Origin: a virus | Taxonomy: Duplodnaviria; Heunggongvirae; Uroviricota; Caudoviricetes | Virus record (IMG/VR): IMGVR_UViG_2579778884_000014 | Reading direction: 5' to 3' (one strand) | DNA: 41,415 nt | In this document: piece after piece, positions 1 to 41,415 of the stretch | How the letters are laid out: each line of letters starts with the position of its first letter | Numbering within the stretch: position 1 is the first letter of the stretch | Program-made: the position numbers and the translations under genes | Notes under the pieces: generated by a model | What the model saw: only the letters and a program-made list of their open reading frames with translations | Database searches by the model: none | What the model was told of the DNA's origin: nothing

Positions 1-555
1 TCATTTATCTCCGACCGGAAACCTCTTATACAAAGTCGATATGCCAACATCATAGATGATCGCCACCTTCTGGCGAGGAACTCCTGATGCAATTAATCGT
101 CCGGCCTGTGCCCATTGTTCTGGTGTAAGTTTGGGACGTCGTCCACCAATTCGTCCCTGTGCGCGAGCAGCTTCCAGGCCAGCTTTTGTTCGTTCAACAA
201 TCAGTTCTCGTTCCATTTCAGCCAGGGCACCCATCACATGAAAGAAAAAACGCCCCATCGGTGTGCTGGTATCAATAGCATCCGTCAGGCTGCGAAAATT
301 AACGCCACGTTCGCGCAACTCCTCAACCAGAATGACCAGATGCCGCATACTACGCCCCAGCCGATCCAGCTTCCAGACAACCAGAGTGTCACCTGCCGAT
401 AATGTCCTGAGCAGTTTTTTCAGTCCCGGCCTTTCGGACTTTGTACCGCTTATTTTGTCTTCAAAAATCAGCTCGCATCCTGCACAGTTCAGCGCATTAC
501 GTTGTAGATCTGTGTTCTGGTCATTTGTTGACACACGTACATAGCCAATAAGCAT
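1..555 (-). CDS. pin: Serine DNA invertase (Pin/Gin/Hin/Cin family)
   Basis: Minus-strand ORF ending at the window edge; translation from the internal ATG (MLIGYVRVSTNDQNTDLQRNAL...) matches the canonical N-terminus of Pin/Gin-type invertases. ATG at 555 has a GGGAGA Shine-Dalgarno, the upstream ATG at 591 does not. Lies beside an inverted-repeat-bounded tail-fibre segment. Confidence 0.9.
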   Translation of the reverse strand: MLIGYVRVSTNDQNTDLQRNALNCAGCELIFEDKISGTKSERPGLKKLLRTLSAGDTLVVWKLDRLGRSMRHLVILVEELRERGVNFRSLTDAIDTSTPMGRFFFHVMGALAEMERELIVERTKAGLEAARAQGRIGGRRPKLTPEQWAQAGRLIASGVPRQKVAIIYDVGISTLYKRFPVGDK

Positions 556-610
556 GGTAGATCTCCCTGACAAAAGCAGGAATGATGCCATTTGCTCGTT
601 ATTTCTGCAT

Positions 611-634
611 TTTCATAAACGTTGGTTTGGGAGA
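611..634. repeat. Invertase crossover site, left boundary of invertible segment
   Basis: TTTCATAAACG-TT-GGTTTGGGAGA; the 13 bp TTGGTTTGGGAGA (622..634) is the exact reverse complement of TCTCCCAAACCAA at 2451..2463. Resembles gix/hix/cix-type sites with an AAAC..GTTT core around a central dinucleotide. Confidence 0.7.
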
Positions 635-1079
635 AGGTGCTCCAGCTATTGGCGTTCCGTTCTTCTGGCCGTCCGCCGCAATGCCAAATTCTGTCATCGA
701 CAGCTGGTCCGGTATGGTGTTTTTGAAGTTCAACGGGGCGAAATTTTCTGCCACTGATTACCCTGTGCTGGCGAAAGTGTTTCCTTCGCTGGTATTACCT
801 GAAGCCCGCGGTGATTTCATTCGTATCTGGGATGACGGGCGAGGTGCAGATGGTGGTCGCGAATTATTAAGCTGGCAGGAAGCTACAAACTTTTCTCAGT
901 TTGCCGGGAATATAGGCGGAGGTGCGGGACACGCAATTGACTTTCATGATGGCATCGCCGGAAATCAGCCAGGATTTTCACGATTTAATTTCACCAGTAA
1001 CTCTGTGGGTGATGGTGTGAATTTTGTTGCTGTCAGACCGCGAAATATTGCATTTAACTTTCTGGTGAGGGCTAAATAA
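624..1079 (+). CDS. Alternate tail-fibre C-terminal variable segment, not joined to the fibre N-terminus in this orientation
   Basis: Open frame starting at the left crossover site with no credible own start; encodes ...NVGLGEG... at the site, matching ...ENLGLGEAA... at the right-hand site inside the expressed fibre gene. Stop overlaps the ATG of the downstream assembly gene (TAATG). Confidence 0.6.
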   Translation, partial: GLGEGAPAIGVPFFWPSAAMPNSVIDSWSGMVFLKFNGAKFSATDYPVLAKVFPSLVLPEARGDFIRIWDDGRGADGGRELLSWQEATNFSQFAGNIGGGAGHAIDFHDGIAGNQPGFSRFNFTSNSVGDGVNFVAVRPRNIAFNFLVRAK

Positions 1080-1672
1080 TGAAACCTGTTTTTGATGAAA
1101 ATGGGCTGGCTACAGTGCCGGGCGATATGCGTTGTTTTTATTATGATGCTGAAACAACTGAGTATACGGGCTGGTCTGATGAATATATTAATACTGGCGT
1201 AAGTATGCCCGCCTGTTCCACTGGTATTGACCCGGGCGAAAACATTCCGGGAAAAGTGGCAGTATTTACGGGTAAGGGATGGAGCCATGAAGAAGACCAT
1301 CGCAATGAGACTGTTTACTCAACAGAAAATGGTGCAGCTGTTACAGTGGATTATATCGGTGCCATCAAAGACGGTTATGTCACGCTTTCACCGTTAACGC
1401 CATACGATAAATGGGATGGTGAGAAATGGGTGACGGATACCGAGGCACAGCATAGCGCCGCAGTAGGCGCGGCAGAAGCACAGCGCCAGTCGCTGATTGA
1501 TGCAGCAATGGCTTCCATTAGTCTGATTCAGCTGAAATTACAGGCCGGGCGGAAACTGACGCAGGCAGAAACAACCCGGCTTAACGCTGTGCTGGATTAC
1601 ATTGACGCGGTGACGGCAACAGATACCAGCACCGCGCCGGATGTCATCTGGCCTGAACTGACGGAGGCGTAG
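1079..1672 (+). CDS. Tail-fibre assembly protein, alternate copy
   Basis: 197 aa ORF directly after the alternate fibre segment, GGTGAGGG Shine-Dalgarno; position and size typical of Tfa/Mu U-prime type fibre chaperones. Converges on the minus-strand copy with a 29 bp 3-prime overlap. Confidence 0.7.
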   Translation: MKPVFDENGLATVPGDMRCFYYDAETTEYTGWSDEYINTGVSMPACSTGIDPGENIPGKVAVFTGKGWSHEEDHRNETVYSTENGAAVTVDYIGAIKDGYVTLSPLTPYDKWDGEKWVTDTEAQHSAAVGAAEAQRQSLIDAAMASISLIQLKLQAGRKLTQAETTRLNAVLDYIDAVTATDTSTAPDVIWPELTEA

Positions 1673-2084
1673 GCCATTCAATATCTGGCGCACTGGAAGT
1701 ATCGACCATTTCCAGTGCGTCCAGGTAATCCAGCCACAAATTATATTGCGCCAGTTCCTCACCTTTCAGACGACCAATAGCCGCTTTACCAGGCCATTGT
1801 TTACTGTTCATATAATCGTTGGCCTGATTAATCAATTGCTGCTTTTCCAGTTCGGCTGCAGCAATCTGTTCCTCATGCGTTGGTGGTGGAATTTCAGACC
1901 ATGCAGGAAAACCATTTTCTCCAGCGATACGGATTTTTCCTTCCGGCGGTAATCCGGAAAACTCAATATACACTTGCTCATCAACTTCAACAGCATCATC
2001 TGGCCATGAGTCAGCTTGCGTGTAATCCTCTTTCATCTCCAAGGGATAGAAAGAGTTTGTAGTCGCGGAATATATGTAATTCAT
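1644..2084 (-). CDS. Tail-fibre assembly protein, copy in the expressed orientation
   Basis: 146 aa ORF immediately downstream of the expressed fibre gene; the C-terminal halves of the two assembly proteins are similar (…LDY.DA…TS.APD..WP… in both). Confidence 0.75.
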   Translation of the reverse strand: MNYIYSATTNSFYPLEMKEDYTQADSWPDDAVEVDEQVYIEFSGLPPEGKIRIAGENGFPAWSEIPPPTHEEQIAAAELEKQQLINQANDYMNSKQWPGKAAIGRLKGEELAQYNLWLDYLDALEMVDTSSAPDIEWPTPPSVQAR

Positions 2085-2110
2085 TTTTCACTCCATAAAG
2101 TTAAAAGAAA

Positions 2111-2818
2111 TTAACACCCTAATGCGAAAAATGAAGCACCGATACCGGGTACGCCTGCTCTGGAAATAAATTTCACCGGGTCCTGGTTATAACCGGCACA
2201 AGCTATATAGCCAACATTTGCACTGCCGGGAGTGTAATCCTGAGTCGCAAATACCCGCAGACATCTGTTCGGAAATGCAATCGGAAAATAGGTTACTGTG
2301 TCCTGAGACGTCAGCGGAACATCAATTGGCCCCCATTGAATAATTAAACCGGATGGCAATTTTTGATATCCAGGAACTGAAGCAGAAAGCATAAAACTAC
2401 CCATATCAGGTATCTGATTCGTCCCTGTCCCCACATTCCTTTTTGCCGCCTCTCCCAAACCAAGGTTTTCGAGAGCCGTTTTCACCGTGCCATCCGATTT
2501 GATATCGCCAAACGGATTCTTGCGGCTCAGGTATTCAACAGCAAACCCCGATCCCAGCAATTCAACAAAACCGGGCAGATCACCATTATCAAGCACATCC
2601 CGTTGCGTTTTGTCACTTACAAACTGGGCCAGAGCTGCAGCAATAAAGCTGGCCTGCCGAATAACCTTATTGACTTGCGCACTGGATGCTTTCCCTGCTG
2701 TAAATCCGGATAAAAGCGCAGGCAACGCTTCCCATTCCTCCTGCGACATAACATTGGCATTTTTACCCGTTGCGAATGCTTTAAAGTCATTTTTTGCCAT
2801 CAGAGTAATACTCCCCAT
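2111..2818 (-). CDS. Tail fibre protein (constant N-terminus fused to invertible C-terminus)
   Basis: 235 aa ORF; the right crossover site (2451..2474) lies in-frame at about residues 115-123, so about 118 N-terminal residues are constant and the C-terminus is swapped by inversion. Confidence 0.75.
2451..2474. repeat. Invertase crossover site, right boundary of invertible segment
   Basis: TCTCCCAAACC-AA-GGTTTTCGAGA, a near-palindrome; inverted copy of the site at 611..634. Confidence 0.7.
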
Positions 2819-3480
2819 GCCCCTACATCAAAACCACTGATGAATTCGTTATCCATATCAAAACCAAAAAATTTTGAACCTTCCGATGGGGTTTCCACCG
2901 AAGGTGTTTCAATGCCACCCGCCCACACCCCGGCGGCTTTTACTGTGAGATATCCCTGTTTAATTGCAGCAATTAACTCACGCGATACATCTGAAATATC
3001 AGTATCAGGAAAGACCCAGACCGATATCGTCATGTCCTGGTTATCGACTATCTGCATTCGCAGCCCGGATCCTGCTGTTGCCGCGTCAAGAATTACCGGA
3101 AGCGAATCATTCCGTCCGTCCCAGTTATTAATCGCAATCTTCGCTTTAAGGATGACACGATAAGTTTCATCGCTGAGGTACATGTATCCGGAATCAGGAT
3201 CGTATGGCCCCTGCCATACACCCTGATCATATCCAAGCCCGTCGGTATCCCAGCTGAAATAGACACCTGAGATAGGCTGGCTGACAACACGGCTACGTCC
3301 GATCCACAATCCAAGAATGTCAAGTTGCACACCAACCGCGGAGTCAATATCAAATGCAGTAATCAACCCTCTGGTGGCCGCCGCAACATCAATAAGCGGC
3401 CGGGTCATCAGATCAACATGCGCAAGAAATTTAGGTTTGGTGGCGTGGTAGTTCGTGATTAGTTCGGTGTATTTGCTCAT
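2800..3480 (-). CDS. Baseplate / tail-fibre-associated protein (DUF2612-like)
   Basis: 226 aa ORF between the baseplate J-like gene and the tail fibre, overlapping both neighbours by a few bases; GxQLDxLG-type motif recalled from DUF2612 tail proteins. Confidence 0.55.
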
Positions 3481-4676
3481 GACTCCACCGTTATAACGAT
3501 ATTTTCCGGGGTACAGGACGCAAATTCGTTGTATCTGATATCAATGTTTGATGACGACAAAGCCCCCGGGGATTTCCCAATCGTCAGTTCCTGAATATCG
3601 TAATAGCGTGCATTCCCGCCACTCACCACGCCAAGATTCGCCGGTGAGTAAATGCGACTTAAAAGGACCGAATCACCAATCATCAGACTATTGATATAGT
3701 CGGAAATAGCCTGCTGGATCTGCTGCCCTATCTGTGAGGTATAACCCGTAAAAACTTTTAATTTAATCCGGGCATAAACAGGCACATCACTGGAACGCGA
3801 GAATTTGATTACATGGGGATTGCCGTATTTATCCGGAACCGTAACGGATGTTGTACCGTGAGTGGCTGTCCCCTGGCCTTTATTTCCTCTGATAGCCTGA
3901 GCAATATCCGTCACATCACCGCCATCCACAATTACAGCAACAGAGTGTGGCGGTAACCCGTTACCGTCCTCTGAACCAGTATCGTTTTCATAGAGTTTGT
4001 GGCGGGTTACACCGGTAACATTAGAAACAGCACCATCCAGTGCTTCAAATGGGGTTATTGATGGCAACGCAACACTTTGCGACTGACGGATACGTAACTC
4101 CGCATCAGTTTCTGCCGGAGTGCCTACAGTAGCTGCAGCAGGATTGGTTACCGAAACCCAGCCACGGGTTGGCGTATTAATTTCAGTGATAGTTCCAGCC
4201 AGCGCCGCCACTGCACCACTGACGGAACATGTTGCGGTCGCCATCACTGTACCATCCACGCCGACCACCACTGAAGCAGGCAAACGCCATATCACATTAT
4301 TACCATCTTTCACGCTGCCATTAATGATGGTTGTTCCGGCAGTTCCTGTAAGAAGCAAATCAACCGTAGAGTTCGTCGCGCCTTTACGTGAAATACCATT
4401 TATTTTCACGTTACTGGTCAGTGCAGCCCCATAGCCGGTTGCCGGTGAAAAACAGTTGTAGACAGTTATCGCAGTATTATTGGCATCATGAATCGCCAGC
4501 GCCATCAGAGCCACCATCTGGCCGTCTTTGCTGTCCGGTTCGAGGTAGGCATCACTGCCATAAATCTGCTGAAAATAGCTAATCAGGGTGCTGAGTATCG
4601 TCTGATAATCAGGCGCACTGATCCCCTCCGCGGTTACCTTTGCAGATAAACCGAGAGAATCAAGGTTCAGAGCCAT
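3477..4676 (-). CDS. Baseplate J-like protein
   Basis: 399 aa ORF at the expected position upstream of the fibre genes in Mu/P2-like baseplate modules; translationally coupled to neighbours. Confidence 0.65.
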   Translation of the reverse strand: MALNLDSLGLSAKVTAEGISAPDYQTILSTLISYFQQIYGSDAYLEPDSKDGQMVALMALAIHDANNTAITVYNCFSPATGYGAALTSNVKINGISRKGATNSTVDLLLTGTAGTTIINGSVKDGNNVIWRLPASVVVGVDGTVMATATCSVSGAVAALAGTITEINTPTRGWVSVTNPAAATVGTPAETDAELRIRQSQSVALPSITPFEALDGAVSNVTGVTRHKLYENDTGSEDGNGLPPHSVAVIVDGGDVTDIAQAIRGNKGQGTATHGTTSVTVPDKYGNPHVIKFSRSSDVPVYARIKLKVFTGYTSQIGQQIQQAISDYINSLMIGDSVLLSRIYSPANLGVVSGGNARYYDIQELTIGKSPGALSSSNIDIRYNEFASCTPENIVITVES

Positions 4677-5029
4677 TACGCCTCCGATGTAACAGTCGTT
4701 ATTCCATAAAGAGTGTCGATTTCAGCGGAAAACATGACACGTCGGGTCGTGGTATCCAGCGTCGTATTGAAAGAGAGGATTGATTTAACGCCCTGCGTTT
4801 CGAGGATGCGCTTACGGATCGCCAGGTTGTAGGTTTCCGGCTTCTGCTTACCGAGTACGGACTGGATCCACGGAGTCCCCTCGGTGGTGTCGAGAAACCA
4901 TTGCCCATACCACAATTCGAATCGCGTTTTTACCGCCTGCGCCACGGCCTCCGGTGAGTTAATCAGCCAGGTGTCATCACCGCTGCCAAAGGTGTAATCG
5001 CCATCGGCGTCTTCACGTCTGTATCGCAT
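4676..5029 (-). CDS. Small baseplate assembly protein (gp25/W-like position)
   Basis: 117 aa ORF between spike and J-like genes with start/stop coupling; call is by synteny only. Confidence 0.45.
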   Translation of the reverse strand: MRYRREDADGDYTFGSGDDTWLINSPEAVAQAVKTRFELWYGQWFLDTTEGTPWIQSVLGKQKPETYNLAIRKRILETQGVKSILSFNTTLDTTTRRVMFSAEIDTLYGITTVTSEA

Positions 5030-5781
5030 CAGTTTACCCCGTCGGTACTGCTTTCACCGCGCTGAACACCACCATGAGTGTGCGTATCATCGATTGGCTT
5101 GCCGTTAGCCTTCACGCCCCCCAAAAACTCAACAGCACCAGTGATTTTTGAAGCCACACCAGAAACCACAGACCCCACCATGCCCCCCATCCAGGTTAAC
5201 AGGCCATGAATGGTTACTTTCTCAGAAAAATCAGCCAGGGGGGCAACCACATCAAGACCACCTGGAGCGACAATTTTAATTTTCCTGGTATCAGGATTAA
5301 GCTCAAAATAGGTGCTGCCGTCATCACTACGCAACTGTGTGGCACTGGTATTAATACCGCTAATCTTCCTTGCCTGCGACTGGGGACCGACAATACAAAA
5401 CGCATCCGATAAATCATGCATTCTGTCATCGACCGACTCCTGTATCCCGCCACTCTGCCACCAGAAATCAATACAACGATCGGCAAAAATCACCAAACAT
5501 TCATCACCGGCTTTAACTGGGAACGTTAGCGTACATCCTCCGCCGCGCGGGAATACCACTGGCACATCCACCAGCAATGGGTAATTTTTGGTAATGCGGT
5601 TGCCGTCATTATCCTTTTCAACCGAACGGATAGCAGGCTGCACAACTGCCGTCACCGCATCAGGATCGAATGACTGAATAATGCCAGGCAAGGCGACACG
5701 GATCTGGTTCTTTGTTGTTTCCCGTTCAGATTTGAATGTTTCGGCAAGGTCGCCGCTGCGGGTCTGGTCAGATACTGCCAT
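5029..5781 (-). CDS. Baseplate central spike (gpV/Mu gp45-like)
   Basis: 250 aa ORF; synteny with the P2 V / Mu gp45 position, glycine-rich C-terminal region. Confidence 0.55.
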   Translation of the reverse strand: MAVSDQTRSGDLAETFKSERETTKNQIRVALPGIIQSFDPDAVTAVVQPAIRSVEKDNDGNRITKNYPLLVDVPVVFPRGGGCTLTFPVKAGDECLVIFADRCIDFWWQSGGIQESVDDRMHDLSDAFCIVGPQSQARKISGINTSATQLRSDDGSTYFELNPDTRKIKIVAPGGLDVVAPLADFSEKVTIHGLLTWMGGMVGSVVSGVASKITGAVEFLGGVKANGKPIDDTHTHGGVQRGESSTDGVN

Positions 5782-5803
5782 TTAGTAGGCTCCAGAAAGC
5801 AAA

Positions 5804-5823
5804 AAACCCGCCGAAGCGGGTTT
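5804..5823 (-). terminator. Intrinsic terminator after the cargo cassette
   Basis: Perfect hairpin AAACCCGC-CGAA-GCGGGTTT; on the minus-strand transcript the stem is followed by UUUUUUGC. Lies between the cargo stop (5841) and the spike gene start (5781). Confidence 0.6.
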
Positions 5824-5840
5824 GATAACGTTAATTTTAT

Positions 5841-6236
5841 TCATGAAACTCTAGCAGACTTTAGCTGTTCCCAGCGCTCAAAATAGAGTTCAGCAGCCTC
5901 GATTGCATCCTGTCCCATCTCTTTCGAAACAGTCACATTCGTCAGATCATAGTCAGCTTCATTTCTAGCATCCCGCCACTGGCGAAGTACGAAAGCTAGG
6001 GATTTCAGTGTATTTGTCGGGTATGGCTCTGATTTGCACTCTGAGGGCGTTGACATATAACCCACAGTATTTTTGTGATGCTCATGGGTAAAATGCGGTA
6101 TGGCAGTAAGTGAGCTAATAGACTCATGTAACATACTGTAATACGCCCTTGAGATAGCGCTTCGAAATCCACTCTCAATATTTTCAGACAGACATAATCG
6201 AGCGGTATCGAGAATCTGATTGCTAGTTACCGACAT
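5841..6236 (-). CDS. Hypothetical protein, cargo gene 2; possible HEPN-like fold
   Basis: 131 aa ORF overlapping the upstream cargo gene by 14 bp; contains ...SRAYYSMLH... (R-x6-H) and a second LRQWRDARNEADYD helix. AT-rich relative to flanking tail genes by eye. Confidence 0.7.
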   Translation of the reverse strand: MSVTSNQILDTARLCLSENIESGFRSAISRAYYSMLHESISSLTAIPHFTHEHHKNTVGYMSTPSECKSEPYPTNTLKSLAFVLRQWRDARNEADYDLTNVTVSKEMGQDAIEAAELYFERWEQLKSARVS

Positions 6237-6996
6237 GGTAGCTCACCCCCGTATGCAACTGACGCGGAGAGGTAAATCTAGCTAACAGGGAACAATCATC
6301 CAGTTTAGATTCAGCGCAGACTCTATCAGCCAAGTCGAAGTTCATTTTGGCAATAGTTTTAGGCTCAAGATTTTTAATATCAACAACATAGCAACCGCTT
6401 CCACTAAGCTGAACGAAACCTGTCGTAGCCTTGTATTCACTTAGCAAGCCCCAGATTATGGATGCTAAGGTCTGGAACTGTTCCTTCGAGCACTGTGTGG
6501 CGCTATAGAAATTATCCATTTCTGCAAGGAGTTCTTCTTTGTGCTTCATAGCATTACTCCTGCCTTCTGATTCAGAAAGAAGCTTAATGTGCTCTTCCAT
6601 ATAAAATTTTAACTGTTCACGCTCGCCGCAACGGTACGCCCAACTGTATGCGTTGTGACTAAAGAGTTTTGTCCGATACTTCTTTGCCAGCGGGACATAG
6701 ACATCCTTGAGTTCATTATAGCTAAATGTATTAATTAAAATGTGATGATAGTGCATTGCCAACGTTACATCGTTTACTTCTAGGCTTATCCTGAGATAAC
6801 GTAACGCGCTTTCAATCTTTCCGGTTATTGCATCCAGATAAGATAGTGCAATGTTGGTAGCAGGCGTTGGAGAGACAGAAAGTTCCTCTCGAATTTTCTT
6901 TTCAGTGAAGGGATCTAAACTTTCCCTATCCAATAGAAGCGCATTGAATTGTTCAATATATTTTTGCGCTTTTTCTAATGGGATGCCTGCCGCCAT
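6223..6996 (-). CDS. Hypothetical protein, cargo gene 1
   Basis: 257 aa ORF with no recognisable virion-protein or enzyme motif; AT-rich by eye; preceded by a promoter-like element and a weak AAGAGA Shine-Dalgarno. Confidence 0.7.
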   Translation of the reverse strand: MAAGIPLEKAQKYIEQFNALLLDRESLDPFTEKKIREELSVSPTPATNIALSYLDAITGKIESALRYLRISLEVNDVTLAMHYHHILINTFSYNELKDVYVPLAKKYRTKLFSHNAYSWAYRCGEREQLKFYMEEHIKLLSESEGRSNAMKHKEELLAEMDNFYSATQCSKEQFQTLASIIWGLLSEYKATTGFVQLSGSGCYVVDIKNLEPKTIAKMNFDLADRVCAESKLDDCSLLARFTSPRQLHTGVSYHVGN

Positions 6997-7025
6997 GGAT
7001 TATTTCTCTTACTAAAGGGATTGTG

Positions 7026-7054
7026 ATTGTGAACTTTGAACAATATCTCGTCAA
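7026..7054 (-). promoter_or_regulatory. Putative sigma70 promoter for the cargo cassette
   Basis: On the minus strand TTGACG - 17 nt - CACAAT about 30 nt upstream of the ATG at 6996, in the 95 bp gap after the 110 aa gene. Imperfect -10; not validated. Confidence 0.3.
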
Positions 7055-7091
7055 CCTTAAAGCGCTCATCTCGGAAGATTGACATCAAACT

Positions 7092-7424
7092 TTAGCGTAA
7101 CGCCTTTTTACACGGGAAAGATCCAATGATTTTCGGCGCGTCCATGCTGTTCTGCAGCAGCTGGACGTTCAGGAAAGCTTTTCCGTTACGTTTCACAAAC
7201 TCAAAGCCGTAATTGTTACCATCACGGGAAGGCATCAGGCCCATGTCCATTTTCATGTTTGAATAGTCACCATCTTTTCCCAGAAATTTTATCTTCTGTG
7301 ATGTGACAGTTTCACCGTTAATAACAGTCATTCCGTCACCGGTCATCGTGTAGTTGCCGCACTGAATTGCAGCCATCGCCGGAGCAGTAACCATCATAAC
7401 TAACGCCAAACATAACCGTTTCAT
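7092..7424 (-). CDS. Small secreted protein of unknown function (signal peptide)
   Basis: 110 aa; N-terminus MKRLCLALVMMVTAPAMAA looks like a Sec signal peptide with an AxA cleavage site; start overlaps the stop of the upstream gene (TAATG). Confidence 0.65.
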   Translation of the reverse strand: MKRLCLALVMMVTAPAMAAIQCGNYTMTGDGMTVINGETVTSQKIKFLGKDGDYSNMKMDMGLMPSRDGNNYGFEFVKRNGKAFLNVQLLQNSMDAPKIIGSFPCKKALR

Positions 7425-8488
7425 TAAAGCCCTCTTTCCCTCGCTGATGAGGAAACAAGATCCGCCGCGCCACGCGCTTCACACATCATATCCATGTACC
7501 ACGCCTGGCCCCTTGTGTCGCCAGTGTACATAATCCCGCGCACAATATAAACGCCATCCGTTGCGATGCTGGCAGGCTGCGATGTGGTGCCGCTGAGCGT
7601 GATATTTCCGTCCGTGTTCTGGTCGGTGATCTGACCACCAGCCATCGCAATATCGTTGTTCGACAACGCGGTACGATAGACGGAAGCCTGATCCAGCTGA
7701 ATGAGCCCGTTAACCCGGATGTTCGGATTAATAAGCGCGCGGACGTTTACGCCGTTACCGATAGTCTGCTGCGGCATTCCAATAAGCCCGGTAGCGCTGT
7801 TGAGCACAATCGCTTCGTGAACATATTCGTTATTCGCCACCATCTGGCGCTGACCGTCCACGAATTGCCATGTTGCGCCACATTGTCCGGCTACGTTATC
7901 CATTAGATGCCGCGTCATGCCAAAGAGTACCCGCCCCCGAGGGAATACAGTAGCAGGCATTTCAGGCGTCAGGCCTTCGGTCGCGCCTTTGGCTTCGAAG
8001 TCTTTCATCAGCGCACGGTTCACATCAGCGACCGTGTAACCGGCAGCCAGCGTCTGTGAGGTTATACTGGTAGCAAAAGCCAGATCAGTATCTGCTGCCT
8101 GAATCAGGACGTAGGTATCAACCGGACTGTCTTTTCCTGTGACCGAGTAGCGAATTTCACCGCTGAAAATCAGTCCGTAGTTGCGGCCATCTCTCTGGCC
8201 CACGTCCGCCGCGTCAACTTCCCGCACGGTCCCTACGTCGCTTGCTGACACCTCCGGCGCGATACCGTCGTAACCGGCAATCAGACGCACTTTCGAAAAC
8301 TCCTGCCCGGTAATTCGGTTCACAGTATCTGCCGAGAGGTTATAAATTTTGATAGTCCCTACCCGGGACGCGCTGCTGATGTTGAACCAGTCGATCGTAA
8401 AGGTGACTTTGAAATCACTTAGCTCAATTCCCTGACCGTTCCCGTCCACAAGCTGCAGCTCGAAATGTCTCATCCAGTTCTGTGACAT
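7424..8488 (-). CDS. Baseplate hub-like tail protein
   Basis: 354 aa ORF downstream of the tape measure block; assignment by synteny with P2 gpD / Mu hub position. Confidence 0.5.
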   Translation of the reverse strand: MSQNWMRHFELQLVDGNGQGIELSDFKVTFTIDWFNISSASRVGTIKIYNLSADTVNRITGQEFSKVRLIAGYDGIAPEVSASDVGTVREVDAADVGQRDGRNYGLIFSGEIRYSVTGKDSPVDTYVLIQAADTDLAFATSITSQTLAAGYTVADVNRALMKDFEAKGATEGLTPEMPATVFPRGRVLFGMTRHLMDNVAGQCGATWQFVDGQRQMVANNEYVHEAIVLNSATGLIGMPQQTIGNGVNVRALINPNIRVNGLIQLDQASVYRTALSNNDIAMAGGQITDQNTDGNITLSGTTSQPASIATDGVYIVRGIMYTGDTRGQAWYMDMMCEARGAADLVSSSARERGL

Positions 8489-8490
8489 GC

Positions 8491-8793
8491 TTACTCCGTT
8501 GATACCAGTAAATGGCTGCGACCGCCCAGGTCAGTTTTTGTGGGGTAATCCTGTGTGTTGTCATCACAGACCACCACCAGCTTAAAACCAAGCCCCATAC
8601 AGGCGTACTGCGCCAGCAGCTCAGCACCAGTGACGAGAGGAATACCGGAGATTACCGGCTCCCCTCTGTCGTTCTGCAGGTCCATAATCCAGTACAGATC
8701 GCGCCATATGATGCTAATCCGCCAGGTGACACCACCCAGGACGATGCTGAACTGCTGGTTGTCCGCTGTCAGCGGAATTTCCTGAATTGTCAT
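8491..8793 (-). CDS. Tail protein of unknown role
   Basis: 100 aa ORF tightly packed within the tail operon. Confidence 0.45.
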   Translation of the reverse strand: MTIQEIPLTADNQQFSIVLGGVTWRISIIWRDLYWIMDLQNDRGEPVISGIPLVTGAELLAQYACMGLGFKLVVVCDDNTQDYPTKTDLGGRSHLLVSTE

Positions 8794-9380
8794 TAGCCGC
8801 CCCCCAGTAATGACGCCACGTTACCCGTGATGCTTTTCAGCAGTGAAGTATCTGGAGGCTTTGTGGTTTTGTTGCCGCTGTTCTGTACCGCCGACGTGCT
8901 GGCCCCTTCCTTCATGTTGGTTTTATCCGCGACGGTAATCTGCTGTGTCCGGGAGATAATGACCTCCCTCAGGGTGAGGACAGCGGACAGGACGTTTTCG
9001 GTTGTCTTGTCCGTCGTCACTTCCAGCGCCCGGATCAACATGTTGCTGTACAGCCGTTTACCGGTTACCACATCGAAGGGGATACGGCTTTCCTGCAGAC
9101 CCAGTAGCTCCTGATACGTCTGCTGAGGACTCAGGCCGAGCAGGCTGGTAGCCGTCAGGTTACTGGCAAAATCCAGCAATGCGCCGCCACCGGCGAAACC
9201 AACCTCCATCACCACTTCTGACGGTTTTTTATAGGCATGATCAGCGACAGCGGCCCCGACCTCTACCGGATGCTCTGTTATTTCAAGCATATCTGTATGC
9301 TTCTCTGAAATAACAACACTGGGAACAATCATTCCTATTTTTCTGCTCTGCTGATGAAAAAGTGTAGAGAGAATATCCAC
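8793..9380 (-). CDS. Tail protein of unknown role
   Basis: 195 aa ORF immediately downstream of the tape measure gene with a 1 nt start/stop overlap. Confidence 0.45.
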   Translation of the reverse strand: MDILSTLFHQQSRKIGMIVPSVVISEKHTDMLEITEHPVEVGAAVADHAYKKPSEVVMEVGFAGGGALLDFASNLTATSLLGLSPQQTYQELLGLQESRIPFDVVTGKRLYSNMLIRALEVTTDKTTENVLSAVLTLREVIISRTQQITVADKTNMKEGASTSAVQNSGNKTTKPPDTSLLKSITGNVASLLGGG

Positions 9381-11365
9381 TAACCCACCCTCACCTGATT
9401 ACTTCGCATGACCTGAGCATTTGCAGACTGTTGCCGACGTGCAACCTCATTACCGACAGCGTGCGGATCTCCGCCACCGTAAATGTGGTAGGTATTTTGC
9501 TGGTTAACCTCTGTCACTTTGCCACTAATTCCCGCCACGGCAGCCTTATTAATCAGCTCTCGAGAATAGATATTTCTTCCATTCTCATGCTGGATAATGC
9601 TGCTCATCAATGCTGACATGGTTTGCGGATCACTCATATTCAGGGCAGCCCGGGGATCCACTCCCAGTCGTTGCGATACAGCCCTGATATACGCTGTTGT
9701 GTTGTTATTATCAGACGCAGGTGCCCAGGTAGAGATAATTTTCTCCACACTGTTTATTCCCCGTCCGGCGTACAGCATTAACTGACGAGCAAGAGCCCGT
9801 AATCCATCAAAGGCAGTTTCAAATCTGGCAAATCGCCCGCCCGGGCGTTCAAGAGAAGCCCCTGCCTGACCAGCAAAATTAAGGTTTCCCGGATTGTTAT
9901 TCCGTTCTCCTCGTTTCGTAGCCTGTGCATATTGTTCCGGCTCAGCACCTGGAATATCTGACTGAATATTTGCGCCTTTTACGGTATGAGGATTACGACC
10001 AAAATCGGTATCAATGCCAAGCCAGCGCAATGAATCTCCAATATTTTGTTTCGTGTAATCCCAGGATGACTTCGCACTGGCACCAATATTTTCGCGATCA
10101 GAGTACAAATACGCAGCATAAGCCATCCAGCCTTTTAACCACGGCGGGACCGGCAAACCTGATATTTTCCCGAAAGCCCCCAGAACCCTGGATACCCAGA
10201 CACCCGCGATGAATGTACCAAGGATTTCCAGTGCATTTTGCCAGCCGCCAACACCATCTTTTAGTTCCAGAAGGTGATCACGAAGCCAGGTGATCGCATC
10301 CTTCGCTTTATCTATTGCCGGTTGCCATTTTTCCCAGTCGATAAGACTGTTACCGCCTTCTTTCCATGTTTTGTAGTCTTCCCACAAGAGACCGAGAGCC
10401 ACGATCAGACCGGTAATCAGCCCTATAGGTGACATCCAGAAAGTAGAGTTAAGTATCCGCATGGCGACAACCAGACCGCCGATAACCTCTATCAGGGTTT
10501 TCGTTTCGGCATCCAGTTTCCCCCACCACTCGATGATATCTCCGACACCATCGACTATCCGAAATGCTACCCGCCCGACTATCTCACCCAGCCAGAGGAT
10601 CCCCTTTATGACCTTTGTGATGGTGACTTCAATTTTGGGAAAATTTTCAATTATCTTTTTGCGCAGGTTATCAATCTGCCCCGCCAGTCCGTCCGCAAGA
10701 TTCGATCCGATTTTGTCCCGCGCCATCCTGGCCATTTCACCGAGCGATTTCAGCGAGGTCATAAACCGGTTTGACGATAAGGCAGCCTGATCGGCATTAA
10801 ATCCGATCGCTTTCACCATTTCTGAATACTGAGCGCTGAACTGCCCCACTCCGCGACGCATAGCCATCAGGGTATTTTCGTCAATGCCCAGCATCTGCGC
10901 ATACTGGTTAGCCCGGTAATACGGCATGCTGCTGAGTTTCTGTCCAACGCCCGTAAAGATAGCAGCCATGTCACGCATGTTACCGCTGGCATCACGGGTC
11001 TGTACGCCCAGGCGATTCAGAAAGCCTTCTGCTCCGGGATTGTTACGAATAAACCGGGAGAGGCTTTCCAGAGAAGATCGCGCAGCGTCCACACTGCCGC
11101 CAACCTGCGAAACCGCATAGCCAATAGACTGAATTCCCTGGACCGTCGCGCCGGTGCGCTGTGACGCCCAGTAAAGATTATCCAGGCCGGAGGCGATCTT
11201 AGCCGTGAAGGCCACCACGGACAGCGCAGCCCCTTCAACAGCCAGCCCCATTTTGATGACATTTGCAGTTGTACCGGCGAGGACAGAACCGAACTTTTTC
11301 GCTCCTGCATCATCCACACTGAAGCCAAGCGAGACGAGGAAATCTTTAATAGTTTCAGCGTTCAT
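9380..11365 (-). CDS. Tail tape measure protein
   Basis: Largest gene of the tail module, alanine/glycine-rich with helical and hydrophobic segments. Track start at 11386 is a TTG; the ATG at 11365 has a strong GGAGAGAGG Shine-Dalgarno. Confidence 0.8.
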   Translation of the reverse strand: MNAETIKDFLVSLGFSVDDAGAKKFGSVLAGTTANVIKMGLAVEGAALSVVAFTAKIASGLDNLYWASQRTGATVQGIQSIGYAVSQVGGSVDAARSSLESLSRFIRNNPGAEGFLNRLGVQTRDASGNMRDMAAIFTGVGQKLSSMPYYRANQYAQMLGIDENTLMAMRRGVGQFSAQYSEMVKAIGFNADQAALSSNRFMTSLKSLGEMARMARDKIGSNLADGLAGQIDNLRKKIIENFPKIEVTITKVIKGILWLGEIVGRVAFRIVDGVGDIIEWWGKLDAETKTLIEVIGGLVVAMRILNSTFWMSPIGLITGLIVALGLLWEDYKTWKEGGNSLIDWEKWQPAIDKAKDAITWLRDHLLELKDGVGGWQNALEILGTFIAGVWVSRVLGAFGKISGLPVPPWLKGWMAYAAYLYSDRENIGASAKSSWDYTKQNIGDSLRWLGIDTDFGRNPHTVKGANIQSDIPGAEPEQYAQATKRGERNNNPGNLNFAGQAGASLERPGGRFARFETAFDGLRALARQLMLYAGRGINSVEKIISTWAPASDNNNTTAYIRAVSQRLGVDPRAALNMSDPQTMSALMSSIIQHENGRNIYSRELINKAAVAGISGKVTEVNQQNTYHIYGGGDPHAVGNEVARRQQSANAQVMRSNQVRVG

Positions 11366-11995
11366 TATCCTCTCTCCATTTCTCAATGCGTCGCTGGTTA
11401 TCCGCTTTTACCGCCAGATGGTCATTCAAGAGAGCAATGTCATACAAATCGACAGAGCCATCTTTAAGTGCTGTATAAGGAATTAACCCGGCGTCAACCG
11501 GATTGAGAAGGTAGGACAGCCCGTCCGGCAGGCTGTTAAACGTCAGCCCTGTTGCAGGCTCTGCGTCGTGCTGGTAAGGGGTGTAGGCAAAAAATTTCCC
11601 AGCGAATCGGCGACCACCCGCGCCACCAGCTGCAGCATGACCAGCAAGTCAATATCATCAAACATCAGTTCGCCCTGGGTAAATACCGGCACCCATCCGT
11701 CCATATGACGCCGCGATACCACCGCAAGACAGGGATGAATAATCGCATCGGTGTCATCTTCGGTCAGGGAAGACAGTTCCTCAGCGATACGCGGGAGCAT
11801 GGTTTCAAACACCGGTTTTAACTGTTCGAATTTCACGGTGTCGATTTTGCCGTCAGCAGGCAAACGGGAGCGAATACTCCCGAAATCTGACATCATTCCT
11901 GCCAACACCGGCAGAAGTTTGCGGGTCACTTTCAGTTGGTCAAAAACGCTGAGTTTTGCCACGCGATATTTCACGCCTTTAATTTCGAATTCCAT
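11355..11995 (-). CDS. Tail assembly chaperone, predicted -1 frameshift fusion product (GT-like)
   Basis: Slippery heptamer T_TTT_TTG (plus coordinates 11588..11594) about 15 codons before the chaperone stop; the -1 frame is open from there to a TGA at 11355..11357, just inside the tape measure start. Confidence 0.5.
11543..11995 (-). CDS. Tail assembly chaperone (G-like, unshifted product)
   Basis: 150 aa ORF between the tail tube and tape measure genes, the conserved chaperone position. Confidence 0.65.
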   Translation of the reverse strand: MEFEIKGVKYRVAKLSVFDQLKVTRKLLPVLAGMMSDFGSIRSRLPADGKIDTVKFEQLKPVFETMLPRIAEELSSLTEDDTDAIIHPCLAVVSRRHMDGWVPVFTQGELMFDDIDLLVMLQLVARVVADSLGNFLPTPLTSTTQSLQQG

Positions 11996-11998
11996 GCA

Positions 11999-12439
11999 TT
12001 AAAACTCCCCGAGAACCTGGTCAATCTTGCCGCAGTCAAACACCCACGGCATCGTATTACCGGTTTTAGCGTTGGCGTTATCCGGTTGTTTCTGGAACGC
12101 AACACTGCGTGCCGTGATGATGTCGCCGCTGACCTTGTTGCGGATCACGATAACGTTATTCCCCCATGTGGCAGAAGACTGGCTCTGTGCGTTATACGCC
12201 AGCGACAATTTTTTATTTGTCGGTGATGTCTTCAGAAGGTTAACGGTAATCGTCCCGCTTTTATCTGCATGGAGACTGTGCATCACTTCGCCATCAGCAC
12301 CGATGGTCATGGTGTTTTTAGGACCACCCATCGCAACCACAATCCCCTCTTCAGAACTTGCCGAACCGTACCCGAGGTCAATCGAACCGGTCGGCCCGGT
12401 CAGCGTCGCAGTGACATCCATAAAAGAATAGGTAGACAT
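11999..12439 (-). CDS. Tail tube protein
   Basis: 146 aa ORF directly downstream of the sheath gene; size and position typical of contractile-tail tube proteins. Confidence 0.65.
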   Translation of the reverse strand: MSTYSFMDVTATLTGPTGSIDLGYGSASSEEGIVVAMGGPKNTMTIGADGEVMHSLHADKSGTITVNLLKTSPTNKKLSLAYNAQSQSSATWGNNVIVIRNKVSGDIITARSVAFQKQPDNANAKTGNTMPWVFDCGKIDQVLGEF

Positions 12440-12449
12440 TCACTTCCCC

Positions 12450-13595
12450 TTAGCGAACAACGTTAATCTGTACGTCAGCGTAATGAACCGCGCCTGCAAG
12501 TTTTATTGCAGCCTGAATCACCGGAGCCTTACGGGCTTCACGTTCTGATTGTGCCTGTTCATCCAGCGGCTGGGCGTATACGTAATAACCTTTGGGCAGT
12601 GTGTCACCTGATGACAACTGACCAAGGTCGCCCCCGTTCCATACGCCCGGAGCAATCAGTCCATTCTGAACGGCCTGATCCAGTGATTTTTCAACATTTG
12701 ATAACAGTCGGGTAATACCGGCTTCAGTCTGGGGAACTTTCGTGGTACTGGAATAAAGCAGGTTATAGAGGTTGGTCTGCACATAATTCTGTAACCAGTC
12801 CAGGCCGTGGCGTTCATCAAAGAAATCGCCGTTAGCCATCACTCCCTGCTGGAGGATAGCTGTATCATTCTGGTAGTACACGAACACATTGCAGTTTTTT
12901 GCATCAAGTGCCGATGCCTGGCTGACTGTCAGTGTTTCATACCCGACACCCGGCTCCTGCTTAAACTTGAGCGTAATCGCGGTATTACTGCCATTGAAAT
13001 TAACCGTGAATGCCCGGCCAAATGCAGATAACGCAGCGTATTTATTACCCGATGAATACTGAATAAAACTGCGTGAATATCCGGCGGTTTTCAGTTTTGA
13101 TGCCAAATCATCGCTGGATGCAGTCTGCAGGCATTTCTCATCGCTTGTCGTAATCGCCAGAATACGGCTTACAGAAGAGGATTCGATCGCCGCAGCCACT
13201 TTCAGCCAGTCTGCATCCGGAATATCTTCATCGCCTGCAATCCCCAGCCCATACCATGAAGTATAATCGAGCATGGCATTCACAGCCTGCTCCAGCGTCT
13301 CAGGCGTGGCCTGTTCGCTGTCTCCCTTCGTTTTCACCCAACGACCAACAAAAACCTCCTGAGGTTTCGGTGATTGTGAGAAAAACACCTGCGCAGCTTT
13401 ATATTCTGGTGATTCCACGCCAAAATCTTTTCCAATATCTTCCGCGGCAGAATAACGACGAATGCGCTCACTTACCGGAATGATTGTGGACGGGCCGAGA
13501 ATGAGTAATGCACCAAAATTTCGCCCTGATGCTGCACGCGGCGACATGATCACATCAACATTAACAACGTTTGATACAGGCAAGCCCTGTGCCAT
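12450..13595 (-). CDS. Tail sheath protein
   Basis: 381 aa ORF preceding the tube gene; size and position typical of sheath proteins. Confidence 0.7.
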
Positions 13596-13598
13596 AGC

Positions 13599-14165
13599 TT
13601 AATCTCCGAAAAAGATGACTGGTGCTTCCACCAGCGATTTAATACCGTACTCGCGCACAACCTTCCGGCGCAGACGCACCGTCATATCGTAGCGGCGGAC
13701 CCATTGCTGATTAATAAGTTCAGGGAAGGGAGTCAGACCTGTGTAATCGCCAAGAGACAGCCCCAGCGCATTCAGTGCTGCGTTGTTCTGCGGTACAGAT
13801 ATACCGTCACGAAACCGGGACGCATACACCATCCCCGCCGGACCATAAAACGAAGCCATACACTCAATCGTTTCATGCCGCCAGAGCTGAGAGCCATCAT
13901 CGGTCTGTCTGGTGAATGCCGGACTGTCATCACCTGACCATCCGATAACCCCAAACGCACACCAGTTCGTTTCAGCCGGTAGCAGTGGCGGTTGCTCTTT
14001 CTGCCAGCGCGGACGAACCATCCCGGCAGACAGACCGGAAACGTTACGCATCCACTGGCTTAACAGCCTGTCGAGCGCTTCGTCATAATCCGGATCGCCA
14101 CTGGTTGGTATTAACCATCCGCGCTCTGTACTGGTGTTATTGCTCAACCGGAGTTCCCCCATCAA
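13599..14165 (-). CDS. Neck / tail completion protein
   Basis: 188 aa ORF between head and sheath genes; by synteny only. Confidence 0.45.
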   Translation of the reverse strand: MMGELRLSNNTSTERGWLIPTSGDPDYDEALDRLLSQWMRNVSGLSAGMVRPRWQKEQPPLLPAETNWCAFGVIGWSGDDSPAFTRQTDDGSQLWRHETIECMASFYGPAGMVYASRFRDGISVPQNNAALNALGLSLGDYTGLTPFPELINQQWVRRYDMTVRLRRKVVREYGIKSLVEAPVIFFGD

Positions 14166-14526
14166 ACGGCATCAACTCACAATGCGCCTGAACGAATCCG
14201 GCCCCATAAGCTGTATACGGGTCGACGAAGGTCACACGATAATCACGGCCCTGATACGTCACGATATCGGCATCACGGCCAGTCTGTCCCTGCGTCAGTC
14301 GCTCAGTCGTCACGATCAGAATTGCACCGCTGATTACCTGCCCGGCCTGCATACGGCGGTTTTCCAGAGAGCGATCAACAGTTACGACTCCGGCAAACTG
14401 CTTTTTAACTTCACTGTCGCTGCCGATCCCGTCCTCATCCACCGTTTGCTCTCGGCGTGTTACCCACAAATTGAAGTCGCAAAAATCGGGGTCAAAAAGC
14501 ACATCTGTTACATCAAGAGTCGGCAT
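14137..14526 (-). CDS. Head-tail joining protein
   Basis: 129 aa ORF overlapping neighbours in the head-to-tail junction region. Confidence 0.45.
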   Translation of the reverse strand: MPTLDVTDVLFDPDFCDFNLWVTRREQTVDEDGIGSDSEVKKQFAGVVTVDRSLENRRMQAGQVISGAILIVTTERLTQGQTGRDADIVTYQGRDYRVTFVDPYTAYGAGFVQAHCELMPFDGGTPVEQ

Positions 14527-15067
14527 CTTTATCCCTCACAACATGGGTAATCGCTCTGCGATATTGCCCGGTGTCAATTAATGGTTTCGCCAGATCGGTT
14601 CCCGGAGATTCGCCAGCAGCACGCCGGGCAAGTTCCAGTGTTGCCCCCTTGCGCCCCCGACGAGCCCGGGCTTCAACAGTACTGTCAGCAAGCGGCGTAA
14701 AGCCGGTAATGGTCATGTAACGCCTGACGCCATTAACGGCCAGCGTTCCGGCACGGTTGAGTGCACTTTCTGCTCCCGCAGCATTACCATCAAGTGCAGC
14801 CTGCGCCGCGGTTTTAAGCTGCGGCACCGTCTGCTCTTCTGCCGATTTAACGCCGGGGACCAGGTGAGGTCGTGGCGGGATGTTCTGCTCTGGTGAGCCG
14901 TATTCGTTGAGGTAACCGATGCCCGCATTACCAAACGGAACATCATCCCGCTCGCTGTCTTCCGAAGGGATGCCGACCAGCACATCTTTTTTGGTTAACG
15001 ACCTGAGCGCATCCAGAATGGCCTTAGCGTTATCCACCCTCGTTGTTACACCGCTTTTGAAACTCAT
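14513..15067 (-). CDS. Head-tail joining / head completion protein
   Basis: 184 aa ORF in the connector region. Confidence 0.45.
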
Positions 15068-15471
15068 AGCTGGCGACCACCTGCACCGAACATCATGATC
15101 AACTGATAAAATTCAGCGCCATATCGGGTGTTATTCCAGAAACCTGCATCAGGATTCAGCGTCGCGCTGGTGTCATAACTGACGCTTACCTTATCCACGG
15201 ACTTTGAGGACTGAACACCATTGGTTGAACCGCCCGGACCACCAGCCAGCATCGCCCTGCTGTCTGCCGCCCAGAGCGTCATGTAGTGCGCAACGAACAA
15301 CCCGGCAAAGTACGGAAACAACTTTTTGCCGGTGACGTTTTCGCTCAGTAGTTCATCTGCCAGATTCAGACGAAACTGGATTTGCGCTTCGGGATATTTG
15401 GCAGGGTCAGCAAACTGCGGGAAGTCGCGGCGAAAATCACTTACCGCTGGCAGACTTTGATTCTTTGGCAT
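15064..15471 (-). CDS. Head-tail connector protein
   Basis: 135 aa ORF with 4 nt overlap to the downstream gene. Confidence 0.45.
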
Positions 15472-15658
15472 TTTTTACCTCGTTACGCGCGTCTGTGGCT
15501 TTGCCAACGGATACTTCCGCGTGCGCACGAGTGAACCAGTGCGTGGCAACGTCTTCCTCCACAGCATGACGGCCTTTAACAAACTCGCGCCGTGAACCGT
15601 CGGGAAGCGTGAGCACAAACGGGGTATGTACGTGTATTACTGCATTATTTTTTGCCAT
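15437..15658 (-). CDS. Hypothetical small head-region protein
   Basis: 73 aa ORF with AAGGATGA Shine-Dalgarno, directly after the post-capsid hairpin. Confidence 0.4.
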
Positions 15659-15699
15659 CGGGTCATCCTTAATGGCCCCGCCAGGGGGCCATGTGGCTG

Positions 15700-16641
15700 T
15701 TAAATGCCATCAACGTACGAAATGGTTTCTTTGTACACTGGCTCAACCGCACCCAGCTTGCCGTAGTAAGTGACGATCTGATACAGACCGCGATACTGCA
15801 CCGGCACGCTCTGAAGCGGAACCAGCGGGTAGCGGACGTATTTTTTATCGTTGGTGTACGCAACCATGCGATCCTTTTTCCCCACACCACGGCCTTTCAG
15901 CCATTTAACCGCGCGGATATTCAGCGGAACACCGTTCTGGTGATAGCTGATGGTGTTGGTCCGAAGGTACGTCAACAGGGACTGGTTACCCGCAGATGAA
16001 ACGATGATGCTGGACAACAGAGCAAACTGCTCAGGCGGGATCAGCAAATCACGCGGAACCACAGAGTAACCGGAAGCGGCCCACGCATCAGACAGCACCT
16101 GGTTAATGCTTGCGCGGATTTCGTCCGGTGTTGAGGTTGCCCACGTTTTGGCAGAGTTGTTGACAGGCACGCCGTCCAGGGTAACAAGGCCTTTCAGGTT
16201 TAATGCGGAATCGCCAACATATACCTGTTCATCGTTATCCATCTGCCATTTCAGTTGCATACCGTCATACTTCTGCGTATCAATCGGGCGGCCGACCTGC
16301 TGAGCAGCCTGCAATTCTATGATCGTCCAGCCAAGTTCCATCCCCCACAGGTTCAGCGGGTTACCGGATTTGCCGATATCCACGTTCACGCCAGCAATAG
16401 CGGTTGAGTCTTTGCCTACCCAGTTTTTGCCATTCGGATTTGCACCAGTACCCGCAGCGGCGAAGCTGGTATTCGTCCAGCTGGAAATGTCATCTGCGAT
16501 AGAGACATCTTCACGCAACTGAATATCGCGGGTCCAGGTGTACCCCACCAGCGGCAGGTTCAGCGTCTGGTCGAGTCGCTCCAGCTCCCCGATGAGAAAG
16601 GCACCAGAGCTGTCAACGGTTGCCTGATCAAAAGTAATCAT
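15700..16641 (-). CDS. Major capsid protein
   Basis: 313 aa ORF following scaffold and decoration-like genes and followed by a strong stem-loop. Confidence 0.6.
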   Translation of the reverse strand: MITFDQATVDSSGAFLIGELERLDQTLNLPLVGYTWTRDIQLREDVSIADDISSWTNTSFAAAGTGANPNGKNWVGKDSTAIAGVNVDIGKSGNPLNLWGMELGWTIIELQAAQQVGRPIDTQKYDGMQLKWQMDNDEQVYVGDSALNLKGLVTLDGVPVNNSAKTWATSTPDEIRASINQVLSDAWAASGYSVVPRDLLIPPEQFALLSSIIVSSAGNQSLLTYLRTNTISYHQNGVPLNIRAVKWLKGRGVGKKDRMVAYTNDKKYVRYPLVPLQSVPVQYRGLYQIVTYYGKLGAVEPVYKETISYVDGI

Positions 16642-16652
16642 TCGTCTGTTCC

Positions 16653-17159
16653 TTAAATTTTCCAGGAAATTTCTGCATTGCCGTCAGCATCACCGGCACC
16701 TGTGAATTCAGCGTTGGTCAGCACCACATTTTTGCCACTGACTGACGTGGACATGAATCCACCCAGCGGCACTTTGATGGATTCATCAGTGGAGACGACA
16801 ACGTATACCGGGTCGCCTTTTTTGATGGTGCTGGCATCAAAATCAGAACCGAGATTAACGGTCACGTAGCCACGCTTCATGGCGTCGCCCGGGAAGTTCT
16901 TGCCACTCCCCACCTGGCGAACCATGTCCGGCTGCGAAGTGGTCGGATAAGGGCGCACGTAGATCCCCTTCACCTTGTCTGCGGTATCACCATCTGCCAG
17001 CGGCACGAAAAAACCGTCATCATCGTATTTACCAGCCAGCCCATAGGCAGCGAAGGCGTTATCGGATTTAAGGACCACCGGTTCGACGGTTAAGTCCTGC
17101 GGGCGAGAGACAGCCCCGGCAATGCCAACAGGCATCCGGTACAGAAATACATTATTCAT
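16653..17159 (-). CDS. Head structural / decoration-like protein
   Basis: 168 aa ORF between the scaffold-like and capsid genes. Confidence 0.45.
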   Translation of the reverse strand: MNNVFLYRMPVGIAGAVSRPQDLTVEPVVLKSDNAFAAYGLAGKYDDDGFFVPLADGDTADKVKGIYVRPYPTTSQPDMVRQVGSGKNFPGDAMKRGYVTVNLGSDFDASTIKKGDPVYVVVSTDESIKVPLGGFMSTSVSGKNVVLTNAEFTGAGDADGNAEISWKI

Positions 17160-17162
17160 TTT

Positions 17163-18383
17163 TTACCCTTTACGGTTTGCCCAGAATTCAGCGTTTTGTT
17201 TGTTCAGGGAAGCGATACTGGTCATGCCCATGTTTAGGCGCTGTGCATCGCCGGTGGTGGCGCGGGTGTTTCGCCCTTTGGCAATCTCAGACACGGCATT
17301 AAACGCCATGTCGACCGATTGTTTCGGCAATTTGCGGATATCCGCATCACCGACGATCTGGCGAACCAGCGTTTTATCTGCGGAAGCCAGAACCTCGCGT
17401 TTGAACTCGGTCGGTTTCATCTTACGGCTCAGATCGATACCCGGAACGATAACTTCGGCACGCCAGGCTGAGTCACCAGTAATCGTGGTTTCCTCTTCAT
17501 CGTCCTCGCCGTCACCGGTCGGATTATCGTCAGGCTTATTATCGTTATCGCCCGTGGCATTTCCTTCCAGCTTAGCCAGCAGGGCTTTCAGTAATGTTTT
17601 GAGGTCATCATCACTGTCGCCGGTTGGACCTCCCCCCATCTCTGGTGCTTTGTCCGGTAGTGGTTGCTGCGGGGACAGGTTGATGTTGAGATTAACGCCC
17701 TGCGGCAAATCCCCCTCATCTCCTGTAACCGATGCGGGAGCCGACTCCACCAGTTCGTTCATGGTGTCGGCATCTCCTGTCTTGATGGCTGCACGCATGC
17801 GGTTCCACCAGTTTTTCTTTTGATTTGCCATTGTGTCTCTGTCTCCAATTGCACAACGATTTCCGGCTCTGCCTTTGGGGACAAGAGCCACATGGTTTCC
17901 GGTAATATCGACCTGCTCGGCTTTACCTGGCTCGGTCTGCTCGTACTCCGCGTCATAGCCGCACGACACTTCACGCAGGCCATCTTCGATAAGCTGAATG
18001 GCGCTTTCGTCTTTGACGATAAGGTCAGCCAGCATCAAATCAGACTGCTCACCCGTCCCGCGCCGGACATTCTGGAGGTGCCCGACAGCAAGCTCTTTCC
18101 AGTTCTCGGGATTTACCAGCCGCACATCCCCGTTTTCATCCTCGGGATGCAACACCGTGATACTCATTCCTTCGAATGAGGCAAGCGTGGCGGGATGGAA
18201 TACCTGCTCAGGAGATCGCGTGACGACTATTTCACCGAACTTATCGGGTTTCAGTTTTGGCAGGTCATCAGCACCATAGAGCTGCTTACCTGTTCGTCCT
18301 ATCGGCACGTCTTTGCACAGCAACGAGCCGTCAGCCAGCTGATAGCGGGTTTCCCCCAGCCGGGTATTGAAAAAATATTTCAT
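17163..18383 (-). CDS. Head scaffolding / prohead protease-like protein
   Basis: 406 aa ORF with a long acidic low-complexity linker (…TGDSDDDL…GDGEDDEEE…) typical of scaffold proteins. Confidence 0.5.
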   Translation of the reverse strand: MKYFFNTRLGETRYQLADGSLLCKDVPIGRTGKQLYGADDLPKLKPDKFGEIVVTRSPEQVFHPATLASFEGMSITVLHPEDENGDVRLVNPENWKELAVGHLQNVRRGTGEQSDLMLADLIVKDESAIQLIEDGLREVSCGYDAEYEQTEPGKAEQVDITGNHVALVPKGRAGNRCAIGDRDTMANQKKNWWNRMRAAIKTGDADTMNELVESAPASVTGDEGDLPQGVNLNINLSPQQPLPDKAPEMGGGPTGDSDDDLKTLLKALLAKLEGNATGDNDNKPDDNPTGDGEDDEEETTITGDSAWRAEVIVPGIDLSRKMKPTEFKREVLASADKTLVRQIVGDADIRKLPKQSVDMAFNAVSEIAKGRNTRATTGDAQRLNMGMTSIASLNKQNAEFWANRKG

Positions 18384-18397
18384 GTGTTACCTGCGAT

Positions 18398-19171
18398 TCA
18401 GGCGGGATAAGAATGGGAGGAGGGAAAAACGATTTCTTTATAACAGCGACAATTCGGGAGCTCGCCAGCGTGACCGGTCATGCCATCAAGCGTTGGAGGT
18501 TTGCCCCATTCGACAAATTTACCTTCCATTTCCCGATGAGAATGCCTGACGTCACCATCTTCGGCTGTACGCCAGATATAACCATTCGAACCAATTGACA
18601 GCGCACGCGCCTGATCCAGCGCGCCGGTTGCACGTCCAAGTTCAGTACGGGCAATCAGGTCAGCTCTGGACTTTGCTATATCACCCGATGCGGCTATTTC
18701 TTTAGCAAAATGTTCCGCTCTCCCACCGGTAACAACAGCTTCTATCGCCCGATTCTGGATGTCGTACACCCTGTCAGCCGCCTCGAGGGGGAGCGATTTG
18801 ATGTACTTAACCTGTTCAGCAACGATGGATTTCATCACCTGCCCTGGAGGGGCACTGTTTACCAGATTGCGTAGCTCACGGCTGATGGTTTTGCTGTGTT
18901 TACGCCACTGCTCATCATTCTTGCGCACAATGTCGGCGGTAAAGTTTTCCGCGACCTTTGTCGCCCAGGGGGTTATGATTTCACTGTAGCGTTCCAGCGC
19001 CTCAATAATTTCCGTGATACTGTCATTTGAACCATCGTAGCGACCATTTACGATGTCTCCGACCGCCCGCGCTATCCTGCGTAGGCTGGTTCGATAGCGG
19101 ATTTCCGCCTGACGGTTCCTGCGGTTCGTCATCAGGTTCGCCGATGCCGGGCGGCGCTTCGTCTTCGGCAT
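18398..19171 (-). CDS. Minor head protein (Mu F / SPP1 gp7 family)
   Basis: Contains ...ARTELGRATGALDQARALSIGSNGYIWRTAEDGDVRHSHREMEGKF...LPNCRC..., which I recall as the Mu F-like head morphogenesis domain. True start may be an internal Met, since the track ORF overlaps the portal 3-prime end by about 150 nt. Confidence 0.7.
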   Translation of the reverse strand: MPKTKRRPASANLMTNRRNRQAEIRYRTSLRRIARAVGDIVNGRYDGSNDSITEIIEALERYSEIITPWATKVAENFTADIVRKNDEQWRKHSKTISRELRNLVNSAPPGQVMKSIVAEQVKYIKSLPLEAADRVYDIQNRAIEAVVTGGRAEHFAKEIAASGDIAKSRADLIARTELGRATGALDQARALSIGSNGYIWRTAEDGDVRHSHREMEGKFVEWGKPPTLDGMTGHAGELPNCRCYKEIVFPSSHSYPA

Positions 19172-20489
19172 TCTCGATGTCCTCGTCGGTAATGGATGCC
19201 CCGATGCCGGTTACGTCAGAATTTTCGCGCAAATCGGTCATAGCGGCTTTCAGTGTCATCAGACCATCACCCAGCGCTGTACTGATTGCGTTGGTGGTGT
19301 TTAACGCCACCGTTGAGCGATCGACATCAGACATTTGCCAGAGCGGGTTAAACTCAAACGTGAAATCGTCCGGCAGCGGCTTGCCAAGTTCCGAACGATG
19401 CATGATGTCCAGTATCCGCCGCACCGGAAGACGTAAACGTCTCTCCTGCAACGAGCTTACCCGATCGTAATAGTTGGCAAGGTCTGCATCGCCGGTAGAA
19501 AATCCTTTCGGGGACTGTCCGAACAACCGCACCAGTGGGATACCAACAGCGCCACTAATCTGTTCTGCAAACTGTGAAAGGATGTCATCCAGACCACTGA
19601 AGCTGTACTGATGGGTTTCAAACTTATCCCGCGAGTCCATGAGCGTCATGCCTTCATTACTCTGGAACTGTCGAATCAGGTCGATATTCTTCAGCAACGC
19701 TTCATACGCAGGACCACCAAGTGCGATAAGCTCGCGTAGCTTCTCCACGCTGTAGGTACGCAAATGCGCTTTGTAGACCAGCTGCGCCGCGCCGACAGTA
19801 GCGCTGTCGAACGCGGTAAGACGATCCCAGATACGCTCTACAACCGACATTCCCCATTCGTTCTCGGTCATCTTCTGCTGAAATGGCAGCGTGACGCCAT
19901 CAAAGCGAATCAGTCGACTGTGATGAATGCGCCAGGCAGGAATTCCCGTTGCTGTGGTCACCACATCGTAAAACTCAGGTTTACCCAGGTCCGGCCCCAT
20001 ATCTTTAATGCGGCGGGTCAGTACCGGGTCAATCATCCAGCGGTCGAGCGGGAGAATCCCCTTAAACTTGCCCTTACCGATGGTTTCGGGTCGCAGCGGG
20101 GTCATTGGTGCCTGCCCCTCAATCATGATGAAACCCACCGCGCCGCCGTAGAGGCGCGACCATTTCAGCACGTCATTCAGCGCATCCCAGATTTGCAACT
20201 CATCCAGTTGTGATTCGAGAATGCCGCGATCTTTTGCATCAATTTCCGAAGTGATGCGAATGCCTTTGCGGGTCATATCATCCGGGATAGCATCGACCGC
20301 TTCGCCGATGATCCAGGACGAACGATAGGACCATTCCACCAGCATGCGGTTACGACTGGTGAAATTAGCCCGGTAGGTGGATGCTGAGTGCTGGTTAGGT
20401 GTCTGCATCCCTACGCGGGCAATAAAATTCTCATAACCATCAGCTGTGGCCTGCGCAGTTCGCCGCAGGGCTTGTTTGTTTCGTGCCAT
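19023..20489 (-). CDS. Portal protein
   Basis: 488 aa ORF immediately downstream of the large terminase (ATGA overlap), acidic C-terminus. Confidence 0.65.
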   Translation of the reverse strand: MARNKQALRRTAQATADGYENFIARVGMQTPNQHSASTYRANFTSRNRMLVEWSYRSSWIIGEAVDAIPDDMTRKGIRITSEIDAKDRGILESQLDELQIWDALNDVLKWSRLYGGAVGFIMIEGQAPMTPLRPETIGKGKFKGILPLDRWMIDPVLTRRIKDMGPDLGKPEFYDVVTTATGIPAWRIHHSRLIRFDGVTLPFQQKMTENEWGMSVVERIWDRLTAFDSATVGAAQLVYKAHLRTYSVEKLRELIALGGPAYEALLKNIDLIRQFQSNEGMTLMDSRDKFETHQYSFSGLDDILSQFAEQISGAVGIPLVRLFGQSPKGFSTGDADLANYYDRVSSLQERRLRLPVRRILDIMHRSELGKPLPDDFTFEFNPLWQMSDVDRSTVALNTTNAISTALGDGLMTLKAAMTDLRENSDVTGIGASITDEDIENAEDEAPPGIGEPDDEPQEPSGGNPLSNQPTQDSAGGRRHRKWSLRWFK

Positions 20490-22111
20490 CAGGCCTGTCT
20501 CCCTAGCAGCTCCCAGATGTTCAGGGCTGAATTCATTGGGGCATAGTTGATCATCACCGAGTCGGCAAGGTTTGGCGATCGGGTTCCATCAGGCTGTTTA
20601 TCAATAACTATTTTTCCCACACCATTAATGGAATAGGTCGGCTGCGAAAGCTCGATGATGAGTTTATCTTTGAGTGCCATGCTACTGCTGATTGAGATGA
20701 TTTCGTCCGGGTTGTAAGCCATACCTTCAACCACGGCGCGCCAGGTATTCTGAAAAAGTTTACGTAACCGCCACCAGCTCTGGGCTTTGGCGTTAGCGAA
20801 GAAGTCCTTGTTCAGACGTGCGGCTTGCCCGTTGTCCCCGCGAACAGCTTCATCATCCGGATCAAATACCGCGCCACTACCTCGAAACGGTGTGGCAAGT
20901 ATTGACGGTCGACGCGCAGCGTTACGCAGTTCGTTGATAGCGCGTGCATCGCCGCGAACGCCAGCGCCCAGCCCGTCCTCGTCAAAGCGAAACTCTTCGA
21001 GGTTGTCCTGTTCGCAAAAGCCGAAAACATTCTCGACGGACTGATAAATGTCGCTGCCCACACCGGACCATTCCCGCACATTTTCCAGGAGGAAGCCATG
21101 ACGGGTGGAAAAGGCATTTTTGTCCCTGCCTTCGTCGGCGACATCCATCGCGCCAAGTCGTTTGCCTGTTGGCTGGATACCCAGTTTGATATGCGCATCA
21201 ACGGCAGCCTGTACCCATTCGGATGGAATCAGGACGCCTTCCGCTGATGCGCTGTAGTTCAGATCAAGTTCCTGTGCCACCACCACCGGATTATCGATTT
21301 TCTCGCATTCCCTGCGATACCACTCTTCATCCTTGCGAGGATCATCCCGCCAGTGGAATGTGAATACCGGTATCTTCCCGCCATGACGCTTCTGAGCGAA
21401 CGGGTTAGCCATGCCGTTAACTGAACTCAGGTCGATACGGCAACGCGTCGTTTGTGACAACGCCGCATCAATCAGCAGAGGACGCTGAAGGAATGCAGCC
21501 TCATCAACCAGATAAAGCGTGGTACGGTCACCACGACCAATATTATCGCCAGCCTCGCCTTTGATAACGGCACCAGTTTCAGGAAACTCAACACGCATAT
21601 ATGGCGCGTGCTTCTTCTCGCTCCACGAACCGCGAAACTCTACAGGCAGTGTTTCCACGAACTTGCGCGCCTTCCAGAACAATGCTTTCGGGTCACCGGT
21701 GCTGTCGACGTATTCCTCTTTACGGGAGCCGAAACCGATAACCATTTCTTTGTTGAAGAGACAAAGCGAGCAGGCCAGTCCGATCGCGGTCCAACTGAGC
21801 CCCATTTCACGGGATTTTTCGGTAATACCATTCTCCCGATTGCCCCAGCGTTCCATAATCCAGTAGATCCACTCCTCCTGCTTAGGGAAGAGTAAAAACG
21901 GAATGGTCACCGGCAGGCCATAATCAATATTACGCGGGTCCGTTGTCATGCCCCAGTCGATGATGAACTGAGCCGGATTGGTTCGGTAAAACTGTTTTAG
22001 TGCAGGCAATATTTCAGGATTCTGGCGAATGCGCTGTAGGCGTTCCATCCGCCATTCAAAAACCATCTGGTAATCAGGATGTTTAAAATCGAAGGGGAAT
22101 GGTAACGGCAT
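20489..22111 (-). CDS. Terminase large subunit
   Basis: 540 aa; ATPase Walker B-like ...[11 protein letters not shown]... and a C-terminal nuclease-sized domain; follows the small subunit with a 3 nt gap. Confidence 0.85.
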
Positions 22112-22113
22112 AC

Positions 22114-22686
22114 TTAGCCCATCATTTTTCTATACGCCTCTGCAGCCTGCTCCGGCGTTAAGTTGGTAATTTCTGTTCTGACTGGTCCTCCATCAGCGCC
22201 AGTCACTTCATTTTTGACGTTGTCTTTAAACGCCTGAACAGAAACATGACGCCCAAGCAACTCAAGGTTTTTAACCTTATCAGGCCACTTAATCTTTTTA
22301 AGGATCCCGACCATTTCTCTGTCATCTCCTCGCCCCTCAAACATTTCAGCGAGGTTAAATCCACTCAGGTACCGACGCCACGATTCCGGCCACGCAGACA
22401 GAGGCTTAATACTTAAATCGTCCTCCAGGATGTCAGCCACATCGAGCCTGTCGATCTCAACCAGTCGCATCAGCACATAATTCGCATCAATGCCCAGTTG
22501 ATCAATACGCTCCTGCTTTAGCTCGTTGATGCGGGCGCGTATCTCAGGTTTACCGTATAGTTCAGCCCCCGTAACATGTGCTCGCCTGGAGGCGTAGCCT
22601 GCGCGAATAGCTGCTTGTGTAGCATTCAGATCGACAAGAAACTCGCGACAAAACACCTCGTGTTTTGCTTTCAGCTTCTTAGTCAT
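22114..22686 (-). CDS. Terminase small subunit (P27-like family)
   Basis: 190 aa; N-terminal ...[25 protein letters not shown]... matches the P27-type small terminase signature as I recall it. Confidence 0.7.
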
Positions 22687-22747
22687 TTTATTTTCCAGTT
22701 ATCAGGTCATTATCGAAGCCCCTCCTGGAAGAGCTTCTGTAATGCTA

Positions 22748-23272
22748 TTACCGGGACTGTTCTATTTGTCGGACACCAGCCAACTGGTTATTCGCCTTCT
22801 CGATGGCTGCCAACAGTGGGTTAATCCACAGAACAGCCTGGCAATATGTCAACGTTCTGGGGGTAGTGGCACGATCACCGGCTGAGTCAATGTCCCCGGA
22901 ATCGGCGTGCAATGCGCTGGCGCGTAAACGGTTCGCGTAGTTGAGCAACCCGACAGCAATATCAACAGGAACAGGGAAATCACAGTTCTTTTCACGGAGC
23001 AGAACCTCACGGTATTTGATGACTGTCTTCTCGTGACCGATGTCGACCAGAGAATTTAATCGGCTTGCGTTTTCTGCTATCTGGTTAAAACGATTGAAGT
23101 TTAATGCCTGATTAGCTATCACTTTCCCTTGATATTCAGCTTCACCTTCCGCTTTATCAGCCCGCAACTTTTCTGCCTGATACTTGCTGTGGTAATGGTT
23201 TGCAGACCAGACGAGCGCCCCAAAGGCAGAGAAGAAAAATGCCGCGATGACAATCTTATAAGTCAGCTTCAT
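22748..23272 (-). CDS. Rz-like inner-membrane spanin
   Basis: 174 aa with N-terminal membrane anchor; ...LVWSANHYHSKYQAEKLRAD... resembles the lambda Rz N-terminus (...WAVNHYRD...); overlaps the endolysin 3-prime end. Confidence 0.6.
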   Translation of the reverse strand: MKLTYKIVIAAFFFSAFGALVWSANHYHSKYQAEKLRADKAEGEAEYQGKVIANQALNFNRFNQIAENASRLNSLVDIGHEKTVIKYREVLLREKNCDFPVPVDIAVGLLNYANRLRASALHADSGDIDSAGDRATTPRTLTYCQAVLWINPLLAAIEKANNQLAGVRQIEQSR

Positions 23273-23732
23273 TTACCACCCCACCAGCATCTTTAAACCT
23301 GGAAATCAGGTCACCGATTTTATGTTCATACTGACCGTAACCTGCACCAGGTAACGACGCCCAGATATTGCTGCAACGGTCGATTGCCTGACGAATATCG
23401 CCACGGTCAATCATCGGTAAAGCGCCACGCTCTTTAATCTGCTGCAGCGCCACAGCGTCCTGACTTTCTGGCGAAAAATCTTTCAGGCCAAGCTGCTTAC
23501 GGTAGGCATCCCACCAGCGTGAAAGAAGCTGATACCGGCCTGCGGCTGTTGATTTAAGCTTCGGGTTTAGCGTGACAAGTTTGCGAGGGTGATCGGAGTA
23601 ATCAGTGAACAACTCACCTCCGACAATAACGTCATAACCGTGATTACGTGTCGGTTGTCGCCCGTTATCCGTTCCTTCTGACCATGCCACCATATCCAGG
23701 AAAGCTTTACGTTGGGAATTTAGTGTCTGCAT
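23256..23732 (-). CDS. R: Endolysin, lambda R-type lytic transglycosylase
   Basis: 158 aa; ...NSQRKAFLDMVAWSEGTDNGRQPTRNHGYDVIVGGELFTDYSDHPRKLVTLNPKLKSTAAGRYQLLSRWWDAYRKQLGLKDF... is near-identical over long stretches to lambda R as I recall it. Confidence 0.9.
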   Translation of the reverse strand: MQTLNSQRKAFLDMVAWSEGTDNGRQPTRNHGYDVIVGGELFTDYSDHPRKLVTLNPKLKSTAAGRYQLLSRWWDAYRKQLGLKDFSPESQDAVALQQIKERGALPMIDRGDIRQAIDRCSNIWASLPGAGYGQYEHKIGDLISRFKDAGGVVNEADL

Positions 23733-23735
23733 GAA

Positions 23736-24077
23736 TTACTCCTTAGAGCCACCAAACTTGTTACCGATTACTCGCATTGCAGCCCCACGAATAGCATCGA
23801 CACCGATCAGCCCAACACCACCACCAATGGCAACAGAAAGCGATTTAGGCCATCCAACATACTCAAGAGCGGATGCAAAGGTCAGCGTCAGAGCACCACA
23901 GAGCAAAATCTCAAGCGTTTTTCGTTTCCAGCCGCCGCCACCGCCAAAATAGGCAATGCGCAAACCAGCCATAACAATTGACATAACCACTGCGCCCAAC
24001 GGCGTATCTCCACGCCACCAACTTTGTAAGAGTTCCAGTAAGTCAGGCCAGGAATGAGGAGCATTGTGCATTTTCAT
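23736..24077 (-). CDS. Holin (class I-like, dual-start MKM motif)
   Basis: Starts ATG-AAA-ATG behind a GGAGGTG Shine-Dalgarno, like lambda S107/S105; three predicted transmembrane segments and a charged C-terminus. The track ORF extends further upstream without a ribosome-binding site. Confidence 0.7.
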   Translation of the reverse strand: MKMHNAPHSWPDLLELLQSWWRGDTPLGAVVMSIVMAGLRIAYFGGGGGWKRKTLEILLCGALTLTFASALEYVGWPKSLSVAIGGGVGLIGVDAIRGAAMRVIGNKFGGSKE

Positions 24078-24380
24078 ACTTCCCACCTCCGCCATTACGG
24101 GGTGTTGTTGAAAGGCGGGCCCTGAATACAAAAAAAAGTTCGCCATAGCGAACCTTGTTAAATTTGTTAAAAAAGGAGGTTATTTAACATAATGTATGTT
24201 ATAGGAACCACACGATCCCCGCTCGCAATAGATTTGCGATGAAAGGCCTATTTAATCAACTTAAGTGGTCCAGAATGACGAAATTCGAGTGAATAAAAGG
24301 TGCATAAAAAAGGGCAAAAACTGCATAGCGTTTTTTCGCAGCGAAAGCCCTGTTTTATTAACTTTTCCCCAGAATGGGGC

Positions 24381-24407
24381 AATAAAAAAGGCCCCCTTGC
24401 GGAAGCC
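24381..24407 (-). terminator. Intrinsic terminator (tR-prime-like) between the Q-proximal ORF and the lysis genes
   Basis: Minus-strand RNA folds GGCUUCC-GCAA-GGGGGCC (two G-U wobbles, GNRA loop) followed by UUUUUUAUU. Confidence 0.5.
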
Positions 24408-24474
24408 TCTTCGTGATGAACTGTTTTCAACGGATATCAGGCTAATCGGCTTTTTGGAATTCCACAACTATTTT

Positions 24475-24816
24475 TTATCTTACCTTGATGCCTGATGCCG
24501 TCAGATGTTTACGACAGTCCTGAATACCTTCGTTATAACCCGCATCGTAGAAGCTATCCGGCTTTGCCTTCAGCGCAGGAAGCGTAACGCTGGTAGCTCT
24601 TCGTTCGGCCAGAACACCTGCCTGAAAGAGTGTCCACATCAACTGAACTGCTGAATCACAGTAAGTAACATCTTCACTGTACAATTCTCGTTCAATCCTG
24701 ATGCCAAGTTGAGCCTTCATTGATGCGCTAATATTACCTTTGACCTGCAACGACAGGTCTGGGTACCTCTGTTCCATGAAGCTTTCAAATCTGTTGCGAA
24801 CGCTGATCAGAGCCAT
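24475..24816 (-). CDS. Hypothetical protein in the Q-to-lysis slot
   Basis: 113 aa ORF 31 nt downstream of Q with an AAGGGA Shine-Dalgarno; no recognisable motif. Confidence 0.55.
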   Translation of the reverse strand: MALISVRNRFESFMEQRYPDLSLQVKGNISASMKAQLGIRIERELYSEDVTYCDSAVQLMWTLFQAGVLAERRATSVTLPALKAKPDSFYDAGYNEGIQDCRKHLTASGIKVR

Positions 24817-24847
24817 CTGGTTCCCTTACGTGATTGATTGCTGGATA

Positions 24848-25270
24848 TTATGCCGCCGAGCAGCTCCTACGCAAAGTCCTGATAGCCTGAGGCTTTGACT
24901 GAACCGACTGATCCATTTCGAGCACCACATCCAGCATGGCTAAGCAACCGTCAATAAATCCCTCTGCCGCCTGAAGCCTCTTCAGAACGTGGGTGTGAGA
25001 TACGCCGAGCTTCTCACCCATCGCCCGCACGGGCATGGCCTGGACGTAATGCCACTCAAGGAGCGTGCACAGATACGGATCTTTTTTCTTCAGGCAGCTC
25101 ATAGCGGAGTTGATGATAAGACCGTCATTGTCACTGCATTTCAGCCTTCCAGACTGCGTCGCGGGTAGCAGATTCTTAAACCCGGCTGCAACAGGAGGAA
25201 AGTAGACACTACCACCTTCACTCGCTGCCCAGCCACCCCAGCGCTCTAAAACCTGTTGAATATTACGCAT
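24848..25270 (-). CDS. Late-gene antiterminator Q (phage 82/21-type)
   Basis: 140 aa; N-terminus MRNIQQVLERWGGWAA... matches the Q-family signature (MR.IQ.VLERWG.WAA) as recalled; lies upstream of the lysis cassette. Confidence 0.8.
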   Translation of the reverse strand: MRNIQQVLERWGGWAASEGGSVYFPPVAAGFKNLLPATQSGRLKCSDNDGLIINSAMSCLKKKDPYLCTLLEWHYVQAMPVRAMGEKLGVSHTHVLKRLQAAEGFIDGCLAMLDVVLEMDQSVQSKPQAIRTLRRSCSAA

Positions 25271-25323
25271 AGCTCTGACCTCTACGTTTTGCTACGAAAA
25301 AATTTTCTGAGAACCACGTTTGT

Positions 25324-25344
25324 TTATCCGTGGGTGTGGATAAC
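25324..25344. promoter_or_regulatory. DnaA-box-like palindrome
   Basis: TGTGGATAA at 25335..25343 is a perfect DnaA box on the opposite strand; with TTATCC at 25324..25329 it forms GTTATCC-n8-GGATAAC. Confidence 0.35.
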
Positions 25345-25400
25345 GCAGTTCCGATTCGCTTATTACACGCTGTTATGTGCAAAAAATTCCTTGTTCGGCC

Positions 25401-25580
25401 TGTACCAACCTGTACCCACCTGTACCAGCTCTTTTCAAACCTTTTCCCCAAGCGACTTATATATATATATGGGGTTCTTAGTAATTAGGTTGGTACAGAT
25501 GGTACAGTTGGTACTGGCCTTTAAATTCAATTAGTTAAAATGTACCAACCTCTATTTTGAGGTTGGTACAGGTTGGGACA
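25401..25580. repeat. Iteron array with AT-rich spacer (putative replication origin)
   Basis: Three direct TGTACC(A/C)ACC-type copies (25401..25430), a (TA)n tract (25459..25470), three inverted copies (25488..25518), a perfect palindrome TGTACCAACCTC-TATTTT-GAGGTTGGTACA (25541..25570) overlapping the primase stop codon, and a degenerate GGTTGGGACA copy. Confidence 0.6.
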
Positions 25581-27744
25581 CCGCCTCAAAAATTCGAGTC
25601 ATTTTCCCCCCAATTCGCCTTTGGGCACGCTTATACCCGCAATTTTGCAAAACATTACTAATTCGCATTTCTTCGCGTTTTCCGATGCGGTCAGGATTTA
25701 GCCCAATCGCATCACGCAAAACATCACTTGCGCGTAAAAATTCGCAATTTCGCGGAAGTTCATTAGTCATCAGGTCTGGCGTGTCGAGCCATTTCTCTAC
25801 CGTTTCAAGCCAAGCATCCTTGATGGTGTACTGTTCATGGACACTCGCTGCCAGTTGTTCAGCCTCACGGAACTGGATACCCCCCAGACGCTGAAACACC
25901 TCACGAGCCTCAGCCCAAAGTAAAAGGAGATCTCTTTTTATCGCTTTCACGTCGACTTTCGACACTTCCACGGGGAGCCAGCGACGGTTACCAGTCTTGT
26001 CCGCAAGGAATTCGTCCTCATTGGTGGTACCAACGAACACCAGGCGACGAGGAAACTGGGTGGCGAACTCCCGGTATTTCGGGATCCAGTTTTCGTGAGT
26101 ACGCGTCACAAACGCTTTGATTGACTCCAGCTCTTTGGTATTAAGTCCGCGCAGTTCACCAATCTCTGCCACCAGCCGACCACGCATTTTTCGAGCGAGA
26201 TCATCGTCTTTTTCGGCAAAAGAGATTTCAGTAAAAAACGCAGGATCAGGGCTCAGTGCCTCCACTCCGGAAGACTTACCGCAGCCCTGCGGACCAACGA
26301 GGATCGGCACCATATCCGCTTTGATGCCTGGCTCCAGTACTCGCCCCGCCAACGCGGTCCACATGTACATAGACACCGCACGGGTATAAGGCGTGTCGGC
26401 GGTACCGAAGTGCGTATGGTAGAAACATTCGATGCGCGGCACGCCATCCCACTCCAGTCCGTTCAGCCAAGTGATCGCTGAATCGAATGGTTGTTCATCG
26501 GCTGCAAGTAACACCACATCGCGAATAAGTTCACGACCAACAGGTTTAAATCCCCGCTTTTCCATCGTGATGCGCAGGCGCGCATAATCCGCATCGGTGA
26601 ATGCCCGCCATTGTCCGGATCCTGCAGGGGCAAACATGATTTCGTCGCGGAACTGGTCAAAGCGAATATCGATGTCCACAAAATCAGGGCGTACTACTGC
26701 TTTGGCTGCGTTGCTGATTGTTGCCTCGATACGCCCCCATTTATCACGCTCGAAAGCAGGCAGCGGTAAAGGTTCCGCCACTTCGGTGCTGGTCAGATCT
26801 TCGAAATCGTCGTTGCGGATCCCGATGGCATTAAGGAAATCTCCGTCATCACGATGCGCACAACTGGCATGCAGGCATTTAAAATGCCCCTGCTCAAAGC
26901 CCGCGGTTCCCGCAGGAAAATAAACTGTGCTTGTTGGATCGCCCCCGCTACTGTGGCCGTCTTCAAACGGACAGCGGATATATCGTTCACCATTTGCGCC
27001 ATCCAGCAGCGTCCAGCCATTGGCATCAAGATATTCAGCTGTATCATCCGTCGCGCCGGGCGTGAATGCTGATCGGTCGCGCATCTTCGTGTTGCCCGCT
27101 TCGGTGGTTACCGACACAGGGAGTTGTTCAGCCAGGCGCTGCCACAGCGTTTCAAGCTGCTCACCAGTAATAGCCGGAGGTTCATCCGGCAAACCGCCGT
27201 CCCATTCAATACGCGCGCCGCTGCTGTGCGTACCGCAGGCAACGAACTGCTGCCCGTTCGCCAGCAACTCGATAATGCCCATATCCCCCGCCAGGCGATG
27301 GATACGCTTACGGAAATCACCATCAACGGCCAGCAGATACAGACACTTATTACTGTTTGCTCGCCAGCGTCGCGGCGGCAACTCACCCAGAAGTTGCACA
27401 AGCGTTTTGCGAATATCTGCCTGAATGTCTTCATCTTCGCTATCACAGTCCAGCGCCAGCCAGCCATGGCCTGTACGCACGCAGATGCCATAATCCGGTT
27501 CATTCGACCAGCGGGCAAAATCATGCTCAGTAACAACATGCCCGGTCCATTGAGCAATACCGGTGACCTGGCGGTCCCGGTTATAGCGACTCGGCGTCTT
27601 ACCCAACGCTTTCAGTTTACTATCAGGGGATATGGTCGCACTGGGGTTACATACAACTGGGAGAAGATGATCAGTTCTCCCCAATACCAGGTCGAAATGA
27701 AACCACTCATCAGGCGTAGCTCCCCATGGTTTGCTATCGGACAT
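25552..27744 (-). CDS. DNA primase-helicase (Prim-Pol-like N-terminus, VirE/D5-like P-loop C-terminus)
   Basis: 730 aa; Walker A ...VGPQGCGKSS..., Walker B-like ...RLVFVGTTNE..., cysteine/histidine cluster (CPFEDGH...CLHASCAH) typical of primase zinc-binding regions. Confidence 0.8.
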   Translation of the reverse strand: MSDSKPWGATPDEWFHFDLVLGRTDHLLPVVCNPSATISPDSKLKALGKTPSRYNRDRQVTGIAQWTGHVVTEHDFARWSNEPDYGICVRTGHGWLALDCDSEDEDIQADIRKTLVQLLGELPPRRWRANSNKCLYLLAVDGDFRKRIHRLAGDMGIIELLANGQQFVACGTHSSGARIEWDGGLPDEPPAITGEQLETLWQRLAEQLPVSVTTEAGNTKMRDRSAFTPGATDDTAEYLDANGWTLLDGANGERYIRCPFEDGHSSGGDPTSTVYFPAGTAGFEQGHFKCLHASCAHRDDGDFLNAIGIRNDDFEDLTSTEVAEPLPLPAFERDKWGRIEATISNAAKAVVRPDFVDIDIRFDQFRDEIMFAPAGSGQWRAFTDADYARLRITMEKRGFKPVGRELIRDVVLLAADEQPFDSAITWLNGLEWDGVPRIECFYHTHFGTADTPYTRAVSMYMWTALAGRVLEPGIKADMVPILVGPQGCGKSSGVEALSPDPAFFTEISFAEKDDDLARKMRGRLVAEIGELRGLNTKELESIKAFVTRTHENWIPKYREFATQFPRRLVFVGTTNEDEFLADKTGNRRWLPVEVSKVDVKAIKRDLLLLWAEAREVFQRLGGIQFREAEQLAASVHEQYTIKDAWLETVEKWLDTPDLMTNELPRNCEFLRASDVLRDAIGLNPDRIGKREEMRISNVLQNCGYKRAQRRIGGKMTRIFEAVSQPVPTSK

Positions 27745-27747
27745 GGG

Positions 27748-27960
27748 TTAAGCCTTTTTATCGTTTTGTGAGCCATACAACAGCCAATTAGGGTCGCAAT
27801 CCAATGCTATAGACATTTCAAGAAGATAACGTGGCCGAGCAATAACACCACTTTCAATTCTGTTTATTGCCTGCTGGCTCACTCCTGTGAGCTCAGCCAA
27901 CGTAACTTGCGTCATTTTGAGTTCTTTACGTCGTTCTTTTACTCGGGTCGCTAAGGTCAT
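27748..27960 (-). CDS. Cro-like HTH regulator
   Basis: 70 aa from the ATG at 27960 (GAGGTG Shine-Dalgarno; track start at 27978 is a TTG). HTH ...MTQVTLAELTGVSQQAINRIESG...; divergent from the CI-like gene and heading the leftward operon. Confidence 0.7.
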   Translation of the reverse strand: MTLATRVKERRKELKMTQVTLAELTGVSQQAINRIESGVIARPRYLLEMSIALDCDPNWLLYGSQNDKKA

Positions 27961-28080
27961 TGCTTTCACCTCATACAATTTTAGTGGTATTTAGCAACAA
28001 CAAACGAGGTTTGTCAAATACAACAAAAATTGTTTTTAATGTGGGGATACACATTAATACAACCCAGAAGGACTAATCCC
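27961..28080. promoter_or_regulatory. Immunity switch region: divergent promoters and dyad operators
   Basis: Dyads ACAAAC-GAG-GTTTGT (28000..28014) and AACAA-AAA-TTGTT (28022..28034); back-to-back -35 hexamers (TTGACA on minus / TTGTCA on plus at 28011..28017); plus-strand -10-like TTTAAT at 28035..28040. Confidence 0.5.
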
Positions 28081-28704
28081 ATGTCTCTCGCAGCCCGTTT
28101 TAAAGCACGTCGTTTGGAATTAGGAATGACTCAAGTGGAAGTAGCGAATTCTGCAGGGGTTAGCCAACAATCCATAGAATCCATCGAAAGTGGACGAACC
28201 AGAAAGCCACGCAATCTTCTGGATCTGGCTAAGGCCTTGAAATGTAGCCCAGACTGGCTACTGAACGGTAAAAATATTATGCCTCTCGCGGAGATAAGTA
28301 CCAGACGCATACCTATATTAAGTTACGTTCAGGCAGGAGAGCTTACAGAAGCAAGAGACATAACAGATCTGACAGGGGAATTTGAATATATTTTGGCAGA
28401 CTCTGACATTCCAGAAACATGCTTCGCATTACGTATCGATGGCGACAGCATGCAACCAGAGTTTAAAGAAGGAGACATTGTTATCATCGATCCTGATCTA
28501 TGTCCTGCACCAGGGGAGTTTGTTGTCGCCAAAAACGACGGTCACGAAGCTACATTTAAAAAATACCGTCCATTAGGAATCGGCATCGACGACTTTGAAT
28601 TAATCCCCCTAAATCCTGATTACCCTATTTTTCGTAGTGCAGATATGAACTTACAGATCATAGGTGTAATGATCGAACACCGTATTTACCGCCGTAAACG
28701 TTAG
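28081..28704 (+). CDS. CI-like repressor (HTH plus S24 LexA-type autopeptidase)
   Basis: N-terminal HTH ...MTQVEVANSAGVSQQSIESIESG...; C-terminal ...IDGDSMQPEFKEGDIVIID... carries the Ser/Lys dyad context of S24 peptidases. Start at the ATG at 28081 (AAGGA Shine-Dalgarno); the track's upstream start is a TTG. Confidence 0.85.
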   Translation: MSLAARFKARRLELGMTQVEVANSAGVSQQSIESIESGRTRKPRNLLDLAKALKCSPDWLLNGKNIMPLAEISTRRIPILSYVQAGELTEARDITDLTGEFEYILADSDIPETCFALRIDGDSMQPEFKEGDIVIIDPDLCPAPGEFVVAKNDGHEATFKKYRPLGIGIDDFELIPLNPDYPIFRSADMNLQIIGVMIEHRIYRRKR

Positions 28705-28723
28705 TATTCCCACCGTAAATATC

Positions 28724-28743
28724 GGGAGGCGTAACAGCCTCCC
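28724..28743 (+). terminator. Hairpin downstream of the repressor gene (weak terminator candidate)
   Basis: GGGAGGC-GTAACA-GCCTCCC perfect 7 bp stem 20 nt after the repressor stop; poor U-tract. A second AU-rich hairpin CCACAAA-n8-TTTGTGG plus TTTAC follows at 28809..28833. Confidence 0.3.
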
Positions 28744-29026
28744 TTACCCCATTTGTAAAGTCTTACAAATTAAATTCACTTAAATATCAATAAAGTAGTA
28801 TTCACACCCCACAAAATACCACATTTGTGGTTTACATAATACAACTCAAATTGTATCTTTAGCCACAAGTCGAACGGCGCGACTCTAAACCATGCGTCGG
28901 GACCGTGGCGGGACAGGATGTCGGCAATACGGGTCAGTAAGTTCCCTTTGGGGTGCGGCGAAGCACTGTCTACTGATACAAGTCGAAGCCGCCGAACCAC
29001 CAAAGTGAACTGAATGAGGAAACGGC

Positions 29027-29221
29027 GTGAAAACGTATAAACCGCTCAAAGGTGAATGCCCTGCTTGCCAAACACAGCTTCTGACACCAAAGCCAAAACG
29101 ATACCAAATCAACGAATGTTATGAGCACTGCCCTGGATGTGGTGCTTTCCTGCATACCATTGCAACGCACTGGCGTGTCCGCTTCAACCTTGTGGTACCA
29201 CGTACGCACAATACCAACTGA
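29027..29221 (+). CDS. Small zinc-ribbon protein (two CxxC pairs)
   Basis: 64 aa from a GTG start with GAGGAA Shine-Dalgarno; CPAC...CPGC spacing suggests a zinc ribbon; followed by its own terminator. Confidence 0.5.
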   Translation: MKTYKPLKGECPACQTQLLTPKPKRYQINECYEHCPGCGAFLHTIATHWRVRFNLVVPRTHNTN

Positions 29222-29250
29222 ATCATCCATGTAATTGCTGTGTGTAGTCT

Positions 29251-29280
29251 TTGCCCGCCTCACGTGACGGGCTTTTTTAT
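29251..29280 (+). terminator. Intrinsic terminator
   Basis: GCCCG...CGGGC stem with an internal CACGTG palindrome, followed by TTTTTTAT. Confidence 0.65.
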
Positions 29281-29337
29281 GTCTGAAAGCGCACTCGCAA
29301 CAGCGTGCTCCCCGATATGAAAAAAGGAATACAACCG

Positions 29338-29487
29338 ATGAAACCTGAACACATCCATCGACTGACGGGGCGCGATGTTCTCCGTTATCGCCGTAAAAAC
29401 TTCGATTTGATGACCGGTCTGGCCGTTGCCACTGCGCTCGGTCTGATCATCACTTTCATTCTCCTTGTAGCGAGGACCACAGTATGA
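29338..29487 (+). CDS. Small single-pass membrane protein
   Basis: 49 aa from the ATG with an AAGGAA Shine-Dalgarno (track ORF starts earlier at a GTG); hydrophobic C-terminal segment LAVATALGLIITFILLV; first gene of the plus-strand operon. Confidence 0.4.
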   Translation: MKPEHIHRLTGRDVLRYRRKNFDLMTGLAVATALGLIITFILLVARTTV

Positions 29488-30386
29488 GTTTAGAAACCAG
29501 TCTAGAACTTAATAATCAACTTCTGGCACAACATAATGCGCTGCTTGAACGTCTTATCCGCACAATGGCATCAGGCATTGTTATGCATCCTGACACGATT
29601 TCACGAGTGCAGGAATGTCGGGATACAGCAACTGAAACTGAAAATATGTCAGCGGCAATGACACTGGATGATCTGGAGTTCAGCGACGTTATCGCACTGG
29701 CTGGTTTCTACCCGGTAGCCACCCCTATCACAGAAGACATGCTGCAACGTGCTGTTGCCTACCGTGATGCTGAAGGCGATAAACGAGTTGTTCAGATTGA
29801 TGCTCTCGACAGCGCATTGCAGGGCGTCAAACGAGCCAGGGCGCTGCTTAAACCTGCTCTCCTGGACCTGTCCCGTAACATCCTTAAGTTCTGGGACGAC
29901 CTGCCAACCATCGGCGAGCGACGTGCTTTTGCCGAGCAGCTACTTGATGCACCTGCAGATGGGCGTGATGAAGTTAAGCCGAAAAAGGCCAGTAACAAAG
30001 ATGGAGAACGCACGGGGCCGTTTTACGTCAAAAATGTATCCGGCACAGCAGCCAGTGAACTCCATACCTTACGCAAGTTGAACGAGATGCTTAAAAAAGG
30101 CCATATCGAGATCAACCGTGTTGAGTACCTTCAGCTGCAGGAAGAATTTGCACGCAGAGACGCAGCAAATTCCAGCCAGAATAATGACGCCAAAGATGAC
30201 CATACAATTGATTTCGCGGCACTACGCAAACAAGCTGAAGGGTTGATCCTCCAGTTAGCAAAAGGGGGTTACCGGGCAGAAGCTATTGCAATTCTGGAAA
30301 AACAGGGAGCCAGGAAACTTGGTGAAGTAACGGATGAAAATCTCGCTGAAGTAATCACCCTGGCTGAAAAAGCACTGGAGGGTTAA
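29484..30386 (+). CDS. Hypothetical protein
   Basis: 300 aa ORF translationally coupled (ATGA overlap) to the preceding small gene; no motif recognised. Confidence 0.6.
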
Positions 30387-30388
30387 TC

Positions 30389-31690
30389 ATGCCAGACGTT
30401 CATGCACAACTTTCTCCATCATCAGCGCATCGATGGATGCGCTGCCCAGGAAGTCTGGCGCTGGAGGCCACACAACCGGATAAAGAAACAACTTTTGCAA
30501 TCGAGGGCACTGCAGCGCATGCACTTGCCGAAAAGGTGCTGCGCAACCGCCAGAGCCACCCGGAGCACTATGCAGGTTGCAACGTCGCGATGTTCCTTGG
30601 ATCCTATCCTCTTGCTGAGCACCCGGATGATACTTCCGGCCCGCAGGTAGATGAGGAAATGGTCGAAGCCGTTGGTCGTTACGTCGACACTGTTTGGGCG
30701 CTGGCGCAGGGCAATGAGCTGCTGGTCGAGCAGCGTGTCGACTTCTCCCATATAACGGGTGTGGAAGAATCTTTCGGAACTGCCGACAGCATAATCATTG
30801 CTGGTAGCGAATTACAAATCCACGACCTGAAATATGGCAAAGGCGTCCGCATTGATGCAGAACAAAATGAGCAACTACAACTGTATGCTCTGGGTGCGCT
30901 CGAACAATTCAGCATGCTGTATGACTTTGAGACTGTAAGATTATTTATTCACCAGCCGCGGCTTAACCACGTTTCAGAGTGGGCTCTGACGGTGGAAGAG
31001 CTCCAGGCGTTCGGTGAACGGGCACAGGAGGCCGCAACCAGTGCGATCCTTGTTCTCAATATTGCTGAATGCGAAGGCATTGAGACACTACCGCTGGAAA
31101 ACTTCATACCTGGAGAAAAACAGTGCCGCTTCTGTAAAGCAAAAGCTATTTGCACTGCCCAGAAAATGCAGCATTTACAAACAGCGGCCAGCGACTTTGA
31201 AGATCTGACAAAGCCTGTCAGCGAAATAATCACCAATGCCAGCGCACGTGTACCTCTGTTAACCATTGAGCAGCTTGCGGAGATCTATAGCCAGACCGAC
31301 TTTATTGAGTCCTGGCTAAAGGCAGTACGGGACCGGGTTCACAATGAACTCAATGCCGGACATCCGGTACCGGGGTTTAAACTGGTAACAGGAAAACAAG
31401 GTAACCGGGCCTGGAGTGATGAAGAGGCAGCTCGCGCACTTCTGAAGGACCAGTTCAGGTACAAAACTGAAGAAGTATTCGACTTTAAACTTATTAGTCC
31501 CACAAAAGCCGAAAAACTTATCAAAAAGGCCAGTCCGCGCCGTTGGTCAAAAGTCGAGGCACTGATAACACGAGCTGATGGTAAACCCACCGTCGTTCCC
31601 GAGTCAGACCCACGCCCCGCACTCAATATCAACCCTGTAAATGATTTCGACGACGTATCCGACGATACGCTAACCGCAGACCTCATCTGA
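30389..31690 (+). CDS. PD-(D/E)XK nuclease, Cas4/RecB-like (DUF2800-type)
   Basis: 433 aa; N-terminal ...[14 protein letters not shown]... and C-terminal cysteine cluster ...[10 protein letters not shown]... as in Cas4-like Fe-S nucleases; precedes an SSB-like gene and a family A polymerase. Confidence 0.7.
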
Positions 31691-31705
31691 TTTAAGGAAA
31701 TCCCC

Positions 31706-32254
31706 ATGAAACTGAAGCTGAACAATGTTCGTCTGGCCTTCCCGTCTCTGTTTGAAGCTAAAACTGTAAACGGCGAAGGCGATCCGCGTTTCTCCGCAGT
31801 ATTTTTAATGTCTCCCAAACACCCACAACTGGAAGAAATCCGTAAAGCTATGAAGCAGGTAGCGAAGGAAAAATGGGGGGAGAAGTGGGAGTCCATTTAT
31901 AACCAGCTGGAGAAAAAACTCAATCTGTGCCTGCATGATGGTGATGAAAAAGCAGAGTATGAAGGCTTTCCCGGCAATTTCTTCCTGAACGCTGCTAACA
32001 AAGCGCGCCCAGCTGTTCTTGATCGCGATCGTTCGCCACTAATTCAGGCTGATGGACGTCCCTATGCAGGGTGCTATGTAAACGCCGTTATCGATATCTG
32101 GGCACAGGACAATAATTTCGGTAAACGCATTAATGCCTCACTCGGCGGAGTCCAGTTCCTGCGAGACGGCGATGCATTCGCTGGCGGCGGAGTGGCAAGC
32201 GCTGACGATTTCGACGATATCAGCGAAGGTGCTGATGCTGAAGCACTAATTTAA
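31706..32254 (+). CDS. ssDNA-binding protein-like (DUF2815-type)
   Basis: 182 aa with an acidic C-terminal tail ...DDFDDISEGADAEALI typical of SSB partner-interaction tails. Confidence 0.6.
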   Translation: MKLKLNNVRLAFPSLFEAKTVNGEGDPRFSAVFLMSPKHPQLEEIRKAMKQVAKEKWGEKWESIYNQLEKKLNLCLHDGDEKAEYEGFPGNFFLNAANKARPAVLDRDRSPLIQADGRPYAGCYVNAVIDIWAQDNNFGKRINASLGGVQFLRDGDAFAGGGVASADDFDDISEGADAEALI

Positions 32255-32290
32255 AAATATTCATCCCCCAGCTGCGTGCTGGGGGATCTC

Positions 32291-32944
32291 ATGAGGGAAA
32301 GAATAATGTCACAGCCCGTATTAACTAATTACCTTAAAACTCAAATCATCAATAACGCACTTGAGAAAGCGGGTATCCCCAAACGTAAATCAGCACTACG
32401 AGCTGCTCGTGTTGAATGGGCCGAACGTGTTCGGCTTGCAGCTATCGGGGGCGTAGAGAAAGAAGCTGAAATATTAAAAAATATAAAAAAAATAGAAACA
32501 CTGGTATCAAAATTCCCCGAAGCATTAAAAACCGCCAATAACATTATCAGGGAAGAGTGTTACATGTGTCTGAATCTGGCAGGTTCTCGGGTTACCGTCT
32601 ATTTCAACGGTAACTACCGAGGATATGAATCAGGGTCACCAGACCATATTCACAAAATCGCGCCGGGGGAATTTACCCTTCTGGCAAATGACCCTCTAGT
32701 TACAGAGTTTTACGGGTTTGATACACTTTATGAGCAGATACAGAGCGATGAGTCAGACATTCGACAGAATGTCAGCGCTGCACTCAGTAAAGTGCGCACA
32801 GTTAAGCGCCTGCTGGAAGAGTGGCCTGAAGCTAAAGAACTTCTGCCAGCCGATGCACCATCTGCTCCGCTTCCGCCAGCTATACGACGCGAAACTCTCA
32901 ACGAAATGATCGGCCTCCCTTCTGACGAAGGGGTAGATGCTTAA
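32291..32944 (+). CDS. Hypothetical protein
   Basis: Track ORF starts at a GTG at 32276 inside a GC-rich hairpin; the ATG at 32291 (GGGGGA Shine-Dalgarno) or 32306 is more plausible. Confidence 0.5.
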   Translation: MRERIMSQPVLTNYLKTQIINNALEKAGIPKRKSALRAARVEWAERVRLAAIGGVEKEAEILKNIKKIETLVSKFPEALKTANNIIREECYMCLNLAGSRVTVYFNGNYRGYESGSPDHIHKIAPGEFTLLANDPLVTEFYGFDTLYEQIQSDESDIRQNVSAALSKVRTVKRLLEEWPEAKELLPADAPSAPLPPAIRRETLNEMIGLPSDEGVDA

Positions 32945-33011
32945 TATTTCTTATAACAAAGGCTGGCTTAAGAAAATAGTTATCCAAACCAGCCTACCGC
33001 AATACTAAAAA

Positions 33012-33281
33012 TTAAAATTCATTGAATTTAAAAAGACATTTCCCTATTGGATTGCCATAGTCTCTACATACCGAAATGCTGTCCCATACAGGCTGAGCCA
33101 AACACCCAAGAAAGAACCCAATAAGCGCAAAAATTATAATTTTGGGAAGAACACGATCCTTAGGACCTTCTTCACGTTCGAGCCATGCGCCACCAGCCCG
33201 AACTATTCTCCCTAAAATATAAAGAATGGGGAAAGCAATAATACCTATCAATGAAAGTATTCCGATACCAAAGCTAAACAC
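33012..33281 (-). CDS. Small two-helix membrane protein, antisense insertion
   Basis: 89 aa from a GTG start with a strong AAGGAGA Shine-Dalgarno; two hydrophobic helices; AT-rich island on the strand opposite the surrounding operon. Confidence 0.65.
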   Translation of the reverse strand: MFSFGIGILSLIGIIAFPILYILGRIVRAGGAWLEREEGPKDRVLPKIIIFALIGFFLGCLAQPVWDSISVCRDYGNPIGKCLFKFNEF

Positions 33282-33337
33282 CGCCGTCTCCTTGTTTATT
33301 TACACCTACATAACCATATATCACACAAGGTTATTTT

Positions 33338-35401
33338 ATGTCCAATATACTATGGGGTGACCTAGAAACCTATTGCGAAATCCCTATTACGAACGGTACC
33401 CATGCGTATGCCGAAGGCGTTGAAGTGATGCTGTTCGCATGGGCTATCAACGACGAGCCCGTAAACGTGTGGGATATCACTGCCGGTGGTGGTATTCCAC
33501 ACGGCTTATACGAAGCAATCGCAGCCCCTGAAACCCTGCTTTATTTTCATAACTCTCACTTCGACCGCACCGTCCTGCGTTATGCAATGCCGCGCCTGGC
33601 ACCGCCAGTCGAACGTTGGCGCGACACAATGGTGCAGGCGCTGGCGCACGGTCTCCCGGGGTCTCTGGGGGAACTCTGCGAAGTACTAGGCGTCCCGCAA
33701 GACAAAGCGAAGGACAAAGAAGGTAAAGCGCTGATCCAGCTGTTCTGTAAGCCACGCCCGAAAAACAGCAAACTGCGCCGGGCCACCAGCAAAACCCACC
33801 CGGAAGAATGGCGGCGCTTTGTTGCTTACGCCGGACTGGATATCGAGGCAATGCGCGAAGTCTATAAACGTCTGCCGAAGTGGAATTATCAGGGGACAGA
33901 ACTGGCGCTCTGGCATCGTGATCAGCAGATCAACGACCGGGGCGTCTGCATGGACATTCAACTCGCGCGCGCTGCGATCGAAGCGGTAGACCAGGAGCAA
34001 AAGCGCCTGGCAAAGCGTACACAGGAAATGACTGATGGCGAAGTGCAGGCAGCAACACAACGGGACGCGTTGATTAAGCACATCGTTGAATCCTACGGTG
34101 TGGAGCTACCAGACATGCAACGCAGTACTCTGGAACGTCGTATAGCCGACCCCGATTTACCATCTGCCGTGAAAGAACTGCTGGCTATCCGCCTGCAGGC
34201 CAGTACTACCAGCACCAGTAAATACAAGGCACTGATGAAAGGCGTAAGCCACGACGGGCGCTTACGCGGTACGCTACAGTTCTGCGGGGCGTCACGTACC
34301 GGTCGTTGGGCCGGACGGCTATTCCAGCCCCAGAACCTTCCCCGCCCTTCACTAAAACAGGAACAAATAGACGAAGGCATCGAAGCACTGAAAGCCGGAT
34401 GTGCAGACCTGCTGTTTGACAATATCATGGAACTAACCAGTTCAGCGTTACGTGGCTGCATTATCGCGCCAACAGGCAAAAAACTGGTGGTAAGTGACTT
34501 GTCGAACATTGAAGGCCGTATGCTGGCATGGCTGGCGGGAGAAGAATGGAAACTGAATGCATTCAGAGAGTACGACGCCGGAACGGGTCCGGACTTATAT
34601 AAACTGGCGTATGCAAAAGCTTTCGATATTGCACCAGATGATGTTGATAAACACATGCGTCAGATCGGTAAAGTCATGGAACTCGGTCTGGGTTATGGAG
34701 GTGGTGTATCGGCTTTCATCACTTTTGCTCTGGTTTACGGTCTCGATCTCGACGAGCTGGCGAACGCCGCACTGCCAAACATTCCCCGCGATGTTATCCG
34801 CGAGGCGAAAAGCTGGTACAACGAATCGGTTAAACGTAAGTCGACCTTTGGCCTGTCCGAGCGTGTATTCATCGCATGTGACTCGCTCAAGCGCCTGTGG
34901 CGCAGGGCGCACCCGGCGACCTGCGATTTCTGGTACGAACTGGAGCGCACCGTCCGCACTGCAATCGCCACACCGCAAAAAACATTGTATTGCGGTTATC
35001 TTAAAATCCGCCGCGATGGCGCGTGGCTGCGCATACAGCTACCATCCGGACGCGCTGTATGCTACCCCTCTCCGGTTATCGAAAAAGGGAATATCACCTA
35101 TATGGGTGTTAACTCTTATTCGCGTAAATGGCAACGACTCAAAACCTACGGCGGAAAGCTGGTAGAGAACGTCACCCAGGCGGCCGCCCGCGACGTTCTG
35201 GCCGGAAACATGCCGCTTATCGAAGATGCCGGTTACAGCATTGTGCTGACGGTACACGACGAGGTGATCACCGAAGCACCTGACACAGAAGATTTCAACG
35301 ATAAAGCGCTTTCCGCGCTTCTCTCCACTAACCCCGAATGGGCGCCCGATATCCCACTGAACGCTGGCGGTTTTGAGGCGTACCACTACCGTAAGGATTA
35401 A
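33338..35401 (+). CDS. DNA polymerase, family A, with 3-prime-5-prime exonuclease domain
   Basis: 687 aa; exo motif ...GDLETY..., polymerase motif A-like ...[18 protein letters not shown]..., motif B-like ...[16 protein letters not shown]..., motif C ...[12 protein letters not shown]... Confidence 0.85.
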
Positions 35402-35406
35402 TCGCT

Positions 35407-35610
35407 ATGACTGTAATCAAAACGCATACCGGAACGGTTATTACCCGCACCGGTGAAAAGCAGGTGCAATTGCATCAAAACGCGACAACGTGGGTGGCTG
35501 GCCCAAAAGAGTATTACTACAAAGACACTGGCCGCCGCGGTGGTGCTGTCGGTGTCCGCACTCGTCTGGTGCTGAGCAGCATCCGCCCAATCGAAGCAAA
35601 GCAGGAGTAA
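35407..35610 (+). CDS. Hypothetical small protein
   Basis: 67 aa ORF directly after the polymerase gene. Confidence 0.4.
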   Translation: MTVIKTHTGTVITRTGEKQVQLHQNATTWVAGPKEYYYKDTGRRGGAVGVRTRLVLSSIRPIEAKQE

Positions 35611-35615
35611 CCCCT

Positions 35616-35837
35616 ATGTCATTTAAATATCGGGACAGTCCGCTTTATTACCGGGCTGCGAGGGAGGCCTTGCGCCTTGAGCAGTCCGGCGAATATGACC
35701 GGGCAGCGAAGGTCTGGGCCAAGGCTAACCGCCAGTCACGTAACGAACTGAATCAGGACTGGAGCGAACGCCGGTCTGATTTTTGTCTGATGCAGAACAT
35801 GCGCGAAAAGCGTAAGGCGGTGAGCGATGACTTGTGA
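35616..35837 (+). CDS. Hypothetical small protein
   Basis: 73 aa from the ATG at 35616 with an AGGAG Shine-Dalgarno 8 nt upstream; the track ORF extends upstream without support. Confidence 0.45.
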   Translation: MSFKYRDSPLYYRAAREALRLEQSGEYDRAAKVWAKANRQSRNELNQDWSERRSDFCLMQNMREKRKAVSDDL

Positions 35838-36309
35838 GCAGACCATTCTTGACATGTGCTGCGGCTCTCGTATGTTTTGGTTCGACAAGGAGGACAAGCG
35901 CGCCGTGTTCAGTGATATCCGCGCCGAGCAGCATGAGCTTTGCGACGGTCGCCAGTTGGTTATAAGTCCGGACCTTATAGCTGATTTCCGCGCCCTTCCC
36001 TTTGCCGATAACACTTTCCCTGTCGTCGTTTTCGATCCGCCGCACCTCGAGCGCGTCGGCGATAACGCATGGATGAGGAAAAAGTACGGGCGGCTCAACA
36101 AAGAAACATGGCGCGATGATCTTCGCGACGGCTTCGCCGAAGCATTCAGGGTATTGCGGCCCCACGGTGTACTCATATTCAAATGGAACGAAACGCAGAT
36201 CCCGGTAAGCAATATCTTGGCGCTGACCGACGAGAAGCCGGCCATATGGCAACGAACCGGAAAAGCCGACAAAACCCACTGGGTTATTTTCGTCAAAGGT
36301 GTGGAATGA
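35827..36309 (+). CDS. Small DNA methyltransferase (phage Dam-like, DPPH motif)
   Basis: 160 aa; SAM-binding motif I-like ...ILDMCCGSRMFW... and catalytic motif IV ...VVVFDPPH... Confidence 0.65.
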   Translation: MTCEQTILDMCCGSRMFWFDKEDKRAVFSDIRAEQHELCDGRQLVISPDLIADFRALPFADNTFPVVVFDPPHLERVGDNAWMRKKYGRLNKETWRDDLRDGFAEAFRVLRPHGVLIFKWNETQIPVSNILALTDEKPAIWQRTGKADKTHWVIFVKGVE

Positions 36310-36602
36310 TGGCCTACGAACGTGAAAGCCTTATCGAAAAGCACCTCGTCGCCGAAGTGAAAAAGGCTGGCGGGGTCGCCTTTAAGTTCGTGTCACCCGG
36401 TCGCCGCTCGGTACCGGATCGCATTGTCCTGCTACCCGGCGGTCGCATCGTCTTTGTCGAATGCAAAGCGCCAAGCAAACCACCACGGCCTGACCAGTTA
36501 CGCGAGCACGAACGGCTGCGCGCGTTGGGCTTTACCGTGGTGGTATTAGATAGCAAAAATCTGGAGGGGATATTGTGCGGGGAGCCTATTACAACGAAAT
36601 AG
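36306..36602 (+). CDS. VRR-NUC domain nuclease
   Basis: 98 aa from an ATGATG start overlapping the upstream stop; ...VSPGRRSVPDRIVLLPGGRIVFVECKAPSKPPRPDQLREHERL... fits the VRR-NUC core. Confidence 0.7.
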   Translation: MMAYERESLIEKHLVAEVKKAGGVAFKFVSPGRRSVPDRIVLLPGGRIVFVECKAPSKPPRPDQLREHERLRALGFTVVVLDSKNLEGILCGEPITTK

Positions 36603-37603
36603 ACCCTAACGCAGCACAATGGCTGCGTAACCTTATTGCTGCAGGTCATATCGCCCCGGGTGAAGTTGATGAAAGGAGTATCGAAGATGTCGCACCAGAC
36701 GACTTGCGCGGATTCACACAGTGCCATTTCTTCGCCGGGATCGGCGTCTGGTCTTATGCTCTGCGTCTGGCCGGATGGCCGGATAACAAACCGGTCTGGA
36801 CAGGAAGTTGCCCGTGCCAGCCTTTCAGCTCGGCTGGTAAAGGCGCTGGGTTTGATGACGAGCGGCACCTATGGCCAGCACTATTCCACCTCATCAGCGA
36901 GCGACGCCCTAAGCTGGTATTTGGCGAACAGGTTGCGGGAGTCAATGCCTGGTTCGATCTTGTACAAACTGACGTGGAAGCAGTGGACTACGCCTTTGGG
37001 CTTGTCCCGTTTCCGGCTGCGGGCGTCGGTGCCCCGCATATCCGAGATAGAGCGTATTGGGTGGCCGACGCCAGCGGCGAGCGATCACAGCGGTGGCGAA
37101 AGCGCCTCAATAGCATTGAGGAAGATGTCTGGAGATCGTCGACCGTCCGGCAACACGCTACACAGCTCCCTGCGGAATTTTGCTCACCTAGCGGGGTGGT
37201 ACACCCCAACCTGCAACACAAACCCACAGCCGGAGACAAAACGCGGTCTAGAAACCTTAGCGGGACTATCCAGATTAGCGGGATGGCCGACAGTGACGAC
37301 GATCGACAACAACCAAGTTCGTGCCGAGGGCGCAGCGGCCAATCATACCGAACGGGGAACGACCCTCGGCGGCGCTGCGAGAATCTGCGGCCCAATACGA
37401 TTAACGGCTGCTGGGATGGTGCTGACTGGCTCCTCTGCCGGGATGGTCGCTGGCGGCCAGTTGAATCCGGCACATGCCCGTTGGCTAATGGGATTACCTC
37501 CAGAGTGGGACGACTGCGCGCCTACGGCAACGCGATAGTCGCACCAGCTGCCGCAACATTCATCCGCTCGTTTATGGAATGCGCAGGATACGACCTTATT
37601 TAA
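36575..37603 (+). CDS. DNA (cytosine-5)-methyltransferase, reading frame uncertain in the middle
   Basis: GTG start with GGAGGGG Shine-Dalgarno; motif I ...FFAGIG..., motif IV ...PCQPFS..., motif VI-like ...GEQV..., motif VIII-like ...HIRDRAYWV..., motif X ...YGNAIVAP.... The overlapping ORF 36636..37538 also looks coding. Confidence 0.7.
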
Positions 37604-37920
37604 TGCCACTCACATCTGGCATGATACCGTCCAGAAGGTAATTGCTTATATACAACGGAGCCGCCCATGGCATAAGTATAAGCATGAAGTTTTGTCCAGA
37701 AGTCCCCATAAACTAGTATTGGGGCTAAAAATTTTGGATCGCTAACCATAGATGTAGCAGGAAGCTCGAAACCTTTAGAAAGAATGTTTACCAGTGAAGG
37801 GTAATTTTCAAAATCAGTGCTATTCCCGCCCACCTCTAAAGCATCCAGTTCAAAGTCGAGCACTCCACCATTTTTGTAATACTCCGGAACAGTTAACCCT
37901 GATGTTAACAAAGTAGCCAT
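37600..37920 (-). CDS. Hypothetical protein, antisense insertion
   Basis: 106 aa with a perfect AGGAGG Shine-Dalgarno 8 nt upstream of the ATG; AT-rich island; convergent with the C5-methyltransferase, 4 nt 3-prime overlap. Confidence 0.6.
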   Translation of the reverse strand: MATLLTSGLTVPEYYKNGGVLDFELDALEVGGNSTDFENYPSLVNILSKGFELPATSMVSDPKFLAPILVYGDFWTKLHAYTYAMGGSVVYKQLPSGRYHARCEWH

Positions 37921-37954
37921 TAAACAATCCTCCTGAATTTTAAAGGGTTACATT

Positions 37955-39349
37955 ATGCCCAAAGTTTTCACGCCTCGCCCCTACCAAGATCTAATTATCA
38001 ACCACGAAATCGACATTCACCGCTGCAACATCTGGGCAGGGATGGGGATGGGTAAAACCGTAGCGACACTCACCACGCTGGAAGATCTTTTCATGGCGGG
38101 CTCAGAGACACAGCCCGCGCTGGTCCTCGCGCCCCTACGCGTTGCAGCAAGCACATGGCCGGATGAAGCGCTGAAATGGGGGCATCTGCGCAATATCGAG
38201 GTGCAGCCGATTGTTGGTAACGCCAAAGCACGCTCTGCAGCGCTGGCGAACAGCAACGCGAGCGTGTTCACCATCAACTACGATAACCTTGTCTGGCTGG
38301 TTGAGGAATTGGGAGAACGATGGCCGTTCGGTACTGTCATTCCAGATGAAAGCACCCGGCTAAAATCCTTCCGGCTGCGAGGTGGTGGTAAGCGCGCGGC
38401 GGCGCTGGGCAAAGTGGCGCATAAGTATGTCCAGCGCTGGATAAATCTCACCGGTACGCCAGCACCGAACGGCCTGGTAGATTTGTGGGGACAATTGTGG
38501 TTTGTGGACCAGGGGCAACGTCTCGGGCGCACTTACGGCGCGTTTACCTCACGCTGGTTCAACTCGATACAGTTTCCGGGGCAGAGCTGGACCAAACTGG
38601 AGCCGTTTGCTCACTCACATGCTGAAATACAGCGAGCGTTAGCCGATGTGACCCTCTCGCTGGATGCGGCCGACTGGTTCGATATCAAAGACCCCATCCA
38701 TAACGTAATCCGCGTGGATATGCCGCCGAAGGCCCGTCAGCAGTATCGTGAAATGGAAAAGGAAATGTTCCTCGAGCTGAACGGCGAAGGCATCGAAGCA
38801 CCAAACGCCGCGGCAAAGACACTGAAGTGTCTGCAAATCGCCAGTGGCGCAGTATACACAGACGACACCGGAAGTTGGTCAGAACTGCATGACACCAAAC
38901 TACAAGCGCTGGACAGCATACTGACCGAAGCAGCTGGCGCACCTGTGCTGGTTGCTTATCACTGGAAACACGATCTTGAACGCTTGCTTAAAGCATTCCC
39001 TCGCGGTCGTCACCTCGACCAAGATCCACAGACACTGCGCGACTGGAATTCCGGAAAGATTCCTGTTCTCTTTGCACACCCAGCCAGCGCGGGCCACGGT
39101 CTGAACATGCAGGACGGCGGAAACATACTGGTATTTTTCTCACACTGGTGGGACCTGGAGCAGTATCAGCAAATTATTGAACGTATCGGCCCCACCAGGC
39201 AGATACAGGCCGGACACAATCGTCCGGTATTTATTCACCACATTATTGCGGCCGACACTATGGACGAAATGGTGATGGAGCGGCGCAACTCAAAACGAAC
39301 AGTGCAGGACATCCTGCTCGATGCCATGAAAAAGAGAGGTATAGCATGA
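37955..39349 (+). CDS. SNF2-family helicase
   Basis: 464 aa; Walker A ...GMGMGKT..., DExx-type ...VIPDESTR..., motif III ...LTGTP..., C-terminal helicase motifs ...HGLNMQDGG... and ...ERIGP... Confidence 0.85.
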   Translation: MPKVFTPRPYQDLIINHEIDIHRCNIWAGMGMGKTVATLTTLEDLFMAGSETQPALVLAPLRVAASTWPDEALKWGHLRNIEVQPIVGNAKARSAALANSNASVFTINYDNLVWLVEELGERWPFGTVIPDESTRLKSFRLRGGGKRAAALGKVAHKYVQRWINLTGTPAPNGLVDLWGQLWFVDQGQRLGRTYGAFTSRWFNSIQFPGQSWTKLEPFAHSHAEIQRALADVTLSLDAADWFDIKDPIHNVIRVDMPPKARQQYREMEKEMFLELNGEGIEAPNAAAKTLKCLQIASGAVYTDDTGSWSELHDTKLQALDSILTEAAGAPVLVAYHWKHDLERLLKAFPRGRHLDQDPQTLRDWNSGKIPVLFAHPASAGHGLNMQDGGNILVFFSHWWDLEQYQQIIERIGPTRQIQAGHNRPVFIHHIIAADTMDEMVMERRNSKRTVQDILLDAMKKRGIA

Positions 39350-39546
39350 GCGAGAAACCCGACGATTTACTCACCCCAGATGAAGTATGCCAAAAGTTAG
39401 GTATTACACAGAAAACGCTATGTGAGTGGAATATTAAGCATCGTCATCGGGCTATCCTGGCACCAATTCGTTTCAGTGCAAAAGTAGTTCGTTATGAGCG
39501 CCGAAATGTCGACGCTTTTATTCAAAAGTGTCGCAGCCAGTATTAA
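39346..39546 (+). CDS. Excisionase / AlpA-like HTH protein
   Basis: 66 aa; ...LLTPDEVCQKLGITQKTLCEW... fits AlpA/Xis-type HTH; next to and convergent with the integrase. Confidence 0.55.
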   Translation: MSEKPDDLLTPDEVCQKLGITQKTLCEWNIKHRHRAILAPIRFSAKVVRYERRNVDAFIQKCRSQY

Positions 39547-40940
39547 CCTCGCCGCCGTAGCAATGCAACCTGCGCAAGTATGCTCCGCTCGTGAGCCTCG
39601 AAAGCTTCGCGCTTTAACGCAATCTCTTCCTGTAAAATCTCATCAGAAAAGTCGTAATGTTCTGCCATCGGGTCATCTGACTTGCTGGAGTGGTGAAGGC
39701 AAAGGAGGCTGATTTCCCTTCGGTCTGATCGGGAATAGCCTCTTTCCTTCATCAAGGCAATAACATTGCTCTTAAGGAATTTACGGCACATCGTATTAAA
39801 TGCACCGTCTTTCCCTTTAACAGTCCCATCATGTTTTATTCCTTTTACAGCCCCGTCCGGGCTGTATGTTTTCACCAGCTTATCCAGTGATCGTTTTGAA
39901 AATGGCTGCATTGGATCACGTGGCTGCAAAAATACATAATCCCTGTTGCACTCAGGAACTGAATCACGCCAGGCTTTCTGCTCGTCGATAATCCGCCGGA
40001 TCTCAGGCGTTATCGGCAGGCGGAAAGCCTTTTGTGTTTTCATAGCCCCTCGCATGCCGATAACCCCTTCCGGATAAACAATTTCACCAGCCTCCTCGTG
40101 AACGTAGTCCCAGCGCAGGTTATGGACATTAATCGGACGAACGCCAGTGATGATCATGAAGCGAACAGCATTCTTCTGGTGTACAGAGGTGCAGGCAGCA
40201 ACATTGAGCCAGAGTCGGGCGATTGATTCAATATCGGTAAAAAGCCGTGTGGGGGTAGGTTTCTGTATGCGGGAGGAAACATAATCATCTGGCAGACTGG
40301 CGGCAACATTGCGGCCGTTGCAAAGAGTAGGTGCGCAGAACTTCCAGAACCGACGGAGCTCGGCAAACAACTCCAGGGCGTTATTGTTCGAGCGAGTGGC
40401 GATCCACTCGTCCAGCACTTCCACCAGCCGATTGTATGTTACGTCGCTGAACACCTCACGCTCGCCGAACGTTGCTTTAATCCGGTCGATACGCACCCCG
40501 TAGGTTGTGAAACTGTCCGGGCTCAGCTTCTGCCGGGCGACTTTGGCTTTGAGGTCATCCCGGTACATTTCCAGCGCTGCATGTACTGACTCTGCCCGCA
40601 AGCCACAGTCAGCCATACCTAGCGCTTTTTCGCGCGCCAGCTGGATAGCGAGCTCCGGCCACTCGCCGAGCTTTTTACCCTTGAGGCCCATCTTTTTTGG
40701 AAACTCGGCGTAAAATGTAACCTTACCGGCTTTGCTGAAATCGATACGGAGATAGTTCTCTTTTTCGTATTTGGAACGGCGAGCCACGCCGGAAGCAGCG
40801 AGGATGATTTTGGCAGCAGCAACACAGATTTTCATGTGTGCGCTGGTATAGGGGGGTTTACAGGCGTCCCATTTTTCAGATGCGGCTAAAACATCGTCAT
40901 TATTGGGGCTATCCGGATTATGTGTTACAGTGCGCGGCAT
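39543..40940 (-). CDS. int: Tyrosine integrase
   Basis: About 465 aa; C-terminal catalytic region includes ...TGVRPINV..., ...LLCLHHS... and ...EHYDFSD.... Start at the ATG at 40940 (AAGGA Shine-Dalgarno; track start at 40946 is a TTG). Terminal position beside a host gene. Confidence 0.85.
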   Translation of the reverse strand: MPRTVTHNPDSPNNDDVLAASEKWDACKPPYTSAHMKICVAAAKIILAASGVARRSKYEKENYLRIDFSKAGKVTFYAEFPKKMGLKGKKLGEWPELAIQLAREKALGMADCGLRAESVHAALEMYRDDLKAKVARQKLSPDSFTTYGVRIDRIKATFGEREVFSDVTYNRLVEVLDEWIATRSNNNALELFAELRRFWKFCAPTLCNGRNVAASLPDDYVSSRIQKPTPTRLFTDIESIARLWLNVAACTSVHQKNAVRFMIITGVRPINVHNLRWDYVHEEAGEIVYPEGVIGMRGAMKTQKAFRLPITPEIRRIIDEQKAWRDSVPECNRDYVFLQPRDPMQPFSKRSLDKLVKTYSPDGAVKGIKHDGTVKGKDGAFNTMCRKFLKSNVIALMKERGYSRSDRREISLLCLHHSSKSDDPMAEHYDFSDEILQEEIALKREAFEAHERSILAQVALLRRRG

Positions 40941-41145
40941 TCTCAATCCTTATCTGCGTAGGCGCAGAAAACAAGCTCACACATACAAGTCTTTTCTACG
41001 GGACAAAATGCAATGTGTTGCGGTTTTGTGTTGCTGGACTGAGTTTATCAAGGTTAAATGCACTGGATCAACATACAGTAAGTTAATGACAGTAAAACAT
41101 ACAAACTCGATACAACTTACTGATTTTAAAATGATTTAACGGTAA

Positions 41146-41415
<270 letters not shown>

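Follow-up and report, generated by a model that had tools for sequence, protein, structure and literature searches.

A probable BPP-1/APSE/YeP4-type early super-module in a temperate Escherichia coli myovirus prophage at yfhL

What kind of element keeps a family A DNA polymerase operon and a primase-helicase under lambda-like control, at the positions where the Salmonella phage SEN34 has O-like/P and exo/RecT genes? The question is raised by the window analysed here, a 41,415-nt stretch of DNA (IMG/VR record IMGVR_UViG_2579778884_000014), whose early region a first-pass annotation had read as a non-lambdoid module embedded in a lambda-like framework of a strongly mosaic genome. The non-lambdoid module, the framework and the mosaicism are all supported, but the combination is no isolated case: phages BPP-1, APSE, YeP4, BcepC6B and Xfas53 share it as a conserved super-module that had already been described. 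As the gene block is known from BPP-1, APSE and YeP4, the module of this prophage is ordinary; among the new details is a candidate origin with phage-specific iterons 3′ of the primase-helicase gene. Overall, the region very probably represents the early part (immunity, replication, recombination and integration) of a temperate E. coli myovirus prophage inserted in yfhL: a super-module of BPP-1/APSE/YeP4 type with the widespread duf2800–gp2.5–polA cassette at its centre, linked to a lysis cassette of Q/lambda type and to a late module that resembles that of SEN34 (Brunovirus).

The element is bounded by one tyrosine integrase gene (39543–40940, minus strand) and one att pair, which together delimit about 42.5 kb. 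The 18-bp attR core, AATTGTGATATGTGTGAA (41185–41202), lies inside the 5′ end of yfhL, for which the prophage end provides a new 5′ end, and a second copy lies to the left of pin. The prophage is 100% identical to uropathogenic E. coli (UPEC) chromosomes and its genes are already named in RefSeq; the polymerase gene is present in 159 of 5,426 complete E. coli genomes. Close relatives, 96% identical over the core genes, have been deposited as the phage genomes vB_EcoM-606R2, -611R5 and -689R2.

The polymerase-centred operon and its relatives

Profile searches agree with every domain call of the first-pass annotation, and the gene positions given there are the actual ORF boundaries. The Cas4-like nuclease that it proposed is a DUF2800 PD-(D/E)XK exonuclease (30389–31690, plus strand; PF10926, 1e-109; PDDEXK_1, 9e-11) with the active-site motif D133...D146-x-K148 and a cluster of four cysteines in a Cas4-like pattern (Cys19 and C246xxC249x5C255). 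'Cas4-like' is a description of the fold only, and no cas genes or CRISPR arrays are annotated or seen in the prophage. This gene sits directly upstream of that of a 182-aa DUF2815/Enc34-type, T7 Gp2.5-like ssDNA-binding/annealing protein (31706–32254, plus strand; PF10991, Enc34_ssDNA-bd/DUF2815, 2e-44), the SSB-like protein of the earlier reading. The protein matches, over its full length, the solved SSB of Enterobacter phage Enc34, a virulent siphovirus (5odj/5odk/5odl; 4e-16 for chains 5odj and 5odk); identity is low, and the match shows family membership alone. PGAP annotation of the entire prophage lists no canonical ssb gene. The nuclease and SSB pair is probably the recombination system, functionally analogous to Exo/Beta.

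Downstream in the same operon, the family A polymerase (33338–35401, plus strand; DNA_pol_A PF00476, 5e-14; PHROG 17, 2.5e-125) has complete Exo I, II and III motifs in its 3′–5′ exonuclease domain as well as polymerase motifs A, B and C, as expected from the proofreading enzyme proposed. A DpoZ-type aminoadenine (Z-genome) polymerase was considered and rejected (NF038380, 18.7 bits against a cut-off of 500). The VRR-NUC nuclease (36309–36602, plus strand), a putative branch or Holliday-junction nuclease, falls below the Pfam gathering score (16.8 against 23.8 bits), yet the assignment holds on a PHROG 93 endonuclease match (4e-31), a D...ExK motif and 53–75% identity with the BPP-1, APSE-1 and YeP4 nucleases. 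The last core gene encodes the predicted SNF2-family helicase/translocase (37955–39349, plus strand; SNF2-rel_dom, 6e-13; PHROG 62, 1e-158), with Walker A and DEST motifs. It is followed by an Xis/AlpA-like HTH gene (39346–39546, plus strand).

In functional outline the set resembles that of T7, which comprises the gp5 PolA, gp2.5 SSB, gp4 primase-helicase, gp6 exonuclease and gp3 endonuclease I. Both have a proofreading family A polymerase, a Gp2.5-type SSB/annealing protein (PHROG 112), a primase-helicase, a 5′ exonuclease and a junction nuclease, and both lack a host-type ssb gene. The parts differ: the primase-helicase of the prophage joins an AEP Prim-Pol to a VapE-like domain, in contrast to the TOPRIM–DnaB protein of T7; its exonuclease is Cas4-like PD-(D/E)XK rather than FEN-like and its junction nuclease is VRR-NUC; and, unlike T7, it has an additional SNF2 protein and is temperate, under repressor control.

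Three other phages share the whole early order: Prim-Pol/VapE, cro, cI, an approximately 300-aa protein, DUF2800, Gp2.5-like SSB, PolA, VRR-NUC, SNF2, xis and int are common to BPP-1, APSE-1 and YeP4, in which the five core proteins keep their order at 46–75% identity (tblastn and annotations). In the Bordetella phage BPP-1 (Rauchvirus), a podovirus with a diversity-generating retroelement, bbp29–bbp50 show the same order and orientation of primase, cro, cI, hypotheticals, core genes, excisionase and integrase, with amino-acid identities of 46% (DUF2800), 66% (SSB), 68% (PolA, Bbp42), 53% (VRR-NUC type) and 66% (SNF2). BPP-1 differs in that its integrase gene runs in the same direction as the operon, its primase is just 27% identical over a quarter of the length, and the stretch compared is without Q or a lambda-type lysis cassette. 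In APSE-1, a phage of the aphid symbiont Hamiltonella, and in YeP4 of Yersinia, both podoviruses, the core genes are 55–75% identical in the same order (PolA, 60% for APSE-1 P45 and 74% for YeP4), but their cargo differs and is without Nmad5 or methyltransferases; the APSE polymerase also has an HNH/intein-like insertion. APSE early modules have been reported as syntenic with those of BPP-1, BcepC6B, Xfas53 and YeP4 and as combined with unrelated late genes (PMC8579659). Earlier descriptions present APSE itself as mosaic: P22-like late genes accompany this early module, and a variable region lies upstream of the polymerase. More widely, phages of Gram-positive and Gram-negative hosts alike commonly carry duf2800–gp2.5–polA modules that lack an ssb gene (PMC8093625), and we count 1,651 phage records that match this polymerase type.

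Primase-helicase, candidate origin and early control

The Prim-Pol/VirE-type primase-helicase that had been placed in the opposite early operon is indeed encoded there (25552–27744, minus strand), as a fusion of an AEP Prim-Pol primase and a VapE/D5-like helicase (VapE-like_dom, 2e-60) and a putative initiator. Prim-Pol PF09250 is detected when the N-terminal 422 aa are searched alone (4e-10); the protein also matches PDB 7pds (8e-34) and PHROG 256/1156 and carries LDCD, GTH and GPQGCGKS motifs.

The 3′ end of this gene is overlapped by a likely, candidate replication origin (25397–25581), in which the iteron TGTACCMACC/GGTTGGTACA occurs at least nine times, in arrays of direct and inverted orientation that lie on either side of AT-rich tracts (TATATATATATA, 25460–25473; TTTAAATTCAATTAGTTAAAA, 25520–25540). 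Six of the eight iteron matches in the window fall inside these 180 bp. YeP4, the primase-helicase of which is 74% identical over the full length, has GGTTGTCTAG iterons at the same position and in the same layout; so does 606R2, with AGGTGACGG iterons and a primase that is 62% identical in its N-terminal 323 aa and unrelated in its C-terminal half. The iteron sequence differs in each of the three phages, as the primase changes alongside.

CI/Cro/Q control, as first proposed, is borne out by a Cro-like HTH regulator (27748–27960, minus strand; HTH_3, 2e-14), a CI-type repressor of the LexA family that combines an HTH with an S24 autopeptidase (28081–28704, plus strand; Peptidase_S24, 2e-21; HTH_3, 1e-12; PGAP) and, last in the PR-like operon, a late antiterminator of the Q family (24848–25270, minus strand; Phage_antitermQ PF06530, 5e-42; PGAP). 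The divergent cI and cro genes share an operator region, a lambdoid trait, in which the control region (27961–28080) holds operator-like ATACAA-N6-TTGTAT sites at 27973–27990 and 28018–28035. To the right, a candidate PL-like promoter, TTTACA-17-TATCTT (28831–28859, plus strand), is overlapped by an operator-like palindrome (28839–28856), the sole perfect ATACAA-N6-TTGTAT in the window. This pattern is post hoc and has limited statistical weight because it was derived from the sequences in which it is counted, and its number across the window is not above chance (3 found against 1.5 expected). The layout of cI, hairpin and promoter with operator-like repeats recurs in 606R2 and YeP4 with different sequences. 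A terminator-like GC hairpin followed by a T6 run (29253–29278, plus strand) is conserved in 606R2. As this hairpin separates the PL-like promoter from the operon, and profile searches of the ORFs between cI and the operon gave no N-like antiterminator family, the transcription scheme is incomplete.

For the working of the module we infer every enzyme activity, the use of the origin and the transcription scheme as follows. SOS-triggered self-cleavage of the S24-type CI would switch on two divergent early operons. The PR-like operon would supply Cro, the primase-helicase and Q, and the primase-helicase may bind the iterons just 3′ of its own gene, melt the adjacent AT-rich tracts and prime synthesis. 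The PL-like operon would provide a self-contained, T7-like set of enzymes around the proofreading PolA and the Gp2.5-like SSB/annealing protein; the Cas4-like 5′ exonuclease and SSB could together carry out Exo/Beta-like recombination and recombination-dependent replication, the VRR-NUC nuclease could resolve branches ahead of packaging and the SNF2 translocase could remodel forks, with Xis and Int at the distal end, in the fashion of lambda. The roles proposed for the SNF2 protein, the 300-aa protein and Nmad5 are guesses.

The 300-aa protein and the cargo slots

The first large gene of the operon (29484–30386, plus strand) encodes a 300-aa protein that belongs to PHROG 6784, a family without assigned function, and has only 78 representatives; it has no Pfam, NCBIfam or PADLOC match and fold comparison gave none. 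APSE-1 P53 has two segments in common with it, and its C-terminal domain is found both in P53 and in a 244-aa protein of YeP4; Bbp36, which occupies this position in BPP-1, is unrelated. The description of two hypotheticals as uncharacterised therefore stands for this protein, which is without a Pfam family, but not for the 217-aa one, which belongs to a named family, Nmad5 (PF18757, 4e-56), although the name carries no function.

Nmad5 (start at 32276 or 32306, end at 32944; plus strand) is accessory cargo in a variable slot upstream of PolA, which also holds an 89-aa hydrophobic ORF (33012–33281, minus strand) for which profile searches returned no family. It was not found in 606R2, BPP-1, APSE-1 or YeP4, its place is taken by a SIR2 gene in strain 21KM1392, and its AF2 model (pLDDT 85) has no fold neighbour. 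In phages of the M6/SN1 type, Nmad5 accompanies pyrimidine hydroxymethylase, aGPT-Pplase, kinase, radical SAM and PLP enzymes in a cassette upstream of the polymerase (PMC9476957). We rejected such a thymidine hypermodification cassette here: Nmad5 is present and the partner enzymes are all missing from the prophage annotation.

The module genes listed in the first-pass annotation are real, but the list omitted two DNA methyltransferases, an ANR-family regulator and several small ORFs, which lie in further gaps between core genes. One such slot (35407–36309, plus strand) holds a 67-aa ORF (PHROG 1226), the small ANR-family regulator (35616–35837, plus strand) and a 160-aa DNA methyltransferase (35827–36309, plus strand); another (36575–37920) holds a C5 DNA cytosine methyltransferase (36575–37603, plus strand) and a 106-aa ORF (37600–37920, minus strand). 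All these gaps serve as cargo slots, and in relatives they contain SIR2 or TIR-like genes.

Module exchange, rival readings and the late half

The proposal that the module replaces O/P-type replication and Red/RecET-type recombination genes is directly illustrated by SEN34. Its late (head, tail and baseplate) genes match at 81% nucleotide identity over 62% of window positions 1–25000, and its overall plan is likewise lambdoid: it has Q, holin and endolysin genes, and its left operon ends distally in xis/int. Between cro and Q, SEN34 carries O-like, P and nin genes, whereas the prophage has the primase-helicase and origin; between repressor and int, SEN34 carries exo/RecT/Gam, whereas the prophage has the polymerase operon. 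Neither O/P-type replication nor Red/RecET recombination genes were found in the prophage, and none of its early proteins has a match in SEN34. Shared late genes with different early genes at the same positions demonstrate the module swap directly.

That SEN34 joins related late genes to a wholly different early region might instead suggest two adjacent elements, each with an integrase, such as a primase-carrying satellite or PICI-like island beside a lambdoid prophage. Satellites such as P4 and SaPIs typically pair a Prim-Pol/VapE primase-helicase with an adjacent iteron origin. We regard this as extremely improbable: there is a single tyrosine integrase and a single att pair, the other recombinase being the Pin invertase of the fibre segment; the complete BPP-1, APSE-1 and YeP4 genomes have primase, cro and cI, polymerase operon and xis/int in the same arrangement; and the early and late halves occur together in the phage records 606R2 and 611R5, which are about 42.7 kb long. 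E. coli prophages are often defective, and the neighbouring chromosomal gene mltF is a pseudogene in the reference strain, which would agree with a decaying, non-functional remnant in a cryptic prophage; this is nonetheless unlikely, given that every ORF is full length and the catalytic motifs are intact, that the late, lysis, regulatory and integration gene sets are complete, and that many strains carry near-identical copies, with relatives deposited as phage genomes.

The plus-strand block could also be mainly an island of defence, anti-defence or DNA modification. Its candidates would be the SNF2 helicase, as in DISARM, Dpd and Zorya, the nucleases, the methyltransferases and Nmad5, the name of which reflects an association with nucleotide modification and mutation of which allows phage escape from Tmn defence (PMC11846954); SIR2 or TIR-like genes stand in the slots of relatives, and PADLOC gives weak matches of the SNF2 protein to DpdE, ZorD and DrmD and of the methyltransferases to MTase_II and DruM. 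The SNF2 matches, however, cover the generic helicase core only (E values of 1e-12 to 1e-6), and those of DUF2800, DUF2815 and PolA are absent or marginal. The candidate defence and modification genes vary, whereas the five core genes remain linked in a fixed order, and the core is also found in virulent phages, always with polymerase and primase; the polymerase is not DpoZ (18.7 bits against 500) and no hypermodification enzymes are annotated in the prophage. A defence or modification reading fits the slot cargo, not the module, for which we consider it very unlikely.

The early super-module is joined to a late half in which Q lies upstream of a holin–endolysin–spanin cassette (holin S, 2e-27), and the lambda R endolysin named earlier is recovered as a match to lambda lysozyme (1am7, 2e-95). 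The tail genes (DUF3383, KPP10_Orf10 and baseplate J) are SEN34/Brunovirus-like rather than demonstrably Mu-like. What survives of the proposed Mu-like invertible-fibre contractile tail is the invertible fibre segment, of Mu/P1/e14-like type: a Pin-type invertase adjoins a segment of about 1.85 kb with inverted repeats at 617–634 and 2451–2468.

The early replication module and its relatives

The early region of the prophage has the configuration of a known replication module, the BPP-1/APSE/YeP4 type built on a duf2800–gp2.5–polA cassette, and this configuration is common in enterobacterial prophages. The first-pass annotation had read it as a polymerase-type replication module set in a lambda-like regulatory frame; the observation is correct, the reading is supported, and every ORF that it named was found where it had been placed. 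The five core genes all lie on the plus strand. Profile searches identify the proposed Cas4-like nuclease (30389–31690) as DUF2800/PDDEXK_1 (1e-109), with an intact PD-(D/E)XK triad and a four-cysteine pattern like that of Cas4, and the SSB-like protein (31706–32254) as an Enc34-type, Gp2.5-like protein (2e-44), with a 4e-16 match to the Enc34 SSB chains of known structure. The family A polymerase PolA (33338–35401; Pfam 5e-14, PHROG 2.5e-125) retains Exo I, II and III, in agreement with the proofreading ascribed to it, together with motifs A, B and C. The VRR-NUC nuclease (36309–36602) is sub-threshold in Pfam but is secured by a PHROG match (4e-31), 53–75% identity to the nucleases of related phages and an intact D...ExK motif, and the assignment of the SNF2 helicase (37955–39349) is upheld by profile search, with Walker A intact.

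On the opposite strand, the primase-helicase (25552–27744) joins a Prim-Pol domain (PF09250, 4e-10) to a VapE-like helicase domain (2e-60), as had been proposed; the AEP DxD and His of the primase and the Walker A motif of the helicase are intact. PF09250 was missed in a Pfam scan of the whole 730 residues and scored above the gathering threshold when the N-terminal 422 residues were searched alone. The elements of the lambda-like frame are likewise in place: an S24-type CI (28081–28704, plus strand), a helix-turn-helix Cro (27748–27960, minus strand) and a Q-family antiterminator are all present, and the lambda R endolysin, which matches lambda lysozyme (1am7) at 2e-95, is accompanied by holin S. 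The first-pass annotation did not list all of the module: it left out two DNA methyltransferases, a small regulator of the ANR family and several small ORFs.

The closest relatives of the polymerase are found in temperate phages, including Yersinia phage YeP4 (74% identity), Bordetella phage BPP-1 (68%), APSE-1 to APSE-8 (60–64%), Burkholderia BcepC6B and Xylella Xfas53, and 1651 phage records carry more distant relatives. BPP-1, APSE-1 and YeP4 share the early-region architecture of the window throughout: one operon holds the primase and cro, and the divergent operon runs from cI through a variable leader, DUF2800, the Gp2.5-like SSB, a slot, PolA, a slot, VRR-NUC, a slot and SNF2 to xis/int. 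The five core proteins are collinear with those of the three phages at 46–75% identity (tblastn), and none of the non-core genes of the window's module was found in the same three phages in the tblastn table. A duf2800–gp2.5–polA module without an ssb gene has already been named (PMC8093625), and the APSE genome has been described as mosaic, with P22-like late genes joined to an early region like those of BPP-1, Bcep, Xfas53 and YeP4 (PMC8579659). Publications cover this type of module, its synteny and the mosaic way in which it is joined to differing virion modules, and the gene names at this locus are already in RefSeq.

The late region of the prophage leads elsewhere, to Salmonella phage SEN34 (Brunovirus), with 81% nucleotide identity over 62% of window positions 1–25000. 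The early genes of SEN34, by contrast, are classical lambdoid (int, AlpA, exonuclease, RecT, Gam, Kil, repressors, CII, O, P, NinB, NinG and Q), and no early protein is common to the two. The proposal that polymerase-type genes stand in place of O/P and Red/RecET is therefore directly demonstrated in nature by this comparison, in which like late genes are joined in SEN34 to O/P and exonuclease/RecT/Gam. Side by side, SEN34 and this prophage give a clean natural example of whole-module exchange at lambda-equivalent positions. In the searchable literature there appears to be no discussion of this early module being paired with myovirus late genes of the SEN34 type, and our literature search found no paper on the group of phage vB_EcoM-606R2 (hereafter 606R2), a close relative.

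Candidate origin and early control region

An iteron cluster (25397–25581) adjoins the 3′ end of the primase-helicase gene and runs into its last codons. A 10-bp element (TGTACCMACC/GGTTGGTACA) occurs there at least nine times, and its direct and inverted arrays flank AT-rich tracts. Of eight matches to the iteron pattern in the window, six fall within 180 bp. YeP4, with a primase 74% identical, has GGTTGTCTAG iterons in like placement and layout (1146–1335 of its locus), and 606R2 has AGGTGACGG iterons (1138–1401 of its locus), also similarly placed and arranged. The 606R2 primase-helicase is 62% identical in the Prim-Pol domain and unrelated in its C-terminal half, to which the change is restricted. 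Each phage thus has iterons of its own sequence alongside its primase-helicase, and the two vary together. Because they do so across three phages, the cluster is probably the replication origin, recognized by the primase-helicase. Lambda O/ori, P4 alpha/ori and SaPI rep/ori are arrangements of a similar kind. The three variants, each with its own iterons, offer a testable origin and specificity determinant in a common enterobacterial prophage group.

We propose that initiation would begin with recognition, by the primase-helicase, of the iterons just 3′ of its own gene, and that the PL-like operon would provide a T7-like enzyme set. PolA, with proofreading, would extend the primers. Single-stranded DNA would be coated and annealed by the Gp2.5-like protein, and end resection would fall to the Cas4-like exonuclease, which could constitute, with the SSB, an Exo/Beta-like recombination system. 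VRR-NUC may cut branches ahead of packaging and SNF2, as a guess, may remodel forks or branches.

Transcription of this operon may be arranged as in lambda. Two sites in the cI–cro intergenic region fit ATACAA-N6-TTGTAT, a motif that was defined post hoc and whose window-wide total is not above chance; its sole perfect copy in the window overlaps a promoter-like TTTACA-17-TATCTT (28831–28859) about 130 bp downstream of cI, past a hairpin. In 606R2 and YeP4 the repressors differ, yet the layout of cI, terminator and strong promoter is kept, and the promoter past cI bears repeats that are found also between cro and cI. This retention of layout despite differing repressors supports a putative lambda-style OR/PR plus OL/PL design. 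A terminator-like GC hairpin followed by T6 (29253–29278), kept in 606R2, separates the PL-like promoter from the replication operon. Just upstream of the hairpin, in the position of lambda N, is an unannotated 64-aa zinc-ribbon ORF (29027–29221) with a good ribosome-binding site. This ORF matched no family in profile searches, and no N-like antiterminator was identified.

Variable slots, Nmad5 and the 300-aa leader protein

Gene content varies at three places between the core genes. The SSB–PolA slot (32255–33337) holds Nmad5 (32306–32944, plus strand) and a minus-strand 89-aa ORF (33012–33281), where strain 21KM1392 has a SIR2-family gene (5381–6862 of its locus). The PolA–VRR-NUC slot (35402–36308) contains a 67-aa ORF, the ANR regulator and a methyltransferase, and in 606R2 a TIR-like gene (11628–12389 of its locus); the VRR-NUC–SNF2 slot (36603–37954) carries a C5 methyltransferase and a minus-strand 106-aa ORF, with other genes in 606R2 and YeP4. 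PADLOC picks up only the methyltransferases and a generic helicase core. The ANR-family gene (35616–35837; NF033650 2e-20, weak PerC similarity) lies within the replication operon of a uropathogenic E. coli prophage; ANR proteins are AraC negative regulators that, going by the family name, antagonize AraC-type activators.

Both proteins of 300 and 217 residues had been called uncharacterized. This holds for the former (29484–30386, plus strand), which has no match in Pfam, NCBIfam or PADLOC and falls only into a PHROG of undefined role, but not for the latter, which is Pfam Nmad5 (4e-56). Reportedly, Nmad5 was defined by Iyer et al. 2013. The Nmad5 gene was not found in 606R2, BPP-1, APSE-1 or YeP4. 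Stx1- and Stx2-converting phages, HK542 and Salmonella phage SPN3UB carry homologues (30–68% identity) in the early-left region.

Placed beside the polymerase, Nmad5 might be a polymerase accessory factor, a role excluded by its homologues in O/P-type lambdoid phages (the Stx phages and SPN3UB). A Z-genome is ruled out, as the polymerase is not a DpoZ, and hypermodified DNA is ruled out, as the partner enzymes of an M6-type thymidine hypermodification cassette are missing from the prophage annotation. Because the phages carrying these homologues replicate with O/P-type genes, neither PolA modules nor known hypermodification cassettes are an obligatory setting for the family. The sole experimental link to Nmad5 in the literature searched is that a point mutation in it lets Dhillonvirus phages escape the Tmn defence, whereas deletion of the gene does not (PMC11846954).

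It is possible, if somewhat doubtful, that the slots form a dedicated hotspot for defence and counter-defence cargo, with Nmad5, the 89-aa membrane ORF and the 67- and 106-aa ORFs as players in phage–host or phage–phage conflict rather than replication factors, and perhaps the 300-aa leader as a Gam-like nuclease inhibitor. The pointers to it are circumstantial: SIR2 and TIR-like genes fill the same slots in relatives, an Nmad5 point mutation permits escape from Tmn, and APSE, whose types are named in part by variation upstream of the polymerase (PMC8579659), has a variable region there.

The 300-aa protein is one of a small family. Enterobacteriaceae prophages encode 588 close relatives, a profile search of 1.8 billion cluster representatives turned up only 78, and its relatives contain no Pfam domain. 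Only its central helical and C-terminal three-helix domains recur, in APSE-1 P53 and a 244-aa protein of YeP4, and these are the only confident parts of its AlphaFold2 model (pLDDT 62.7). Foldseek against the PDB gave no fold neighbours (best E 0.3), and a profile search of PDB sequences was empty. In BPP-1 the position is taken by Bbp36 (4361–5290 of its locus), which has no sequence similarity to the 300-aa protein. The annotation of bbp36 records that it contains 'variable region 2 (VR2)'. The slots, the 300-aa protein and Nmad5 are defined targets for functional screens.

Integration and occurrence of the element

RefSeq annotation places the prophage between yfhH and yfhL, and the early-module genes are already named there. 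The 18-bp sequence AATTGTGATATGTGTGAA occurs left of pin, beside a remnant yfhL 5′ fragment (around 2643–2690 of the E. coli BH100N locus), and again within yfhL at 41185–41202. As it is found at both ends, the integration target is the 5′ end of yfhL, for which the phage brings a replacement. With a single tyrosine integrase (39543–40940, minus strand) and a single AATTGTGATATGTGTGAA pair, the region makes up one element about 42.5 kb long, and a composite of two elements is ruled out. The right prophage end (41155–41202) codes for the substitute N terminus of YfhL, and the original 5′ fragment is stranded at the other end.

Apart from the integrase, the element has one recombinase, a serine invertase of the Pin type, beside a segment of about 1.85 kb that contains alternative tail-fibre tip and assembly genes and is bounded by the inverted repeats AAACGTTGGTTTGGGAGA and TCTCCCAAACCAAGGTTT (617–634 and 2451–2468), which we take to resemble Gin/Pin/Cin crossover sites. 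Rfam and tRNA scans of the window gave no matches, and a long-range repeat search of 24000–41415 returned, the iteron cluster excepted, only chance-level pairs.

The polymerase gene is carried by 159 of 5426 complete E. coli genomes (about 3%). The chromosomes of uropathogenic E. coli BH100, F11 and Ecol_542 match window positions 27000–41415 at 100% identity, and GenBank contains near-identical phage genomes, namely 606R2, vB_EcoM-611R5 and vB_EcoM-689R2. The coordinate offset between the window and the BH100N locus suggests a 48-bp indel somewhere between the holin gene and a 113-aa ORF (24146–24475).

Follow-up and report, generated by a model that had tools for sequence, protein, structure and literature searches.

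Here, we found that a small gene running antisense within the early operon of a temperate Escherichia coli prophage belongs to an unnamed family of predicted two-helix membrane proteins and occupies a slot directly upstream of the DNA polymerase gene, in which related prophages carry other, unrelated genes. The gene, referred to as ORF89, was studied in a window that comprises the whole analysed stretch of 41,415 nucleotides (IMG/VR record IMGVR_UViG_2579778884_000014). Judged by the anatomy of the locus, it is almost certain that ORF89 is a real gene, that it encodes a membrane protein and that it is a moron residing in a hotspot. For its function, the original prediction had suggested superinfection exclusion, abortive infection (Abi) or toxicity, an inference from anatomy and context. 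Reasoning by analogy with known systems, we regard exclusion or defence as possible and put it forward tentatively.

The window holds a temperate E. coli prophage with lambdoid regulation, whose main genes are:

22114-22686, minus strand, terminase small subunit, among the structural and lysis genes
23736-24146, minus strand, S-type holin (Phage_holin_3_1) in the late gene cluster, about 9 kb from ORF89
24848-25270, minus strand, antiterminator Q
25552-27744, minus strand, VapE/DUF5906 gene
28030-28704, plus strand, cI-type HTH-S24 repressor
30389-31690, plus strand, DUF2800 nuclease, early operon
31706-32254, plus strand, DUF2815/Enc34 ssDNA-binding protein, early operon
32276-32944, plus strand, Nmad5-family gene (Pfam PF18757, E = 3.6e-56), left neighbour of ORF89, variably present
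33338-35401, plus strand, family-A DNA polymerase (Pfam PF00476), right neighbour of ORF89
39543-40946, minus strand, integrase

Further plus-strand genes of the early operon encode methyltransferases, a VRR-NUC protein and an SNF2 protein. The left neighbour, previously taken for a hypothetical gene, turned out to be a member of the Nmad5 family; its PGAP form is shorter and starts about 30 nt downstream. As had been proposed, ORF89 lies on the minus strand amid the plus-strand genes of this operon for replication and DNA metabolism. It is housed in the 393-nt gap between the Nmad5 gene and the polymerase gene, from which it diverges with 56 nt between the two starts. Its orientation opposite to the early operon, together with the cI-type S24 repressor, is compatible with expression in the lysogen.

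The reading frame, its GTG start and its Shine-Dalgarno sequence were all found where they had been predicted. The gene and its putative signals are:

33012..33281, minus strand, ORF89 coding sequence, 89 aa, GTG start (program-made list of open reading frames and PGAP)
33287..33293, minus strand, Shine-Dalgarno sequence AAGGAGA, 5-nt spacer to the GTG (direct reading of the sequence)
32950..32995, minus strand, hairpin and downstream run, probable intrinsic terminator (inverted repeat and RNA fold)
33315..33344, minus strand, candidate promoter with -35 TGGACA (33344..33339), 18-nt spacer and extended -10 TGaTATATG (33323..33315), by our own scoring

The product is identical in sequence to RefSeq WP_000490741.1, annotated as 'hypothetical protein'. 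The closest relative outside E. coli, from the thrips symbiont BFo2, keeps the arrangement AAGGAGA-5 nt-GTG, while the corresponding sequence is TAGGAG in Serratia and AAGGGAG in Pantoea, and the GTG start of ORF89 matches the N-termini in the family alignment. Downstream of the gene, a hairpin with a 7-nt core and a 21-nt spacer had been noted at 32960..32995; this is the same structure as an inverted repeat with arms of 10 nt each (32960-32969 and 32986-32995) that are 90% complementary and 16 nt apart. On the minus strand the hairpin (32995..32960) lies 17 nt past the ORF89 stop codon and is followed by UUUGUUAU; the U-tract is imperfect. The minus-strand RNA folds with -23.5 kcal/mol (z = -3.1), a value equalled or bettered by 2 of 200 shuffled sequences. 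A consensus terminator scanner made no call at the hairpin because the loop exceeds 8 nt. The plus strand has no T-run at this position and, thus, read-through toward the polymerase is not obviously blocked. In BFo2 and Serratia, the stop codon of the gene is followed by a hairpin, too, though one unrelated to that of the window.

A scan of the region for sigma-70 consensus promoters called none. The candidate promoter that we scored has its -35 element TGGACA overlapping the ATG of the polymerase; it is kept in the BFo2 orthologue and with an unrelated 229-aa cassette (see below), and not in Serratia. Its conservation could stem from the ribosome-binding site and start of the polymerase gene instead. 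As had been noted, the gap is AT-rich: the GC content is 0.37-0.41 across positions 32900-33400 and 0.46-0.60 in the flanks. ORF89 itself has a GC content of 0.39 and a GC3 of 0.30, compared with 0.54 and 0.58 for the polymerase (PolA) and 0.51 and 0.50 for DUF2800. The low GC3 reflects an AT bias at synonymous sites and not merely the codons of hydrophobic residues. The BFo2, Serratia and Pantoea members are likewise lower in GC than their surroundings.

A word-indexed protein search recovered only copies of at least 98% identity, all from E. coli, and suggested that ORF89 is an orphan. This reading was overturned by an exhaustive HMMER search of 1.84 billion cluster representatives, which found 118 proteins at E <= 1e-3, among them 36 with E <= 1e-10. 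Almost all of these are 85-95 aa long (about 88), align end to end and share 28-51% identity. In an alignment of 79 sequences, with residue positions given in full-length numbering, G59 and C72 are invariant, and C82 (99%), G55 (94%), G7 and Q63 (both 92%) are nearly so. The residues Y21, R28, A32, W33, P40, R43 and G76 are found in 72-87% of the members. The alignment has no conserved stretch of 7-10 columns.

None of the curated collections contains this family, and ORF89 is annotated as 'hypothetical' in every source. Pfam has no family for ORF89 at E <= 0.01, and scans of the 79 members against Pfam and NCBIfam returned scattered low-complexity transmembrane matches and no meaningful family. 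In PHROGs, a search with ORF89 and the 79 members matched only two unannotated groups, phrog_8574 and phrog_7460, through two of the members, with ORF89 itself unmatched; PADLOC-DB v2 contains no defence-protein model that matches ORF89, and a profile search of the PDB gave nothing below E = 0.2. Across Pfam, PHROGs, PADLOC, NCBIfam and the PDB, ORF89 showed no homology to exclusion, Abi, holin or toxin families and no likeness in sequence or fold to a known exclusion or defence protein. Three family members searched by tblastn against 50,697 phage genomes gave no match, and the ORF89 protein found nothing among species-representative genomes. Rfam gave no RNA match at the locus, on which ground a reading of the island as a known RNA was rejected. 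A literature search by protein accession and phage name found no account of ORF89.

Compared with the BFo2 orthologue, ORF89 has pN 0.25 and pS 0.69, corresponding to a dN/dS of about 0.16, which is approximate as dS is near saturation. The two proteins share 65% amino-acid identity, and the corresponding values for the prophage backbone are 72% for PolA, 74% for DUF2815 and 62% for DUF2800. The low dN/dS and the backbone-like divergence thus mean that ORF89 evolved as a protein and diverged along with its prophage. The E. coli allele is present on seven IMG/VR contigs, two identical to the window and five variant, with V71A as the one coding polymorphism; with these seven loci and a single polymorphism, dN/dS within E. 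coli has no power. We conclude that ORF89 is a real gene under purifying selection and that its family, which has no name, resides mostly on mobile elements.

The original prediction described the product as two hydrophobic helices and nothing else. The first part stands: transmembrane prediction by Kyte-Doolittle hydropathy gave two segments, with peaks at about 3-24 and 44-66, and AlphaFold run with the family alignment gave a helical hairpin (helices 8-34, 44-74 and 79-86) with a pLDDT of 92.2 and a pTM of 0.70. The second part does not, since a conserved loop motif and a C-x9-C tail are present as well. The predicted segments of the protein are:

residues ~4-24, first transmembrane segment (TM1)
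residues 25-47, loop with AW..R..PKDR
residues ~48-66, second transmembrane segment (TM2)
residues 67-89, tail with C72-x9-C82

In the family the loop motif reads AW..R..PK[DE]R and is rich in K and R. The mean number of K and R per member is 5.1 in the loop, 0.2 in the N-terminal tail and 2.4 in the C-terminal tail, and the loop holds more of them than both tails combined in 71 of the 79 members. According to the positive-inside rule, positively charged loops remain on the cytoplasmic side. The predicted arrangement is thus N-out/C-out, and it is likely that the protein inserts into the inner membrane with a cytoplasmic loop and a periplasmic tail. The tail cysteine pair is present in 78 of 79 members and its C-x9-C spacing (10 residues) likewise in 78 of 79; C72 and C82 would form a predicted periplasmic disulfide that ties the end of TM2 to the last helix. 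Fold searches returned generic transmembrane hairpins only. The conservation of polar, Gly and Cys positions on the predicted cytoplasmic as well as the predicted periplasmic side points to a specific interaction and not to generic membrane disruption.

Where do the relatives of ORF89 reside? In BFo2 (65-70% identity), the gene occupies the same slot and diverges from the polymerase, with DUF2303 instead of Nmad5 as its other neighbour. In Serratia nevei (45-55%), it lies at the same position in a prophage remnant in which only the last 83 residues of DUF2800 are left, a frameshift interrupts DUF2815, SNF2 is fragmented and, in one strain, PolA is split into three pieces. The protein of the small gene is identical in all Serratia contigs, a survival that could reflect a small mutational target. 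The Pantoea ananatis member (46%) belongs to another prophage, a lambdoid one, in which it is flanked by the lysis cassette and the terminase, lies on the strand opposite to its neighbours and has no such polymerase nearby. Metagenomic members adjoin an HTH repressor and YoeB pair, an integrase, ImmA-type peptidases, the phage protein DUF5681 and IS1595, as well as components of an ABC-3C conflict system (CTD7/MC3). A plasmid of Sulfuricurvum carries a lone copy on the opposite strand, among neighbours without an obvious phage link. Across the E. coli, BFo2, Serratia, Pantoea, metagenomic and plasmid contexts, no partner gene recurs.

Is ORF89 a constant part of its prophage lineage? We compared the presence and absence of the gene across related prophages, using the 3' end of Nmad5, the island and the 5' end of the polymerase gene as a query against 5,426 complete E. 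coli genomes. The query matched 151 genomes, each once. ORF89 is variable: the island is present in 32 of the 151, always at 99-100% identity, and the other 119 match only from position 33311, 33338 or 33346 onward. The 5' end of the polymerase gene is 91-97% identical in related E. coli prophages, about 80% of which do not have ORF89. In relatives without the gene, the intergenic region around it has not been kept either: another gene stands in place of the entire island. The condition that was to refute the original prediction, an ORF absent or disrupted in all relatives next to a conserved intergenic region, thus turned out in favour of the gene. The boundaries of the exchanged DNA are:

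32921..33310, no strand assigned, exchangeable cassette relative to strain FDAARGOS_144 (blastn breakpoints 32920 and 33311)
32255..33337, no strand assigned, wider variable slot from the DUF2815 stop codon to the polymerase ATG (blastn breakpoints 32254 and 33338 or 33346)

In FDAARGOS_144, a segment of 744 bp with a 229-aa minus-strand gene follows a diverged Nmad5 gene in place of 32921..33310. In relatives without Nmad5, the wider slot is replaced by a minus-strand gene of 209 aa (O103:H2 12009 and phage vB_EcoM-606R2), 166 aa (strain A16) or 199 aa (STEC1590, where it is preceded by a BRO-N gene). Homology with the window breaks off sharply, right at the stop codon of DUF2815 (32254) or, if Nmad5 is present, at 32920, and restarts at the polymerase ATG or just before it. 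Every relative that we examined has a minus-strand gene directly upstream of the polymerase, and at least four of these genes are unrelated alternatives to ORF89. A set of 102 genomes each have a single one of the four alternative cassettes; in an evenly spaced sample of 60, the 209-aa cassette occurs 39 times, the 229-aa cassette 16 times, the 199-aa cassette 4 times and the 166-aa cassette once. About 17 genomes have no cassette assigned to them. Where the same record occurs in both samples, the cassette directly adjoins the matched part of the polymerase gene. The 229-aa alternative is soluble, and the other three are predicted to be membrane proteins and have 29-35% GC; none of the four has a Pfam or a PADLOC family. 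A TIR gene of phage 606R2, in a neighbouring slot, matches the PADLOC candidate defence family PDC-S35. The intergenic distance from cassette to polymerase is only 21-61 nt in every case, so that a cassette promoter necessarily overlaps the polymerase start. This site just before the polymerase gene is a cassette-exchange hotspot. A limited literature search found no description of this slot. The slot belongs to a common E. coli prophage lineage; many carriers are urinary or other human E. coli isolates.

Previous work describes morons, in the sense of Juhala and Hendrix, as genes with deviant GC content and with their own promoter and terminator that are expressed from repressed prophages (PMC3594210). 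ORF89 is extra DNA that is absent from collinear relatives, being present in 32 of 151 genomes with defined breakpoints, and its composition is deviant, with a GC3 of 0.30 against 0.50-0.58 in the neighbouring genes. Strictly, its cassette is a replacement allele and not a pure insertion, as relatives carry other cassettes. We speculate that a weak promoter of its own, overlapping the polymerase start, would drive ORF89, and that the transcript would stop at the hairpin behind the gene, while transcripts of the early operon would read through. ORF89 would then probably be expressed in the lysogen, in which the cI-type repressor keeps the plus-strand early operon off; upon induction, early transcription running against the gene would tend to shut it down. 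Such an arrangement would be that of a textbook moron (PMC3594210). In what we see as its most likely role, the protein may bind a component of the host or of an incoming phage at the inner membrane and block genome entry, such that the lysogen would be protected and the cell not killed, i.e. a superinfection exclusion of the HK97 gp15, T4 Imm or P22 SieA type. The argument from the hotspot to a defence role is indirect; the alternative cassettes have no known function either.

Instead of protecting the cell, ORF89 might kill it or arrest it. As an Abi effector or membrane toxin, its oligomer would depolarise or permeabilise the inner membrane upon infection, or it would act as a type I-like toxin held by antisense; we consider this improbable. 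The product is a small hydrophobic two-helix protein, its gene runs antisense to a long operon so that an antisense transcript is available, and the GTG start may hold translation low. In addition, a distant member has the YoeB toxin-antitoxin pair as its neighbour, and conflict-system genes lie next to another one. However, a toxin is disfavoured because the conserved residues, specific polar and Cys residues and not bulk hydrophobicity, are located on both predicted sides of the membrane, because no partner or antitoxin gene is constant across contexts, and because the gene is intact alone in the Serratia remnants, in which the opposing operon is decaying. Furthermore, neither an Rfam RNA nor a PADLOC Abi model matches, and the protein is longer than typical type I toxins. 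On this evidence, a free-standing toxin is less likely than a membrane protein with a specific interaction, such as an exclusion protein or a modulator.

The specific partner suggested by the loop motif and the periplasmic cysteine pair could also be a host protein that has nothing to do with phages. In that case ORF89 would serve lysogenic conversion by tuning a sensor kinase, transporter or protease of the host, like MgrB, SafA or AcrZ. MgrB depends on a periplasmic cysteine pair, a feature that the ORF89 family is predicted to share, and some family members are found in contexts without phage genes. Small envelope proteins are frequently involved in responses to stress (PMC3594210), which is in line with such a role. 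Nonetheless, mutually exclusive and rapidly swapped alleles at one slot in near-identical prophages are better explained by diversifying conflict loci than by a housekeeping modulator, relatives have a TIR candidate defence gene in the adjoining slot, and ORF89 has no homology to a known small regulator in Pfam or NCBIfam. We therefore think that a modulator unrelated to phages is rather unlikely.

It is very unlikely that ORF89 serves the life cycle of its own prophage, be it as a membrane anchor or regulator of the replication module, in lysis timing or through transcription interference on the polymerase. The gene does abut and diverge from a family-A polymerase in three genera, and its putative promoter overlaps the polymerase start. 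Yet about 80% of the related E. coli prophages have unrelated genes in place of ORF89, and the phage of the Pantoea member has no such polymerase nearby, for which reasons a functional link to the polymerase was rejected. A role as holin was rejected as well: the prophage already has Phage_holin_3_1 at 23736-24146 and antiterminator Q elsewhere, ORF89 lies in the early operon, and its charges predict an N-out/C-out topology which, with the periplasmic cysteine pair, is unlike class II holins. Finally, although open reading frames of at least 89 codons arise in 1.3-1.6% of shuffled versions of the gap, no promoter was called and no named family matches, a chance reading frame in an AT-rich recombination scar or regulatory spacer is effectively refuted by the 118 homologues with their kept length and motifs, the alignment and the dN/dS of 0.16, along with the confident fold prediction, the conserved Shine-Dalgarno sequence and start and the PGAP annotation.

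Returning to exclusion as the tentative function, the same observations allow a broader proposal. The two-pass C-x9-C family would be a new and widespread class of single-gene inner-membrane exclusion proteins on prophages, plasmids and conflict islands, and the slot before PolA, together with a second antisense slot before SNF2 whose genes are of 106 and 236 aa, would form an undescribed hotspot that swaps at least five unrelated small membrane-protein defences under diversifying selection. We consider this proposal doubtful as it stands; if true, it would offer new exclusion mechanisms in compact form. Anti-phage functions are known to come from prophage morons and hotspots, but most small membrane proteins escape annotation and the pipelines that search for defence systems. 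The ORF89 family comprises at least 118 sequence clusters in Enterobacterales and beyond, and it has a testable structural signature. If exclusion holds, the slot would contain several small single-gene determinants of phage resistance, of relevance to host range in phage therapy and to the influence of lysogens on phage susceptibility in clinical E. coli; if exclusion fails, ORF89 would be an ordinary uncharacterised moron.

How does ORF89 compare with known systems? Its likeness to MgrB, a small membrane protein with a periplasmic cysteine pair that binds another inner-membrane protein, is an analogy only: MgrB has one transmembrane helix, is chromosomal and is not homologous, and ORF89 has no NCBIfam or Pfam match. 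Class II holins reside in the lysis cassette, adopt an N-in/C-in topology and have a charged cytoplasmic C-terminus, whereas ORF89 lies in the early operon and its charges predict the opposite topology. In type I toxin-antitoxin and two-gene Abi systems a cognate partner is kept, whereas the neighbours of ORF89 vary in every context examined and Rfam gives no match; an antisense RNA outside the catalogue is possible. T4 Imm is similar in size to ORF89 and has two predicted transmembrane segments. It showed no homology to ORF89 or the 79 members by Pfam and PHROGs; moreover, Imm comes from a virulent phage, and P22 SieA is much larger. Both SieA and Imm are listed as blockers of DNA injection (PMC11436027), and they are phage-encoded inner-membrane proteins that act alone (PMC11436027; PMC10883804).

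HK97 gp15 is a small inner-membrane exclusion protein that is expressed from the prophage and blocks the genome entry of other phages (PMC3594210). Like gp15, ORF89 is a seemingly self-contained add-on gene of deviant GC content within a phage operon and encodes a predicted small inner-membrane protein. In contrast to gp15, which is encoded in the tail operon on the same strand, ORF89 runs antisense to the genes of the early operon; only its family has the C-x9-C tail and the loop motif, and its function is only predicted. YebO, which represents the gp15 family, was absent among the 25 most-matched Pfam families listed for the 79 members at E <= 0.1, beyond which there are 43 single or weak matches. 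By its sequence, ORF89 appears to be a moron-like gene outside the gp15/YebO, Imm, holin and PADLOC families.

The slot itself resembles the hotspots of P2, P4 and other elements, in which a fixed site between core genes holds mutually exclusive, unrelated and partly defensive cargo (bioRxiv 10.1101/2021.01.21.427644 and 10.1101/2024.10.15.618418). The slot before the polymerase also swaps unrelated cargo in collinear prophages. It differs from these hotspots in that no cassette here matches a known defence system and in that it lies upstream of PolA in a prophage with lambdoid regulation and a DUF2800, DUF2815 and PolA module. Here, all cassettes point away from the polymerase, and they are single small genes that mostly encode predicted membrane proteins.

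Is the site of the small antisense ORF (ORF89), between the Nmad5 gene and the family-A DNA polymerase gene, the only variable position of this early module? We found variation at further positions, and the features concerned, here and in related loci, are as follows.

Window 32276-32944, plus strand: Nmad5 gene.
Window 33369-33393, plus strand: near-perfect 11-nt direct repeat, CCTATTGCGAA / CCTATTACGAA, 14 nt apart, in the polymerase CDS.
Window 37600-37920, minus strand: second antisense AT-rich gene in the early operon, flanked by the genes for the C5 cytosine methyltransferase and SNF2.
L001 (phage vB_EcoM-606R2) 5129-5890: 253-aa TIR-domain gene (PF10137, CAP12-PCTIR_TIR), directly after the polymerase gene.
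L027 (Serratia prophage remnant) 6052-6813: another TIR gene from PF10137, adjoining a decayed polymerase gene, in one strain.
L031 / L032 (metagenomic loci) 7528-10237: stretch in which the gene for a 111-aa ORF89 family member is co-oriented with its neighbours, an unknown gene of 152 aa on one side and ABC-3C conflict-system components (CTD7, MC3) on the other.

The Nmad5 gene is itself accessory. Prophages of the FDAARGOS_144 type also carry it, with 89.7% nucleotide identity to the window, while those with the 209- or 166-aa cassette are devoid of it, and its place is taken by BRO-N in STEC1590 and by YfdP and DUF2303 in the thrips symbiont BFo2. Its GC3 of 0.40 likewise lies below that of the backbone; its start as annotated by PGAP is about 30 nt downstream of the longest-ORF start.

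The site of this second antisense gene looks like a second cassette slot. In the window, the gene (GC 0.42, GC3 0.35) encodes a 106-aa soluble protein that matched no family in Pfam or PADLOC. A 51%-identical copy adjoins SNF2 fragments in a Serratia remnant (L026 5330-5650), and FDAARGOS_144 and BFo2 have an unrelated 236-aa multi-TM protein at this position (L003 6373-7083; L005 3936-4646). The position next to the polymerase gene, occupied by the TIR genes, is a third variable site of the same module; the 606R2 TIR gene matches the PADLOC candidate system PDC-S35 (E = 1e-108).

The 11-nt direct repeat lies less than 60 nt into the polymerase CDS, just inside the stretch in which the cassette promoters have to be, and may be due to chance.

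Concerning ORF89 itself, the BFo2 orthologue (L005 8001-8297) is annotated as a 98-aa protein that starts at an ATG further upstream. Both the conserved AAGGAGA-5 nt-GTG arrangement and the family alignment favour the GTG, which suggests that the true product has 89 aa, the same length as in E. coli. In E. coli BH100 substr. MG2014 (NZ_CP024650.2), the 801-nt query was matched over only 800 nt, and this is the sole full-length match without a 'hypothetical protein' annotated beneath. Two later assemblies of BH100 are identical to the window. The oddity probably stems from an assembly error of a single base, which puts the small ORF out of frame.

Among more distant relatives, the Serratia nevei remnant ends abruptly after a C-terminal DUF2800 fragment, adjoining chromosomal YCII, QueH and TonB genes (L026-L028, 9320-10100), and on the Sulfuricurvum plasmid a YciI-family gene (L034 5375-5662) is convergent to the family member; this shared neighbour is probably a coincidence. 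Upstream of the gene for the 111-aa member lie a giant protein with RTX or cadherin repeats, its type I secretion genes, HlyC and the small membrane protein Pmp3. This is the sole context where the family gene looks operonic rather than standalone.

Follow-up and report, generated by a model that had tools for sequence, protein, structure and literature searches.

A gene annotated as a DNA cytosine methyltransferase lies on the plus strand of the window, i.e. the whole stretch of 41,415 nucleotides that was analysed, and a second long reading frame is open across most of it. This locus raises the question of whether one protein is encoded here or two. The preliminary description reported two long overlapping open frames, and both were recovered from the open reading frame list and from the sequence itself, frame A at 36575..37603 and frame B at 36636..37538, together with every motif quoted from either of them. 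Sequencing or assembly error, pseudogenisation, an unusual domain arrangement and chance openness had been offered as explanations.

The catalytic frame A

Gene A comprises the following features:
36575..37603, plus strand: gene A (alpha-like), 342 aa from GTG, annotated as a DNA cytosine methyltransferase
36575..37072, plus strand: N-terminal catalytic (large) domain of A, aa 1-166, with FFAGIG, PCQPFS, GEQV and HIRDR
37073..37390, plus strand: linker of A, aa ~167-272, Arg/Ser/Gly-rich, unconserved, predicted disordered, always open
37391..37603, plus strand: C-terminal part of A, aa 273-342, with 'NGxWxxADWLxCRDGxWRPVE', then 'PLxxG...RxGRLxxYGNA' (motif X-like helix)

The gene is preceded by the Shine-Dalgarno sequence GGAGG (36563-36567), and its PGAP product is WP_001213772.1. 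Frame A is the large domain of a C5-cytosine methyltransferase, as judged by motifs IV (PCQPFS, aa 80-85), VI (GEQV, aa 117-120) and VIII (HIRDR, aa 155-159) and by its fold. The N-terminal domain is predicted by AF2 with a pLDDT of ~85-97 outside the catalytic loop, and a Foldseek search with the predicted structure matched M.HhaI, M.HaeIII and DNMT2 over ~170-190 columns with a probability of 1.0, the best E-value for the catalytic domain being 5e-7. Across 53 loci, the amino-acid identity of this domain is 0.7-0.84. The Pfam match to PF00145 is limited to aa 76-172 (E=1.5e-12), the NCBIfam model TIGR00675 reaches 31 bits, under its cut-off of 100, and phrog_363 aligns collinearly with A over aa 3-337 (E=3e-90). 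Comparison of the A family with E. coli Dcm using hhalign gave a match confined to motif IV-VI.

Past aa ~172-190, no profile or fold match for a target-recognition domain (TRD) or motif IX was obtained in A with Pfam, TIGR00675 or Foldseek. In the middle of A, which had been described as reading like an off-frame translation, amino-acid identity of the linker is ~0.1-0.2 among homologues, and aa 186-286 are predicted to be disordered, with a pLDDT of ~33 (AF2). In the C-terminal part, W280, D284, W285, C288, D290, W293, R294, P295, Y317, G318, N319 and A320 are invariant in 82 homologues. The motif X-like YGNAI at aa 317-321, likewise invariant there and aligned by no profile in the Pfam scans, is followed by a helix at aa 323-337 (AF2 pLDDT ~85). 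The two conserved parts of A are joined by a disordered linker of ~105 residues that is selected solely for the absence of stops.

A conserved protein family in the +1 frame

The nested gene B is divided as follows:
36687..37538, plus strand: gene B (beta-like), 283-aa ORF nested in A at +1, start ATG 36687, stop TAG 37536-37538
36687..36815, plus strand: leader of B, aa 1-43, open, without B-specific constraint
36816..37061, plus strand: N-domain of B, aa 44-125, 'ASLSARxxKALGLxTSGTxG...', dual-coded with A motifs IV-VIII
37062..37391, plus strand: repeat region of B, aa 126-235, three GW(P/Y)T(P/V) modules, B-only constraint
37392..37511, plus strand: C-terminal element of B, aa 236-275, 'PxRLTAxG...', over the C-terminal part of A

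B spans 83% of A (283/342 codons). Candidate starts further upstream are ATG 36669 and TTG 36636, the latter being the mechanical start that yields the 300-aa frame 36636..37538. The leader is predicted with a pLDDT <50 (AF2). The N-domain, predicted as a helix and a beta-hairpin (AF2 pLDDT 77-85), contains many invariant residues in B alignments. In the window, the repeats read GWPTPA, GWYTPT and GWPTVT; homologues carry 2-7 GWPTP modules each, and whole modules are gained or lost in two alignments. B alone is predicted with low confidence (AF2 pLDDT 59), and Foldseek returned no fold match for this structure, just noise such as cyanase and SSB hairpins. B has no match in Pfam or NCBIfam; in PHROG, it matches phrog_1008 and phrog_31772.

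The C-terminal element has the conserved form 'RLT...LNPAHSRWLMGLP.EW' and shows likeness, at motif level, to the TL motif and motif IX of C5-methyltransferases. A resemblance of this end of B to motif IX had been pointed out before. The segment of B under the strongest constraint conforms to L-x-P-x4-[RW]-L-M-G-[LF]-P-x-x-W, the pattern of motif IX, and its position in the DNA is precisely between motif VIII and the motif X-like part of A. Significant profile or structure matches were not obtained: the B C-terminus scored a weak, non-significant -3.7 bits against M.HhaI 248-286 (HMMER), hhalign found no match between the B family and E. coli Dcm, and B profiles (whole or C-terminal 45 aa) had none at E<=10 among PDB sequences. 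As proposed earlier, motifs I-VIII, a variable region, IX and X follow one another in canonical order only if reading passes from A to B near 37060 and back to A near 37515.

B is a separate conserved protein family. At E<=1e-3, it has 4187 protein homologues, which are without a Pfam domain; the closest (P0001) likewise has 283 aa. By tblastn, B matches 233 phage records, mostly in a single, nearly full-length piece (epsilon15, N15, BcepC6B, Kagunavirus and others), and ~600 stretches in IMG/VR encode a B relative, 595 of them confirmed. In all loci examined, B occurs solely inside A-family genes. In BcepC6B, epsilon15, N15, K1ind2 and RcIroh, the match runs through the annotated methyltransferase CDS in its +1 frame; PhiXhv-5 has two overlapping CDSs annotated there, and a 128-aa CDS annotated in an Erythrobacter phage follows the B frame. 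GenBank annotators named both ORFs 'DNA methyltransferase' in K1ind2 (ORF29/ORF28) and PhiXhv-5. Literature searches turned up no specific account of a gene overlapping or overprinted on phage methyltransferases of this family.

The nested arrangement is kept down to ~40% identity in phages of Alpha-, Beta- and Gammaproteobacteria. Frame A is open end to end in all 49 dereplicated viral loci and in 77 of 80 species-level loci, and both frames are open in 77/80 bacterial species, a set picked by frame A alone. By regex scan, 79 of 83 loci have both ORFs, the exceptions being three loci in which the B motif was unmatched and one in which B has only 107 aa. Across homologues, the embedded gene has 240-421 codons, a length that, to our knowledge, out-of-frame overlaps conserved in genes of phages or bacteria seldom seem to reach. 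The sequence is identical in 13 of the 15 complete E. coli genomes among the matches listed, which come from different laboratories, and at least 99% identical in 20 of 36; this speaks against sequencing or assembly error. The nested pair recurs throughout a phage family of very large size, so that it cannot be taken for an error or a pseudogene. The preliminary description had named two observations that would weigh against a frame switch, namely collinear alignment of homologues with the whole 342-aa frame and a lack of homologues for the alternative frame. The former was found (phrog_363), but the alternative frame has thousands of homologues.

Openness and selection along the two frames

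The double openness of the locus is far beyond chance, contrary to one of the explanations offered at the outset. When the synonymous codons of A in the window were permuted, 0.7% of trials left the +1 frame free of stops throughout the catalytic region; with B-synonymous permutation, A remained open across the middle in 1%. Over many loci, an open B is seen in 42/45 where the mean P is 0.13 (A-synonymous permutation), and the middle of A lacks a stop in 49/49 against a mean P of 0.10, with a summed log10 P of -64 (B-synonymous permutation). In the third forward frame (+2), the median number of stops across this span is 18. The local G+C content of the middle region is ~59%.

Both frames are under purifying selection, and the earlier impression that both look coding is confirmed. 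Selection forms a mosaic: the start is constrained in A only, motifs IV-VIII in both frames, the middle in B only and the tail (motif X-like) in A only. Near the 3' end, 37406-37453 is constrained mainly in A and 37454-37511 in both, with B dominant. The dominant frame switches at ~37072 and ~37511, in agreement with the A-B-A order of the motifs. Pseudogenisation is contradicted by this selection on two open frames in hundreds of divergent phages and prophages.

Identity at third positions of A reflects the same mosaic, with 0.48 ahead of the start of B and 0.46 across its leader, values of 0.83 (aa 81-98), 0.73 (aa 126-166) and 0.96 in the three dual segments, and 0.43 in the tail. At A aa 295-308, each codon position is ~0.8-1.0 identical, and this dual constraint explains why 37398-37536 shares 87% DNA identity with Burkholderia phages. 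A-type wobble is seen on either side, at aa 278-294 and 309-337. Among close relatives, mismatches at A codon positions 1/2/3 number 0/0/20 in the N-terminus, 59/20/8 in the middle (equivalent to B positions 3/1/2), 17/12/0 at 37391-37511 and 1/0/18 in the tail. Within 37454-37500, changes fall at B position 3 or 1, never 2. The lowest substitution rate in these relatives is that of the B N-domain (0.015 per site). Indels relative to them, of 18, 51, 63, 66 and 117 nt in the repeat region, are all multiples of 3.

A putative start signal for B inside gene A

A further feature lies within the coding sequence of A:
36672..36689, plus strand: internal ribosome-binding site of B, AAAGGAG (36672-36678), 8-nt spacer, ATG (36687-36689)

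The Shine-Dalgarno sequence and ATG of B overlie the A codons for 'DERSIEDV'. They are conserved and kept up by skewed codon choice in A. At this site, Arg is encoded by NGG in 67% of cases, compared with 32% elsewhere in the same A genes, Ser by AGY in 83% vs 45%, and Asp by GAT in 81% vs 37%. Among loci selected by A, 57/67 have the +1 ATG and 43/67 combine it with GGAG. GGAG is missing from the conserved site in about a third of loci, so the start of B may differ in those.

Interpretation and alternative explanations

From these sequence patterns, it is probable that one DNA stretch encodes two proteins in two forward frames and that both are made. Of the explanations offered earlier, 'unusual domain arrangement' comes closest, although a conserved nested gene was absent from that list. 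B would be translated independently from ATG 36687 and bind A. By analogy with the alpha and beta chains of M.EcoHK31I, B may be a methyltransferase subunit that provides in trans the small domain (target recognition and motif IX) absent from A's frame, the active enzyme being an A-B heterodimer. The ancestor is envisaged as a canonical gene (I-VIII, TRD, IX, X) that probably underwent two compensating frame changes, after which independent initiation of B would have rendered the frame-changed gene viable. The B N-domain and the 'WxxADWLxCRDGxW' element of A would have originated by overprinting. The biological role is likely self-protection of phage DNA against restriction.

A more far-reaching proposal, put forward tentatively and short of being probable, is that the phrog_363 'orphan Dcm' family (epsilon15, N15 gp58, BcepC6B gp33, Kagunavirus and thousands of prophage copies) might be an obligate two-chain enzyme with a recognition subunit in the +1 frame, whose specificity could be retuned or multiplied by gain or loss of GWPTP modules. 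Since the modules fall in A's disordered linker, such changes would spare the catalytic chain. If true, this would be a natural case of specificity evolving in one frame while the other merely stays open.

The alternative that survives best is that B is a genuine overprinted gene with a function unrelated to methylation, e.g. in anti-defence, DNA binding or regulation. A would then be self-sufficient, with 'WxxADWLxCRDGxWRPVExGxxPLxxG' serving as a minimal target-recognition region and motif IX. This would be in line with the lack of Pfam, NCBIfam and fold matches for B, a motif IX likeness that lacks statistical support, and a conserved element in A's own frame where motif IX is expected; PGAP and most annotators also treat A as a complete enzyme. 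However, B was found solely within the A-family genes examined, and its best-conserved segment fits motif IX and is placed between A's VIII and X. Moreover, the sole known precedent nested in a C5-methyltransferase gene, the beta chain of M.EcoHK31I, is a methyltransferase subunit (PMC2836561), and A's own middle is unconserved and disordered. We regard this explanation as rather unlikely.

Under programmed ribosomal frameshifting, a shift of +1 near 37060-37075 and one of -1 near 37505-37515 (or the former alone) would yield a single canonical chain of I-VIII, the GWPTP target-recognition region, IX and X, with the open frames as by-products. The motif order regained only via A-B-A points in this direction, as do natural single-indel fusions of the A N-terminus with the B C-terminus (P0015, P0017, P0018; L171), seen in ~20 of the top 150 representative clusters. 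Frameshifting leaves unexplained, however, the B-specific constraint upstream of the shift (A third positions 0.83 and 0.73), the A-type wobble at aa 278-294 within the stretch that would be read in B, the openness of A through the middle in 49/49 loci, and the conserved Shine-Dalgarno sequence and ATG of B. Both frames are constrained on either side of the junctions, and by eye neither of them shows an X XXY YYZ heptamer or a shift-prone site of the stop or rare-codon type. The fusion variants make up ~1% of clusters, and in L171, which was traced, a single indel swaps the frames and leaves the motif X part stranded. Frameshifting is considered very unlikely. That the fused form is the normal one was also considered and rejected: a search with P0018 for a protein carrying every motif in a single frame gave full-length matches that end where B stops and have no motif X, and L171 is such a one-indel swap. 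Pfam scans of P0018 (a natural A-B fusion), of an A-B-A chimera assembled by hand and of two alternative C-termini gave no added match and did not discriminate between the frames as the source of motifs IX and X.

Artefact or decay, be it through errors of sequencing or assembly, through pseudogenisation with two frameshifts that compensate each other or through a frame open by chance in GC-rich DNA, has a negligible probability: the G+C content of the middle lowers stop frequency and sporadic frameshifted copies occur elsewhere, but the locus is identical in genomes from different laboratories, the arrangement persists in distant phages, the permutations and the stops in the +2 frame reject chance, and substitutions follow frame-specific codon-position patterns.

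Consequences of a two-protein reading

In RefSeq/PGAP and most phage records, only frame A is called. As a result, a conserved protein of ~280-400 residues is missing from thousands of genomes, or is an unnamed 'hypothetical protein' without a Pfam domain. If B is the recognition subunit, A expressed alone would mislead on activity and specificity for the whole phage family. Phage methyltransferases of this family are relevant to restriction escape and to the interpretation of lysogen methylomes. For evolutionary studies, the locus offers a large, densely sampled natural data set on same-strand dual coding with clearly separable A-only, B-only and dual segments. It also comprises a ribosome-binding site within a gene, upheld through codon choice, and a linker for which openness is all that is selected. 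Naturally split C5-methyltransferases serve as platforms for targeted methylation (PMC2836561), and a widespread family of the split type would supply new parts for this purpose.

Comparison with known systems

The catalytic fold and motifs IV, VI and VIII of A, and perhaps motif X, are shared with M.HhaI, M.HaeIII and Dcm (PF00145). In contrast to such monomeric C5-methyltransferases, the A frame is without a detectable TRD or motif IX, and the sole motif IX-like sequence is in the B frame.

Among phage genes, lambda Rz/Rz1 (mentioned in PMC9409062) is comparable in that a same-strand gene embedded in another frame is conserved in phages and the products cooperate. Rz1 has ~60 codons and is a spanin, whereas the B gene has 240-421 codons and selection alternates between the frames.

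M.AquI (Karreman & de Waard 1990) is a natural alpha/beta C5-methyltransferase split within the variable region, as cited in PMC3404938. Its second gene is consecutive, while B is nested and the motif X-like segment is kept on the catalytic chain A.

PMC2836561 and PMC3404938 describe M.EcoHK31I from E. coli HK31 (Lee, Kam & Shaw 1995) as an enzyme whose alpha chain carries motifs I-VIII, X and the TRD and whose beta chain carries motif IX. Both chains are needed for activity, and initiation codons inside the nested frame are functional (PMC2836561, PMC3404938). A correspondence between the 43-residue leader of B and a 42-residue N-terminal deletion of M.EcoHK31I beta was considered and dropped, as the deletion is inconsistently described in PMC2836561. 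Several differences are apparent. The alpha chain carries the TRD, whereas A appears to be without one of its own and is disordered between the motifs; the beta chain supplies motif IX only, whereas B adds variable repeats and a conserved N-domain; and M.EcoHK31I is part of a restriction-modification system, whereas gene A lies within the replication module of a prophage, where no partner nuclease was identified. Compared by description, the two systems have in common a second polypeptide nested on the same strand, in another frame and wholly inside the gene of the large chain. In addition, A has a motif X-like C-terminus and no detectable motif IX, and the motif IX of the M.EcoHK31I beta chain may have its counterpart in the motif IX-like segment of B. 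The arrangement resembles one known two-subunit methyltransferase, M.EcoHK31I.

Two open frames in one methyltransferase gene

The prophage with gene A, encoding a DNA cytosine methyltransferase, is integrated beside yfhL. Gene A lies within the replication module, with genes for DNA polymerase, DUF2800, DUF2815, Nmad5, a class I SAM methyltransferase, VRR-NUC, SNF2 and integrase as neighbours. The two overlapping open frames reported in the preliminary description are both present, as are all motifs quoted there.

Open reading frames in and around gene A
35827..36309: class I SAM-dependent methyltransferase
about 36309..36602: VRR-NUC/PDDEXK nuclease, 3' end overlapping the start of A by 28 nt
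36575..37603, plus strand: frame A, 342 aa, GTG start, GGAGG upstream at 36563-36567
36636..37538: frame B, 300 aa, +1 frame relative to A
37600-37920, minus strand: convergent ORF, 106 aa, hypothetical protein in RefSeq

The Pfam match to PF00145 in frame A is confined to aa 76-172. Frame A is the only one of the two that the NCBI pipeline annotated, with the product "DNA cytosine methyltransferase" (WP_001213772.1). The two short genes at 35827-36602 lie directly upstream of A, and the same module contains the Nmad5 "nucleotide modification" gene farther upstream. The C5 enzyme may be functionally linked with the nuclease and second methyltransferase encoded beside it. The stop of the convergent ORF shares 4 nt with the stop codon of A.

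Frame B as a protein family

The translation of frame B matched 233 phage records in tblastn, mostly in one piece over nearly the whole query with 41-49% identity. These include BcepC6B, epsilon15, N15 and Kagunavirus, as well as Klebsiella, Pseudomonas, Xanthomonas, Rhodobacter and Erythrobacter phages. In BcepC6B, epsilon15, N15, K1ind2 and RcIroh, the match falls within the annotated methyltransferase CDS, in its +1 frame; for BcepC6B and epsilon15, whose ORFs were listed, both frames are open. In the Erythrobacter phage, the annotated 128-aa "cytosine-specific methyltransferase" CDS itself lies in the B frame. A protein search yielded 4187 homologues of B at E<=1e-3, none of them with a Pfam domain; P0001, the closest, has a length of exactly 283 aa. 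A belongs to phrog_363 (aa 3-337, E=3e-90) and B matches phrog_1008 and phrog_31772, placing the two in separate PHROGs families. According to the alignments, B consists of a variable leader, a conserved N-domain with "ASLSARQAKxLGLxTSGTxG", two to seven GWPTP modules gained or lost as whole units, and a conserved C-terminal end.

In two GenBank phage records, K1ind2 (ORF29/ORF28, 987-1916 and 1075-1872 in the fetched locus) and PhiXhv-5 (1014-2033 and 1096-2028), each of the overlapping ORFs already carries the annotation "DNA methyltransferase". Unlike these, the RefSeq/PGAP annotation of the prophage contains frame A only.

Maintenance of both frames

Of 83 fetched loci, comprising 81 obtained by the phage and IMG/VR searches together with the window and the E. 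coli copy, 79 had both ORFs in a regex scan; the B motif went unmatched in three of the others, and in the fourth B had only 107 aa. Since this set had been selected via B, 80 further loci were selected with A alone, taking one genome per species. They derive from Gamma-, Beta- and Alphaproteobacteria and Desulfovibrionales, with 49-57% identity to A. A was open to the GNA motif in 77 of the 80, and the +1 frame was open from upstream of motif IV to "WLMG.P" likewise in 77, with a median B length of 301 aa (range 240-421). Four A-family loci (L096, L109, L118, L141), 51-57% identical to the E. coli copy, stem from MAG bins labelled Woesearchaeota, Peribacteria, Lentisphaeraceae or Mailhella; they are probably mis-binned phage contigs, and the labels not the true hosts.

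The permutation tests shuffled synonymous codons of one frame, leaving its protein and its codon usage unchanged. B was open across the catalytic region of A in 42 of 45 loci, against a mean P of 0.13 (0.007 for the window), and A across its unconserved middle in 49 of 49, against a mean P of 0.10 (0.010 for the window). The summed log10 P of -64 for the latter overstates independence, as the loci are related. Over the same span, the median number of stops in the +2 frame is 18.

Internal start signal of B

Within the codons of the conserved "DERSIEDV" of A (GAA AGG AGT ATC GAA GAT GTC), an AAAGGAG is followed, after an 8-nt spacer, by the ATG at position 36687. Of 67 loci in the A-selected set, 57 have the +1 ATG and 43 have GGAG together with ATG. 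The codons used at this site differ strongly from those elsewhere in the same genes, with NGG for Arg at 67% (32% elsewhere), AGY for Ser at 83% (45%) and GAT for Asp at 81% (37%).

Mosaic of selection along the DNA

Along the gene, segments under selection in A only, in both frames and in B only alternate, as seen in an A-guided codon alignment and confirmed by a protein-independent test on plain nucleotide alignments.

Third-position identity of A (53 loci, <90% DNA identity)
A aa 4-38, before B start: 0.48
A aa 39-80, B leader: 0.46
A aa 81-98, dual segment 1: 0.83
A aa 126-166, dual segment 2: 0.73
A aa 278-294, A C-terminal element: 0.58
A aa 295-308, dual segment 3: 0.96
A aa 309-337, tail: 0.43

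Mismatches at A codon positions 1/2/3, four close relatives
A-only start: 0/0/20
Middle: 59/20/8 (B positions 3/1/2)
37391-37511: 17/12/0
Tail: 1/0/18

In the middle of A (aa about 167-272), amino-acid identity is just 0.1-0.2. The indels relative to the four relatives (18, 51, 63, 66 and 117 nt) are all multiples of three. The 139 bp at 37398-37536 show 85-87% DNA identity to Burkholderia phages and 82% to an Erwinia phage, far above the remainder of the gene. Conservation here is about 0.8-1.0 at all three codon positions; the constraint on both frames explains the odd 87% identity between an E. coli prophage and Burkholderia phages.

Predicted structures

AF2 gave a confident model of the catalytic domain of A (pLDDT about 90) with a flexible catalytic loop, a disordered stretch at aa 186-286 (pLDDT about 33) and a confident C-terminal helix at 323-337. 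The Foldseek matches of this model to M.HhaI, M.HaeIII and DNMT2 extended over no more than about 170-190 columns. Apart from a helix plus hairpin at aa 68-120, the model of B is poor (pLDDT 59); Foldseek returned no fold match for it. The N-terminus of A (36575-36760, aa 1-62) has an unusual motif order common to the whole A family: the segment aligned by TIGR00675 from profile position 27 (motif II region) precedes a glycine-rich, motif I-like segment (aa 51-60), and AF2 predicts the strand-helix units in the same order. This may represent a local permutation of the SAM-binding half.

A putative two-subunit enzyme

The canonical C5-methyltransferase order (I-VIII, variable target-recognition region, IX, X) is divided between the frames. 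A contains motifs I-VIII and X; B contains the variable modules together with a "LNPAHSRWLMGLP.EW" that resembles motif IX. Profile and alignment comparisons gave no statistical support for the likeness to motif IX. In M.EcoHK31I, a direct precedent whose beta gene lies inside the alpha gene in another frame, the alpha chain holds motifs I-VIII, X and the TRD, the beta chain holds motif IX, and activity requires their association (PMC2836561, PMC3404938). Given this precedent and the divided motifs, the gene most likely specifies a heterodimeric enzyme with A as the alpha-like and B as the beta-like subunit; B would be translated from its own start and associate with A. The dual coding, its mosaic of constraint and the internal start signal are shown by the data; the translation of B, its association with A and its role are inferred. 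That B instead serves a function unrelated to the methyltransferase is a less likely possibility.

Programmed frameshifting, yielding a single chain from both frames, fits poorly. In-frame proteins joining the N-terminal part of A to the C-terminal part of B do exist (P0015, P0017, P0018; about 20 of the top 150 representative clusters), but they terminate at the stop of B and lack motif X. The traced case, L171 (1312-2516; complete genome CP185201.1), is a frame swap in which one indel creates such an ORF, truncates the N-terminal ORF of B and strands the C-terminal ORF of A. Frameshifting also fails to account for the constraint specific to B over motifs IV-VIII, for the wobble specific to A at aa 278-294, for an A linker that stays open and for the SD plus ATG of B; no slippery sites were seen on inspection by eye. 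The sporadic natural swaps P0014, P0015, P0017 and P0018 join the N-terminal part of A to the C-terminal part of B, at three different junctions, or the N-terminal part of B to the C-terminal part of A; such variants may be errors of sequencing, dead copies or natural experiments that retain partial function.

The preliminary description had considered sequencing error, pseudogenisation and chance openness. The first is excluded by identical or near-identical copies across many genomes (the 1029-bp stretch was matched in 36 of 5426 complete E. coli genomes, at >=99% identity in 20, and was 100% identical in 13 of 15 matches listed), and the others are refuted by the preserved openness of both frames, low permutation P and frame-specific substitutions.

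Comparison with M.EcoHK31I

The literature search found no paper describing a nested gene for this very large phage methyltransferase family, while the nested-gene principle itself is not new and has been known since M.EcoHK31I. The nested chain B would have taken over the variable region as well and acquired an N-domain. The division of labour differs: the TRD of M.EcoHK31I resides on alpha, whereas here the variable modules are on the nested chain.

Follow-up and report, generated by a model that had tools for sequence, protein, structure and literature searches.

Genes and signals at the locus

The window, meaning the whole stretch of 41,415 nt analysed here, is an E. coli prophage that has inserted next to yfhL and whose replication module resembles those of phages APSE and BPP-1. 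A preliminary description, made from the sequence alone, had drawn attention to a minus-strand open reading frame (ORF) of 106 aa in an AT-rich island between a C5-methyltransferase and an SNF2 helicase gene. This ORF is present both in the ORF list and as a RefSeq CDS, the product being hypothetical protein WP_000212683.1, and RefSeq annotates its neighbours as a DNA cytosine methyltransferase and an SNF2-related protein (Table 1).

Table 1. Features of the 106-aa gene and its surroundings, in window coordinates
Feature	Position	Strand	Basis or remark
VRR-NUC nuclease gene	36309..36602	+	Flanks the slot on the left; conserved throughout the prophage family
DNA cytosine-5 methyltransferase gene	36575..37603	+	RefSeq annotation; left neighbour, outside the cassette
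Low-GC cargo cassette	37597..37975		Megablast breakpoints, junction alignment, GC profile
106-aa protein-coding gene	37600..37920	-	ATG start; ORF list, RefSeq CDS, PHROG, selection, AF2 model
Overlap of two convergent stop codons, TTATTTAA	37600..37603		4 nt; coincides with the left cassette junction
Upstream region, must hold the gene's promoter	37921..38042	-	Inside SNF2 5' coding DNA
Shine-Dalgarno AGGAGG	37929..37934	-	8 nt before the ATG (37920-37918) of the 106-aa gene
SNF2-family helicase gene	37955..39349	+	Flanks the slot on the right; conserved, and divergent from the 106-aa gene

The signals previously reported at both ends of the gene can be read directly from the sequence. Around the start, the minus strand reads ...TTCAGGAGGATTGTTTAATGGCT..., with AGGAGG at 37934-37929. 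The pattern AGGAGG-N8-ATG occurs only here in the whole 41.4-kb window, against an expectation of 0.24, and at least one match arose in 18 of 100 shuffles. In an alignment of loci, GGAGG or GAGG is kept at this position in most homologues, while K. aerogenes has GGAAT. At the 3' end, the TAA of the methyltransferase (37601-37603, plus strand) and that of the 106-aa ORF (37602-37600, minus strand) share four nucleotides, which accounts for the convergent overlap. The AT-rich island is equally clear: GC is 0.412 over 37601-38000 versus 0.593 and 0.580 in the adjacent 400-bp bins, and the ORF itself has a GC of 41.7% (GC3 34.6%) compared with 50.7% for the window and 58-60% for the flanks.

Only 34 nt separate the start codons of the 106-aa gene and SNF2. 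The best -10-like elements upstream are CATAAT (37957-37952, over the SNF2 ATG) and GATAAT (about 38008-38003), both with a weak -35. A consensus scan of 37300-38400 for sigma-70 promoters and intrinsic terminators gave none; the same scan also places no promoter between the cargo gene bstA and SNF2 in a sibling prophage (E. coli O103:H2, locus L002), so it has little power for promoters. The upstream region is kept as a remnant of 116-480 nt in three decayed prophages (L010, L015 and L016). An Rfam search over 37000-38600 returned nothing meaningful.

A conserved protein of an uncharacterised family

The 106-aa gene is real and conserved. A word-indexed search found 12 clusters of Enterobacterales homologues, 11 of them exactly 106 aa long and one truncated. 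Between lineages, pN is 0.09-0.23 and pS 0.53-0.85, giving a dN/dS of about 0.06-0.15, i.e. purifying selection. Between the remnant lineages L010 and L015 dN/dS is 0.54, suggesting that selection may be relaxed there. A homology search, which had been proposed for the protein, placed it in PHROG 28127 (function unknown), whose HMM it matches over its full length (E=1.7e-59, residues 1-106 on positions 1-106 of the 106-position profile). Taken together, the homologue clusters, the low pN relative to pS and the full-length PHROG match make the ORF more than a chance frame.

The wider family, a small one, has no fewer than 56 clusters at 50% identity, almost all 102-122 aa long, which are spread over Alpha-, Beta- and Gammaproteobacteria and lack annotation. 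All 54 aligned relatives match PHROG 28127 and no other PHROG. Invariant or near-invariant positions are occupied by Gly, Trp, Tyr, Phe, Leu, Ala and one Glu, with no catalytic-looking conserved residues in the family alignment. The protein has a mass of 11.8 kDa and a pI of 5.15 (11 acidic versus 7 basic residues, net charge about -4), and inspection by eye revealed no transmembrane segment or signal peptide. In line with the earlier statement that it has no recognisable motif, Pfam gave only noise for the protein and its 54 relatives, with no match to a helix-turn-helix or other DNA-binding family, and PADLOC-DB v2.0.0 returned no family at E<=10. A literature search for WP_000212683, PHROG 28127, the prophage family or the slot found no paper treating the gene.

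The AF2 model has a pLDDT of 94.9 and a pTM of 0.86. A profile of the family against PDB sequences gave nothing below E=0.1. The best Foldseek match of the model in the PDB was the GHKL domain of CheA P4 (E 0.11, TM 0.36), a non-significant superposition, and a GHKL or Bergerat ATP-binding fold was accordingly dropped; in BFVD the best E was 0.057 and no match was accepted. The predicted fold is thus confident and has no structural relative in either database; the protein so modelled is small and soluble, with an alpha/beta architecture, and its family is uncharacterised. A relative with a tandem duplication, P0059, hints that the protein may dimerise.

Could the ORF nevertheless be spurious or decaying, without function? 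The RefSeq label 'hypothetical' and the lack of a known domain would fit, but against them stand the uniform length and low pN among Enterobacterales clusters, the 56 clusters of equally sized distant relatives, the high pLDDT and a consensus ribosome-binding site that is unique in the window. This reading is scarcely credible and, on the conservation evidence, already as good as refuted.

A swappable cassette in a polymorphic prophage slot

When the window is compared with 75 further E. coli prophages of its family, DNA homology ends at ~37597-37600 and resumes at ~37960-37980. The cassette borders, taken from Megablast breakpoints at query positions 197-200 and 561-598 together with the junction alignment, enclose the ORF, the 34-nt spacer and the ribosome-binding site, start codon and first few codons of SNF2, all of which vary between slot variants. 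The 106-aa gene is carried by 20 of 95 related E. coli prophages, and the others break at its borders and carry other cargo. These 20 carriers were found among 5,426 complete E. coli genomes and come from human, rat, dog, goat, otter and chicken-meat sources; the slot itself, well delimited by a conserved gene on either side, occurs in about 2% of complete E. coli genomes. Its right flank, the SNF2 helicase, is 95% identical to that of induced E. coli phages (vB_EcoM-606R2 and relatives), 75% to APSE P41 and 66% to BPP-1 Bbp47. Between VRR-NUC, which may or may not be followed by the methyltransferase, and SNF2 lies a polymorphic slot, which the 106-aa gene occupies as a discrete swappable cassette.

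Other occupants of the slot are diverse. For instance, BstA is found there in O103:H2 12009 and UPEC 26-1 (PADLOC E=2.5e-110 and 1.4e-115), and PDC-S42 with two further genes in B771. Antisense genes without known function occupy it in DEC5B, XH993 and M-17 (236, 265 and 195 aa, respectively), as does an antisense gene of 164 aa, also of no known function, in Yersinia phage YeP4. The slot is not reserved for defence, since regulators occur there in STEC435 (Arc/Arc/Rha) and APSE-1 (Ant plus a regulator). Kinship of these cargos with the 106-aa family was considered and rejected, as the family profile misses BstA and the other cargo ORFs.

An accessory function (anti-defence, immunity or exclusion) had been proposed from the position of the gene between a methyltransferase and a helicase. 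The borders of the insertion and the presence of BstA in the same slot uphold the accessory part of this proposal, and exclusion, immunity or anti-defence is a reasonable class of function because the slot holds other cargo, including the validated BstA. The argument from methyltransferase adjacency does not hold. Relative to other genera, the methyltransferase is itself an optional insertion (missing in loci L006, L013 and L014). In Klebsiella, Pectobacterium and Enterobacter prophages, the 106-aa gene sits in the same slot without a C5-methyltransferase and abuts VRR-NUC with the same 4-nt overlap (gene at 6001-6321 versus 6318-6587). Conversely, the E. coli O103:H2 prophage combines the methyltransferase with BstA and not with the 106-aa gene. 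As either gene occurs without the other, the two assort independently; functional coupling was rejected, and the methyltransferase link is incidental.

Relatives in other genomic contexts

In decayed prophages from Buttiauxella, K. aerogenes and a metagenome, SNF2 and VRR-NUC are reduced to remnants while the 106-aa ORF is intact. The cargo beside it includes Septu PtuA/PtuB (E=1e-230), an HNH_2 protein and a GHKL ATPase. These loci were considered as independent defence islands; that idea was dropped because the SNF2 and VRR-NUC remnants mark them as decayed prophages of the same family. The close 'island' copies descend from the same prophage slot and hence do not count as independent contexts.

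Distant members have other surroundings. A member in Dyella adjoins Lamassu, members in Rhizobium adjoin Gabija with patatin, and PDC-S25 SIR2, and further neighbours are MNT/HepT, HsdM, and MazE/ChpB on Burkholderia megaplasmids. Across the family, the usual neighbours are integrases, toxin-antitoxin pairs and defence systems (Septu, Lamassu, Gabija, SIR2), a listing of loci that carries no background rate. A tblastn search of 50,697 sequenced phage genomes with two members, the window protein and the distant P0076, found nothing. This result, the intact ORF in decayed prophages and the neighbours of distant members all speak for a host-side association.

These contexts bear on two readings that lie outside conflict between phages. 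One is that the protein, or mere antisense transcription, modulates replication, induction or SNF2 expression in the prophage's own life cycle. The regulators in the STEC435 and APSE-1 slots point this way, as does the orientation of the gene, which diverges from SNF2 across 34 nt and converges with the upstream operon, so that its transcription would interfere with replication genes. However, the protein matches no helix-turn-helix or other DNA-binding family, purifying selection on its sequence means that antisense RNA alone is insufficient, the intact ORF persists where SNF2 and replication genes are deleted, and distant members reside in non-phage islands and on megaplasmids. We regard such a role as unlikely. 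The other reading, a prophage fitness factor for host physiology (e.g. stress tolerance, colonisation or virulence), appears quite improbable. The low GC and presence/absence polymorphism typical of morons would suit it, as would the scatter of the few carrier genomes over varied animal, human and meat sources, but the neighbourhoods are dominated by defence, toxin-antitoxin and integrase genes and not by metabolic or virulence genes, and the protein has no visible signal peptide or membrane segment for a surface or secreted role.

In several distant loci, the family member heads a tight gene pair. In two Rhizobium contexts it overlaps a downstream 202-aa gene by 4 nt, the two 202-aa proteins being 51% identical to each other. 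Gaps of 15, 23 and 36 bp separate it from a 183-aa gene in a metagenome-assembled genome (MAG), a 189-aa gene on Burkholderia megaplasmids and a 93-aa gene in another uncultured locus, respectively. The second genes belong to different, unrelated families. They gave no Pfam, PADLOC or PDB match and have no HMM-supported toxin identity; resemblances seen by eye to JAB-like, HEPN-like or PD-(D/E)xK-like proteins found no HMM or PDB support and serve as leads only. In the window there is no tightly linked, co-oriented partner of the type II toxin-antitoxin kind, one neighbour being convergent and the other divergent.

A similar arrangement is familiar from PanA-type promiscuous antitoxin domains, which are the small upstream partners in two-gene modules, of the toxin-antitoxin or abortive-infection kind, with swappable effectors. 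The Rhizobium, Burkholderia and two uncultured (MAG and metagenome) loci resemble such modules in pairing a member with unrelated second genes; unlike them, the E. coli copy has no partner and the partners lack an HMM-supported toxin identity. The ~108-aa domain might be a promiscuous 'adaptor' with a new fold, belonging to a hitherto unrecognised two-gene immunity module with interchangeable effector-like genes, among them the Rhizobium 202-aa gene (HNHP...S..D motif), the Burkholderia 189-aa gene (RNEMAH motif) and the MAG 183-aa gene. Enterobacterales prophages would then have captured the adaptor alone, either to defend by itself as a single protein or, as an orphan neutraliser, to disarm such modules in the host. 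This scenario is doubtful.

The pairs also enter into the case for an anti-defence factor. Such a factor would bind and neutralise an immune or toxin-antitoxin effector of the host and thereby allow the phage or prophage to replicate, possibly acting as a solitary, phage-borne small subunit like an orphan antitoxin. Acr proteins, Ocr/ArdA-type mimics and Gad/Tad-type inhibitors share with the 106-aa protein their small size, the lack of an enzymatic motif and a place on a mobile element among DNA-modification genes. Its mildly acidic pI and lack of conserved catalytic residues agree with such a role, as do its location in a module of replication and early genes where DNA methyltransferases are also encoded, the frequent first position in tight pairs outside Enterobacterales and, for an orphan antitoxin, the missing partner in E. 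coli. Yet the gene is antisense to the early operon and so would not be co-expressed with early genes, and it is kept in prophage remnants and in chromosomal defence islands without phage genes. Anti-defence genes are common in virulent phages, whereas the tblastn search with two members found none of this family in sequenced phage genomes. Furthermore, the partner genes have no HMM-supported toxin identity, and the protein, unlike the inhibitors just named, is not strongly acidic; nor does it match solved anti-defence proteins in the PDB by sequence or fold. An Ocr/ArdA-type DNA mimic in particular was rejected on charge (pI 5.15 versus about 4 or lower) and found no Pfam or fold match. Overall, an anti-defence role seems somewhat unlikely.

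A candidate conflict gene of prophages

Experiments have validated BstA homologues of E. coli, Klebsiella and Salmonella as abortive-infection proteins encoded by prophages (PMC8585504). BstA has about 307 aa and a DNA-binding domain that is KilA-N-like (Owen et al. 2021, PMC8585504). Like BstA, the 106-aa protein is encoded by a single antisense cargo gene in the same slot between VRR-NUC/methyltransferase and SNF2 in sibling E. coli prophages, and it is prophage-borne and also found outside prophages. Unlike BstA, it has only 106 aa and no sequence or domain kinship, the BstA HMM giving no match at E<=10.

A second comparison is with phage morons and prophage defence hotspots, of which P2 old/tin/fun and the P2/P4 hotspots are examples. 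As in these, an extra gene of deviant GC lies between conserved phage genes, is present in only some close relatives and is swapped in others. The classical definition of a moron includes its own promoter and terminator. The 4-nt overlap with the convergent neighbour leaves no room for a terminator, and the low-power consensus scan detected neither element.

Our preferred reading, which we put forward tentatively, is that the gene is a horizontally acquired prophage cargo ('moron') gene whose product is a binding protein in phage-phage or phage-host conflict, with defence or exclusion a likelier predicted function than anti-defence. Since the family has no conserved catalytic signature, binding to another macromolecule is the most likely mode of action. 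It counts against the defence reading that a small, non-enzymatic and mildly acidic protein would be just as typical for anti-defence.

In a lysogen, a promoter of the gene's own, located within the 5' end of SNF2, would drive its transcription, and the protein would be translated efficiently from the consensus ribosome-binding site. It might then guard the lysogen against other phages in the manner of BstA in the sibling slot, through defence or superinfection exclusion, with a component of the phage or of the host as its bound target. Once the prophage is induced, transcription of the early replication operon would run antisense through the cassette, and this convergent transcription would lower expression of the gene while the prophage itself grows lytically. 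If active in this way, the protein would add a very small non-enzymatic member to the known repertoire, and its activity would explain the two-gene modules in Rhizobium and Burkholderia.

Prophage hotspots are a productive place to look for new anti-phage and anti-defence genes. Given that this slot is known to hold BstA and PDC-S42, its other occupants, namely the 106-aa gene and the genes of 195, 236, 265 and 164 aa, are good candidates.

A conserved cargo gene in a polymorphic prophage slot

The 106-aa ORF is a real gene, conserved and mobile, carried as cargo in a clearly delimited hotspot of the prophage. Its reading frame and ATG are as the preliminary description gave them, and the ribosome-binding site is consensus: the minus strand reads AGGAGG-ATTGTTTA-ATG, and AGGAGG-N8-ATG is found once in the window of 41.4 kb, where chance predicts 0.24 occurrences. 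The stop codon (37602-37600) overlaps that of the convergent methyltransferase ORF by 4 nt, as noted earlier, and the AT-rich island is equally evident, with a GC of 0.412 in 37601-38000 versus 0.593 and 0.580 in adjacent bins. The ORF itself (41.7% GC, 34.6% GC3; hypothetical protein WP_000212683.1 in RefSeq) is a genuine candidate and no artefact.

The window is 100% identical to Escherichia coli chromosomes including BH100N, F11 and E62, and the prophage integration site adjoins yfhL. The repressor is LexA-type. Replication genes form a block on the plus strand (DUF2800, DUF2815, Nmad5, DNA polymerase A, ANR, SAM methyltransferase, VRR-NUC, C5-methyltransferase and SNF2), and genes for lysis and for the structure of a phage with a contractile tail are on the minus strand. 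Induced E. coli phages (vB_EcoM-606R2 and relatives) have an SNF2 helicase 95% identical to the one in the window; the identity is 75% with APSE P41, 74% with Yersinia phages YeP4-6 and 66% with Bordetella phage BPP-1.

When complete E. coli genomes (5,426) were probed with 701 bp spanning the ORF, 95 matched, only 20 of them over the ORF itself. In the other 75, the match ends at ~37597-37600 or resumes at ~37960-37997. In the junction alignment, the variants differ all the way from the left gene's stop into the first few codons of SNF2, so that the variable part takes in SNF2's own ribosome-binding site and ATG. Antisense occupants include BstA (O103:H2 12009, SJ7 and UPEC 26-1; PADLOC E=2.5e-110 in 12009 and 1.4e-115 in 26-1), a three-gene cassette with PDC-S42 (B771; E=4.7e-40), and genes of unknown kind encoding 236 aa (DEC5B/2013C-4465), 265 aa (XH993), 195 aa (M-17) and 164 aa (Yersinia phage YeP4). 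Co-oriented occupants are Arc/Arc/Rha in STEC435 and Ant plus a regulator in APSE-1. BstA is a prophage-encoded abortive-infection protein validated by experiment (PMC8585504), and the slot therefore holds accessory cargo that is often, but not exclusively, defensive. The 106-aa gene belongs to an already known kind, prophage hotspot cargo.

An accessory function had been proposed from the position between a methyltransferase and a helicase. The gene is indeed accessory, being a cargo cassette in a polymorphic slot, but the methyltransferase link is incidental, since the two genes occur apart. Klebsiella, Pectobacterium and Enterobacter prophages carry 67-71% identical copies in the same slot, 34-35 nt from the SNF2 start and with an identical 4-nt stop overlap, but with VRR-NUC; C5-methyltransferase is absent from these loci. 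In O103:H2, the methyltransferase goes with BstA instead. In Pectobacterium odoriferum, the related prophage is integrated beside a DarT/Macro (DarTG-like) pair and a second integrase.

Coordinates of features in the window and in related loci (L numbers)
Feature	Sequence	Coordinates	Strand	Remark
106-aa ORF	window	37600-37920	minus	ATG start
Methyltransferase ORF	window	36575-37603		convergent
Integrase	window	39543-40946
yfhL	window	from 41155
66-aa ORF	window	39346-39546	plus	overlaps SNF2 stop
89-aa ORF	window	33012-33281	minus	WP_000490741.1, hypothetical
Small antisense ORFs at 89-aa position	L007; L013; L014	9217-9396; 9102-9278; 10028-10216
Second variable slot	window	35402-36309		DNA polymerase to VRR-NUC
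Second slot, relatives	L014; L041; L038	7058-7819; 3375-4136; 708-1736
Left-end segment	window	1-1960		window = L051 coordinate minus 1049
DarTG-like pair, second integrase	L013	1-1373		P. odoriferum
K. aerogenes remnant	L015	5879-7769		SNF2 5' remnant, 106-aa gene, VRR-NUC remnant, GHKL ATPase cargo, polymerase remnant only
202-aa partner gene	L044; L048	8327-8935; 8330-8938		conserved; overlaps family member by 4 nt
Small-gene run	L058	5356-12708		Burkholderia aenigmatica megaplasmid; L059 alike

A small domain under purifying constraint

A word-indexed search returned 12 clusters, all from Enterobacterales, 11 of them exactly 106 aa and one truncated. Pairwise pN was 0.09-0.23 and pS 0.53-0.85, with dN/dS ~0.06-0.15 where computable. 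Profile searching, carried out exhaustively over 1.84 billion representatives, extended the family to 56 clusters at E<=1e-3 (24 at E<=1e-10), nearly all 102-122 aa long, and a further search added 65 proteins, including members from Rhizobium, Hydrogenophaga and gammaproteobacterial MAGs. Members also occur in Dyella and on Burkholderia megaplasmids. The conserved positions (G18, G19, E38, L47, G50, F51, W75, G87, Y91 and A101) and recurrent motifs (GG.L.FE, GFELPP, GD.WTR and GG.I.YK.L..G.Y.A) suggest nothing that would point to catalysis. Among distant relatives, the domain is duplicated in tandem in P0059, carries a Cys-rich C-terminal tail (CxxC...CxxxxC) in P0030 and has a 60-aa extension in P0069.

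The absence of a recognisable motif, as initially reported, holds across the family: no member has a convincing Pfam match, and for all 54 aligned members the sole PHROG matched is 28127, a group without known function. The family profile matched no PDB sequence. The homology and structure searches proposed earlier yielded a wider unannotated family and a new-looking small domain. AlphaFold2 modelled it from the 54-sequence alignment with a pLDDT of 94.9 and pTM of 0.86 (pLDDT 79.9 from a 13-sequence alignment), predicting a strand-helix-strand, several helices and then a strand hairpin. Foldseek gave a best E of 0.11 against PDB (a GHKL domain, TM 0.36) and 0.057 against BFVD; the predicted fold is without a recognised relative within these two databases.

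Distant relatives and their neighbours

Distant members lie in contexts independent of the prophage slot, where their neighbours include immune systems, toxin-antitoxin pairs and integrases. In Dyella, an integrase and Lamassu-type genes precede the member (112 aa), which is followed by 262-aa and 454-aa genes and an AAA_13 ATPase. In Rhizobium, a 110-aa member and its 202-aa partner precede Gabija (GajA E=1.5e-242) with a UvrD helicase and a patatin at L048, while at L044 the same pair lies beside PDC-S25 SIR2, with DNA methylases in the region. The two partners are 51% identical and had no match in Pfam, PADLOC or PDB; by eye, their motif LLHNHPNGGSLSSFD (HNRPSG in the other copy) is JAB/MPN metalloprotease-like. 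In a gammaproteobacterial MAG, a mobilisable element carries an integrase, a 110-aa member and, after 15 bp, a 183-aa gene. Elsewhere, the member adjoins MNT/HepT and MazE/PIN (L046, an NCBI-deposited contig) or lies near HsdM and an MbcA/ParS-type antitoxin (metagenome L053); metagenome L056 has no defence, toxin-antitoxin or integrase neighbours. On Burkholderia megaplasmids, MazE/ChpB is followed at some remove by a 110-aa member, 23 bp, a 189-aa gene and a run of small genes of unknown kind. That the downstream gene of the pair varies among these other Proteobacteria suggests a modular system of two genes; the E. coli gene may be its small subunit on its own.

At L058, ~14 small hypothetical genes, nearly all co-oriented, form a run that takes in the family member and the 189-aa gene, the latter with an RNEMAH motif (HEPN-like Rx4H). 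H-NS, SRAP peptidase and integrase genes lie upstream and a Tn3 transposase downstream.

Cargo retained in decayed prophages

Close homologues also occur beyond intact prophages. Downstream of the gene lie an HNH_2 protein in Buttiauxella, a GHKL ATPase in Klebsiella aerogenes and, in a metagenome, Septu PtuA/PtuB (E=1.5e-230 and 5.6e-103). Alignment and blastn ruled out independent islands, as prophage gene remnants adjoin all three. Upstream of the gene, each still has 80-480 bp from the SNF2 5' end; downstream, 105-257 bp of VRR-NUC survive in the K. aerogenes and metagenome copies. K. aerogenes also has 89 bp of DNA polymerase. These are decayed prophages of the window's family with their cargo kept, and in K. 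aerogenes cargo genes outlived phage genes. Its GHKL ATPase shares 92% identity with an antisense cargo gene of E. coli XH993 in the DNA polymerase/VRR-NUC slot. This suggests host-level retention after phage functions were lost. Between two remnant lineages, L010 and L015 (gene 6001-6321), dN/dS reaches 0.54 (pN 0.103, pS 0.180) versus 0.06-0.15 elsewhere, and SDSW replaces the GDFW motif in both; this rise could reflect relaxed or diversifying selection.

Expression and possible role

Only 34 nt separate the ATGs of the 106-aa gene and the divergent SNF2, so any promoter must sit in SNF2 coding DNA. Candidate -10 elements are CATAAT, overlapping the SNF2 start codon, and GATAAT, ~85 nt upstream, both with a poor -35. 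A consensus scan placed no promoter or terminator at the gene; it does not discriminate, because it places none between BstA and SNF2 either. The early operon presumably reads antisense through the cassette, as SNF2 lies downstream on the plus strand.

The protein is probably expressed from the prophage; it may act by binding and would serve in conflict with other phages. A role in defence or exclusion is tentatively favoured, at somewhat less than even probability. An anti-defence factor, as had also been suggested, is less likely: the gene is antisense to early genes, 50,697 sequenced phage genomes gave no tblastn match to the window protein or to distant member P0076, and the gene persists in prophage remnants and non-phage islands. 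Regulation or another accessory role is also conceivable.

Other features of the prophage

The second variable slot holds a 67-aa ORF, an ANR regulator and a class I SAM methyltransferase in the window, and DUF4406, YfbU, a TIR-like (CAP12-PCTIR) protein or an antisense 342-aa GHKL ATPase in relatives; the ATPase weakly matches the PADLOC DrmA model. The lone antisense 89-aa ORF sits where GC dips between the Nmad5-family gene and DNA polymerase; at this position Klebsiella, Pectobacterium and Enterobacter relatives have antisense ORFs of 58-62 aa. It is unrelated to the 106-aa family. The 66-aa ORF, absent from the BH100N annotation and annotated as a helix-turn-helix regulator in several related strains, is probably an excisionase. 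At the left end, a pinE-type invertase, which the window edge truncates, lies beside oppositely oriented tail-fibre and tail-fibre-assembly genes, suggesting an invertible host-range segment.
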